DNA from: Geotalea uraniireducens Rf4 | GTDB lineage: Bacteria; Desulfobacterota; Desulfuromonadia; Geobacterales; Geobacteraceae | DNA: 32,000 bases | Direction: 5' to 3' | NCBI RefSeq assembly: GCF_000016745.1 | Contig: NC_009483.1 | Coordinates: 2,280,001 to 2,312,000 of the forward strand | In this document: one piece after another, positions 1 through 32,000 of the stretch | How the letters are laid out: the number at the start of each line of letters is the position of its first letter | Numbering within the stretch: the stretch's first letter is position 1 | Notes under the pieces: generated by a model | Told to the model about the DNA's origin: nothing | What the model saw: the letters and a program-made list of their open reading frames with translations, nothing else | The model's database searches: none | Position numbers and translations under genes: made by a program

Positions 1-5
1 GTAAG

Positions 6-78
6 TGTAAAATTTTTTTACAAGAATGTAAACGCCCTATTGGTGCGGGTTTACGGGGAAGTGTAAAAAAATTTTACA
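6..78. repeat. Two 17-nt A/T-rich quasi-palindromes that are exact reverse complements of each other (TGTAAAATTTTTTTACA 6-22; TGTAAAAAAATTTTACA 62-78)
   Basis: Read directly. The flanks are also similar (AAG on the left, AA on the right). The pair could form one long stem or be two operator-like sites. It lies at the window edge, so upstream context is missing. Confidence 0.55.
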
Positions 79-267
79 ATAAGTCCCCCCCAGTTTCTCC
101 CCCCTTCATGCTCCTGCCCCGTGCTGTCGCTGCCGCATCGGATAATAATTAGAACGTGAATATTCAGCATGTTACGGCCGAATACCGGTGTATTGTCCTA
201 CATTTGAACACTTTTGGCATGTAACGTGATGTTGTATATGAATAAAACATTCAAGGAAGTGTCATAT

Positions 268-831
268 ATGGATCAATTGCTTGTAAAACCGACCATTATT
301 CATCCCCTCTTTATCGACGGTGTGTTGGCGCCTGAGTCTGGCGGGGTGATCGGCATGACCATATGCCCGGGCAAGAAAGACAACGGCTATTTTTCCGGTT
401 TCTGGGAACGGAACCTCGACGCTGACCTTCAGGCGATCAAGGACTGGGGCGCTGTGGCGCTAGTGAGCCTGATTGAAGGGTTTGAATTCAGGTTTCTCCA
501 GGTCCAGGACCTGCCGGAAAAAGCGGGTATCTTCGGCCTGCGCTGGATGCATCTGCCGATCCCGGAAGCGAGCATTCCCGATCAGTCCTTCGAGGAAATA
601 TGGCAGGAAGCTGGTCCGCAGCTCCGTCAGTGGCTCAAAGAGGGAAAGAAGATCGTCCTTCACTGTAATGAGGGATTCGGCCGAACCGGCATCATTGCCG
701 CCAGGTTGCTTGTGGAATTAGGCGTAGAGCCGGATGATGCGATACATTCCACCCGGAAGGCCCGCAGCGGCGCTATTGTAAACGTGCTTCAGGAGAAATA
801 TGTCCGGCAATGCAAATCGTCTGAGGCTTGA
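268..831 (+). CDS. Cys-based protein phosphatase (dual-specificity/PTP-like, CX5R active site)
   Basis: ORF 214..831 contains the signature VLHCNEGFGRTG (H-C-X5-R-T). The ORF-track start at 214 is TTG. I moved the start to ATG 268 because AAGGAAG lies about 8 nt upstream. Confidence 0.75.
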   Translation: MDQLLVKPTIIHPLFIDGVLAPESGGVIGMTICPGKKDNGYFSGFWERNLDADLQAIKDWGAVALVSLIEGFEFRFLQVQDLPEKAGIFGLRWMHLPIPEASIPDQSFEEIWQEAGPQLRQWLKEGKKIVLHCNEGFGRTGIIAARLLVELGVEPDDAIHSTRKARSGAIVNVLQEKYVRQCKSSEA

Positions 832-871
832 TTTTTAAACGGGCAGTTCAGTGTTTCTGCGGCCGGAATTG

Positions 872-1267
872 ATGGATGAAAAGATCCGGAGGTGTAGGTT
901 GTCTGCAAAGCGCATAGTGGTAGTAGATGATAGCAGGGTGGTGTTGAGCGTTGTAACGGATATCCTCGAAGCTGCAGGGCATAATGCAGTTGCAACCCAA
1001 TCGGGTATTGAAGCCAATACATATATCTACGGTCAGCATCCACCAGATCTGATATTGCTTGATGTCGAGATGCCCCTGCTCAACGGAGACAAGAAGGCAA
1101 GTATTTACAAGGCGGATTTGCACCTGAAGAAGACGCCGATAATCCTCATGTCCCATAAAACCGATGCTGAAATGGAGGAACTCTGTCAGTCTTCAGGCGC
1201 TGACGGTTACATTCTGAAACCATTTGAGAAAGATGCGCTTTTGGAACTGTTAAGAAAATATTGTTAG
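872..1267 (+). CDS. Single-domain CheY-like response regulator receiver
   Basis: Receiver hallmarks are present (IVVVDDS, DLILLDVEMPLLNGD, conserved K in ILKPF) and there is no output domain. The start is uncertain (GTG 851 or ATG 872). Confidence 0.8.
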   Translation: MDEKIRRCRLSAKRIVVVDDSRVVLSVVTDILEAAGHNAVATQSGIEANTYIYGQHPPDLILLDVEMPLLNGDKKASIYKADLHLKKTPIILMSHKTDAEMEELCQSSGADGYILKPFEKDALLELLRKYC

Positions 1268-1342
1268 TTTCCCGCCGGTTTACCGTCCACGCTTTAACCA
1301 ATGATAGGTATTGCCTCCCTCCAGCAAAAAAGGAGTAACACC

Positions 1343-1579
1343 ATGGAATTTTTCACGGTTCCCTGTCCCGGCAGGGGTAAGGTCTCAATCAACGGCAGTT
1401 ATCATGGGGAAAACAAGAACGGCTCCGACCTTCACACCTTCCTCTGTGTCGAGGGGCTTCATGACATTACCCTCGTGTGCATGGATGGAAAGCACTGCCA
1501 GGAGCCGTTGCAGCGGGCTCTGATCTCAGACACCAACCTTATCATGCCGCTGGAAGTGCCGTTCGAATGTGCATATTGA
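1343..1579 (+). CDS. Small Cys-rich hypothetical protein
   Basis: ATG 1343 is preceded by AAAAGGAG. The 78-aa product (MEFFTVPCPGRGKVSINGSYHGE...) matches no family I recognise. Its 3' end overlaps a glutaredoxin-like frame. Confidence 0.45.
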   Translation: MEFFTVPCPGRGKVSINGSYHGENKNGSDLHTFLCVEGLHDITLVCMDGKHCQEPLQRALISDTNLIMPLEVPFECAY

Positions 1580-1745
1580 GCGCTTCCTCCCCTACACATC
1601 CTATGACATCAATAAGGACAGCAACGCCGCCCGCACCTTTGCTGAGCTGGGTGGGCGTGGTGTACCAGTGGTCAGGATCGGGGCTAATGTTGTTCATGGT
1701 TATAATCCCGAGGCGGTGATGTCGTATCTTAATGGCGGGAAGTAG
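1524..1745 (+). pseudogene. Glutaredoxin-like (thioredoxin-fold) C-terminal remnant without a usable start codon
   Basis: The frame starting at 1524 reads ...LSCRWKCRSNVHIERFLPYTSYDINKDSNAARTFAELGGRGVPVVRIGANVVHGYNPEAVMSYLNGGK*. The YDI..D....L....GVP...IG...V.G pattern is typical of Grx/NrdH-like proteins. There is no ATG/GTG/TTG upstream of the Cys pair, and the motif is CxxxC rather than CxxC. Confidence 0.5.
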
Positions 1746-1860
1746 GGTTGAAGTTCTTGATTGCCACCTTCCAAGGGTAACTCTCTCATATTCTTCTTGT
1801 AAAACCTGCCCCCCCTTCAGATTTTCCGAACTCCATCAGGTTTTAACGAAATTGATTATG

Positions 1861-1890
1861 TTGCAAGATGTGCATACATTCTTGTATACT
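1861..1890 (+). promoter_or_regulatory. Candidate sigma70-type promoter for the toxin-antitoxin operon (TTGCAA-18 nt-TATACT)
   Basis: TTGCAA at 1861-1866 and TATACT at 1885-1890, about 30 nt upstream of the GGAGG RBS and ATG 1923. Based on pattern match only. Confidence 0.35.
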
Positions 1891-1922
1891 TATATTACCA
1901 CATCAGCTTTGGAGGTGCTTGA

Positions 1923-2168
1923 ATGGCAACAGCAACCGTCAGAATATCCGAGTCAGCCCGGCAAGCCCTGCGGGAGATCGCCCGGCATGATAAAAAGCCG
2001 ATGCAGACTGTTCTGGAGCAGGCCATTGAGTTCTATCACCGGAAATGTTTTTTGGAAGATTTGGCCTCTGACTTTGCCGTCCTGAGAGAGAATGGCCCTG
2101 AATGGCAAGCTGAGCTTGAAGAACGGTCGGCCTGGGATGCGGTGCAACCCGATGGAGGCGACAAATGA
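1923..2168 (+). CDS. Ribbon-helix-helix type antitoxin (partner of MazF/PemK toxin)
   Basis: The 81-aa product has an N-terminus (TVRISESARQALREIARHDKKPMQTVLEQAIEFY) typical of an RHH/CopG fold. Its stop overlaps the toxin start (ATGA at 2165-2168). Confidence 0.75.
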   Translation: MATATVRISESARQALREIARHDKKPMQTVLEQAIEFYHRKCFLEDLASDFAVLRENGPEWQAELEERSAWDAVQPDGGDK

Positions 2169-2509
2169 AGCAGTCCCCTGCACGCGCCGAAATCTGGCTT
2201 GCCGATCTCAATCCCACCCGTGGACGAGAGCAGGCCGGGATGCGCCCTTGCCTGATCGTATCGGTTGATCTCTTCAATCAGAGCCCTGCAGAACTTGCTA
2301 TCGTTATTCCAATAACCAGCCGTAACAAGGGAATTCGTTCTCACGTTCCTCTTGTTCCTCCCGAAGGTGGCGTGCGGGAGCCAAGCTACATAAAGTGCGA
2401 GGATGTCCGCTCCATCTCCTCCGAACGCCTTGTCACCCGCTGGGGCAAAATTAGCGATGCAGTCATGCGTGATGTGGAATACCGTCTGCGGATACTCATG
2501 GGGTTGTAA
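2165..2509 (+). CDS. mazF: MazF/PemK family mRNA interferase toxin
   Basis: The 114-aa product has the classic PemK pattern (GEIWLADLNPTRGREQAGMRPCLIVS..., ITS...). It overlaps the upstream antitoxin gene by 4 nt. Confidence 0.9.
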   Translation: MKQSPARAEIWLADLNPTRGREQAGMRPCLIVSVDLFNQSPAELAIVIPITSRNKGIRSHVPLVPPEGGVREPSYIKCEDVRSISSERLVTRWGKISDAVMRDVEYRLRILMGL

Positions 2510-2709
2510 GGTCTGACGACATGGTTCCGCTGGCTTCGACTCCGCTCAGCCAACAGTATAATCAGGATGGTGAAGGGGATACCTGGCATTAGGGGAGGCA
2601 TAGGGTCAGGCATGCAATCATGCAATTTGAGATTGTATAGCTGCGTGGAAGTAGGGTTAATCAGGCCTGTATTCTTTGCCGCGCGGAGAAAACCCCACTC
2701 GGAGTTACC

Positions 2710-3498
2710 ATGCTCGGTGCAATCGTCGGCGATATCGTCGGCTCGATCTATGAATTCGAAAACATCAAGACCACGGAGTTTCCGCTCTTCAGCCCTTCCT
2801 GCTCCTTTACCGACGACACGGTGCTGACCGTTGCCCTGGCGGAGAGCTTGCTGACGGGGGAGCCCTACGGCGAGGTGATGAAGGCGTACTACCGCCGCTA
2901 TCCCGATGCCGGTTATGGCGGGATGTTCATCCGCTGGGCCGAGTCGGCGGAGAGTCGGCCCTACCAGAGCTGGGGAAATGGCGCGGCCATGCGCATCAGC
3001 CCTGTCGGCTACGTGGCCGCCACCCTGGAGGAGGCGCTGGCGCTGGCAAAGGAGTGTACCGCCATCACCCACGACCACCCGGAGGCGATCAAGGGGGGGC
3101 AGGCCGTGGCAGCGGCGGTCTTTCTCTGCCGCAGGGGGATCGGCAGGGAGGAGCTGCGGGAATATGTCAGCCGGGAGTTCGGCTACGACCTTTCCCGCAC
3201 CTGTGACCAGATCCGCCCCGCATACCGCTTCGATATCTCCTGCCAGGGGACCGTCCCCCAGGCGCTGACCGCCTTTCTGGAGTCGAGCGATTTCGAGCGC
3301 GCCATCCGCCTGGCAGTCTCCCTCGGCGGGGATACGGACACGCTGGCCTGCATTACCGGGGGGATGGCCGGGGCCTTCTACGGCGGCGTGCCGAAGCCGA
3401 TCGCAGAGCAGGCGCGCTCATACCTTGACCCGCCACTGCTGGCGGTGGTGGATGAGTTCGCGAGGCGGTACCCCCCTTTAGCAGTCTGTAGGACTTAG
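2710..3498 (+). CDS. ADP-ribosylglycohydrolase family protein
   Basis: Motifs GAIVGDIVGS...FTDDT at the N-terminus, HDHPEAIKGG, and GGDTDTLACITGGMAGAFYG match the ARH/DraG-like family. The last 4-5 codons and the stop lie inside a repeat copy. Confidence 0.85.
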   Translation: MLGAIVGDIVGSIYEFENIKTTEFPLFSPSCSFTDDTVLTVALAESLLTGEPYGEVMKAYYRRYPDAGYGGMFIRWAESAESRPYQSWGNGAAMRISPVGYVAATLEEALALAKECTAITHDHPEAIKGGQAVAAAVFLCRRGIGREELREYVSREFGYDLSRTCDQIRPAYRFDISCQGTVPQALTAFLESSDFERAIRLAVSLGGDTDTLACITGGMAGAFYGGVPKPIAEQARSYLDPPLLAVVDEFARRYPPLAVCRT

Positions 3499-3518
3499 GA
3501 ATGAATCTACTGCGAGAA
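3486..3518. repeat. Solo copy of the terminal inverted repeat of the element at 10162-10330
   Basis: CTGTAGGACTTAGGAATGAATCTACTGCGAGAA matches the reverse complement of 10290-10322 with 1 mismatch. It overlaps the stop codon (3496-3498) of the ARH gene. Confidence 0.8.
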
Positions 3519-3586
3519 TGGCCAGCCATTTTACAACCTTCAATTGTGCCTCGCAGGGGAAAATTTCCTAATTACGTGATGGGGGC

Positions 3587-4102
3587 TCAACGGCGCTTCT
3601 TACCCTGGGGACTGGGCGGTTTGGCCGCAGTTTTAAATTCAGGTTCATAGCCAACAATGAAGTGGGTGGTGGTATTATTTCGCATGCTCAGGAAATGTGC
3701 ATTGTTTTTATCAAAAGGACAAATGGGCAAACTGCATGGTTCAAAGTCAAACCTTTTGTAATAGCCGGGTTCGCCCAAGACAAACAGGGGCTGGCTTTTG
3801 ATCATTTCCTGCCTTAAGGCAAATCTGAGCAGTTCCGAGCCCACCCCCTGCTTTTGAAAATCGGGTGCCACGGCCATGGGCGCCAGGTGCAACCCGCACA
3901 CGTCGTTGCCATCATAGGCATTGGAAAAGGCGATGTAGGCGATGACCTTATTGGTGTGAATACAAACCCATTCATGTACGGGTTTGCCATTCTCGTGGAA
4001 TTTCTGCACCAGTCCGGCTTCGTATTCACTGCCGGGAAAGGCGCTGCGCAATAGCGCATAGACTTTGGCGCGGTTTTCTTCAGTCAATTTCTGTATTTTC
4101 AT
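3587..4102 (-). CDS. GNAT family N-acetyltransferase (YhbS-like)
   Basis: Contains the acetyl-CoA binding motif region LAPMAVAPDFQKQGVGSELL. The start is set at ATG 4102 (MKIQKL...), which has AAGGA upstream. The ORF-track start at 4147 adds 15 unlikely residues. Confidence 0.8.
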   Translation of the reverse strand: MKIQKLTEENRAKVYALLRSAFPGSEYEAGLVQKFHENGKPVHEWVCIHTNKVIAYIAFSNAYDGNDVCGLHLAPMAVAPDFQKQGVGSELLRFALRQEMIKSQPLFVLGEPGYYKRFDFEPCSLPICPFDKNNAHFLSMRNNTTTHFIVGYEPEFKTAAKPPSPQGKKRR

Positions 4103-4155
4103 AATGAGTGTCCTTGAAAGTCCCGATGTTTCACCTCCGGATACCATATATCAGC

Positions 4156-4188
4156 TTCAAGATTACTTCAAGATTACTCTGATCTTGA
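4156..4188. repeat. Tandem 11-mer TTCAAGATTAC x2 followed by an inverted half-site ATCTTGA in a divergent promoter region
   Basis: Read directly: 4156-4166 and 4167-4177 are identical, and 4182-4188 is the reverse complement of TCAAGAT. It lies between the GNAT gene (-) and rhlE (+). Confidence 0.6.
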
Positions 4189-4368
4189 GTTTACAACCCG
4201 GTATTCATGTGGTAATCGTGAGGCAAATTTTTCTTGGTCTAAGTGGGGTCTGGCTTCTGCGCCTTCCTGACGAACTGGAGGTTGAACGCATAGCGAGGCA
4301 CTCAGCTGATCGCACAAGAAAGCCATTGTCGCCGCACGAGCCGACGTGCTATACATGGAGTACTTCCG

Positions 4369-4403
4369 AACCACAGGGTCCACACCTGTGGTTTTTATTT
4401 TTC
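4369..4403 (+). terminator. Intrinsic-terminator-like hairpin inside the rhlE leader (possible attenuator or end of a small RNA)
   Basis: A 9-bp stem AACCACAGG/CCTGTGGTT with a 7-nt loop is followed by TTTATTTTTC. It sits about 40 nt upstream of the rhlE ATG. There is no + strand CDS upstream that it would terminate. Confidence 0.45.
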
Positions 4404-4442
4404 GAGATAAACTGCCATGCTTACAATTAAGGAGTTCGATCA

Positions 4443-5759
4443 ATGTCTTTTGAATCTCTCGGCCTGCGCGCCGAACTGTTGAGCGCGATTGCCGCCCAGG
4501 GCTATACCACCCCGACACCCATCCAGACCGAGGCGATTCCTGTGATTTTCGAGGGGTGCGACCTGCTTGCCGGCGCCCAGACCGGCACCGGCAAGACTGC
4601 GGCGTTTGCCCTGCCGATCGTGCAGAGGCTGGGTGAAAATATCCCCCCGGACAAACGCCGACGGCCGCGCGCGCTGGTTTTGGTCCCGACCCGCGAGCTG
4701 GCGGCCCAGGTCAGCGAACAGATGAACAATTATGCCCGGCGCCTGTCGCTGCGCTCGACGATGATCTACGGCGGGGTGAACATCCAGGCGCAGATCGAGC
4801 GGCTGCACCGCGGCGTCGATATTGTGGTCGCAACGCCGGGGCGGCTGCTCGATCACGCGGAACGGGGCACCATCAACCTTTCCCGGATCAAGTTCCTGGT
4901 GCTGGACGAGGCCGACCGGATGCTCGATCTGGGATTTATCGACGACATCCACAAGGTGGCGGAGTATCTGCCGGCGAAGCGCCAGACCATGCTCTTTTCG
5001 GCCACCTATTCACAGAGCATCAAGCAGCTTGCCGACGAGTTGCTCGATCAGCCGCGGCGGATCGAGGTGGCGCGCCGCAATATCGCGGCCGACGCGGTCA
5101 CCCAGGCGGTCTATCAGGTGGAAAAGAGCCGCAAGCGGGAAATGCTCTCGTTCCTGATCAGCAAGGGGAACTGGAATCAGGTGCTGGTCTTCGCCCGTAC
5201 CCGCTACGGCGCGGACAAGCTGACCGAAGAACTGCTCTACGATGGGATCAAGGCTGCCGCCATCCACAGCAACAAGAGCCAGTCGATCAGGACGCGTACC
5301 CTGGCGGAGTTCAAGCGGGGTGAGTTTCGCGTGCTGGTGGCGACTGATGTGGCTGCGCGCGGGCTCGACATCGAGCGCCTGCCGCATGTGGTGAATTACG
5401 ATCTCCCCCAGGTTCCCGAAGACTATGTGCATCGGATCGGTCGCACCGGCCGGGCCGGAGAGAACGGGGTTGCCCTCTCGCTGGTAAGCCATGAAGAGCA
5501 GTCACTGCTGCAAGCGATTGAGAAGCTGCTCAAGTATGCCATCCCGCTCCAGACGCTTGCGGAATTTCCGCAGTATGCGGTCAGGCGCGTTGATAAGTCG
5601 AAGGAAATCAAGCCGGGCAATGGACCGTCCAAGACAAGAAAGAGAGTGGAAAAGTCTGCGAAGGCTCCGGCAAAGACCACGACTCCCCAACGGAAAAAAG
5701 TCGTGGCCGAGCGCCCCGCCCCCAAGACCGGTCGCCGGGGGCGCAGGTCGATGCGGTAG
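4443..5759 (+). CDS. rhlE: DEAD-box ATP-dependent RNA helicase, RhlE-like, with basic C-terminal tail
   Basis: Q-motif, [24 protein letters not shown] and [10 protein letters not shown] motifs are all present. AAGGAG lies 8 nt upstream of the ATG. Confidence 0.93.
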
Positions 5760-5898
5760 GACCAAAGTTTGAGAAGCCTTTCTCTGTGAACCGGAATTTC
5801 AGGCGAAGCAAGATATATCGGGTTTTCGACTCCCGGCATCTTGCCAACACGGCATGGTCGGATAAACTCATGTAAACCGGTACACTGGGAGCGAGGCC

Positions 5899-6309
5899 AT
5901 GGAGTACCTGAAATTAGCGCACGGCACATTCAATTTCCTCGTTATGCTCCTCTTCATCCGCCAGGGATGGCTCGGGTTGCAGATACGCAAACATCGGCTG
6001 ACCGGGACGCCGCTCGTCACGGCCATCAAAAAGCACCGCCAGGCAGGCCCGATCGCTGCGGCCCTGGGCATCTGCGGTTTCTTCGTCGGAATGACCCTGG
6101 CGCTGATCGACCATGGCCGGATATTCCACTATCCCGCGCACTTACTTACCGGGACAACACTGGTGCTCTTCATCAGCGCTTCGTTCCTCGTCTCCCGCAG
6201 ACTGAAGGGGCCGGCGCCGCCGTGGCGAACGGTCCATTTCATTCTCGGTATCGTCATTCTCCTGCTCTACCCGATGCAGGTCCTTCTCGGCCTGGGTATA
6301 TTTCTGTGA
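5899..6309 (+). CDS. Small integral membrane protein (about 4 TM helices, DUF4079-like)
   Basis: The hydrophobic 136-aa ORF is preferred over the overlapping Arg/Pro-rich frame 5841..6314, which looks like a GC-rich wrong-frame artefact. Confidence 0.6.
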   Translation: MEYLKLAHGTFNFLVMLLFIRQGWLGLQIRKHRLTGTPLVTAIKKHRQAGPIAAALGICGFFVGMTLALIDHGRIFHYPAHLLTGTTLVLFISASFLVSRRLKGPAPPWRTVHFILGIVILLLYPMQVLLGLGIFL

Positions 6310-6343
6310 CTTAAGCCGGACAAGCCGGAACAAAAATATTTTA

Positions 6344-6429
6344 TTTCACGCAACCAATAATTTGTTTAAAAGCCTTTCGTCGCTTAAAAGCGCCTACTTT
6401 TGGTGCGTCGTCGCGTAGTTGCGTGAGAC
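6344..6429. repeat. Approx. 86-nt element with terminal inverted repeats (TTTCACGCAAC / GTTGCGTGAGA); its right end shares a 26-nt motif with 10119-10144
   Basis: Arms at 6344-6354 and 6418-6428 are complementary at 10/11 positions. 6404-6429 (TGCGTCGTCGCGTAGTTGCGTGAGAC) matches 10119-10144 at 24/26. Confidence 0.6.
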
Positions 6430-7509
6430 ATGTCTGGGAAGGGAAGGCGGAGGCGGTCTGGAGAGATGGACTGTTCGACGAAGGTGCACCACATCAGGCT
6501 CTTTCCCGGGAATAGACGGGGCTGGCTGGCATTCCTGCTGCGCTGGCTCATCATCGCACTGGTGATCGGTACAGGAGGCTTTTACGTGTTCAGGATGCCC
6601 GGCCGCTCATACGATCTGCCGCTCAAACCGCTGACCAGCGAGGAGGCCGGGCTGCGCGACCGGCTCCGGTCCCATGTCCGGACCCTGGCGGGCGAGATCG
6701 GGGAGCGGAACGTCTGGCGATACGGGGCGCTCCAGGCGGCGGCCGGCTACCTGGAAAATGAACTCGAAAGCTCCGGCTATGCCGTGACCGGCCAGCACTA
6801 CACGGCGAAGGGGAAGGGGGTGCAGAACCTGGAGGCGGAACTCCCGGGCCTAAACGCTAACGCCGGGATGATCATTGTCGGCGCCCACTACGACTCTGTG
6901 TACGGCTCGCCGGGGGCGGACGACAACGGGAGCGGAACGGCGGCAGTCCTCGAGATCGCCCGGCTCCTCAAGGGGAGACCCCTGTCCCGGTCCGTGCGCT
7001 TTGTCCTGTTCGTCAACGAGGAGCCGCCGTTCTTCAAGACCGGCCTGATGGGGAGCCTGGTCTACGCCAAGCGGTCACGGCAGCGCGGAGAAAAGATCGC
7101 CGCCATGCTCTCGCTGGAGACTATCGGCTACTACTCCGATGCGCCGCAGAGCCAGCACTACCCGTTCCCCCTCAATTTCTTCTACCCATCGACCGGCAAC
7201 TTCATCGGCTTCGTCGGGAATATCGGCTCGCGCCGGCTCGTCCACAGGTCGCTTGAGGCCTTCCGCCGCACCACCGCTTTCCCATCCGAGGGGGCCGCGG
7301 TGCCGGGGGGGATCATCGGGGTCGACTGGTCCGATCACTGGTCGTTCTGGCACGAGGGGTATCCGGCCCTCATGGTTACCGATACCGCTCTCTACCGCTA
7401 CAACCAGTACCACGGACCGTTCGATACGCCTGACCGGCTCGATTATGACCGGATGGCGCGGGTGGTTGCCGGACTTGCCCGGGTGGTGGTTGATCTGGCA
7501 CAGAAATAG
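6430..7509 (+). CDS. M28 family metallopeptidase (aminopeptidase-like), N-terminal membrane anchor
   Basis: Contains GAHYDSV, GADDNGSGTAAVLEIARLL and FVLFVNEEPP motifs. The start is uncertain (ATG 6430 abuts the repeat; ATG 6466 has GGAGAG upstream). Confidence 0.85.
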   Translation: MSGKGRRRRSGEMDCSTKVHHIRLFPGNRRGWLAFLLRWLIIALVIGTGGFYVFRMPGRSYDLPLKPLTSEEAGLRDRLRSHVRTLAGEIGERNVWRYGALQAAAGYLENELESSGYAVTGQHYTAKGKGVQNLEAELPGLNANAGMIIVGAHYDSVYGSPGADDNGSGTAAVLEIARLLKGRPLSRSVRFVLFVNEEPPFFKTGLMGSLVYAKRSRQRGEKIAAMLSLETIGYYSDAPQSQHYPFPLNFFYPSTGNFIGFVGNIGSRRLVHRSLEAFRRTTAFPSEGAAVPGGIIGVDWSDHWSFWHEGYPALMVTDTALYRYNQYHGPFDTPDRLDYDRMARVVAGLARVVVDLAQK

Positions 7510-7512
7510 GGT

Positions 7513-9105
7513 TCAGCGCGCCACGGGTTGCTTCTTTTGACGCTTCTTTCTCTTGTCGCCTTGCGGCCGGTCTTGCTCGATGCGGCGCCCAGAGACGCGG
7601 ATTGCCAGGCCGATGCCGACAATGGAGAGGCTGGCGCAGACCCAGCCGACCCAGTCCCCCAGCAGCGCGTAAACGGTGCGGCCTTCCATCATCGGGATCC
7701 GGCCTACCAGCGTTTCCTTCGTCCATAGCCCGCTGCGGTTGACGAGCCGCCCCACCGGGTCCACGAAGGCGGACACGCCGGTGTTGGTGGCCCGCACGAG
7801 GGATCGCCGGTGTTCGATCGCCCGGAAGCTTGCGAGGACCAGGTGCTCCATCGGTTCGATCGATTTGCCGTACCAGGAGTCGTTGGTCAGGTTGAACATC
7901 GCCTCGGGAACGCGGCAGTCACGCGCGCCGCGCATGAGCGAGCGGATATGTCCGGGAAATATATCCTCGTAACAGATGCTTACGGAGAGCAGATGTTTGC
8001 CGAGCTGGAGCGGCTCCTCGCTCTCCCCGGGCCAAAACCTGCTGGAGTATGGCGACCAAGAGTATAGCTGCGGGAAGGTGTCGCCAAACGGGATGTACTC
8101 ACCGAAGGGGACGAGCACCCTCTTGTCGTATGTGCCGAGAATCCCGCCCGTGCTGTCCGTGAGCATGGCGGTGTTGCAGACGCGGGGTTTGTCCCCCTGC
8201 CACATGCCCAGGGTTGCGCCGATCAGCGCCGGAGTGTGCAGGTCGCCGAGCAGATCTGACGGAAGCCGTCCCTCACGGGACGTTCCATTGATGCGGCAAA
8301 TGCTCTCGGGCCACACGATCAGGTCGAGGGCACGGGTTCCGGCCAAGGTCCTGGACATCTCCCGGTGCTCGCGGAGTAAACCTTCCGGATCTTTGTGCTT
8401 CTCACCAGCCCCGTGATTGGCCTGAACCAGGCCGACCGTCAGCTTCGCGGCGCCCGAGGCCTGCCGGTCCACGGCGCGGATGCGGACTCCTCCATAGACC
8501 AGAACCACTCCGACAACTGCTGCGAAGACCGCAACCTGACGCCAGGCGAATCGCCGGTTCTTGAACCACTGCTCGATTACCGCATAGACCGTGGAATTGA
8601 TGTAAACCACGAGGAAGGTGACGCCGAGGATGCCCGTCACATCCGCTATCTGCGTCAAGAGGGAGAGCTTGTACTGGCTTGCGCCGAGATAGTTCGGGAA
8701 GATCTCGGGCCAGAATTTTTCTGCTGCCGTCCAGACGACCGGGGAAACCCAGGCCACGTTCCAGCCGGTATCACGGGTGATCAGCCGCGTGCCCCACGCC
8801 CATATCGCTAACACGATGCCGTTCGCCGCGGCGAGGAGCATGAGTCCCAGCGTTGCGAGCGGCCACGGCATTCCGGCGAACCCCTGGAACATCTGGATGA
8901 CCCAGTAGAAGCCGCCTCCGTGTGCCGCGATGCCGGCGACCCAGCCGATGAGGAACGCCCGGCCCGGGCGCTGCTCCCGGATCGCCCAAAGGACGGGCAC
9001 GAGGCAGATCCATTCGAGGTAAAACAGGTCGAAGCCGACGTAGCCCAGGAACAGCAAGACGCCGCCCATGACGGCGGCAATCCATGGCACTGCTTTTTCT
9101 ATCAC
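7513..9105 (-). CDS. lnt: Apolipoprotein N-acyltransferase
   Basis: A multi-TM N-terminal half is followed by a CN-hydrolase domain with WPE, ICYEDIFP and NDSWYG-type motifs. The gene is convergent with the peptidase gene, with only 3 nt between the stops. Confidence 0.9.
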   Translation of the reverse strand: MIEKAVPWIAAVMGGVLLFLGYVGFDLFYLEWICLVPVLWAIREQRPGRAFLIGWVAGIAAHGGGFYWVIQMFQGFAGMPWPLATLGLMLLAAANGIVLAIWAWGTRLITRDTGWNVAWVSPVVWTAAEKFWPEIFPNYLGASQYKLSLLTQIADVTGILGVTFLVVYINSTVYAVIEQWFKNRRFAWRQVAVFAAVVGVVLVYGGVRIRAVDRQASGAAKLTVGLVQANHGAGEKHKDPEGLLREHREMSRTLAGTRALDLIVWPESICRINGTSREGRLPSDLLGDLHTPALIGATLGMWQGDKPRVCNTAMLTDSTGGILGTYDKRVLVPFGEYIPFGDTFPQLYSWSPYSSRFWPGESEEPLQLGKHLLSVSICYEDIFPGHIRSLMRGARDCRVPEAMFNLTNDSWYGKSIEPMEHLVLASFRAIEHRRSLVRATNTGVSAFVDPVGRLVNRSGLWTKETLVGRIPMMEGRTVYALLGDWVGWVCASLSIVGIGLAIRVSGRRIEQDRPQGDKRKKRQKKQPVAR

Positions 9106-9158
9106 GTTGGTGTCCTCGTTTTCGGTAATGTCAATACTGTCCGGCTGGAAAACTTCCC

Positions 9159-9884
9159 CTACTCGAGAACCACCAACCGGTTGTCCACGTCGATCACACC
9201 AAAGAGATACCAGGCGTCTGTCTCGGCCACATCCTTCTCCGTCTCGTTTTTCACCGCCCCCTCCAGGATTGCGGTAAAGTCGCGGCAGACCGCCCGGACT
9301 TGCGCCTCATTGACGAAGCGGTCCTTTTCCAGCACCATCCGTAGCGCATCGGTCATTTCTCCGTCAGGGTCCTCCATCGGGTGGTCCACGGCCAGGCTGT
9401 TCACCACGTTCCTGGTCCCCCGCCGCCACCAGGCGAGTACCCCGGCGAGCGCCTTGTGGGCGTAGCTTTCAACCCGGCCGCTCAGGGTCACCACTCCGTT
9501 TTCAACCTCAAGCTCGATAATGTCGCTCGTCTCGCGCGGGGTTTTCCGAAATGCCTTCTCGGTACCGCCGACCCAGGCACGCAGGGCCATGTCGTTGAAC
9601 GCCGACTCCCCGTCCAGTGCTTCGAAGACCAACTCACAGAGGTCCTCGTCCTCCATCACCTCTCCCGGCTTCACCACCAGCCGGTCGTCTATGACGATGT
9701 CGCCTGCCAGTGCCGCCGCATACTCCAGGGCGAGCTTCTTCGCCGCCACGCTGGCCACTTCTCCGGCGAGCACCAGGGTGCCGTCCCGAAGGTCGAGCTC
9801 GATGGGATTGTGGTGGAGATCGACCTTTCTATCCTGCTCAAGGGCGGCCCGCACCTCCTTCAGAATCTTGTCCGTCTTGTCCAT
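9159..9884 (-). CDS. BON-domain protein (OsmY-like, about 3 BON repeats)
   Basis: Repeated pattern: GTLVLAGEVASVAAKKLA..., GVVTLSGRVESYAHKALA..., and TAILEGAVKNETEKDVA ... V.N.L.V. AAGGAGG lies upstream of ATG 9884. Confidence 0.75.
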   Translation of the reverse strand: MDKTDKILKEVRAALEQDRKVDLHHNPIELDLRDGTLVLAGEVASVAAKKLALEYAAALAGDIVIDDRLVVKPGEVMEDEDLCELVFEALDGESAFNDMALRAWVGGTEKAFRKTPRETSDIIELEVENGVVTLSGRVESYAHKALAGVLAWWRRGTRNVVNSLAVDHPMEDPDGEMTDALRMVLEKDRFVNEAQVRAVCRDFTAILEGAVKNETEKDVAETDAWYLFGVIDVDNRLVVLE

Positions 9885-10118
9885 GGCATCCTCCTTGGCG
9901 TCCGGTGAAGGTCAAAGGTGCACGATCACCACTTTACGGTAAAGAGTACCATCTTGCCGCTCCGCTGCAATCTTTGGAAACGAATCGTGATCATCTCCTG
10001 TGAAAAACTGGAGTGCGGGGGGGATAGGTGGAGATTGCTGTGGAGGTCACATAAATTCCGTTGTTAATATGACGCAGTTATGCATAATACAGTCAATTTC
10101 TGGTTTTTGGCTTTACGT

Positions 10119-10144
10119 TGCGTCGTCGCGTCGTTGCGTGAAAC
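10119..10144. repeat. 26-nt GC-rich motif TGCGTCGTCGCGTCGTTGCGTGAAAC (second copy of 6404-6429)
   Basis: Direct comparison by eye gives 24/26 identity to 6404-6429. Confidence 0.75.
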
Positions 10145-10161
10145 AATATATTTGGTTTCGG

Positions 10162-10330
10162 CTAGGAGTCTGTCGGACTTAGGGAATCGTAGCGAGAGAA
10201 TGGCAAATCGAGGACAGATTTTCGGAAATTTGAGAGCGAATAGTGGACCTATTTGTCGAAAATTTCCGGTAATATGGACCGATTTTCCGTTCTCGCAGTA
10301 GATTCATTCCTAAGTCCGACAGGCTCCTAG
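10162..10330. mobile_element. MITE-like non-coding element, 169 bp, with about 39-nt imperfect terminal inverted repeats (CTAGGAG(T/C)CTGTCGGACTTAGG...)
   Basis: The left end 10162-10200 pairs with the reverse complement of 10290-10330 (the first 22 nt are nearly identical). There is also an internal inverted repeat CGGAAATTT/AAATTTCCG. Related copies are at 3486-3518 and 10479-10538. It has no plausible coding capacity. Confidence 0.6.
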
Positions 10331-10358
10331 TACACTGTAATACTTATTCTTTCGCAGC

Positions 10359-10460
10359 TAACCCCTCCTGTCCTCCCCTTAATTAAGGGGATGGACGTGC
10401 TAAGTGAGCTGGCTGGTTTGCTCCCCCTCTTAAGATAAGAGGGGGTTGGGGGGAGTTAGA
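10359..10460. repeat. GC-rich double-hairpin repeat (CCCCTTAATTAAGGGG ... CCCCCTCTTAAGATAAGAGGGGG), same family as 20176-20305
   Basis: Ends TAACCCCTCCTGTCCTCCCCTTA and TAAGAGGGGGTTGGGGGGAGTTA are inverted relative to each other. They are clearly similar to the ends of the 20176-20305 element. Confidence 0.7.
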
Positions 10461-10478
10461 TTTAGATGTTTCATGGTA

Positions 10479-10538
10479 CTAGGAGTCAGTCGGACTTAGG
10501 GAATCGTAGATTCATTCCTAAGTCCGACTGACTCCTGG
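10479..10538. repeat. 60-nt near-perfect palindrome made of the two TIRs of the 10162-10330 family abutted (minimal element)
   Basis: The sequence is CTAGGAGTCAGTCGGACTTAGGGAATCGTAGATTCATTCCTAAGTCCGACTGACTCCTGG. The stem is about 20-22 bp. Confidence 0.8.
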
Positions 10539-10586
10539 GGTTATTGTTTATTTGATTGTGTATCGAAACAAAGGAACAGACTTAAC

Positions 10587-11816
10587 ATGAAAATCCTGCA
10601 TACATCGGATTGGCACATAGGGCGGGCGCTGTATGGCCGCAAACGTTACGAGGAGTTCGAGCAATTTCTTGACTGGCTGATCGGCTGCATTGAGACCGAA
10701 GGGATCGAGGCACTGCTTGTTGCCGGTGATGTATTCGACAACGGCACGCCCAGCAACCGGGCGTTGGAGCTCTATTACCGCTTTCTGTGCCGCGTGGCCG
10801 GCGCGGGGTGCAGACACGTGGTGGTCACGGCGGGGAACCACGATTCCCCTTCGCTCCTCAATGCCCCCCGCGAGGTGTTGCGCCATCTCAACGTTCACGT
10901 TGTCGGCTGCATGGCCGAGGCGGCGGACGAGCTGGTGGTGCTGAACGATAGCGACGGCAAACCCGGGCTGATTGTCTGCGCCGTTCCCTATCTGCGCGAC
11001 CGCGATATTCGCCGGGCCGAGGCCGGAGAAACCTTTGAGGACAAGGGGCGCAAACTGGTGGAGGGGATCCGCGACCACTACCGGCAGGTGGGCGAAGCGG
11101 CCGTTGCCAAGCGCTCCGAGTTTGGGGGGGAGCTCCCCATTATCGCCATGGGGCACCTTTTCACAAGCGGCGGCCAGACCGTGGAAGGCGATGGGGTGCG
11201 GGAGCTGTATGTGGGAAACCTTGGGCAAGTGCGTGCCGATGTCTTTCCCGATTGCTTCGACTACCTGGCCCTCGGGCATCTGCATGTGGCGCAGCGGGTA
11301 AACGGCTCGGACGTCCGCCGTTATTCGGGGGCGCCAATCCCGATGAGCTTCGGCGAGGCCGGGCAACGAAAGATCGTGGTGGCGGTTAATGCAGGCACCG
11401 AAGGGGTTACGGTACGGGAAATACCCGTTCCTGGTTTTCAGTCGCTGGCAACGGTGCGCGGTGACTGGAAGCGTGTCAGCGAGCGTATAGCCGCCTTGAA
11501 AAAGGAGGCCGTTTCGGTATGGCTGGAGGTGATCTACGAAGGGGACGAGGTCATAGGCGATCTGCAGGAACGCTTGCGCGAGCTGATCGACGGGAGTGCA
11601 CTGGAAATCCTGCGGGCAAAGAACATGCGCCTGGTGGAGCGGACCTTGAGCCGGATGGCGACGGAAGAGACCCTGGATGATCTCACCGTTGACGATGTGT
11701 TCGCCCGTTGCCTCGACGCCCATGCGGTGCCGCAGGAACAGCAGGCCGAACTGGTCGCGGCCTTTCGTGAGACAGTTGCCGCATTGCACGAAGAAGCCAC
11801 CCTGGGGGAACCATGA
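10587..11816 (+). CDS. sbcD: Exonuclease SbcCD, nuclease subunit D (Mre11-like)
   Basis: Contains the calcineurin-like phosphoesterase motifs HTSDWHIG, GDVFD, GNHD and GHLH. It overlaps sbcC by 4 nt (ATGA). Confidence 0.92.
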   Translation: MKILHTSDWHIGRALYGRKRYEEFEQFLDWLIGCIETEGIEALLVAGDVFDNGTPSNRALELYYRFLCRVAGAGCRHVVVTAGNHDSPSLLNAPREVLRHLNVHVVGCMAEAADELVVLNDSDGKPGLIVCAVPYLRDRDIRRAEAGETFEDKGRKLVEGIRDHYRQVGEAAVAKRSEFGGELPIIAMGHLFTSGGQTVEGDGVRELYVGNLGQVRADVFPDCFDYLALGHLHVAQRVNGSDVRRYSGAPIPMSFGEAGQRKIVVAVNAGTEGVTVREIPVPGFQSLATVRGDWKRVSERIAALKKEAVSVWLEVIYEGDEVIGDLQERLRELIDGSALEILRAKNMRLVERTLSRMATEETLDDLTVDDVFARCLDAHAVPQEQQAELVAAFRETVAALHEEATLGEP

Positions 11817-14800
11817 AAGTCCTCCGTCTGAGTTTCAAAAATCTGAACTCACTGGCCGGTGTTTGGGATATCGATTTCAAGCACCCCGACTATGTCTCCA
11901 GCGGTATCTTTGCCATCACCGGGCCGACCGGCGCGGGCAAGACAACCATCCTCGACGCCATCTGCCTGGCCCTTTACGGCCAGACCCCCCGTCTCAACAG
12001 GATCACCCAGGGCGAAAACGAAATCATGTCGCGGCAGACCGGCGAATGCTTTGCCGAGGTTGAATTCGAAACAGCCAAGGGGCGCTTCCGCTGCCACTGG
12101 AGCCAACACCGCTCGCGCAAGCAGGCTGACGGCCAATTGCAGTCGCCACGGCATGAGATCGCCGAGGCCGAAAGCGGAATGATCCTCGAATCAAAGCTGA
12201 GAGCCGTGGCCGACAAGGTTGAGGATGTCACCGGCATGGACTTCGATCGCTTCACCCGTTCGATGTTGCTGGCGCAGGGGGGCTTCGCCGCCTTTTTGCA
12301 GGCCCGCCCCGACGAGCGCGCCCCGATTCTGGAGCAGATCACCGGCACCGCGATCTACAGCCGGATTTCCATCAAGGTTCACGAGCGCACCTCGGAAGAG
12401 CGCAAGAGGCTAGGGGAGATGCGTGCCGAGCTCGACGGCATCCAGCTGCTGTCGCCAGCGGAAGCGGAGGCCCTGCTCCGCGAAAAATCCGAACTGCAAC
12501 GGGCGGAAAGCACCCTGACCGCCGATGCCCGGATTATCCGCGAAGCCCAGTCCTGGCGGGAGCGGATAGCGGCTCTTGAGGGTGAACTCCTGCAACTGGA
12601 TCAGGACCGGCTTGCCTTCGAGACGCGCAAAGCTGCGGCTGCGCCGGAGCTGGAACGGCTGGCGCTGGCCGGTCGCGCCCTGAAACTTGGCGGCGACCAT
12701 GCCCATATCCTTTCGATGCGAACGCAACAGGTGGGGGAACAGGGCGAACTGGCGGCCGCCGCAGAACGACTCCCCCAGCTTCAGCTCGGCTGGCAGGCGG
12801 CTTTTGATGCGTTGGAACTGGCTGAGATCGGGCTTGAAAGCGCCCGGGTCGAGCAGACAAGAGAGGCAGAGCTGATCCGCATGACGCGTGCGCTTGATGT
12901 CAAGCTCGGCGAGGCCCAAACCCAGCTAAATGGCTTAACGGCCGACATTGAAAAAACGCATCGCCAGAACGGCGACTATCGCCTGGCGATGGCACAATGC
13001 GAGCAACGCATGAGCGAGACCGGCGAAGAGTTGCAAGGGGTCGCGGCCTTTCTGGCTGAACATCAGGCCGATGTCGGATTGGCCGAGGCCCTGACCGGGA
13101 TCGAACAGCGGCTGAAGGCCCTCAAAACCCTTGACAAGCAGTGCCGCGATACGCAGGCAAAGCTGGGGCGGCATGCCGCACTCATCGAGACCGCCACGCT
13201 CACGCTTAGCCGGGCAGAGACCGTGTGGCAGGGGGCACTGCAAGCCGTCACAGCGGCCGAAAATCGGCTGGCGGGGGTACGTGCGGCACGCGAAGCCCTG
13301 TTGCAGGGACGTGATCTTTCCGCGTGGCGCGATGAAGCGGAAACGCTTGCAAACCGACAGAGTCGCCTGGGAGCGATGCAGGAAACCCTGGCACGGATTG
13401 AAGAGGTCAAGCCGAAGCTGGCGGAGCTGAGGCTGCGCGGGGAAGAGCTTGAGCAGAAGCGGCAGGCGCTTGCACATCGGGAGGAAACGCTGGCGGCGGA
13501 ATCTGAACTGCGAGAGCGGGTTGCCCGTCAGTTGCAGGATAACGTCGTCTTACTCAACCGGGTGCGCAGCCTGGAAGATGATCGGAAGCAGCTCGTGGAC
13601 GGCGTGCCTTGCCCTCTCTGCGGCGCCAGTGAACACCCCTACGCCGCCGGCAATATTCCGCAGCTGGACGAGGCACAGAAGGAGCTGGAGCTGGCTCTCG
13701 CCGAGGCGAAAAGGGTGCGGGAGCTGCTTTCCCGGATCGAGCTGGAGCAGGTTGCTGTTGGCAAGGATCTGCAACAGGCCGGACAGGATCAGGCCGAGCT
13801 TCAGGAGCGGCAGCTGCGCGACGAGGCCTTCTGCGCAAGTGGTTTCGTCGAACTGGGCGTGAGTGCCGACGCGGGGGCGTGGTCGGAGCTCATCCGGCAC
13901 GAGACTGACACATGCCGGGGGGAGTTGGTCAACCGGCGCGGCATCATCCAGGAGGCCGAACAGAAAGAACAGGAAGAACGGAGCGCTCAGGGAGCGCTTA
14001 ACAAGCTCAAGGACGAGCTTGCAGAGCATGATAAGGCGCGACTGGCCGCCCGGCTGGGGCAAGAAGCGGCGCAGTCGGAACGTAAGCGTCTGGAGGGCGA
14101 ATCCGCGGCCCTTCACGATGATCTTGACCGGGTGCTGGCCGAAGTCGAGAGTGCGGTTGCAGCGTATGGCTGCACAGAGATCGTTCCGGACAAGGTCGAT
14201 GAGCTGCTGGCTGCCTTGACTGCCCGCCGCAACGCGTATGTTCTGCGGATGCAGGTTCGGGAGCGTTTGGAAAAAGGGCGTGCCGATCTTGCTGCTGAAA
14301 GGGAGAAACAGCGGGCTCTGTTGGCAGAATCGGAAAAGACGCTCGCCGATAAGGAACAGCAGCTGCGGGAGAGAACCGCACAGCGGGATGCACTGGTCGA
14401 GCAGCGTCTGGAACGGTATGGAGAGCGCAACCCGGATGTAGAGGAAAAACGGCTGGCAGATGCGCTGCGACAGGCCGGCGAGCGGCGCGAAGCGGCGCTG
14501 CAGGAGCAGAACCGCCTTCAGGCCGAGCTTGACGGACTGAACCGGCAGATTGAACGACTGACGGTGTCCATCGCCCGTAGAGGTGAGCAGCTTTTCGAGC
14601 TGGAAACGGCCTTCTGCCTGCGTCTGATTGATACCGGTTTTGCAGATGAGGCAGCCTTTTTGCAGGCGTGCCTGCCGCAGGAGCGCTTCGATGAACTCAC
14701 CCAATGGGCCGACACCCTGTATAAGGATGAGACTGCCATTCAGACCCGTCAGCAGGACCGCAAGGAGGCCTTGGCGGGTGAGCTGAACAGGAATCTGACC

Positions 14801-15496
14801 GACAAGCCGCTTGATCTGATCAGGGAGGAGAACGCCGCTGTTACGGAACAGTTGAGCGAGCTGCAGAAGGGACTGGGTGCGCTTTATCAGAAACTTCAGC
14901 AGCACGCCGAACAGCAGCAGCGCCATCAGAGCCGGCTTGAGGCGATTGAGATACAGAGGCGGGAGTGCGACCGCTGGGAGCGACTGCATGCGCTTATCGG
15001 TTCCGGTGACGGCAAGCGGTTCCGCAATTTTGCCCAGGGGCTCACCTTCGAGCTGATGGTTGCCCACGCCAACCGCCAGCTGCAAAAGATGAGCGACCGT
15101 TATATCCTGGTGCGCGACAGCGCTGAACCGCTTGAACTGAACGTCATCGACAACTACCAGGCAGGAGAGATCCGATCCACCAAGAACCTGTCCGGCGGTG
15201 AGAGTTTCATCGCCAGCCTTGCCCTTTCCCTCGGCCTGTCCAGCATGGCCAGCCGCAACGTGCGTGTCGATTCCCTGTTTCTCGACGAAGGGTTCGGCAC
15301 CCTCGACGAAGACGCCCTTGAAACAGCCCTTGAAACACTTTCAGGCCTGCAGCAGGACGGCAAGCTGATCGGCATCATCTCACACGTTCCTGCGCTCAAA
15401 GAGCGCATCGGCACCCAGATACAGGTAGAGGCCGGCAGTGCCGGACGCAGCACCCTGAGCGGACCGGGATGCCGGCGGGTTAAGGTATCCATATGA
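11813..15496 (+). CDS. sbcC: Exonuclease SbcCD, ATPase subunit C (Rad50-like)
   Basis: Walker A GPTGAGKTT is followed by a long coiled coil with the zinc hook CPLCG near the middle, then the signature LSGGESF and Walker B LFLDEGFGTLD. Confidence 0.93.
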   Translation: MKVLRLSFKNLNSLAGVWDIDFKHPDYVSSGIFAITGPTGAGKTTILDAICLALYGQTPRLNRITQGENEIMSRQTGECFAEVEFETAKGRFRCHWSQHRSRKQADGQLQSPRHEIAEAESGMILESKLRAVADKVEDVTGMDFDRFTRSMLLAQGGFAAFLQARPDERAPILEQITGTAIYSRISIKVHERTSEERKRLGEMRAELDGIQLLSPAEAEALLREKSELQRAESTLTADARIIREAQSWRERIAALEGELLQLDQDRLAFETRKAAAAPELERLALAGRALKLGGDHAHILSMRTQQVGEQGELAAAAERLPQLQLGWQAAFDALELAEIGLESARVEQTREAELIRMTRALDVKLGEAQTQLNGLTADIEKTHRQNGDYRLAMAQCEQRMSETGEELQGVAAFLAEHQADVGLAEALTGIEQRLKALKTLDKQCRDTQAKLGRHAALIETATLTLSRAETVWQGALQAVTAAENRLAGVRAAREALLQGRDLSAWRDEAETLANRQSRLGAMQETLARIEEVKPKLAELRLRGEELEQKRQALAHREETLAAESELRERVARQLQDNVVLLNRVRSLEDDRKQLVDGVPCPLCGASEHPYAAGNIPQLDEAQKELELALAEAKRVRELLSRIELEQVAVGKDLQQAGQDQAELQERQLRDEAFCASGFVELGVSADAGAWSELIRHETDTCRGELVNRRGIIQEAEQKEQEERSAQGALNKLKDELAEHDKARLAARLGQEAAQSERKRLEGESAALHDDLDRVLAEVESAVAAYGCTEIVPDKVDELLAALTARRNAYVLRMQVRERLEKGRADLAAEREKQRALLAESEKTLADKEQQLRERTAQRDALVEQRLERYGERNPDVEEKRLADALRQAGERREAALQEQNRLQAELDGLNRQIERLTVSIARRGEQLFELETAFCLRLIDTGFADEAAFLQACLPQERFDELTQWADTLYKDETAIQTRQQDRKEALAGELNRNLTDKPLDLIREENAAVTEQLSELQKGLGALYQKLQQHAEQQQRHQSRLEAIEIQRRECDRWERLHALIGSGDGKRFRNFAQGLTFELMVAHANRQLQKMSDRYILVRDSAEPLELNVIDNYQAGEIRSTKNLSGGESFIASLALSLGLSSMASRNVRVDSLFLDEGFGTLDEDALETALETLSGLQQDGKLIGIISHVPALKERIGTQIQVEAGSAGRSTLSGPGCRRVKVSI

Positions 15497-16302
15497 TTGT
15501 AAATACGATCGCCAGATGGACAGGTAGTATAGCAGAGTCGGTTCTGTTCCCCTCGCGCTCGGCACGGAAGAGGCTGGCTTTTTGCTATCTGCGTGGTGCG
15601 GGGTTGGAGATCGGTGCGTTGCAGCATCCCCTGGAAGTGCCCGCCGGTGTTACCGTGACGTACGTGGATTATGCCTCAAGGGAAGAAAACATAAAGAAAT
15701 ACCCGGGGATTGATCCAGCCAGTATTGTCGCAACCGACCATATCGAAGACGGATTTGAACTGTCCGGCTTCCAGGCTGCTTCACAGGATTTCATCATTGC
15801 CAATCATGTTCTGGAGCATTGTCCTAATCCGCTGCAAGCCTTGCTGAATTGGGACAGGGTTCTCAGGAAGAACGGAATACTGTTTATAACACTGCCTAAC
15901 GGCCGGAAAAGCTTCGATTACGGCCGGGCGATTACAACCTTTGAACATATTGCGGAAGATTATGAACTGGTGAAAGCCGGCGACCTCACTACGTTTGCAG
16001 CGAGAAATAGAGAGCACTACCGGGAATTCGTCGAAATATCCATTCCGAATCTGCATAAAGTGCAGAGAAATCTGAAAACCTATCGAACTGACGAGGAGAG
16101 GAATGCCTATATTGACAAATTGTCCCGGGAAGCGTCAACGGACGCCCATTTTCATGTTTTTACCAAGCCATCACTGGTTACCGTGTTGAATGCGATAATT
16201 GCCGATTATGCACAAAACCTGTCGTTGCGGGAGATTGCCCGGTCCGGATTTGGTTTTGAGTATGTCGTAATCCTGGAAAAAAGCGGTTCAATCAAATCCT
16301 GA
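15493..16302 (+). CDS. Putative class I SAM-dependent methyltransferase
   Basis: The core is Methyltransf_11/23-like (GLEIGA..., FIIANHVLEHCPNPLQALLNWDRVLRKNGILFITLPN). Its start overlaps the sbcC stop (ATGA at 15493-15496). It is visibly AT-richer than sbcC in spot counts of 60-nt lines (about 43 percent vs 68 percent GC). Confidence 0.6.
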   Translation: MIVNTIARWTGSIAESVLFPSRSARKRLAFCYLRGAGLEIGALQHPLEVPAGVTVTYVDYASREENIKKYPGIDPASIVATDHIEDGFELSGFQAASQDFIIANHVLEHCPNPLQALLNWDRVLRKNGILFITLPNGRKSFDYGRAITTFEHIAEDYELVKAGDLTTFAARNREHYREFVEISIPNLHKVQRNLKTYRTDEERNAYIDKLSREASTDAHFHVFTKPSLVTVLNAIIADYAQNLSLREIARSGFGFEYVVILEKSGSIKS

Positions 16303-16319
16303 AGAAAAAGGATAGACCA

Positions 16320-16898
16320 ATGAAAAACAAGATTGCAAAGTCGGTGGTGATGATGGTGCTTGCGGTTTTTCTGCTGCCGCTGACGGTACAGAGCGAATTT
16401 TACCAGTATCAGGATGAAAACGGTACGGTCAATTTTACCGATGACCCTGCCAAGATACCGAAGAAATTCAAAAAAAAGAAGAAAATCCGCGATGACGACA
16501 TGAGCGACCCGGAGAGCAAGGAGATGCGGGTCAAGATCAACGGCAACCAGGTACTGGTGCCGGTAACGGTATCCTACCGGGGGAAAGAGGTGAAGGCCAC
16601 CTTCCTCCTCGATACGGGTGCAACCACCTGCACGATCAGCCCGGGTCTTGCCCAACGGCTCAACATCAACCCGAGAGATACGGACGTTTCCATGGCGCAG
16701 GTGGTGGGCGGGGCTGTTCATGCCGTCGGCCACGTCAAGCTCGATTATGTCCTTGTCGGGCCGAACCGGAAATACGAGATAGACGCATCCGTCATTTCGA
16801 GCGGCAAAAACAATGACGGTCTTCTCGGTATGAACTTCCTGAGGGAACTCCGCTACCACATCGACTTCAATTCGCACACGATCCGATGGGGAGATTAG
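16320..16898 (+). CDS. Secreted DUF4124-like plus retropepsin-like (clan AA) aspartic protease
   Basis: A signal peptide is followed by FYQYQDENGTVNFTDDP (DUF4124-like) and a lysine-rich linker. It then has the catalytic LLDTGAT and the C-terminal GLLGMNFL typical of TIGR02281-type retropepsin-like proteins. Confidence 0.7.
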   Translation: MKNKIAKSVVMMVLAVFLLPLTVQSEFYQYQDENGTVNFTDDPAKIPKKFKKKKKIRDDDMSDPESKEMRVKINGNQVLVPVTVSYRGKEVKATFLLDTGATTCTISPGLAQRLNINPRDTDVSMAQVVGGAVHAVGHVKLDYVLVGPNRKYEIDASVISSGKNNDGLLGMNFLRELRYHIDFNSHTIRWGD

Positions 16899-17076
16899 GA
16901 GCTGTAAACAAATAACATGGGCATCTTGCATCTCATCTTCAGGTCATCTTTAGCCGATCTTCAATCGCCAAATCCTCAACGTAACCGTGCTACGTCTGCG
17001 GTTTAGCTCAATCGGTTCGGCCAAATCCGACCTAAATATGAGCGCAATTTTGACCATGTTATTCATTTACAGCTCC
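16898..17076. mobile_element. MITE-like 179-bp element with 23-nt terminal inverted repeats (GGAGCTGTAAACAAATAACATGG / CCATGTTATTCATTTACAGCTCC)
   Basis: Arms at 16898-16920 and 17054-17076 are complementary except for 3 central positions. The interior is non-coding and rich in ATCTT motifs. The left arm starts at the last base of the protease gene's stop codon. Confidence 0.6.
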
Positions 17077-17146
17077 TTGGGATAAAAAAAACCGGGGAAG
17101 CAGACTATTCTGCCATCCTGGGGTATGATCCAATGGGGGAGGCGAA

Positions 17147-17449
17147 ATGAACTTGACGGAAAAGGGCCGAAAGGGAGGATGGCTGGTCTGCGGCGTCTGT
17201 TTCGTCCTGTCGGCTGCACTTCCTGCTTATGGCGGAATGGGGGCGTCGGAAGGCAAGGACCTTTGTCTCCTCTATGGCGAGAACTGTCCGGATCGTAAGG
17301 AAACCATTATCGAGATCATCGCGCGGCTGAAGTACGAGATCGCGCGGGGTGAAGCGGTCTACACCAGGAAGGAGCTCGAACGGCTTCAGCGAAAGCTCGA
17401 TGATTACGAGTGGCTACTTTTTGTGATTCTCTACGGCTCTCCGAGATAG
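17147..17449 (+). CDS. Small secreted hypothetical protein
   Basis: GGGGGAGG lies upstream of the ATG. The N-terminus is signal-like (GWLVCGVCFVLSAALPAYG) and is followed by a helical charged region. I recognise no family. Confidence 0.5.
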   Translation: MNLTEKGRKGGWLVCGVCFVLSAALPAYGGMGASEGKDLCLLYGENCPDRKETIIEIIARLKYEIARGEAVYTRKELERLQRKLDDYEWLLFVILYGSPR

Positions 17450-17470
17450 TGAGGGGAGGGGGGGTAAAAG

Positions 17471-17499
17471 ATGCGGGCGGCCACGGGGGCCGCCCGCAT
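17471..17499. terminator. GC-rich hairpin between convergent genes (bidirectional terminator candidate)
   Basis: A 12-bp stem ATGCGGGCGGCC/GGCCGCCCGCAT with a 5-nt loop. A T-run follows on the minus-strand reading (CTTTTAC), and TTATCTG follows on the plus strand. Confidence 0.7.
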
Positions 17500-17528
17500 T
17501 TATCTGCTGACAGGATCTAAATTGAGAA

Positions 17529-17975
17529 TCAGTTGTTCCGGGCCGGGGCTCCCCGTTTTCCTCTCCGTTCCAGCGCCTGCTGCCGCAGCTCATCATGCTT
17601 CTTTTGCTGCTCCGGGGTGAGGAGTTGCTGGATTTTGTCAAAGGTAGCGTTTGCGATTTCCTTAAATTTTGTCCGTTTTTCTTCCTTGTTCAGTTTCGTG
17701 TCGTTGCGCAGGTCTTTGAGTTGGCCCACTTCTTCATCAAGGATCGGCCTGATTTGCTTCTTTTGGTCCTCGCTCAGGTTGAGCCGCGAGGAGAGGCGCT
17801 GCAAACGTTGCTCCAGTCCGCCCAGTCTTTGGCCGCCTCCCCGTTTCATCACCGGTTTATCCTGCGGCTGTTGCGTGGCTGGCGAGGTCCCCTCCTCGGC
17901 ATACGCCGAGGGCGCTACAACCCCCAATGCCGCCAAAATCAGTGCTCTTCCCATAAACTTTCTAACATTGGTCAT
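17529..17975 (-). CDS. Spy/CpxP-family (LTXXQ motif) periplasmic protein
   Basis: A signal peptide is followed by LSEDQKKQI and LLTPEQQKKHDEL motifs in a helical, K/E/Q-rich protein. AAGGAGA lies upstream of ATG 17975. Confidence 0.7.
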   Translation of the reverse strand: MTNVRKFMGRALILAALGVVAPSAYAEEGTSPATQQPQDKPVMKRGGGQRLGGLEQRLQRLSSRLNLSEDQKKQIRPILDEEVGQLKDLRNDTKLNKEEKRTKFKEIANATFDKIQQLLTPEQQKKHDELRQQALERRGKRGAPARNN

Positions 17976-18206
17976 GTCCTGTTCTCCTTTCTTTATTTAT
18001 TTCTTTTATAAACGCAGATAGTTGTTTTTGGTTGACAAGGTTTGTTGGGGACGCTGCTGCTCTGAGTTGATATCTTCGGTGGATAAAAGGCGTTTTAATT
18101 AGAGGTTGCCGCCTTCATGGGACAAGTGATATATGTATGTCTGCATGTGGGCCAAACACTAAGCGTGCAGAGAGTGCGGCACGGAAGGAGGGAAAAGCTG
18201 GATTTG

Positions 18207-19790
18207 ATGGTTAAACTGACTGCAATCGTGTTGATCTGCCTGGCAACCACTTGTTTATTTGCCGATACAAAGGCAGACCCTCGTGCTGTCAGGAGCGCAA
18301 ATATTGCGGAGATCAGGAAACTGGCAATTGAGGGTCATGTTGATGCCCAGTTCTATACGGGGTTTATGTATGAAAAAGGGCAGGGCGTACTCCAGGACTA
18401 TGCCGAGGCGGTGAAATGGTATCTGAAAGCGGCCGAGCAGGGGCATGCCGGTGCGCAAATCAATGTCGGCATCATGTATTTCAAGGGGCAGGGGGTATTA
18501 CCGGATTATGCCGAGGCGGCGAAATGGTATCGAAAAGCAGCTCTTCAGGGGAATGCAAACGCTCAATTCAATCTCGGTCTGATGTGCAACAAAGGTCAAG
18601 GGGTATCCCGGGACTATGTCGAGGCGGCGAAATGGTATCTGAAAGCAGCTGAACAGGGGAATAGTGGTGCTCAATTCAATCTCGGTCTGATGTACTACAA
18701 AGGGGACGGGGTTGCACGGAACTTTGCCGAAGCCTTCACATGGTACCGGAAGGCGGCCGAACAGGGGAATGCGGGGGCCCAGTTCAGTCTGGGTTTAATG
18801 TATTATAAAGGTCAAGGAGTGCCGAAGAATTTTGCCGAGGCCGCCGCATGGTATCGTAAGTCTGCTGAGCAGGGGCATGTAGGCGCCCAGTTTAATCTGG
18901 GGTACATGTACGAAATGGAGCAAGGTGCAGTCGGAGGGAATGCCGAAGCGGCAAAATGGTACCGGAAGGCTGCTGAGCAAGGACACGCAGGCGCCCAGTC
19001 TAATCTGGGGTACATTTATGATATCGGAGAAGGGGTGCCCCAGGATCATGCCGAAGCGGCCAAATGGTACAGGAAGGCAGCCGAACAGGGAAATGCCGCT
19101 GCGCAATTAAACCTTGGGATCATGTATGATAATGGTCATGGTATCTCCCAGGACAATGCAGAAGCGGTCAAATGGTATCGCAAGGCTGCGGAACAGGGGG
19201 ATATGACCGCCCAATACAATATGGGAGTCAAGTATGCCAATGGAATCGGCGTGCCGCGCAACAATGCCGAAGCTGTCGAATGGTACCGGAAAGCCGCTGA
19301 CCAGGGGCATGAAATTTCACAGGTCAATCTTGGCCATTTATATGAAAATTCAGACGGCGTACCCCAGGACTATGCGCAAGCACTCAAATGGTATGGTAAG
19401 GCTGCCGAACAGGAAAATAGCGATGCCCAGTTCAGCTTGGGGTTAATGTATGCCAAAGGCCAGGGGACGCCACAGAACTACGCCGAAGCGGCCAAATGGT
19501 ATAGACGGGCGGCTGACCTGGGGAATGAGATTGCGTATTATAATCTGGCAATTCTCTACTATAAAGGTCTGGGTGTGGATCGGGACTATGCCGAAACAGT
19601 AAGATTGCTTAAGGAGGTCGCCGATCAGGAAGATGCAAATGTTCATTTCAGCCTGGGATATATGTATTATAAGGGGCAAGGGGTAATCGAGGACCATGCC
19701 GAAGCTTTGAAATGGTTCAGAAAAGCCGGTGATGAGGGCCTTAAAGAGGCCATGAACTATGTAAATTCAATCGAAAAGAAGGTGAAATGA
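18207..19790 (+). CDS. Secreted Sel1-like repeat (SLR/TPR-like) protein, about 13 tandem 36-aa repeats
   Basis: The repeat unit is AEAAKWYRKAAEQGxAGAQFNLGLMYYKGQGVxxxY. The start is set at ATG 18207, where the signal-like MVKLTAIVLICLATTCLFA begins. The ORF-track start at 18117 adds a non-signal extension. Confidence 0.85.
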   Translation: MVKLTAIVLICLATTCLFADTKADPRAVRSANIAEIRKLAIEGHVDAQFYTGFMYEKGQGVLQDYAEAVKWYLKAAEQGHAGAQINVGIMYFKGQGVLPDYAEAAKWYRKAALQGNANAQFNLGLMCNKGQGVSRDYVEAAKWYLKAAEQGNSGAQFNLGLMYYKGDGVARNFAEAFTWYRKAAEQGNAGAQFSLGLMYYKGQGVPKNFAEAAAWYRKSAEQGHVGAQFNLGYMYEMEQGAVGGNAEAAKWYRKAAEQGHAGAQSNLGYIYDIGEGVPQDHAEAAKWYRKAAEQGNAAAQLNLGIMYDNGHGISQDNAEAVKWYRKAAEQGDMTAQYNMGVKYANGIGVPRNNAEAVEWYRKAADQGHEISQVNLGHLYENSDGVPQDYAQALKWYGKAAEQENSDAQFSLGLMYAKGQGTPQNYAEAAKWYRRAADLGNEIAYYNLAILYYKGLGVDRDYAETVRLLKEVADQEDANVHFSLGYMYYKGQGVIEDHAEALKWFRKAGDEGLKEAMNYVNSIEKKVK

Positions 19791-19842
19791 TTTGGAAATG
19801 TACAGCATTATGTGCAGATTATCAGTGAAATGAAGACAATAA

Positions 19843-19872
19843 GGGGGAGCTGGTTCGGTTCCCCCTTTTTTC
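19843..19872 (+). terminator. Rho-independent terminator after the Sel1-repeat gene
   Basis: GGGGGA...TCCCCC stem followed by TTTTTTC. Confidence 0.7.
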
Positions 19873-19967
19873 GTGGTGATCCGTGGACGCGAGCCCTCGC
19901 CGATCATGCTCCTTGATTTGCAGAATCTCTCTTGTGCTTAAAACCAGCGCCTTGCACCCTCCCCCAG

Positions 19968-20057
19968 CCCCTCCCATCGGAGGGAGGGGAGCTTATAGTC
20001 CCCTCTCCCCTTGTGGACCCAAATTGCGGGCCTAAAGGAGAGGGCCAGGGAGAGGGG
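19968..20057. repeat. GC-rich hairpin repeats (CCCCTCCC-loop-GGGAGGGG; CCCCTCTCCCC...GGGAGAGGGG)
   Basis: Hairpin 1 is 19968-19989. Hairpin 2 has arms at 20000-20010 and 20048-20057. These are typical intergenic REP-like sequences. The 61-aa ORF over them (19932..20117) is not credible. Confidence 0.65.
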
Positions 20058-20152
20058 TATGCTGCGGACAGCAAAAAACTAACACTGTTACGTAAACTTG
20101 AGTATATTGCTTTATAGAAAAGATATATGTAGACTTGTAAAAAAAGGAATAA

Positions 20153-20324
20153 CTATTCAGCTTACTGCCAAAACCTATAACCCCACCTGTCCTCCCCTTA
20201 AGCTAAGGGGAGGGACGCAATGTTGTCGCTGTATCGGAAGTCCCAGACGAAGCCGATTTTCACGTCCCCCCTCTTAAGTTAAGAGGGGGACAGGGGGAGT
20301 TATCCATCGGTGCTGAATAGTTAC
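20153..20324. mobile_element. Nested MITE-like insertion flanked by a 12-nt direct repeat (AAAAAGGAATAA at 20141-20152 and 20325-20336)
   Basis: The outer inverted repeat is TAACTATTCAGC (20150-20161) / GCTGAATAGTTA (20312-20323). The inner element, 20176-20305, has about 40-nt TIRs, each containing a palindrome (CCCCTTAAGCTAAGGGG; CCCCTCTTAAGTTAAGAGGGG). It belongs to the same family as 10359-10460. Confidence 0.6.
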
Positions 20325-20339
20325 AAAAAGGAATAAATC

Positions 20340-21011
20340 ATGCGCATTTTAGTCGTTGAGGATGAAATTAAAACATCCGCCTTCCTGCGAAAGGGGCTGC
20401 GCGAAAGCGGATTCACCGTTGACGTTGCCAATGATGGCGAAGAAGGGCTCGATCTTGCTCTGAGCAGGGAGTACGACCTGATCATTCTCGATGTCATGCT
20501 TCCGGGGGTCGATGGATGGCAGATAATCAAGAGAATCCGCGGCACAAAGCGGGATACGCCTGTTCTTTTCCTGACGGCACGGGATGCTGTACAAGATCGA
20601 ATCAAGGGGCTGGAGTTGGGCGCAGATGATTATCTGGTCAAACCTTTTGCATTCTCCGAATTACTTGCCCGCATACGCACCATACTCCGCCGCGGCCCGG
20701 TGAGAACCCTGGAGCTGATTCGCATAGCGGATCTTGAAATCGATTTGATGGGTCATAGGGTGATGCGGGGGGGGAAACGGCTCGACTTGACCCCAAAAGA
20801 ATTTGCCCTCCTTTCTCTCCTTGCACGGCGGACAGGGGAGGTCCTTACCAGGACCCGCATTGCGGAACGAATCTGGGATATCGATTTTGAAAGCGATACG
20901 AATGTTGTCGATGTGCATATGCGCCGTCTCCGGGCAAAAGTCGATGATCCGTTCGAGCATAAACTGATTCATACCGTCCGTGGGGTGGGATATGTTCTCG
21001 AAGAGCGATAA
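20340..21011 (+). CDS. OmpR-family response regulator, heavy-metal (CusR/CopR-like) subtype
   Basis: Receiver domain ([26 protein letters not shown]) plus a winged-helix domain ([22 protein letters not shown]...[13 protein letters not shown]...[11 protein letters not shown]). Confidence 0.88.
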
Positions 21012-22461
21012 AGAAACAACGTCTGCTGATCCTGCTCTGCTTCCCTCCAGATCCTGGTCCATTTCACGCCGTTTGATAGCCCACTATTCCCTGTCTGCTT
21101 TCTTAATTTTTAACTTGTCTATCGCTTTAGTCCATCTGGGATTAGTAACCATTACAGAAAAACAGAGTAATCGTTATCTCCAGGATGAAATTAATGTTAT
21201 AGAAAGGCTTTATAAAGCTGGTAATAATTTAAAGCGCCTTGAGCAGAAGTTAGAGGTCGGCTATGCTGCTCGCGAGTTCATGAAAACGTATGCAAGGATT
21301 CTCGATGCAAAAGGTCAGGTAATATTACAAACGCACCTGATGACTAAAGTTGTGCCTGCTACAGTTTTTTCTCAACCCAACGATAGCGGGTATCCTGACA
21401 AAGGTATCAGGTGGAAAGATGAAAACGGTAAAGTGTTTCTTTTGCGATCACTGTGGTTGGACGACGAGGGGGCGAACGGAAACCGGATAATACTTCAGAT
21501 TGCATTGGACATCAGTCACCTGGATCGGATTGTAAAGGATTTCCGTGAAGTCCTTCTGGCCGTAATCATTTTCGGGACTATAATCTCCGCAGTTCTTGCC
21601 GCCATCATTGTCCGCAAGGGGCTGCGTCCACTTAATGAGATAACGGAAAGAACCATGCATATTTCGGCGTATAACCTTGACGAGCGCATGAATATGCCTC
21701 ACTGGCCGAAAGAGGTGAAAACTTTGGCAATAGCGTTCGATGACATGCTCGACCGTTTGCAGGACTCGTTTGACCGACTGTCCAGCTACGTCTCCAATAT
21801 GGCCCACGAATTACGCACGCCGATCAATGTTCTCATGGGTGAAGCGGAGGTGGCCTTGACGAAAGCCAGATCATCCTCGGACTATCGGCGGGTAATCGAA
21901 TCGAATTTGGAAGAATACGGGCGTCTTTCCCGCATCATCGACAGTCTGCTCTTTATTGCCCGCACCGATATAAGAAAATCAACGCTTTTGCGTGAAGAAA
22001 TCATTGTCAGCCAGGAAGTAAAAAAGATTGTGGAATATTACCAGCCACTTGCAGATGATAAGGAGCTAAGCATCACCTGGACGGGAAACGCAACCTTGTC
22101 TGCCGATCCGACCCTGTTCAGGCGAGCGATCAGCAACCTTCTGTCCAATGCCATACATTATACGACTTCAGGCGGTCGCATTGAAATTTCAACCAGGCAG
22201 GCAGACAATCTCTCAATTGAAGTCACCGTGGCCGACACCGGCTGCGGCATGTGTAAAGAAGAGTTGCCGAAAATATTCGACAGATTCTATCGGATCGACG
22301 CCAGCCGCCATGTCCATCCTGAAGGGACAGGTCTTGGCCTTGCCATTGTCAAATCGATCATGGATCTCCACGGCGGAACGGTCAGCATCGAAAGCGAACC
22401 CTCCAAAGGAACTTCCATAACCCTTAAATTTCCCCCGCCAAACATTACGAAATCGTCATAA
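20992..22461 (+). CDS. Heavy-metal-sensor-type histidine kinase (CusS/CopS-like)
   Basis: Two TM segments flank a periplasmic domain, followed by HAMP, the H-box [12 protein letters not shown], and N and G boxes ([21 protein letters not shown]). The start is taken as ATG 20992, overlapping the regulator gene by 20 nt. GTG 20980 is also possible. Confidence 0.88.
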
Positions 22462-22537
22462 AGATGTAACATTATTGAAAGCGCTATTCCGCAAAATTAA
22501 CCCACCCCCTGTGTTAACCCAAGACGAATGGTTTTAC

Positions 22538-22568
22538 AAAATGCCCTGCCTTAGCAGGGCATTTTTTG
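22538..22568 (+). terminator. Rho-independent terminator after the histidine kinase gene
   Basis: AAAATGCCCTGC-CTTA-GCAGGGCAT stem-loop followed by TTTTTGTTT. Confidence 0.8.
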
Positions 22569-22633
22569 TTTACGCCATTTTACCTTAATGAATTCAATAG
22601 CCTGCAAGTAGTCGTGTATCCATGTTTTCGACT

Positions 22634-22649
22634 TGGCACTTCCTATGCT
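22634..22649 (+). promoter_or_regulatory. Candidate sigma54 (-24/-12) promoter TGGCAC-N5-ATGCT upstream of the NHL/omcS cluster
   Basis: In TGGCACTTCCTATGCT, GG (22635-22636) and GC (22647-22648) have the canonical spacing of the TGGCACG-N4-TTGCW consensus. It lies about 80 nt upstream of ATG 22730. No enhancer-binding protein gene is visible in the window. Confidence 0.4.
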
Positions 22650-22729
22650 CTTACCTTTTATGAAACCTGACTAAAACAGTCGATAAATATTAAGCTGTAC
22701 ACACGGATTCCGAACTTTCTGAGGGTCCA

Positions 22730-23698
22730 ATGCGAACCATGGGTGAATTGGTGAACAGAATAAAATACGGTCATCTGCTCCTTTCGACAGTACTAGTTCT
22801 TATTGTGCTTTCTACCCCTGTCTTGGGCGGAGAGATCAAGGCGGATTATCTTTACAAACTTTCGGACTTTACCGGCGTTGTACCCTACAGCTGGGTCCGG
22901 CCGGTCGTTGACAGGAAGACCCATGAGATTTACGTCGCAAACTTCAGTGAACGGTCAATACGGGTGTTTAACGAGAATGGGATGCTGGTTTATGAATTCG
23001 GCGATGACATCAATATCGGCAATCTTTACGACCTGGCAATAGCTGACGACGGGAATATCCTCCTGCTTTCTTATAAGGGGACGGCATACGCATTAACAAA
23101 ATGCAATTTCCGCGGGGAACCCATCTCCACCCTTGAGGTGAGAAACCTCCCTCCATCCTTTTCTAAAGATTTCACCCCTACCGTCATTTTCTACCATGGG
23201 GGGCACATCTACCTGGCGGATAAAGAGGCGATGAAGGTCGTGGTTGCCGACGCCAACGGTGATTTTATCGATGGTTACGATCTGGCAGCCATCCTTGAAT
23301 TCGATGATAAAAAGAAGCAGGATTCCGGCCTGGTCGGCTTCAGCGTGGATAGGGAAGGAAACCTGCTCTTTACCGTTCCCGTTATCTTTCAGGCGTACAT
23401 TGTTTCTCCCGACCGGAAGGTTCGGAGTTTCGGAGCACGGGGGAGCAGTCCGGGCAAGTTCAATATTGTCGGCGGTATCGTAGCTGATGACAAGGGAACT
23501 ATCTACGTTACCGATACCTTGAGATGTGTCGTCATGATCTTCGACAAGGATTTCAACTTCAAGACCGAGTTCGGCTATCGGGGGGGCGCCAAGGATAATC
23601 TGATCTCGCCCATGGAGCTGGCAATCGATGGCGACAGGCTGTATGTAACCCAGAGCAGGAACCGGGGAGTCAGCGTCTTCAGAATCACGGCCAACTGA
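22730..23698 (+). CDS. Secreted NHL-repeat beta-propeller protein
   Basis: An N-terminal signal/anchor is followed by repeated NHL-like blades (e.g. GKFNIVGGIVADDKGTIYVTDTLRCVVMIFDKD, ISPMELAIDGDRLYVTQSRNRGVSVFRI). It has no CXXCH. Confidence 0.8.
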   Translation: MRTMGELVNRIKYGHLLLSTVLVLIVLSTPVLGGEIKADYLYKLSDFTGVVPYSWVRPVVDRKTHEIYVANFSERSIRVFNENGMLVYEFGDDINIGNLYDLAIADDGNILLLSYKGTAYALTKCNFRGEPISTLEVRNLPPSFSKDFTPTVIFYHGGHIYLADKEAMKVVVADANGDFIDGYDLAAILEFDDKKKQDSGLVGFSVDREGNLLFTVPVIFQAYIVSPDRKVRSFGARGSSPGKFNIVGGIVADDKGTIYVTDTLRCVVMIFDKDFNFKTEFGYRGGAKDNLISPMELAIDGDRLYVTQSRNRGVSVFRITAN

Positions 23699-23877
23699 GC
23701 TGTTCCGGCCACTCTTGAACAAAGAAAAAGGAGGTGAAAGACATGAGCGGGTAAAAAGACAAACGGTCATCGGTCAGAAGTAAGCTGTATGAAAGACGTA
23801 AAACAAAGAAAGTGGCAAAAAAACAAGAAAACGGAACAAACCAACTAATCAGTTAAGAAATCAAGGAGATATAACAA

Positions 23878-25134
23878 ATGAAATCATCGAAGATTTTATT
23901 GGCAGCAGCGCTCCTCACCTTTGCAGCGGCCGGCAATGCGCTCGCTTTCCATGACGGCGGCGTTGCAACGTGCGACAGCTGTCATACCATGCACAACTCA
24001 TCCGGCGGTGTAAAGATGACGGTTAACAATCAGGCTACCGGCGCCGGCAACGCATACCTCCTCCAGGGAAGCGACCAGAGCTCCACCTGCCTCAAGTGCC
24101 ACTCTGCCGCTACTTTAGGTAGCTATAAAGTTGCCACCAACCCGATTCCTGCGGCCGGCATTCCACCCGTCCAATTCACCCCGGGCGGCGACTTTTCCTG
24201 GCTGCAGAAAACCTTTGGCACGAGCCTCGGGGAGCGGCATGGTCACAACATCATCGCCGGCGACTTCGGCTATGTGGTTGATGCCAAGTTAGCGACCGCA
24301 CCTGGCGGTTCTTATCCTGCAGCAAACCTTGCCTGCAGCAGCTGTCACGATCCCCACGGCAAGTACAGGATCATGGACGCTGCCGGCACTACCGTTGCTA
24401 CTACCGGCAAGCCCATTTTCGACTCAGGCTCTTACGGAGTACTGCCGACAGCCACTGAGGCAGTTGGCGTTTACCGGCTGCTCGCCGGTGTAGGCTATCA
24501 GCCGGTTTCTTTGAGCGGCAACTTCGCCTTTGCCAACAATGTGCCGATCGCCGTGGCTCCGTCCACTTACAACAGGTCTGAAGCTACTTCCGATACCAGG
24601 GTAGCCTATGGCCAGGGCATGTCCGAGTGGTGTTCCAACTGCCACAGCGGTCTGCATAATGTCAACTATCCGACCAGCCTTATCCACCCTGCAGGCAACG
24701 GCGCCAAGTTTTCTTCCGACATCGTCAACAACTACAACTCCTACAAAGCTTCCGGCGACCTGACCGGGACCATTGCCACCTCCTATTCCTCCATGGTTCC
24801 TTACGAAGAAGGCATTACCGACCTGGCTACCCTGGCAGCCAATGGCGCCACAACTACGGGCATGTCGACCTCCAACAACGTCATGTGTCTCTCCTGCCAC
24901 AGGGCCCACGCATCCGGCTGGGACAGCATGACCAGGTGGAACAACAAGGCTGAATTCCTTACCCTGGCCGGCGTCTATCCCGGCAGCGACTCGGCCAATG
25001 CCGAAGCAGCCGTCACAAAGTATCACGGCGGCAGGACTACAGCTGAAGTTCAGGCGACCTTCTACAACAGACCGGCAACCGCTTATGCCACCTATCAGCG
25101 TTCACTGTGCAACAAGTGTCACGCCAAAGACTAA
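23878..25134 (+). CDS. omcS: OmcS-family secreted hexaheme c-type cytochrome (nanowire subunit homolog)
   Basis: Signal peptide MKSSKILLAAALLTFAAAGNALA. There are six CXXCH motifs (C32, C71, C153, C252, C337, C411). Long blocks match my recollection of G. sulfurreducens OmcS: FH.GGVA.C..CHTMHNS, TAPGG..PA..L.CSSCHDPHGKYR, AVAPSTYNR.EAT..TRVAYGQGMSEWC.NCH, HPAGNGAKF, CLSCHRAHASG.DSMTR, and YQR.LCNKCHAKD at the C-terminus. AAGGAGA RBS. Confidence 0.88.
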   Translation: MKSSKILLAAALLTFAAAGNALAFHDGGVATCDSCHTMHNSSGGVKMTVNNQATGAGNAYLLQGSDQSSTCLKCHSAATLGSYKVATNPIPAAGIPPVQFTPGGDFSWLQKTFGTSLGERHGHNIIAGDFGYVVDAKLATAPGGSYPAANLACSSCHDPHGKYRIMDAAGTTVATTGKPIFDSGSYGVLPTATEAVGVYRLLAGVGYQPVSLSGNFAFANNVPIAVAPSTYNRSEATSDTRVAYGQGMSEWCSNCHSGLHNVNYPTSLIHPAGNGAKFSSDIVNNYNSYKASGDLTGTIATSYSSMVPYEEGITDLATLAANGATTTGMSTSNNVMCLSCHRAHASGWDSMTRWNNKAEFLTLAGVYPGSDSANAEAAVTKYHGGRTTAEVQATFYNRPATAYATYQRSLCNKCHAKD

Positions 25135-25178
25135 GGTGGTCATGGCGTAACAATGGGATTTTCCTGCAATGCTTGACT

Positions 25179-25208
25179 GGGGCCGGCTTTATGCCGGCCC
25201 TGCTTTTC
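25179..25208 (+). terminator. Intrinsic terminator-like hairpin directly after the cytochrome gene (probable attenuator within the cluster)
   Basis: GGGCCGGC-TTTAT-GCCGGCCC stem followed by TGCTTTTC, about 45 nt after the stop. Confidence 0.65.
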
Positions 25209-25378
25209 AAAAGAATCATAACCGATGCTGCGTATATTAGATTGTTCCAATAAGTGTGTTAGACTTTTTTCACACTGCATCACGAAAGTTTTCAGCCGGT
25301 TTTCAGTTTATGCCGAGGCGGGTCGGTACAGCTCTACGCCTTCACATTGTCATTGGAGATACGAACGTGACTGCTGAA

Positions 25379-26791
25379 ATGAGGTTGCCACTGAAAAGCC
25401 TGCATGCAATTATTGTCGCTTTTGTCTTCATCTCAGGGTGCCAAACCCTCCCGTCTTATGTAAAACAACCCCTGGCAGAAAATGGTGAACTATATCTCTA
25501 TCTACAGCCGCTTCCACAGGAAGCGGATCGTCTTAGTTTCGCGCTGGCAGGGATTTCAGCGACAAATAAAGACGGAAGCGACTTCCCGCTGATGCTTGAG
25601 CTGAAAGATTTGCGAGGGAGTGATGCGCAGCGTCAACGATTTCTTGCCGTCGGCCGGTTGCCGGCTGGAGATTACACGGGCATCTCATTCAAGGTCAACA
25701 AGGCAACGTTGAAAACCGAGGATGGCGAAGCTTCTCTCGCGATCCCCGAGAGCGCGGTCAGAACCGATGTCTCCTTTACGGTGAACAAGAAGAAGGCTTT
25801 ACTTATAACCTTGACATTGAACTATAAAAATTCGCTCAGGGACGAAGTGAAATTCAGCCCTCTGTTTTCCACCAAAATCCCGGGCAAACCTGTGCCGGGT
25901 CTGGTGGGTTATGTCTCAAATTATGCCGATAATTCGCTTACCGTCGTTGACAAGCAATCCATGCTGGTGACCGGAATAATAGCGACGGGGCGCGGTCCGA
26001 AGGGAATGGCCTTTGACCAGCTGCGACGAAAGGCTTACGTGGCCATTTCCGAGGAAGATGCCATCGAGGTTGTCGATATCCCCACCGGCGAAGTTCTCAA
26101 CAGGATATCTCTCAACACCGGCGACAACCCGCAGGAACTTGCGCTATCCCCTGATGGAAGAACCCTGGTCTCAACCAATGCCGGAACGAACAGCGTAAGT
26201 ATTATCGATCCTGTTTCATTTTTTGAAACCGGCAGGGTCAATGTGGGAGACGGTCCGTCCTCCATTCTGATCGATCCCACCGGGAAAAGGGCATACGTCT
26301 TCAATACCCTTGCCAATACCATTTCCGTCATAGATCTCTCCAAACGGGCGATCGTTTCGACCATCGTCACCGAACCATGGCCTGTGAGAGGACAGTTCAA
26401 CAGAAGCGGGGATGCACTTTACGTAATTCAGAGACTGAGTTCTTACCTGACGGTCTTAAACCCCGCTTCACTCGTCGTTACGAAGCGCAAATATATTGGA
26501 ACGGGAGCCAATGCCGTCAAGGTTGACAGTAATACCGATCAAATCTACGTGGGGAAACAGTATGAACCCTGGCTGGCGGTTTACGACCCGTTTTCCTTTC
26601 TTCCCGGCGACTCGATCAAGGCAGGAAGCGACAACGCCTATCTGACCATCGATGGAGAAGGAAACAACCTCTGTGTGGTAGACGCCGGAAGAAAGTCCCT
26701 TTTGTTCATTAACCTTGTGAGCAGAAAAGTTGTCGGCGAGATCGATGTGGGAGAAGCCCCCTACTGGGTTTCATTGATGGGGGAGAGGTAA
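25379..26791 (+). CDS. Lipoprotein with N-terminal beta-sandwich (DUF4382-like) domain and YVTN-type beta-propeller
   Basis: MRLPLKSLHAIIVAFVFISGC carries a lipobox. Repeated YVTN/YncE-like blades are present (NSLTVVD, GPKGMAFD..KAYVA, AIEVVD, NPQELALSPDGRTLVSTN, NSVSIID, TISVIDL...). The start is ATG 25379 or GTG 25367; the ORF-track start at 25256 adds a non-signal extension. There is no CXXCH motif. Confidence 0.8.
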   Translation: MRLPLKSLHAIIVAFVFISGCQTLPSYVKQPLAENGELYLYLQPLPQEADRLSFALAGISATNKDGSDFPLMLELKDLRGSDAQRQRFLAVGRLPAGDYTGISFKVNKATLKTEDGEASLAIPESAVRTDVSFTVNKKKALLITLTLNYKNSLRDEVKFSPLFSTKIPGKPVPGLVGYVSNYADNSLTVVDKQSMLVTGIIATGRGPKGMAFDQLRRKAYVAISEEDAIEVVDIPTGEVLNRISLNTGDNPQELALSPDGRTLVSTNAGTNSVSIIDPVSFFETGRVNVGDGPSSILIDPTGKRAYVFNTLANTISVIDLSKRAIVSTIVTEPWPVRGQFNRSGDALYVIQRLSSYLTVLNPASLVVTKRKYIGTGANAVKVDSNTDQIYVGKQYEPWLAVYDPFSFLPGDSIKAGSDNAYLTIDGEGNNLCVVDAGRKSLLFINLVSRKVVGEIDVGEAPYWVSLMGER

Positions 26792-26798
26792 GTAGCTC

Positions 26799-29036
26799 GT
26801 GCATTACGCAAAAATCAGTTGTTCCCGTATTTCTCTTGTTCGGGTGTTGTTTTTGATGGTTTTGGTTATTGGATGTTTGCCGGGTAGTGCTGAAGCAGAT
26901 TCATTCAACGGCTTCTTTGAATGGAATTATACGAATGTTGATTCCACAACCAACAACAGTGCCAACGAAATGACAAAAAACAAATCCGACAATTTCAACC
27001 AGCGATACAGCCTCTCACTGGACAAGAGCCTGTTTCCCACGCTCCGTCTGGTAACAAGCGGCATCTTTGAAAAAGATATGAGCTGGATCACCACCAATGA
27101 CAGCAAGTCAGATACATCGGTGACGACTCTGCGTCCATCGGTCGATCTTACCCTCAATACCCTCCTCTATACTGCAGGAATCGGCTACAACCGGAGGGAT
27201 GAAACCTCGAAAACATCGGGCACACCCGATTCAACCGCGATCAACGAGGATTTTCACGCACTGTTCGGCTGGAGGCCGGTTGGTCTGCCCAAGGTAGACC
27301 TGCTGTTGACCAGGTCGAATACCTTCGACGCGAGTCGGCTTCTCCGCGACTCAACCAATGACAGGGTATTGCTCAGCATGAGATATTTGCCGCTCAAGTC
27401 GCTCGATCTCAAGTACCAGGGGGTCTATAGCGATGCAACGGACAGGCTGCAAGGGTTTGAGTCCCGGGAATTAACCAACAGCGGGCGGTTCACCTATTCT
27501 GACCAGTTTTTCAAACAGCGGCTGTTAGTGAATACCACGTATAATGTAACCCGGCAGGACACCAAGACCTTCACGACAGGCGCCGGCGAAATTCCTATCC
27601 AGCTCTTTCCGTTCAACGGCTTGTATGCTCCGAGCGATACCCCGGCAGTGGCGGCGCTCGCTTCATTCCCAGCCCTGATAAACGGTGATGCTGCCACATC
27701 GGCCGGCATCGATTCGCTTGGGGTTCCGACACCGGGCAACGGTGAAACCAGACCGAGAAACATTGGTGTTGATTTTGTTAACCCTACAGAGGTCAATACC
27801 CTCTTCGTCTTTGTTGATCGTGATCTTCCCCCGGGTATCGCCAACTTTTTTTCCTGGGATGTCTATACGACTTCAGAAGACCCCGGATCGGGAAATCCTG
27901 AATGGACCTTGGTGAAAACCATTGCGGCTGCACCTTTTACCCCGTTTCTCAACAGTTTTCGCTTTCAGATCGACTTTCCAAACGTGACTGCCCGGGCTGT
28001 GAAAGTTGTCGTCACACCCCTGACGCCGGTTGCCGCTGCACTTACGCCGACCTTTCAGAATCCCGACAGGATATTCGTTACGGAGGTTCAGGCTTATATC
28101 AGAAAATCGGCAAATGAGGTGAAAGGGGATGCCGGCAGAACTTCGCACATTTACAACATGGACGTAAAAGCAAGATTGCTTGATGTCCTCGCGCTCTATT
28201 ACGACGGGTCGTTTTTTTTCACCCGCACGTCTCCATCTTCCACAACGCGCTACACCCTCTCGAACGGTCTTCACCTGGATCATACCTTCAACGACATGAT
28301 ATCGGGGAGCAGCCGCGTGGCACGGGAAGACGACGAAGAGCCGGACGGCCACAGGGTGTCGTACCTGTACAGCGCTTCCCTGAAAGCGGTTCCTGTAAAA
28401 ACATTGAGTCATACCCTGATTTACAGCGGCCGTAACGAGGCGATCAGCGGAAAAACAAAAAACACCAACTCCCTCACCCTTTACAATTATGCCGAATTGT
28501 ACAAGGGGCTCAACCTCAACCTATCCGGCGGGGCAACCTTCGTTACCACCGAAACGGGAGTGAAAGAGGAAAACTACAACGTTGTCTTCGGCGCCAACAT
28601 TGTCCCCAACAAGACCTTGAGCATGAACGTCAACTATACGTTCAACAAAACCAACACCACCGGCGGGTTAACGAGTCAAGCTACCGGTTTGTTTCAGCAG
28701 CGGGCGGAACTCAACGCAACGTTCAGACCGTTCGCCACCCTCTACCTGTTCGCTTCTTTGGGGATGGTGGACCAGGACAGTAAAACCGATACCCTGATGA
28801 ATTACGGCGCCAACTGGTCTCCGTTCCCGGACGGCACCATTCAGTTCAATTTCTCATACAATGAGAGCCTGAGAACCCAGGATAACTCGAAGATACGACT
28901 GATTACACCCAGCCTTTCCTGGAAGGTGACAAGCTATAGCCTGCTTGATGTTGCTTACGCGTTTACGACCTCTGATTCAATCACTCAAACGGTTGATTCA
29001 AAGATATTCAACGTGAATTACAAAATATTCTTTTAG
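26799..29036 (+). CDS. Predicted outer-membrane beta-barrel protein with central discoidin/galactose-binding-like insert
   Basis: GTG start with GGGGGAGAGG upstream, and a signal peptide ending AEA. The N- and C-terminal thirds show alternating-hydrophobicity strands rich in Y/N/T/S, and the protein ends ...VNYKIFF (aromatic terminus typical of OMPs). The middle (about aa 285-435) reads like an F5/8-type-C jelly roll (NIGVDF..PTEVNTLFVFV....FSWDVYTSEDPG..W......F.IDFP.VTARAVKVVV...IFVTEVQAY). Confidence 0.7.
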   Translation: MHYAKISCSRISLVRVLFLMVLVIGCLPGSAEADSFNGFFEWNYTNVDSTTNNSANEMTKNKSDNFNQRYSLSLDKSLFPTLRLVTSGIFEKDMSWITTNDSKSDTSVTTLRPSVDLTLNTLLYTAGIGYNRRDETSKTSGTPDSTAINEDFHALFGWRPVGLPKVDLLLTRSNTFDASRLLRDSTNDRVLLSMRYLPLKSLDLKYQGVYSDATDRLQGFESRELTNSGRFTYSDQFFKQRLLVNTTYNVTRQDTKTFTTGAGEIPIQLFPFNGLYAPSDTPAVAALASFPALINGDAATSAGIDSLGVPTPGNGETRPRNIGVDFVNPTEVNTLFVFVDRDLPPGIANFFSWDVYTTSEDPGSGNPEWTLVKTIAAAPFTPFLNSFRFQIDFPNVTARAVKVVVTPLTPVAAALTPTFQNPDRIFVTEVQAYIRKSANEVKGDAGRTSHIYNMDVKARLLDVLALYYDGSFFFTRTSPSSTTRYTLSNGLHLDHTFNDMISGSSRVAREDDEEPDGHRVSYLYSASLKAVPVKTLSHTLIYSGRNEAISGKTKNTNSLTLYNYAELYKGLNLNLSGGATFVTTETGVKEENYNVVFGANIVPNKTLSMNVNYTFNKTNTTGGLTSQATGLFQQRAELNATFRPFATLYLFASLGMVDQDSKTDTLMNYGANWSPFPDGTIQFNFSYNESLRTQDNSKIRLITPSLSWKVTSYSLLDVAYAFTTSDSITQTVDSKIFNVNYKIFF

Positions 29037-29067
29037 TCTTACTGAGAATCGAGGTCAGACATAAATC

Positions 29068-29658
29068 ATGAAGCGCTTAAGGTGTGAAATGAAACGTATT
29101 GTCAGTACAGTCGTCCTTGCCGTTATTTATGTTGCGACAATCGGCTGCGCAACTCCTGCCGAGATTTTCCGCGACCCGAACATGGATTTCGGATCGATCC
29201 GCTCCGTTGCCGTGTTGCCGTTCGCAAACCTTACCCGCGACAATCAGGCTGCCGACAGGGTACGGGATGTTTTTTCCCATATGCTGCTGGCAACCGGGGC
29301 CATTTACGTGGTACCTGCCGGCGAAGTCGTCCGTGGCATCTCCCGGGTGGGCATTGCCAATCCTGCAGCACCGTCTCCGGAGGATATCACGAAGCTGGCC
29401 GGCATCATCAAGGTGGATGCGGTTGTTACCGGGGTTGTCAGGGAATACGGAGAGGTCAGGTCGGGAAGCTCTGGTGCGAATATCATCTCCCTGAGCCTCC
29501 AGATGATCGAAACCCAGACAGGGCGAATAGTCTGGACAGCCTCTGCTACGAAAGGCGGTATCGGCATGTCGGAGCGACTTTTGGGCGGCGGCGGCGAACC
29601 AATGAACAAGATTACCGAACAGGCAGTAAATGAACTTATCGATAAGCTTTTTCAATAG
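29068..29658 (+). CDS. Lipoprotein, GNA1162/DUF799/LpoB-like single module
   Basis: Lipobox VATIGC. The pattern IRSVAVLPFANLT....A..V......L...G.YVVP ... KVDAVVTGVVREYG ... LQMIETQTGRIVW is typical of that fold family. An alternative start is ATG 29089. Confidence 0.7.
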   Translation: MKRLRCEMKRIVSTVVLAVIYVATIGCATPAEIFRDPNMDFGSIRSVAVLPFANLTRDNQAADRVRDVFSHMLLATGAIYVVPAGEVVRGISRVGIANPAAPSPEDITKLAGIIKVDAVVTGVVREYGEVRSGSSGANIISLSLQMIETQTGRIVWTASATKGGIGMSERLLGGGGEPMNKITEQAVNELIDKLFQ

Positions 29659-30754
29659 AACGATCCTGTTGTTTGCGGTCATCTGCTTTCTTGCCGGGTG
29701 TGCACGGACAACGGCAGCATTGCGGGCCGAGGAGCAGCCTGGCAAGGGGAACCGCTGCATTGCCGTACTGCCCGTGGAAAACCTGAGCGGTACGGCAGTT
29801 CCCCTGAAAAGCATCCGCCAGTCGCTGGTGGAGAAAATGGGTAAGCTGGGGATGTGCACCCTTGACGAAAAAACAGTCGACGATTTTATGGCCCATCACC
29901 GCATGCGCTACACAGGGGGCATTGACAAGGAATTATCCCGGGCATTCAAGACCGAAACCGGGGCAGCAGCCGTGCTCATCACTTCGCTGGAACTGTACAG
30001 CGACGTAAATCCGCCCAAGGTGGCATTGGCATGCCGTCTGGTCTCAACGGGAGAAAATCCGGTTATTCTCGGGATCGATTCTGTTGCCTTGTCCGGTGAC
30101 GACTCACCCGGCTTGCTCGGGCTCGGCCTGATAGAAAAACCGGGCGAGCTTATGGATAATGCCCTTAATCGCATCTCGGCATCCCTTTATCGTCAATTTG
30201 AAGGGGTAAACGACATGAACGTCAGCCAACCGTGGATGAAAAAATTCAAGCCCAGGATATCTTACCGTTCGCCGAGCCTGGATATGGAACAGAAGCATAC
30301 CATTGCGGTCATTCCGTTCCTTAATAAGAGTGGCCGCAAGAATGCCGGAGAGATTTTGGCGCTCCAGTTTGTCGAACAACTGGCAAAGATGAAAAAATTC
30401 AACGTAATCGAACCGGGTATCGTTCGCCAGGAATTCCTGAAATTCAGGATCATCATGGAAGGGGGGGTCTCCCTTGCCAATGCCGATGTCATTTTCACCG
30501 ACCTGGATGCCGACCTGATCTTCACCGGGGAGGTAATGGATTATCAGGACTATCAAGGCGCCATGGGCACCCCCACGGTCGGTTTTTCAATTATCGTGCT
30601 GGACAGAAAAAGCCGGGAAGTTGTCTGGGCCTCTGAAAGTTACAACGATGGTGATGACAGGGTCTACTTTTTCGATGTGGGAAAAGTAAAGACCGCCGAA
30701 GCAATGGCCTCTCAAATGACCCATGCGGTGGTGGATATGATGACGATAAAATAA
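29630..30754 (+). CDS. Lipoprotein with two tandem GNA1162/DUF799/LpoB-like modules
   Basis: Lipobox FLAGC. Module 1 starts CIAVLPVENLSG and module 2 starts TIAVIPFLNKSG, each followed by the ...DL(I/V)FTG.V/LITSLELY... and ...VVW motifs. It overlaps the preceding gene by 29 nt. Confidence 0.7.
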   Translation: MNLSISFFNRTILLFAVICFLAGCARTTAALRAEEQPGKGNRCIAVLPVENLSGTAVPLKSIRQSLVEKMGKLGMCTLDEKTVDDFMAHHRMRYTGGIDKELSRAFKTETGAAAVLITSLELYSDVNPPKVALACRLVSTGENPVILGIDSVALSGDDSPGLLGLGLIEKPGELMDNALNRISASLYRQFEGVNDMNVSQPWMKKFKPRISYRSPSLDMEQKHTIAVIPFLNKSGRKNAGEILALQFVEQLAKMKKFNVIEPGIVRQEFLKFRIIMEGGVSLANADVIFTDLDADLIFTGEVMDYQDYQGAMGTPTVGFSIIVLDRKSREVVWASESYNDGDDRVYFFDVGKVKTAEAMASQMTHAVVDMMTIK

Positions 30755-30814
30755 GATGTGGTTCAACGGGCAGGGCGTTATGCAGACAAACTGGAAATAA
30801 TAAAAGGGAGCACT

Positions 30815-32000
30815 ATGAAACGGATTGCCAGGGTATCAGAAATTTGTTTGATCAGCTTGTTGCTTACCGGAACTGTCGGTTTCGCAGCCGACCAGAAGGA
30901 GTTGCCTGCAATTGTCAAAGAGGACGTGAAAGAGGGTGCTGTCCCGGTTGCAGAGACACAAATTACCTTGAAGGTGCCTCTTTTTTCGCCGCTTTTTGCC
31001 TCTTTTCCCGTGGCAACGGTAGGTGACGAGCAGGTAACACTCGATGAGCTCAATAAATCCCTTGCAGCGCTCCATGAAAGGGCGGGTGAGGATAAAACTG
31101 CCGGCAGGAAAAAGTACGTCACGGTCCTCAATCGGCTCATCAACAGCAGACTGATCGTCCAGGAAGCAGAGAGCATGGGGCTTGAAGAGTTGCCGGAAGT
31201 GAAGCAGAAGCTGGACGATTTCCCCAGGATGGCCTTGAAGGAAGAGTTGAAAGACCTGCAGATAAAGAGTCTGCAACCCGATGCAACTGAAGTGGAGAAA
31301 TACTACAAGGAAGCGGTCAAGGAATGGAAGATAAAATCGGTAAAATTCGAGAAAGAGGATGATGCGAAAGAGCTGGCGCGGACAGTTCAAGCCGGCGGCA
31401 ATTTCGATGAACTGGTCAATACGCTTATTGACAGCGGTAAGGCTACGGGAACCAAGGAGGGGGAGTACGTAAAGGCCAGGGATCTTCTTCCCCAGGTGGC
31501 GAACGTCGTAGCAGGAATGCGGGCCGGTTCGGTGAGCCCGGTTATCCAGGTAGGGCCGTCTTATGCGATCTTCAAGCTTGAAGACGTGCGCTATCCTGCC
31601 GGCAATGCCGAGGCGCAGGACGCGGCACGGGAGCAGGCACTCGCCATGAAGCAGATCGAGGCTCTTGCTGCGTACAACAAGTCGCTGACCAAAAAATATG
31701 CAAAAATCAATCAGAAACTTCTGGATAAACTGGATTTCGAGGCTGCAAAACCGGGATTCGCTCAACTCTTAAAGGACAGAAGGGTTGTCGTGGAGATCAA
31801 GGGGGACAAGCCGATAACGGTTGCCGATATGGCGGAATCCCTCAGCCAGAAGTTCTTCCACGGTATTGATGAGGCGATCAAGGGGAAGAGAATTAACGAG
31901 CAGAAGATGTCTGCCCTTTATGACATATTTTATGCCAGGCTGTATCTCAAGGAAGCGAAAAAACTGGGAATTGACAAGACCGGGCATTACAAAGACAGGA
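30815..32000 (+). CDS. SurA/PpiD-like periplasmic chaperone with parvulin-type PPIase-like domain (3' end outside window)
   Basis: This gene is not in the ORF track because it has no stop in the window. I translated it by hand from ATG 30815 (AAAAGGGAG upstream): MKRIARVSEICLISLLLTGTVGFAADQKE...VTLDELNKSLAALHE...LINSRLIVQEAESMGL...WKIKSVKFEKEDDAKELARTVQAGGNFDELV...GSVSPVIQVGPSYAIFKLEDV... It is open for 395 codons to position 32000. Confidence 0.8.
   Translation, partial: MKRIARVSEICLISLLLTGTVGFAADQKELPAIVKEDVKEGAVPVAETQITLKVPLFSPLFASFPVATVGDEQVTLDELNKSLAALHERAGEDKTAGRKKYVTVLNRLINSRLIVQEAESMGLEELPEVKQKLDDFPRMALKEELKDLQIKSLQPDATEVEKYYKEAVKEWKIKSVKFEKEDDAKELARTVQAGGNFDELVNTLIDSGKATGTKEGEYVKARDLLPQVANVVAGMRAGSVSPVIQVGPSYAIFKLEDVRYPAGNAEAQDAAREQALAMKQIEALAAYNKSLTKKYAKINQKLLDKLDFEAAKPGFAQLLKDRRVVVEIKGDKPITVADMAESLSQKFFHGIDEAIKGKRINEQKMSALYDIFYARLYLKEAKKLGIDKTGHYKDR

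Follow-up and report, generated by a model that had tools for sequence, protein, structure and literature searches.

The stretch of the Geotalea uraniireducens Rf4 genome analysed here (32,000 nucleotides, hereafter the window) carries the G. uraniireducens ortholog of osc, the "omcS-companion" cluster, in the minimal arrangement common to most loci, and the mechanism of cytochrome assembly and export proposed below is likely to apply. In this layout an oscA-like NHL propeller gene is followed by one OmcS-family hexaheme cytochrome gene and then by oscD-, oscE-, oscF-, oscG- and oscH-like genes (Table 1). The locus itself is already published and not new, since osc was defined by Shen et al. 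2025 (Cell Chem Biol 32:239; as cited in PMC13194489 and PMC12977616) and Fig. 4 of PMC12977616 (mBio 2026) depicts the same 'boxed' neighbourhood in G. daltonii, G. luticola, Geobacter sp. H2geo and G. uraniireducens. Functions have been reported for several of the products: OscH serves folding, OscEFG take part in secretion, and filament morphology involves OscD (Shen et al. 2025, as cited in PMC13194489).

Table 1. Features of the osc region and its upstream flank (window coordinates)
Feature	Position	Strand	Basis or remark
OmpR-type response regulator	20340..21011	+	Response_reg, Trans_reg_C; outside the coordinates of the earlier note
Sensor histidine kinase, partner of the response regulator	20980..22461	+	HAMP, HisKA, HATPase_c
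Sigma-54-like -24/-12 element TGGCACttcctATGCT	22634..22649	+	81 nt upstream of the NHL start; weak candidate
oscA-like secreted NHL-repeat beta-propeller, 322 aa, signal peptide	22730..23698	+	Pfam NHL
OmcS-family hexaheme c-type cytochrome, 418 aa with signal peptide	23878..25134	+	Presumed fibre subunit
GC-rich stem-loop GGGGCCGGC-TTTAT-GCCGGCCCT, then GCTTTTC	25179..25201	+	Terminator- or attenuator-like
oscD-like lipoprotein, N-terminal beta-sandwich region and YVTN/YNCE 7-bladed beta-propeller	25367..26791	+	Pfam, TIGR02276, lipobox
oscE-like outer-membrane beta-barrel, 745 aa, C-terminal ...NYKIFF	26799..29036	+	AlphaFold2 model, homology
oscF-like lipoprotein, 196 aa, one PelC/GNA1162-fold module, lipobox ATIGC	29068..29658	+	Pfam, phmmer
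oscG-like lipoprotein, 374 aa, two tandem PelC/GNA1162-fold modules, lipobox FLAGC	29630..30754	+	AlphaFold2, Foldseek
oscH-like periplasmic SurA-N/parvulin PPIase chaperone, cut by the window end	30815..32000	+	Pfam

Layout and conservation of the cluster

All seven co-directional genes claimed in an earlier note on this DNA are recovered in the ORF check, with the spacings given there (7 nt, 31 nt, a 29-nt overlap and 60 nt) exact. The count of seven, like the 'single omcS copy', holds for the window content only and not for the conserved cluster, because the latter runs on past the window end. A domain search of the seven genes detects no ATPase, T2SS or pilus domain in any of them, in agreement with the claim that no such genes are interleaved.

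A G. sulfurreducens-type locus (L004), with an OmcS that differs very little from the 6EF8 sequence, was compared directly with the NHL protein (OscA, 40% identity), the propeller (OscD, 45%), the barrel (OscE, 39%) and the first lipoprotein (OscF, 66%), which follow the same order there as in the window. Since L004 ends inside oscF, OscG and OscH are assigned by size, domains and synteny, so that the comparison with G. sulfurreducens products envisaged in the earlier note is one of measured identity for the four proteins just named and indirect for these two. Gene-by-gene homology and order also agree with G. daltonii, and the sizes of OscA, B, D, E, G and H (supplement of PMC13194489) are consistent with the mapping; the match to GSU2505-GSU2497 and osc, suggested in the note, is upheld by homology, gene order and protein sizes. 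While the osc cluster of G. sulfurreducens (GSU2505-GSU2493) has the same parts in the same order, it contains three cytochromes (OmcS, OmcT and GSU2501/OscC) as opposed to one, together with a 1017-aa spermine-synthase-like OscB that the window lacks, and the L004 propeller bears a CXXCH motif at its lipobox (LACSGCH).

Two of these differences, the single cytochrome and the propeller without CXXCH, had been thought notable for the window but prove ordinary in a synteny survey of 80 species-level genomes from at least five phyla, anchored on the barrel. A single cytochrome copy is found in 54/62 loci and the propeller lacks CXXCH in 76/77 orthologs, as it does in the window copy; one cytochrome with a heme-free propeller is therefore the common state, and G. 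sulfurreducens the outlier. Among informative loci, an OmcS-family gene lies just upstream of the barrel in 61/62, the propeller is present in 60/62 and an NHL homolog precedes the cytochrome in 55/57. Downstream of the barrel follow homologs of OscF (60/61 loci), OscG (59/61) and the PPIase (52/61), with the PPIase of most of the remaining nine loci (L021, L026, L064, L068, L073) being encoded upstream on the opposite strand. Synteny between the genes 3' of the cytochrome and an omcS homolog holds in 59-61 of the 61-62 genomes that are informative, as expected in the earlier note, and the window layout is the majority form across the 80 genomes.

Upstream of the cluster the window encodes an OmpR-type two-component system, whereas the G. 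sulfurreducens-type locus has a histidine kinase and a sigma-54 activator. Homologs of the response regulator with 67-88% identity occupy the same upstream position in Geobacteraceae loci (L002, L006, L008, L017, L019, L025, L063, L065, L078), where the histidine kinase also adjoins it; this conserved adjacency suggests that the two-component system probably controls the osc cluster. A strong terminator-like hairpin (22538-22565) lies 3' of the histidine kinase gene. The element TGGCACttcctATGCT differs by one mismatch from TGGCAC-N5-TTGCW, and only its position is suggestive, because the window holds 19 sigma-54-type matches against 16.5 expected by chance. The regulator beside it is of the OmpR type and no sigma-54 activator.

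The NHL gene is as described in the earlier note. Besides its Pfam match, the product matches the NCBIfam ScyF-like NHL family (2.8e-18) and is related to the 315-aa protein encoded upstream of omcS in L004 as well as to its G. daltonii counterpart (65% identity).

The cytochrome and the hairpin downstream

The cytochrome gene is preceded by a strong AAGGAG ribosome-binding site, and its product aligns end to end with OmcS (PDB 6EF8/6NEF; phmmer, E 2.4e-133, residues 24-418 against 1-407), which bears out its recognition as an OmcS homolog. It harbors six CXXCH motifs and six further His residues (mature H2, H16, H100, H137, H247 and H321), and of 89 cluster-linked homologs 88-89 retain these His residues and with them the full set of 12 presumed heme axial ligands. 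The three G. sulfurreducens-type paralogs share 56%, 51% and 51% identity with the window protein, which is thus slightly nearer to OmcS (56%) than to the GSU2501-like copy (51%). In 47/60 bootstraps of a neighbor-joining analysis OmcS groups more closely with the GSU2501-like paralog than with the window cytochrome, and 47-50 of 60 place the latter beyond the group formed by OmcS, OmcT and GSU2501. By these sequence trees the window cytochrome is equally an outparalog to OmcS, to OmcT and to the GSU2501-like copy, and not a 1:1 OmcS ortholog, in contrast to the GSU2501-like name given to it by position in PMC12977616. The same work names OmcS itself as the only known wire former (PMC12977616).

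The terminator-like hairpin described 3' of the cytochrome gene is real, a 45-nt segment folding at -21.5 kcal/mol. In 56/59 related loci the 150 nt that follow the cytochrome stop contain a hairpin of -18 kcal/mol or lower, compared with 49/177 random 150-nt controls (medians -25.2 and -15.1 kcal/mol), and a T-rich tail follows in 30/59 loci. A hairpin at this position is hence conserved across phyla. In the window the stem-loop separates the subunit gene from the assembly genes.

Proteins of the proposed assembly machinery

The propeller lipoprotein is identified by matches to Pfam YNCE (6e-12) and the TIGR02276 YVTN repeat (1e-23), and shares 62% identity with the G. daltonii gene. Its identity as a YVTN propeller lipoprotein, noted earlier, stands, with the start revised from that of the mechanical ORF (25256-26791): the start is most likely the GTG at 25367, which has GGAGA 6 nt upstream and gives a 474-aa lipoprotein with a ...FISGC lipobox, equal in length to the G. 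daltonii gene.

The 745-aa barrel ending in KIFF is exact as an ORF, and its GTG start is preceded 9 nt upstream by GGAGAGG. The AlphaFold2 model (pLDDT 88.1) predicts a barrel of roughly 28 strands, into which an F5/8-type-C (galactose-binding-like) domain is inserted at approximately residues 264-441; PF22633 matches occur in 18/49 homologs. A profile search retrieves 860 representative proteins at E<=1e-30, and the homologous L004 gene encodes 718 aa. Foldseek against the PDB returns only generic large outer-membrane barrels, the best being MtrB (6R2Q_B, TMq 0.34), and no specific structural relative (TM <= 0.38), so that a channel role is suggested by fold and context.

The three GNA1162/LpoB-like modules proposed for the two lipoproteins are borne out by sequence matches and predicted structure, which identify them as PelC-like. 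The oscF-like protein matches Pfam GNA1162-like (2.6e-8) and, by phmmer against the PDB, PelC 9H80 (4e-5), PelC 5T0Z (4e-4) and GNA1162 4HRV (2e-3). Encoded by a gene overlapping the oscF-like gene by 29 nt, the oscG-like protein is modelled (pLDDT 79.6, pTM 0.81) as two alpha/beta repeats, spanning 43-190 and 223-372, the C-terminal one aligning with the oscF-like protein (E 3e-8). Its best Foldseek matches (TMt 0.62-0.79) are the PelC structures 5T0Z, 5T10, 5T11 and 9H80, with GNA1162, TolB-N, CsgG and LpoB next; among 34 OscG homologs, Pfam matches are to LpoB in 9, to GNA1162 in 5 and to CsgG in 2. The SurA/parvulin-like chaperone running past the window has SurA_N_3 and Rotamase_2 (1.5e-12) matches, and in full (L086) comprises 585 aa, a further Rotamase_2 domain at 419-544 bringing its parvulin domains to two. 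Relatives of the cluster encode 26-heme and 16-heme cytochromes just 3' of the PPIase.

The closest likeness among solved lipoprotein systems is to the PelBC exporter (PDB 9H80; PelC dodecamers 5T10/5T11; G. metallireducens PelC 5T0Z), in which PelC-fold lipoproteins likewise accompany an outer-membrane barrel gene. PelBC has one PelC and a polysaccharide cargo, whereas the window encodes three modules in two proteins, known here from sequence and fold and not from ring stoichiometry, and osc carries a heme protein. PelB is a 16-strand barrel with TPR repeats, while the predicted ~28-strand barrel of the window has the F5/8-C insertion and lacks TPR. The curli-type logic proposed earlier is retained in part: an abundant subunit gene and outer-membrane lipoprotein machinery without an ATPase are common to both, but CsgG and the OscG modules are no more than distantly alike in fold (TM-scores 0.22-0.27), the nearest solved analogue being PelC. 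Moreover, CsgG forms its own pore and passes an unfolded amyloid subunit, whereas osc has a separate large barrel protein and a folded, cofactor-loaded cargo. Chaperone-usher pili (FimD/PapC) resemble osc in their periplasmic chaperone, single large outer-membrane barrel and ATP-free polymerisation; however, FimD ranks only 18 among the barrel matches listed (TMq 0.24), osc has no Ig-fold chaperone, and the usher plug and N/C-terminal domains are not detected in the barrel.

Proposed route of assembly and alternative readings

In the proposed mechanism the upstream two-component system would set expression, and the conserved hairpin probably makes the subunit mRNA far more abundant than that of the machinery. 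The signal peptide, the CXXCH motifs and the established way in which c-type cytochromes mature point to Sec export of the cytochrome and loading of its six hemes in the periplasm, where the double-parvulin, SurA-like chaperone may keep it assembly-competent, as reported for OscH of G. sulfurreducens. The cytochrome would then pass the outer membrane through the ~28-strand barrel, or be anchored on it, with the modelled PelC-fold modules (one of OscF, two of OscG) perhaps organising the periplasmic mouth of the barrel much as the PelC ring does under PelB. Outside the cell, by analogy with solved OmcS filaments, subunits could polymerise head to tail, His16 ligating a heme of the next subunit; in the OmcS structures this residue is the ligand extending into the adjacent subunit.

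An unlikely reading, though the least improbable of those weighed against this route, is that the cluster exports the cytochrome and displays it on the cell surface, where in G. uraniireducens, and perhaps in most lineages, it would stay monomeric or form short oligomers and no micrometre-long nanowire, long wires being a later speciality of the OmcS paralog in G. sulfurreducens. The placement of the window cytochrome outside the OmcS/OmcT/GSU2501 group favours it, as does the physiological argument of a 2019 review that G. uraniireducens, which employs an electron shuttle and yields low current densities, makes no use of long cytochrome filaments (PMC6771412). Against this, His16 is conserved in 88/89 cluster-linked cytochromes with no spare conserved His, and the full ligand set and protein length are OmcS-like.

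Two further readings dispense with fibre secretion. That the barrel is an MtrAB/Pcc-type porin-cytochrome sheath, holding the cytochrome for trans-membrane electron transfer, seems very improbable: MtrB has the top PDB TM-score, and the multiheme cytochromes encoded beyond the PPIase in relatives would fit such a role, but the score is low and the other top matches are unrelated large barrels. We know of no porin-cytochrome complex with PelC-like ring lipoproteins or a PPIase chaperone. In addition, OmcS of G. sulfurreducens is extracellular and polymeric (PDB filament entries), and a part in secretion and folding has been reported for Osc genes (Shen et al. 2025, as cited in PMC13194489). Export of an exopolysaccharide or other matrix polymer, with a cytochrome link that is genomic only, deserves almost no credence; although neither lipoprotein has a nearer solved relative than PelC and the barrel bears a galactose-binding-like domain, no glycosyltransferase or polysaccharide synthesis genes were found in the window, linkage to the OmcS family is near-obligate (61/62 loci), PelB is absent among the 50 barrel matches listed and no TPR domain is detected in the barrel.

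To the published osc locus, which in the window ends inside the cluster, the present analysis adds the outparalogy of its cytochrome, the PelC-like nature of its lipoprotein modules, a barrel of a predicted ~28 strands with an F5/8-type-C insert, a hairpin conserved across phyla, and the recognition of its layout as that of the majority.

Gene content and identity with the osc cluster

The locus is the known osc (omcS-companion) cluster, described in G. sulfurreducens as GSU2505-GSU2493 (Shen et al., 2025), and its neighbourhood has already been depicted for G. daltonii, G. luticola, Geobacter sp. H2geo and G. uraniireducens (PMC12977616, mBio 2026), hence it does not represent a new system. 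ORF calling bears out the seven co-directional genes and the spacings that an earlier note, made from the sequence alone, had described, and the domains it named agree with Pfam and NCBIfam: an NHL repeat protein, multiheme motifs, a YNCE/YVTN propeller, GNA1162-like lipoproteins and a SurA_N plus parvulin chaperone. Among the cluster products neither collection identifies an ATPase, type II secretion or pilus component. The CXXCH motif occurs six times in the cytochrome and in none of the other six products.

The correspondence with GSU2505 to GSU2497, which the earlier note had put forward, is supported by homology and gene order against the G. sulfurreducens-type locus L004, by the sizes of the Osc proteins and by synteny. 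L004 encodes an OmcS nearly identical to the sequence of PDB entry 6EF8 and carries, in order, a 315-aa NHL-like protein, OmcS, OmcT, a 1017-aa spermine-synthase-like protein, a third OmcS-like cytochrome, a YNCE propeller, a 718-aa protein and a GNA1162-like lipoprotein. Identity of the window products to their L004 counterparts is 56, 51 and 51% for the cytochrome against the three L004 cytochromes, 40% for the NHL protein, 45% for the propeller, 39% for the barrel and 66% for the first lipoprotein, the last against a partial copy, since L004 (like the related locus L005) ends inside oscF and direct comparison stops there. For the propeller and barrel, identity spans nearly the full length, gene order is shared, and models and domains agree.

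The NHL protein, propeller, barrel, two lipoproteins and PPIase are assigned to OscA, OscD, OscE, OscF with OscG, and OscH, respectively, a mapping fixed by the protein sizes reported in the supplement of PMC13194489 (OscA 289, OscB 1017, OscD 473, OscE 701, OscG 367 and OscH 548 residues). The OscG assignment draws on length (374 against 367 aa for GSU2497), position and presence in nearly all comparable loci, and that of OscH on its SurA_N and two parvulin domains in 585 aa, compared with the 548 aa reported for GSU2496. Citing Shen et al. (2025), PMC13194489 attributes folding to OscH, secretion to OscE/F/G and filament morphology to OscD, requirements reported for G. sulfurreducens only.

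Two gene starts probably differ from the longest or deposited reading. The propeller probably begins at GTG 25367, with GGAGA 6 nt upstream and 232 nt separating it from the cytochrome gene; as in G. daltonii, this makes it a lipoprotein of 474 aa with the lipobox FISGC. For the barrel, a signal peptide and a GGAGAGG placed 9 nt upstream both back GTG 26799. The publicly annotated 688-aa protein, from which the stretch 26799-26970 is left out, would be without the signal peptide, whereas the alignment of homologs to the 745-aa ORF begins at about residue 18. The deposited start is probably too far downstream.

Domain searches indicate ordinary chromosome in the upstream remainder of the window, with genes for a phosphatase, a response regulator, an ADP-ribosylglycohydrolase, a GNAT acetyltransferase, a DEAD helicase, an M28 peptidase, Lnt, a BON protein, SbcCD, a methyltransferase, an aspartyl protease and a 557-aa protein with 12 Sel1 repeats, which a 550-nt gap separates from the two-component genes further downstream. 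In G. daltonii, as in further Geobacteraceae, the cluster also closes with a Sel1 protein, a small one.

Positions of cluster features and neighbouring elements (window coordinates unless a related locus, L number, is named; counts cover only loci with enough flanking DNA)
Feature	Position	Strand	Placement in related loci
12-repeat Sel1 protein gene	18117-19790
OmpR-type response regulator and HAMP/HisKA kinase	20340-22461
Intrinsic-terminator-like hairpin	22538-22565
Sigma-54-like -24/-12 element	22634-22649
NHL gene	22730-23698	+	upstream of barrel, 55/57
Cytochrome gene (OmcS family)	23878-25134	+	co-directional, <=6.5 kb upstream of barrel, 61/62; exception at 7.4 kb
Hairpin 3' of cytochrome gene	25179-25201
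Propeller ORF	25256-26791	+	upstream of barrel, 60/62
745-aa barrel ORF, C-terminal ...NYKIFF	26799-29036	+
196-aa lipoprotein ORF (OscF)	29068-29658	+	downstream of barrel, 60/61
374-aa lipoprotein ORF (OscG)	29630-30754	+	downstream of barrel, 59/61
PPIase ORF	30815 to past window end	+	downstream of barrel, 52/61; most others upstream, opposite strand
Post-PPIase conserved block, L002	15982-20157
Post-PPIase conserved block, L006	16045-20220
Second OmcS-family gene, L002	21208-22220
Second OmcS-family gene, L017, L019, L025	near 20900
Second OmcS-family gene, L007	14135
Second OmcS-family gene, L044, L065, L078	near 22000	-
Propeller gene with CXXCH, L004	17193-18671
OscB gene, L046, L049, L052 (Acidobacteriota)	12825, 12783, 12776		between oscF and oscG
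OscB gene, L059, L061, L072 (Acidobacteriota)	12663, 12708, 12789		between oscF and oscG

A common minimal layout across phyla

A profile run against 1.84 billion representative proteins returned 860 barrel relatives at E<=1e-30, and a barrel-alignment scan with one genome per GTDB species recovered 80 loci from Geobacteraceae, other Thermodesulfobacteriota, Nitrospirota, Acidobacteriota, Rokubacteria and Schekmanbacteria. Synteny of the downstream genes with omcS homologs, one of the points on which the earlier note had let its reading stand or fall, is clear. G. daltonii FRC-32 has exactly the gene order of the window, upstream two-component system included.

One cytochrome copy stands beside the machinery in 54 of 62 loci, with two copies in 5 and three in 2. 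A CXXCH motif is found in only one of 77 propeller orthologs, that of the G. sulfurreducens-type locus, where it overlaps the lipobox LACSGCH, so that heme-dependent behaviour, if OscD shows any, is specific to that lineage. OscB, absent from the window, occurs in 20 of 85 loci; its gene stands between oscF and oscG in Acidobacteriota, whereas in the G. sulfurreducens-type locus omcT precedes it and the third cytochrome gene follows. On these three counts the window represents the common minimal layout and G. sulfurreducens an elaborated form; the single omcS copy and heme-free propeller pointed out in the earlier note are indeed present, but they are the norm (54/62 and 76/77) and not the notable differences they were taken for.

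The genes past the window end in G. uraniireducens are deduced from two relatives, G. daltonii and a closely related MAG. Behind the PPIase gene, related loci encode a 657-aa cytochrome with 26 CXXCH motifs (61/80 loci), a 427-aa cytochrome with 16 (63/80) and a second NHL protein (41/80), so that the window holds seven of at least ten conserved genes. These downstream genes are probably OscI, OscJ and GSU2493, and they suggest that the cluster also encodes a periplasmic electron feed. Some 9-11 kb past the barrel, a second OmcS-family gene is found in several Geobacteraceae, and G. uraniireducens may have one just outside the window.

The cytochrome and its expression

The cytochrome aligns over its entire mature length with the solved OmcS filament subunit (PDB 6EF8/6NEF; E 2.4e-133), as its proposed identity as an OmcS homolog demands. 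All six CXXCH motifs and the mature-protein histidines H2, H16, H100, H137, H247 and H321 are kept in 88-89 of 89 cluster-linked homologs. The filament-forming OmcS type has six c-type hemes with bis-His ligation, and in the 2019 OmcS structures the N-terminal His16 is reported as the ligand given to a heme of the neighbouring subunit. That this residue is conserved, and that no other conserved histidine is left to stand in for it, suggests an ancestral origin of head-to-tail ligation.

In a neighbour-joining tree of the 89 cluster-linked cytochromes (60 bootstraps, a simple method giving moderate support), the window protein groups with its counterparts from G. daltonii, Geomobilimonas and Geomonas inside a Geobacteraceae clade. 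Of the 60 bootstraps, 47 leave it outside a pairing of OmcS with the GSU2501-like paralog, and 50 outside a pairing of OmcS with OmcT; one-to-one orthology with OmcS itself (GSU2504) is not recovered in this tree. With that moderate support, the window cytochrome is best described as a probable OmcS-family outparalog of all three G. sulfurreducens copies. It has been proposed that the GSU2501 type is ancestral, being either an uncharacterised nanowire or a part of the secretion system that OmcS later adopted (PMC12977616).

The terminator-like hairpin which the earlier note had placed after the cytochrome gene was confirmed, folding as GGGGCCGGC-TTTAT-GCCGGCCCT at -21.5 kcal/mol and followed by GCTTTTC. 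A strong hairpin lies within 150 nt of the cytochrome stop in 56 of 59 loci, spanning all phyla, against 28% of random segments, with a median energy of -25.2 versus -15.1 kcal/mol and a T-rich tail in about half. Because the hairpin sequences vary between lineages, it is the structure and not the sequence that recurs. This recurrence supports the arrangement proposed from the gene order, in which the subunit transcript would be abundant and the machinery genes would be reached by partial read-through.

Directly upstream of the cluster lie the OmpR-type response regulator and HAMP/HisKA kinase, separated from it by the hairpin after the kinase gene (a 12-bp stem, then TTTTTTGTTT). Their position is kept in Geobacteraceae loci, with 67-88% identity of the regulator, while a kinase and a sigma-54-type activator take their place in many other phyla and in the G. 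sulfurreducens-type locus. A sigma-54-like element, TGGCACttcctATGCT, sits 81 nt upstream of the NHL gene, at the point from which the earlier note had counted the cluster. Its position is suggestive, without statistical support, as such sites are indistinguishable from chance in the window (19 matches against 16.5 expected); the regulator beside it is no sigma-54 activator. A sigma-70 promoter scan upstream of the NHL and cytochrome genes found nothing convincing, and the terminator rule of the promoter scan missed the hairpin 3' of the cytochrome gene.

The putative translocon and the filament question

The barrel model (pLDDT 88.1) has about 28 strands, the DSSP string being ambiguous between 28 and 30, and a separate beta-domain inserted between two barrel strands at about residues 264-441, where 18 of 49 homologs have a NedA-like/F5-8 type C galactose-binding match in Pfam. 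In the model, this domain could face outward, face the periplasm or plug the lumen. Neither Pfam nor NCBIfam has a family for the barrel itself, and Foldseek yields no specific relative, returning generic large barrels only (TonB-dependent receptors, MtrB at TMq 0.34, FimD). By the standard barrel-geometry formula, and not from the model coordinates, 28 strands are estimated to enclose a Cα diameter of some 50 Å, which would be compatible with the passage of a folded heme protein.

OscG is modelled (pTM 0.81) as two tandem alpha/beta modules, whose best Foldseek matches are PelC (5T0Z, the 5T10/5T11 dodecamers and PelBC 9H80; E 1e-9, TMt 0.62-0.79), followed by GNA1162, TolB-N, CsgG and LpoB. 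The OscF-like sequence matches PelC (E 4e-5 to 4e-3) and GNA1162 and aligns with the C-terminal OscG module (E 3e-8). Model, sequence matches and alignment together uphold the three GNA1162/LpoB-like modules that had been read from the two lipoproteins.

On the predicted folds, the closest solved analogue of the lipoproteins is the PelC ring of PelBC and not CsgG. The likeness to PelBC is confined to the PelC-fold outer-membrane lipoprotein; unlike in that system, no TPR or Pel domains were detected in the window products, and the 50 matches listed for the barrel do not include PelB. A Pel polysaccharide exporter was rejected, there being no synthesis genes or glycosyltransferases nearby and a near-obligate cytochrome linkage. 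Curli or chaperone-usher homology, whose logic the earlier note had seen in the layout, was likewise rejected, as the defining parts are absent; the resemblance of OscG to CsgG is of distant fold only (TM 0.22-0.27), and whereas CsgG itself forms the channel and the curli subunit is an amyloid, here the barrel is a separate gene and the subunit a cytochrome. For a porin-cytochrome conduit, MtrB is the barrel's best TM match, though a weak one (0.34), and multiheme cytochromes occur downstream in relatives, with no MtrA-like gene in the window.

A joint proposal would have two parts: OscE, OscF and OscG would form a PelBC-like translocon repurposed for a folded, heme-loaded protein, and the minimal-cluster cytochrome, not OmcS proper, would be the ancestral nanowire subunit. 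Taken together, these are tentative and rather unlikely both to hold. In such a translocon, a barrel of about 28 strands with a discoidin-type domain may sit over a hetero-oligomeric ring of PelC-fold modules, three per OscF:OscG pair, so that four pairs, for example, may make a pseudo-dodecamer; the ancestral subunit may be the one made by Nitrospirota, Acidobacteriota, Rokubacteria and most Geobacteraceae. A literature search pairing PelC with OmcS gave seven papers, which mention PelC once each and of which none has the topic in its title.

The observation made from the sequence is confirmed and its interpretation supported, and what remains of interest is the putative PelC-like ring, the domain-bearing barrel, the conserved candidate attenuator and the minimal cluster as a test of filaments in a counter-example organism. 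Cytochrome nanowires are a leading explanation of long-range extracellular electron transfer in sediments, and the question at stake is how a protein loaded with heme gets through the outer membrane and polymerises. The window presents the minimal and commonest form of the machinery, with one subunit gene, a conserved hairpin, a heme-free propeller, an F5/8-type-C barrel, PelC-fold lipoproteins and a double-parvulin chaperone, and G. uraniireducens, or G. daltonii, would therefore offer a cleaner genetic model than G. sulfurreducens with its three paralogs and OscB. The literature is divided on polymerisation by this organism (PMC6771412; PMC12977616); a 2019 review holds that physiology argues against filaments in G. 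uraniireducens (PMC6771412), whereas the conserved ligand set and the apparently intact machinery argue for them. G. uraniireducens is the cited counter-example to cytochrome-filament transfer, and whether its intact cluster makes filaments would bear directly on this dispute.

What the first reader, a model, noticed from the sequence alone, without database searches (positions are those of the whole stretch)
23878..25134. Cytochrome retains the OmcS polymerisation hallmark: a His at mature position 16 in CHTMH
If signal peptidase cleaves after ALA (residue 23), the mature protein starts FHDGGVATCDSCHTMHN. The second His of CHTMH is then mature residue 16.

As I recall the 2019 cryo-EM OmcS filament structures, His16 of one subunit ligates heme 5 of the neighbouring subunit, and that drives polymerisation. 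Six CXXCH motifs plus 9 additional His are enough for six bis-His hemes. The C-terminal YQRSLCNKCHAKD is nearly identical to my memory of OmcS. Together these argue the protein is a filament former rather than a soluble multiheme cytochrome.
Basis: partly seen in the sequence, partly recalled or inferred. Interest (0 to 1): 0.75.

Follow-up and report, generated by a model that had tools for sequence, protein, structure and literature searches.

The report
OmcS-type cytochrome nanowire subunit gene
This gene encodes a close relative of OmcS, the six-heme cytochrome that Geobacter polymerises into conductive "nanowires", and it sits in the usual cluster of OmcS helper genes, so it is a good but expected new member of a known, widespread family.

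Summary
ORF 23878-25134 (+) encodes a 418-aa precursor with a Sec signal peptide and six CXXCH motifs. It aligns end to end with the cryo-EM OmcS chain (6EF8, E=2.4e-133, about 58% identity). Precursor residue 24 aligns with OmcS mature residue 1, so the second His of CHTMH is mature His16.

All 12 family-invariant His are present: six in the CXXCH motifs and six others. An AlphaFold model (pLDDT 89.9) matches 6EF8 at TM 0.86-0.89.

The gene lies in a complete, syntenic OmcS-companion (osc) cluster: NHL protein, OmcS-like, OscD, OscE, OscF, OscG and OscH homologues. That order recurs in most of 83 related loci.

His16 alone does not discriminate. It is also kept in the paralogues OmcT and OscC. 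Across 125 family genes, however, it is the one axial-type His lost as a group (7 genes). None of those 7 sits upstream of osc genes.

The most likely reading is a secreted nanowire subunit that polymerises through His16 binding heme 5 of its neighbour. Filament formation itself is inferred, not shown.

Novelty is low. OmcS homologues and the osc machinery are already described as widespread, and Geotalea daltonii carries an 81% identical gene in the same arrangement.

The parts
23878..25134 (+). omcS-like gene: 418-aa precursor of a hexaheme c-type cytochrome of the OmcS family
   Evidence: ORF. PDB phmmer to OmcS 6EF8 E=2.4e-133 over the full length. 56% identity to Geobacter OmcS and 81% to the Geotalea daltonii 6-heme cytochrome. 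AF2 pLDDT 89.9; Foldseek 6ef8_A TM 0.86/0.89.
23862..23868 (+). ribosome-binding site AAGGAGA, 9 nt before the ATG
   Evidence: Read from the sequence. It supports the ATG at 23878 over the TTG at codon 8 used by the gene caller for P0001.
23878..23946 (+). Sec signal peptide (23 codons, MKSSKILLAAALLTFAAAGNALA). Cleavage after ALA gives a mature N-terminus FHDGG
   Evidence: Precursor residue 24 aligns with residue 1 of the deposited OmcS chain. The n/h/c regions and AXA motif are read from the sequence. The cleavage site is inferred, not predicted with SignalP.
23971..23985 (+). CXXCH motif 1 (CDSCH, heme 1)
23992..23994 (+). codon of His39, which is mature His16, the putative ligand of heme 5 in the neighbouring subunit
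   Evidence: Aligns with OmcS His16. Invariant in 123/123 close homologues and 118/125 family genes in related loci. All 7 genes lacking it are outside osc clusters.
24088..24102 (+). CXXCH motif 2 (CLKCH)
24334..24348 (+). CXXCH motif 3 (CSSCH), followed by the invariant distal-type His160 (DPH)
24631..24645 (+). CXXCH motif 4 (CSNCH)
24886..24900 (+). CXXCH motif 5 (CLSCH, heme 5, the heme expected to receive His16 of the next subunit), followed by the invariant His344
   Evidence: Heme 5 takes a ligand from the neighbouring subunit according to Filman et al..
25108..25122 (+). CXXCH motif 6 (CNKCH) in the OmcS-like C-terminus YQRSLCNKCHAKD
25179..25201 (+). GC-rich hairpin (GGGGCCGGC-UUUAU-GCCGGCCCU, then GCUUUUC) 45 nt after the stop codon. 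Probable terminator or attenuator, or a 3' stabiliser, between the subunit gene and the helper genes
   Evidence: Fold. A hairpin occurs at the same position, with a different sequence, in G. daltonii (with a U-tract), L006, the Geobacter omcS locus L001 and Geomonas L009. It narrowly misses the T-run rule of the terminator scan.
22634..22649 (+). sigma-54 type -24/-12 promoter-like motif TGGCACTTCCTATGCT, 81 nt upstream of the NHL gene
   Evidence: The only strict match in the 32-kb window on either strand. 19 of 54 related loci have such a motif within 400 nt upstream of the NHL gene, against 0.0076 expected per stretch.
22730..23698 (+). NHL-repeat protein, homologue of the gene directly upstream of omcS in Geobacter (315 aa, 40% identity)
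   Evidence: Pfam NHL; blastp; conserved upstream position in 62/83 loci.
25256..26791 (+). OscD-like YncE/YVTN beta-propeller protein. The true start may be near 25310, as called in L004
   Evidence: Pfam YNCE; 45% identity to the Geobacter OscD-position protein; present in 67/83 loci; for the start.
26799..29036 (+). OscE-like 745-aa protein with no Pfam domain, a signal peptide and a C-terminal ...KIFF. Probable outer-membrane beta-barrel (inference)
   Evidence: 39% identity to the Geobacter 718-aa OscE-position protein; 65/83 loci; no Pfam, NCBIfam or PDB sequence match.
29068..29658 (+). OscF-like GNA1162/PelC-like lipoprotein
   Evidence: Pfam GNA1162-like; 66% identity to Geobacter OscF-position protein; PDB PelC 9h80_C E=4.2e-5.
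29630..30754 (+). OscG-like 374-aa lipoprotein (lipobox LAGC), weakly related to OscF and PelC
   Evidence: Sequence. The homologue at the same position in G. daltonii is 62% identical. PelC E=0.018.
30815..32000 (+). OscH-like SurA/PpiC-type peptidyl-prolyl isomerase. The ORF runs off the end of the window
   Evidence: Translation; Pfam Rotamase_2/SurA_N; full 585-aa gene in L004; 54/83 loci.
20340..22461 (+). OmpR-type response regulator (20340-21011) and HAMP/HisKA sensor kinase (20980-22461) upstream, ending at a strong terminator 22538-22565. Candidate regulators of the cluster
   Evidence: Pfam; terminator; the same pair precedes the cluster in G. daltonii (87% and 63% identity) and several other loci.

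Best explanation
The gene encodes the structural subunit of an OmcS-type cytochrome nanowire in an uncultured Geotalea-like bacterium (Geobacteraceae).

Shown here:
- It is a full-length, roughly 58% identical homologue of OmcS, with six c-type heme-attachment motifs in the same order.
- It has all 12 family-invariant His, which is enough for six bis-His hemes.
- Its predicted fold is that of OmcS.
- It sits at the head of a conserved osc (OmcS companion) gene cluster.

Inferred mechanism:
1. The precursor is exported by Sec and cleaved after Ala23.
2. Six hemes are attached in the periplasm.
3. The PPIase OscH assists folding.
4. The subunit crosses the outer membrane through OscE/F/G, with OscD shaping the filament (roles as attributed to Shen et al. 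2025 in PMC13194489).
5. Subunits polymerise head to tail, because the N-terminal arm places mature His16 as the sixth ligand of heme 5 in the next subunit. This gives a continuous heme chain for extracellular electron transfer.

Transcription probably starts at a sigma-54-type promoter upstream of the NHL gene. A hairpin after the subunit gene probably sets a high ratio of subunit to helper proteins.
For: - **Homology:** PDB phmmer to OmcS, E=2.4e-133, over residues 24-418 versus 1-407.
- **Fold:** Foldseek 6ef8_A E=1.5e-47, TM 0.86/0.89, from an AF2 model with pLDDT 89.9.
- **Axial ligands:** the 12 invariant His (OmcS 2, 13, 16, 51, 110, 144, 147, 243, 257, 332, 335, 404) are all present. 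The non-invariant OmcS His (53, 63, 139, 309) are not needed.
- **Synteny:** matches to Geobacter GSU2505-like 40%, OscD 45%, OscE 39%, OscF 66%. The G. daltonii locus is fully collinear through OscG, OscH and beyond. The cluster order is conserved in 67/83 loci from Geobacterales, Nitrospirota, Anaeromyxobacter, Rokubacteria and others.
- **Copy number:** it is the only multiheme cytochrome ORF in the window.
- **His16 and osc adjacency:** the counts are 91 with His16 next to osc, 13 with His16 and no osc, 0 without His16 next to osc, and 4 without His16 and no osc (Fisher p=4e-4).
- **Literature:** the OmcS filament has one His ligand donated across the subunit interface to the fifth heme.
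- **Phylogeny:** a rough NJ tree puts the protein with the single-copy, first-position cluster genes, as sister to the OmcS+OmcT clade and not with OscC.
Against: - No filament has been seen for this protein. No other family member has a solved structure; only OmcS itself matched in the PDB.
- His16 is also conserved in OmcT and OscC, which are not known to me to polymerise.
- The physiological role, and even the in-vivo occurrence, of OmcS filaments is disputed. It has been argued that the OmcS homologue of G. uraniireducens does not support long-range transport (PMC6771412; PMC11077965).
- Interface residues other than His16 could not be checked, because no coordinates were available.
- The protein lacks two OmcS surface loops, of about 7 and 4 residues.
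- The His16/osc association counts related sequences, not independent events. One of the six search patterns used to collect the loci contained CHTMH, which enriches for His16.
Confidence: 0.75

Rival explanations
1. It is an OmcS-family hexaheme cytochrome that stays monomeric, or only loosely associated, on the outer surface or in the periplasm. It would act as a terminal reductase or electron shuttle, not as a polymer. His16 would be a family relic or would bind a heme within the same molecule.
For: His16 is kept in essentially the whole family, including the paralogues OmcT and OscC, so it is not proof of polymerisation. Published arguments hold that OmcS homologues and filaments are not needed for long-range transport. 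No solved filament exists for any homologue.
Against: The protein is full length, has the OmcS fold and carries all 12 ligand His. It is directly coupled to the OscD-H genes proposed to fold, secrete and shape OmcS filaments. The only family members that have lost His16 lie outside osc clusters, which suggests His16 is selected together with the assembly genes.
Confidence: 0.18
2. It is an accessory or minor OmcS-like protein (OmcT- or OscC-like, for example a nucleator, cap or periplasmic donor). The main filament subunit would then be encoded elsewhere in the genome.
For: Geobacter clusters carry up to three OmcS-family genes with unresolved division of labour. Identities to OmcS, OmcT and OscC are not far apart: 56%, 51% and 51%.
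Against: It is the only OmcS-family gene in this cluster and window. It occupies the first position, as omcS does. It is closest to OmcS, and in the NJ tree it groups with single-copy cluster genes as sister to OmcS+OmcT, far from the OscC clade. The single-copy arrangement is the commonest across the loci.
Confidence: 0.05

Closest known systems
OmcS (GSU2504) of Geobacter sulfurreducens, the cytochrome nanowire subunit (PDB 6EF8, 6NEF)
   Same: Hexaheme protein with the same order and spacing of six CXXCH motifs and the same 12 His. The mature N-terminus is FHxGGVAxCxxCHTMHNS and the C-terminus is YQRxLCNKCHAKD. About 58% identity over the mature protein, and the predicted fold matches at TM 0.86-0.89. 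Preceded by an NHL-repeat gene and followed by osc genes.
   Different: Shorter: 395 versus 407 mature residues, lacking about 7 residues after OmcS position 94 and about 4 around position 309. OmcS His53, 63, 139 and 309 are absent. The cluster has no OmcT, OscB (spermine-synthase-like) or OscC between the subunit gene and OscD. The upstream regulator is OmpR-type rather than a sigma-54 activator. No structure or filament is shown.
Geotalea daltonii FRC-32 'cytochrome c, 6 heme-binding sites' (P0002, CP001390) and the gene in MAG MFD03638.bin.2.1 (L006)
   Same: 81% and 88% identical respectively. Gene order is identical: response regulator, kinase, NHL, OmcS-like, OscD, OscE, OscF, OscG, OscH. 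These are the true orthologues.
   Different: Both carry an 8-12 residue longer loop after the FSWLQKTF segment. Neither has been characterised experimentally, as far as I could find.
OmcT (GSU2503) and OscC (GSU2501), OmcS paralogues inside the Geobacter osc cluster
   Same: Same family, six CXXCH motifs, His16 and the other invariant His conserved; 51% identity.
   Different: They occupy second and later positions in the cluster. The window protein is closer to OmcS and branches outside the OscC clade.
OmcE and OmcZ cytochrome filaments
   Same: OmcE also uses a His from the neighbouring subunit to ligate a heme. All three are extracellular heme polymers.
   Different: No detectable sequence similarity: only OmcS was hit in the PDB at E<=0.01, and Foldseek found no other match. 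OmcZ lacks inter-subunit coordination.

Membership tests
OmcS family of hexaheme nanowire cytochromes | Full-length sequence homology to OmcS | tested here: met
   phmmer versus PDB, E=2.4e-133, residues 24-418 versus 1-407 of 6EF8; 56% identity by blastp to Geobacter OmcS.
OmcS family of hexaheme nanowire cytochromes | Six CXXCH heme-attachment motifs, collinear with those of OmcS | tested here: met
   Motifs at residues 32, 71, 153, 252, 337 and 411, each aligned to an OmcS motif; Cys and His are invariant in 123 sequences.
OmcS family of hexaheme nanowire cytochromes | Six distal His completing bis-His ligation of all hemes | tested here: met
   The six non-motif His that are invariant in the family (OmcS 2, 16, 110, 147, 257, 335) are all present as H25, H39, H123, H160, H270 and H344. 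Which His pairs with which heme was not checked against coordinates.
OmcS family of hexaheme nanowire cytochromes | His at mature position 16 (CHTMH), the inter-subunit ligand of heme 5 in the neighbouring subunit | tested here: met
   It aligns with OmcS His16. Its role as the inter-subunit ligand comes from memory of Wang et al. 2019. It is supported indirectly (one ligand, to heme 5, comes from the neighbouring subunit) and (the only one of the 12 His lost as a group, and only outside osc clusters).
OmcS family of hexaheme nanowire cytochromes | Sec signal peptide cleaved to give the N-terminus F-H-x-G-G | tested here: met
   The n/h/c regions, ALA|F site and alignment of residue 24 to residue 1 of the deposited OmcS chain. 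No SignalP run and no N-terminal sequencing.
OmcS family of hexaheme nanowire cytochromes | OmcS fold (mostly loops wrapped around a heme stack) | tested here: met
   AF2 pLDDT 89.9, pTM 0.86, little regular secondary structure; Foldseek 6ef8_A TM 0.86/0.89, rmsd 3.5 Å over 413 columns. The model has no hemes.
OmcS family of hexaheme nanowire cytochromes | Conservation of the subunit-subunit interface residues | not testable with these tools
   No access to 6EF8 coordinates or to multimer prediction. I can only say that the N-terminal arm (16 of 21 residues identical) and the heme-5 segment NVxCLSCHRAHASGxDSMTRxN (19 of 22 identical) are highly conserved.
OmcS family of hexaheme nanowire cytochromes | Forms micrometre-long filaments | not testable with these tools
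   Needs expression and EM.
osc (OmcS companion) gene cluster | Subunit gene followed by OscD (beta-propeller), OscE, OscF, OscG (lipoproteins) and OscH (PPIase), and preceded by an NHL-repeat gene | tested here: met
   blastp to the Geobacter locus gives 40-66% identity. Collinear with G. daltonii, including OscG and OscH. Pfam YNCE, GNA1162-like and Rotamase. Names and roles are as summarised in PMC13194489; the original paper (Shen et al. 2025) was not available.
osc (OmcS companion) gene cluster | OmcT, OscB and OscC present, as in G. sulfurreducens | tested here: not met
   No second cytochrome and no spermine-synthase-like ORF in the window. The compact form is the commonest across the 83 loci, so these genes look like Geobacter-specific additions rather than defining features.
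OmcE / OmcZ filament cytochromes | Sequence or fold similarity | tested here: not met
   Only OmcS was recovered, by sequence and by fold.

The most novel reading that the evidence does not exclude
His16 together with direct adjacency to oscD-H may work as a genomic predictor of which OmcS-family cytochromes polymerise. Family members that have lost the His16 arm, including 7-heme variants, would be a monomeric side branch. This window would then represent the minimal, probably ancestral, one-subunit nanowire module: NHL, OmcS, OscD-H, a sigma-54 promoter and a post-subunit hairpin. Such a module could be moved as one roughly 9.5-kb cassette for heterologous nanowire production.
Probability: 0.4. 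Interest if true: 0.45.

Novelty: new member of a known kind. Interest (0 to 1): 0.3.

Why it matters
If the protein polymerises, this uncultured Geotalea-like bacterium joins the organisms predicted to build OmcS-type cytochrome nanowires for extracellular electron transfer to minerals, electrodes or partner cells. Its compact single-subunit cluster would be a simpler template than the G. sulfurreducens locus for reconstituting assembly. This is incremental, however. OmcS homologues and the osc machinery have already been reported as widespread (Portela et al. 2024, PMC10954620; Shen et al. 2025 as cited in PMC13194489), and a cultured relative, G. daltonii, has the same locus.

Tried and rejected
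1. **Riboswitch search.** I looked for a riboswitch, for example a GEMM-type second-messenger element of the kind known upstream of some Geobacter cytochrome genes. Rfam at gathering thresholds found nothing in the whole window. An E-value search of 22400-25400 found nothing upstream of the cytochrome gene.
2. **RsmY hit.** A sub-threshold RsmY match at 22540-22657 (-), 37.7 bits against a gathering score of 57, was considered as a CsrA-sponge sRNA. I think it is more likely a chance composite. Its 3' hairpin is the bidirectional terminator of the kinase gene, and its conserved GGA hairpin is the reverse complement of a sigma-54 -24/-12 motif on the + strand. The element is absent from the G. 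daltonii intergenic region.
3. **Citation for His16.** I tried to find a citable statement that OmcS His16 ligates heme 5 of the neighbouring subunit. Four full-text searches and several papers gave only the general statement. Wang et al. 2019 (PMC6720112), Wang et al. 2022 (PMC9357133) and Shen et al. 2025 (PMC11845295) are not held.
4. **NCBIfam.** It has no OmcS-specific model; only generic multiheme hits appeared, below the cut-offs.
5. **Sigma-70 promoter.** The consensus scan found no + strand promoter in the 180-bp gap before the gene.
6. **Antisense ORFs.** The ORFs over the gene (24424-25026 -) and over the OscH-like gene (30836-31765 -) have no family support and were treated as spurious.
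7. **Fused-dimer prediction.** I did not attempt one.
Full report
**Observation**

The ATG is preceded at 9 nt by AAGGAGA. The product starts MKSSKILLAAALLTFAAAGNALA|FHDGGVATCDSCHTMHN. It has six CXXCH motifs (residues 32, 71, 153, 252, 337, 411) and 15 His, of which 9 lie outside the motifs.

A phmmer search of all PDB sequences returned one distinct sequence, OmcS of Geobacter sulfurreducens (6EF8/6NEF). The E-value was 2.4e-133, over precursor residues 24-418 against OmcS 1-407. Because the deposited chain begins at that Phe, precursor F24 aligns with OmcS residue 1. The second His of CHTMH (H39) therefore aligns with OmcS His16. The C-terminal 13 residues differ from OmcS at one position. 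The cleavage site rests on this alignment and the AXA rule; SignalP was not available.

**What the protein is**

The protein is 56% identical to a Geobacter OmcS by blastp, and about 58% over aligned mature positions. It is 51% identical to each of the paralogues OmcT and OscC from the same Geobacter locus.

More than 5,000 database proteins match at E<=1e-10. The exact sequence occurs only in two Logan read-assemblies. The nearest named protein is the 'cytochrome c, 6 heme-binding sites' of Geotalea daltonii FRC-32, at 81%. The nearest species-representative genome is the MAG MFD03638.bin.2.1, at 88%.

An AlphaFold2 model built on 95 homologues has mean pLDDT 89.9 and pTM 0.86, with very little regular secondary structure, as described for OmcS (for OmcS). 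Foldseek against the PDB finds only 6ef8_A (E=1.5e-47, TM 0.86/0.89). The least confident part of the mature model is the N-terminal arm that carries His16 (pLDDT 45-75 for residues 21-60). That would fit a segment that packs against another subunit, but this is weak evidence.

**Axial ligands**

Among 123 close homologues, 95 in the tool alignment and 125 family genes taken from 83 genomic loci, the same 12 His are invariant or nearly so. In OmcS numbering they are 13, 51, 144, 243, 332 and 404 in the CXXCH motifs, plus 2, 16, 110, 147, 257 and 335 outside them.

Twelve is exactly the number needed for six bis-His hemes. Filman et al. state that all 12 axial ligands of OmcS are His, with 11 from the same subunit and one, on the fifth heme, from the neighbouring subunit.

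The window protein has all 12: H25, 36, 39, 75, 123, 157, 160, 256, 270, 341, 344 and 415. The OmcS His that it lacks (53, 63, 139, 309) are variable across the family and cannot be ligands.

I could not find it stated in the held literature.

**Is His16 a hallmark?**

Not by itself. It is conserved in OmcT and OscC as well and in 123/123 close homologues.

The wider set gave an informative result. Seven of the 125 family genes lack His16 and have a shortened arm after the first CXXCH. By contrast, each of the other 11 His is missing in at most two sequences, and those absences are scattered rather than grouped.

None of the seven lies upstream of osc genes. Among genes whose surroundings could be judged, the counts were:

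| | next to osc genes | not next to osc genes |
|---|---|---|
| His16 present | 91 | 13 |
| His16 absent | 0 | 4 |

Fisher's exact test gives p=4e-4.

So His16 is the one axial-type His that is lost as a group, and it is lost only where the assembly genes are absent. That is what one expects of a ligand that serves polymerisation rather than intramolecular heme binding.

There are two caveats. The sequences are related, so they are not independent events. One of the six search patterns used to collect the loci contained CHTMH, which enriches for His16.

**Gene context**

This is the strongest added evidence. The neighbours of the window gene match the neighbours of omcS in a Geobacter genome (locus L001):

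| Window coordinates | Product | Geobacter counterpart | Identity |
|---|---|---|---|
| 22730-23698 | NHL-repeat protein | 315-aa protein upstream of omcS | 40% |
| 25256-26791 | YncE-type beta-propeller | OscD position | 45% |
| 26799-29036 | 745-aa protein, no known domain | OscE position | 39% |
| 29068-29658 | GNA1162-like lipoprotein | OscF position | 66% |

Two further genes follow. The first is a 374-aa lipoprotein at 29630-30754. The second is a SurA/PpiC-type isomerase that starts at 30815 and runs off the window. They correspond to OscG and OscH in the fully collinear G. daltonii locus and in the Logan contig L004.

A secondary source (PMC13194489) summarises Shen et al. 2025 as proposing OscH for OmcS folding, OscE/F/G for secretion and OscD for filament morphology.

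The order NHL, OmcS (one to three copies), OscD, E, F, G, H recurs in most of the 83 loci. These come from Geobacterales, Nitrospirota, Anaeromyxobacter, Myxococcales, Thermodesulfovibrionia and Rokubacteria.

The window has the compact, commonest form, with one subunit gene and no OmcT, OscB or OscC. No other CXXCH-containing ORF exists in the 32 kb. A rough NJ tree places the protein with the G. daltonii and MAG orthologues, among single-copy first-position genes. That group is sister to the small OmcS+OmcT clade and distant from the OscC clade. The protein is therefore co-orthologous to OmcS and OmcT.

**Regulatory anatomy (partly followed up)**

- **Terminator.** A strong terminator at 22538-22565 closes the upstream OmpR-type two-component genes.
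- **Promoter.** The only strict sigma-54 -24/-12 motif in the window, TGGCACTTCCTATGCT at 22634-22649, lies 81 nt before the NHL gene (its first base is 96 nt upstream). Nineteen of 54 related loci have such a motif in the equivalent 400 nt, against 0.0076 expected.
- **Post-gene hairpin.** Forty-five nucleotides after the cytochrome stop codon there is a 9-bp GC hairpin followed by GCUUUUC (25179-25208). A hairpin at the same place but with a different sequence occurs in G. daltonii (with a full U-tract), L006, the Geobacter omcS locus and a Geomonas locus. This suggests termination or attenuation that raises subunit expression over helper expression, as in pilus operons. That reading is an inference.

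**Mechanism and confidence**

I consider it essentially certain that this is an OmcS-family hexaheme cytochrome with six bis-His hemes. I put the probability at about 0.75 that it is the polymerising subunit of a cytochrome nanowire assembled with the adjacent osc products through His16 binding heme 5 of the neighbouring subunit.

The main rival (about 0.18) is a non-polymerising outer-surface cytochrome. His16 is family-wide, no homologue filament has been solved, and the physiological role of OmcS filaments is contested. An accessory OmcT/OscC-like role is unlikely (about 0.05), given copy number, position and tree placement.

**Novelty**

This is a new member of a known kind. OmcS homologues and the osc machinery have been published as widespread (citing Shen et al. 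2025), and a cultured relative carries the same locus. What is modestly new here is the link between His16 loss and absence of the osc genes, together with the sigma-54 motif and the hairpin. These are leads, not established facts.

Noticed in passing
window 22634-22649 (+): Sigma-54 type -24/-12 motif TGGCACTTCCTATGCT, 81 nt upstream of the NHL gene that heads the cluster. It is the only strict match in the window. Similar motifs occur upstream of the NHL gene in 19 of 54 related loci (expected 0.0076). The adjacent regulator here is OmpR-type, not a sigma-54 activator as in the Geobacter locus L001.
   Followed up: partly
window 22540-22657 (-): Sub-threshold Rfam RsmY match (37.7 bits, gathering score 57, E about 7e-7 for 3 kb) in the kinase/NHL intergenic region. 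It has several GGA motifs. It overlaps the kinase terminator hairpin and the reverse complement of the sigma-54 motif, and is not conserved in G. daltonii. It is probably not an sRNA, but this is not excluded.
   Followed up: partly
window 25179-25208 (+); L003 about 11334-11370; L006 about 11297-11322; L001 about 11336-11365; L009 about 11404-11430: A GC-rich hairpin is conserved in position, but not in sequence, about 30-50 nt downstream of the OmcS-like stop codon in five loci. It is a probable terminator or attenuator between the subunit gene and the helper genes.
   Followed up: partly
window 29068-29658 and 29630-30754 (+): The OscF-like lipoprotein matches PelC, the lipoprotein ring of the Pel polysaccharide export complex (9h80_C, E=4.2e-5), as well as GNA1162. 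The OscG-like lipoprotein matches PelC weakly (E=0.018) and OscF weakly. With the 745-aa OscE-like probable beta-barrel, this suggests a PelB/PelC-like outer-membrane export architecture for the cytochrome subunit.
   Followed up: partly
L019 7927(-), L035 1154(-), L038 4213(-), L068 3183(-), L066 6125(+), L077 10055(+), L080 1384(+): These OmcS-family paralogues lack His16 and the roughly 20-residue arm after the first CXXCH. Two of them (L038, L068) carry a seventh, N-terminal CXXCH. None lies upstream of osc genes. They are a possible non-polymerising branch of the family.
   Followed up: partly
window 23878 versus 23899: The public gene call for the identical protein (P0001, 411 aa) starts at a TTG at codon 8. 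The ATG at 23878 has a good RBS, gives a proper positively charged n-region, and matches the G. daltonii N-terminus.
   Followed up: yes
window 24150-24200 and about 24840 (protein residues about 112 and 322): Relative to OmcS, the protein lacks a roughly 7-residue loop (OmcS TWNVRGL, after residue 94) and about 4 residues near OmcS 309-312. The G. daltonii orthologue retains the first loop. The filament surface would differ there.
   Followed up: no
window 18117-19790 (+): A 557-aa protein made almost entirely of Sel1 repeats (13 repeats, E=1e-139) lies just upstream of the two-component genes. Its function is unknown.
   Followed up: no
window 16320-16898 (+): A 192-aa protein combines DUF4124 with a retropepsin-like aspartyl protease domain. 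It follows an SbcD/SbcC pair (10587-15496) and a methyltransferase.
   Followed up: no
window 214-831 and 2710-3498 (+): A dual-specificity/PTP-like phosphatase domain protein and an ADP-ribosylglycohydrolase lie at the far left of the window. They are unrelated to the cytochrome cluster.
   Followed up: no
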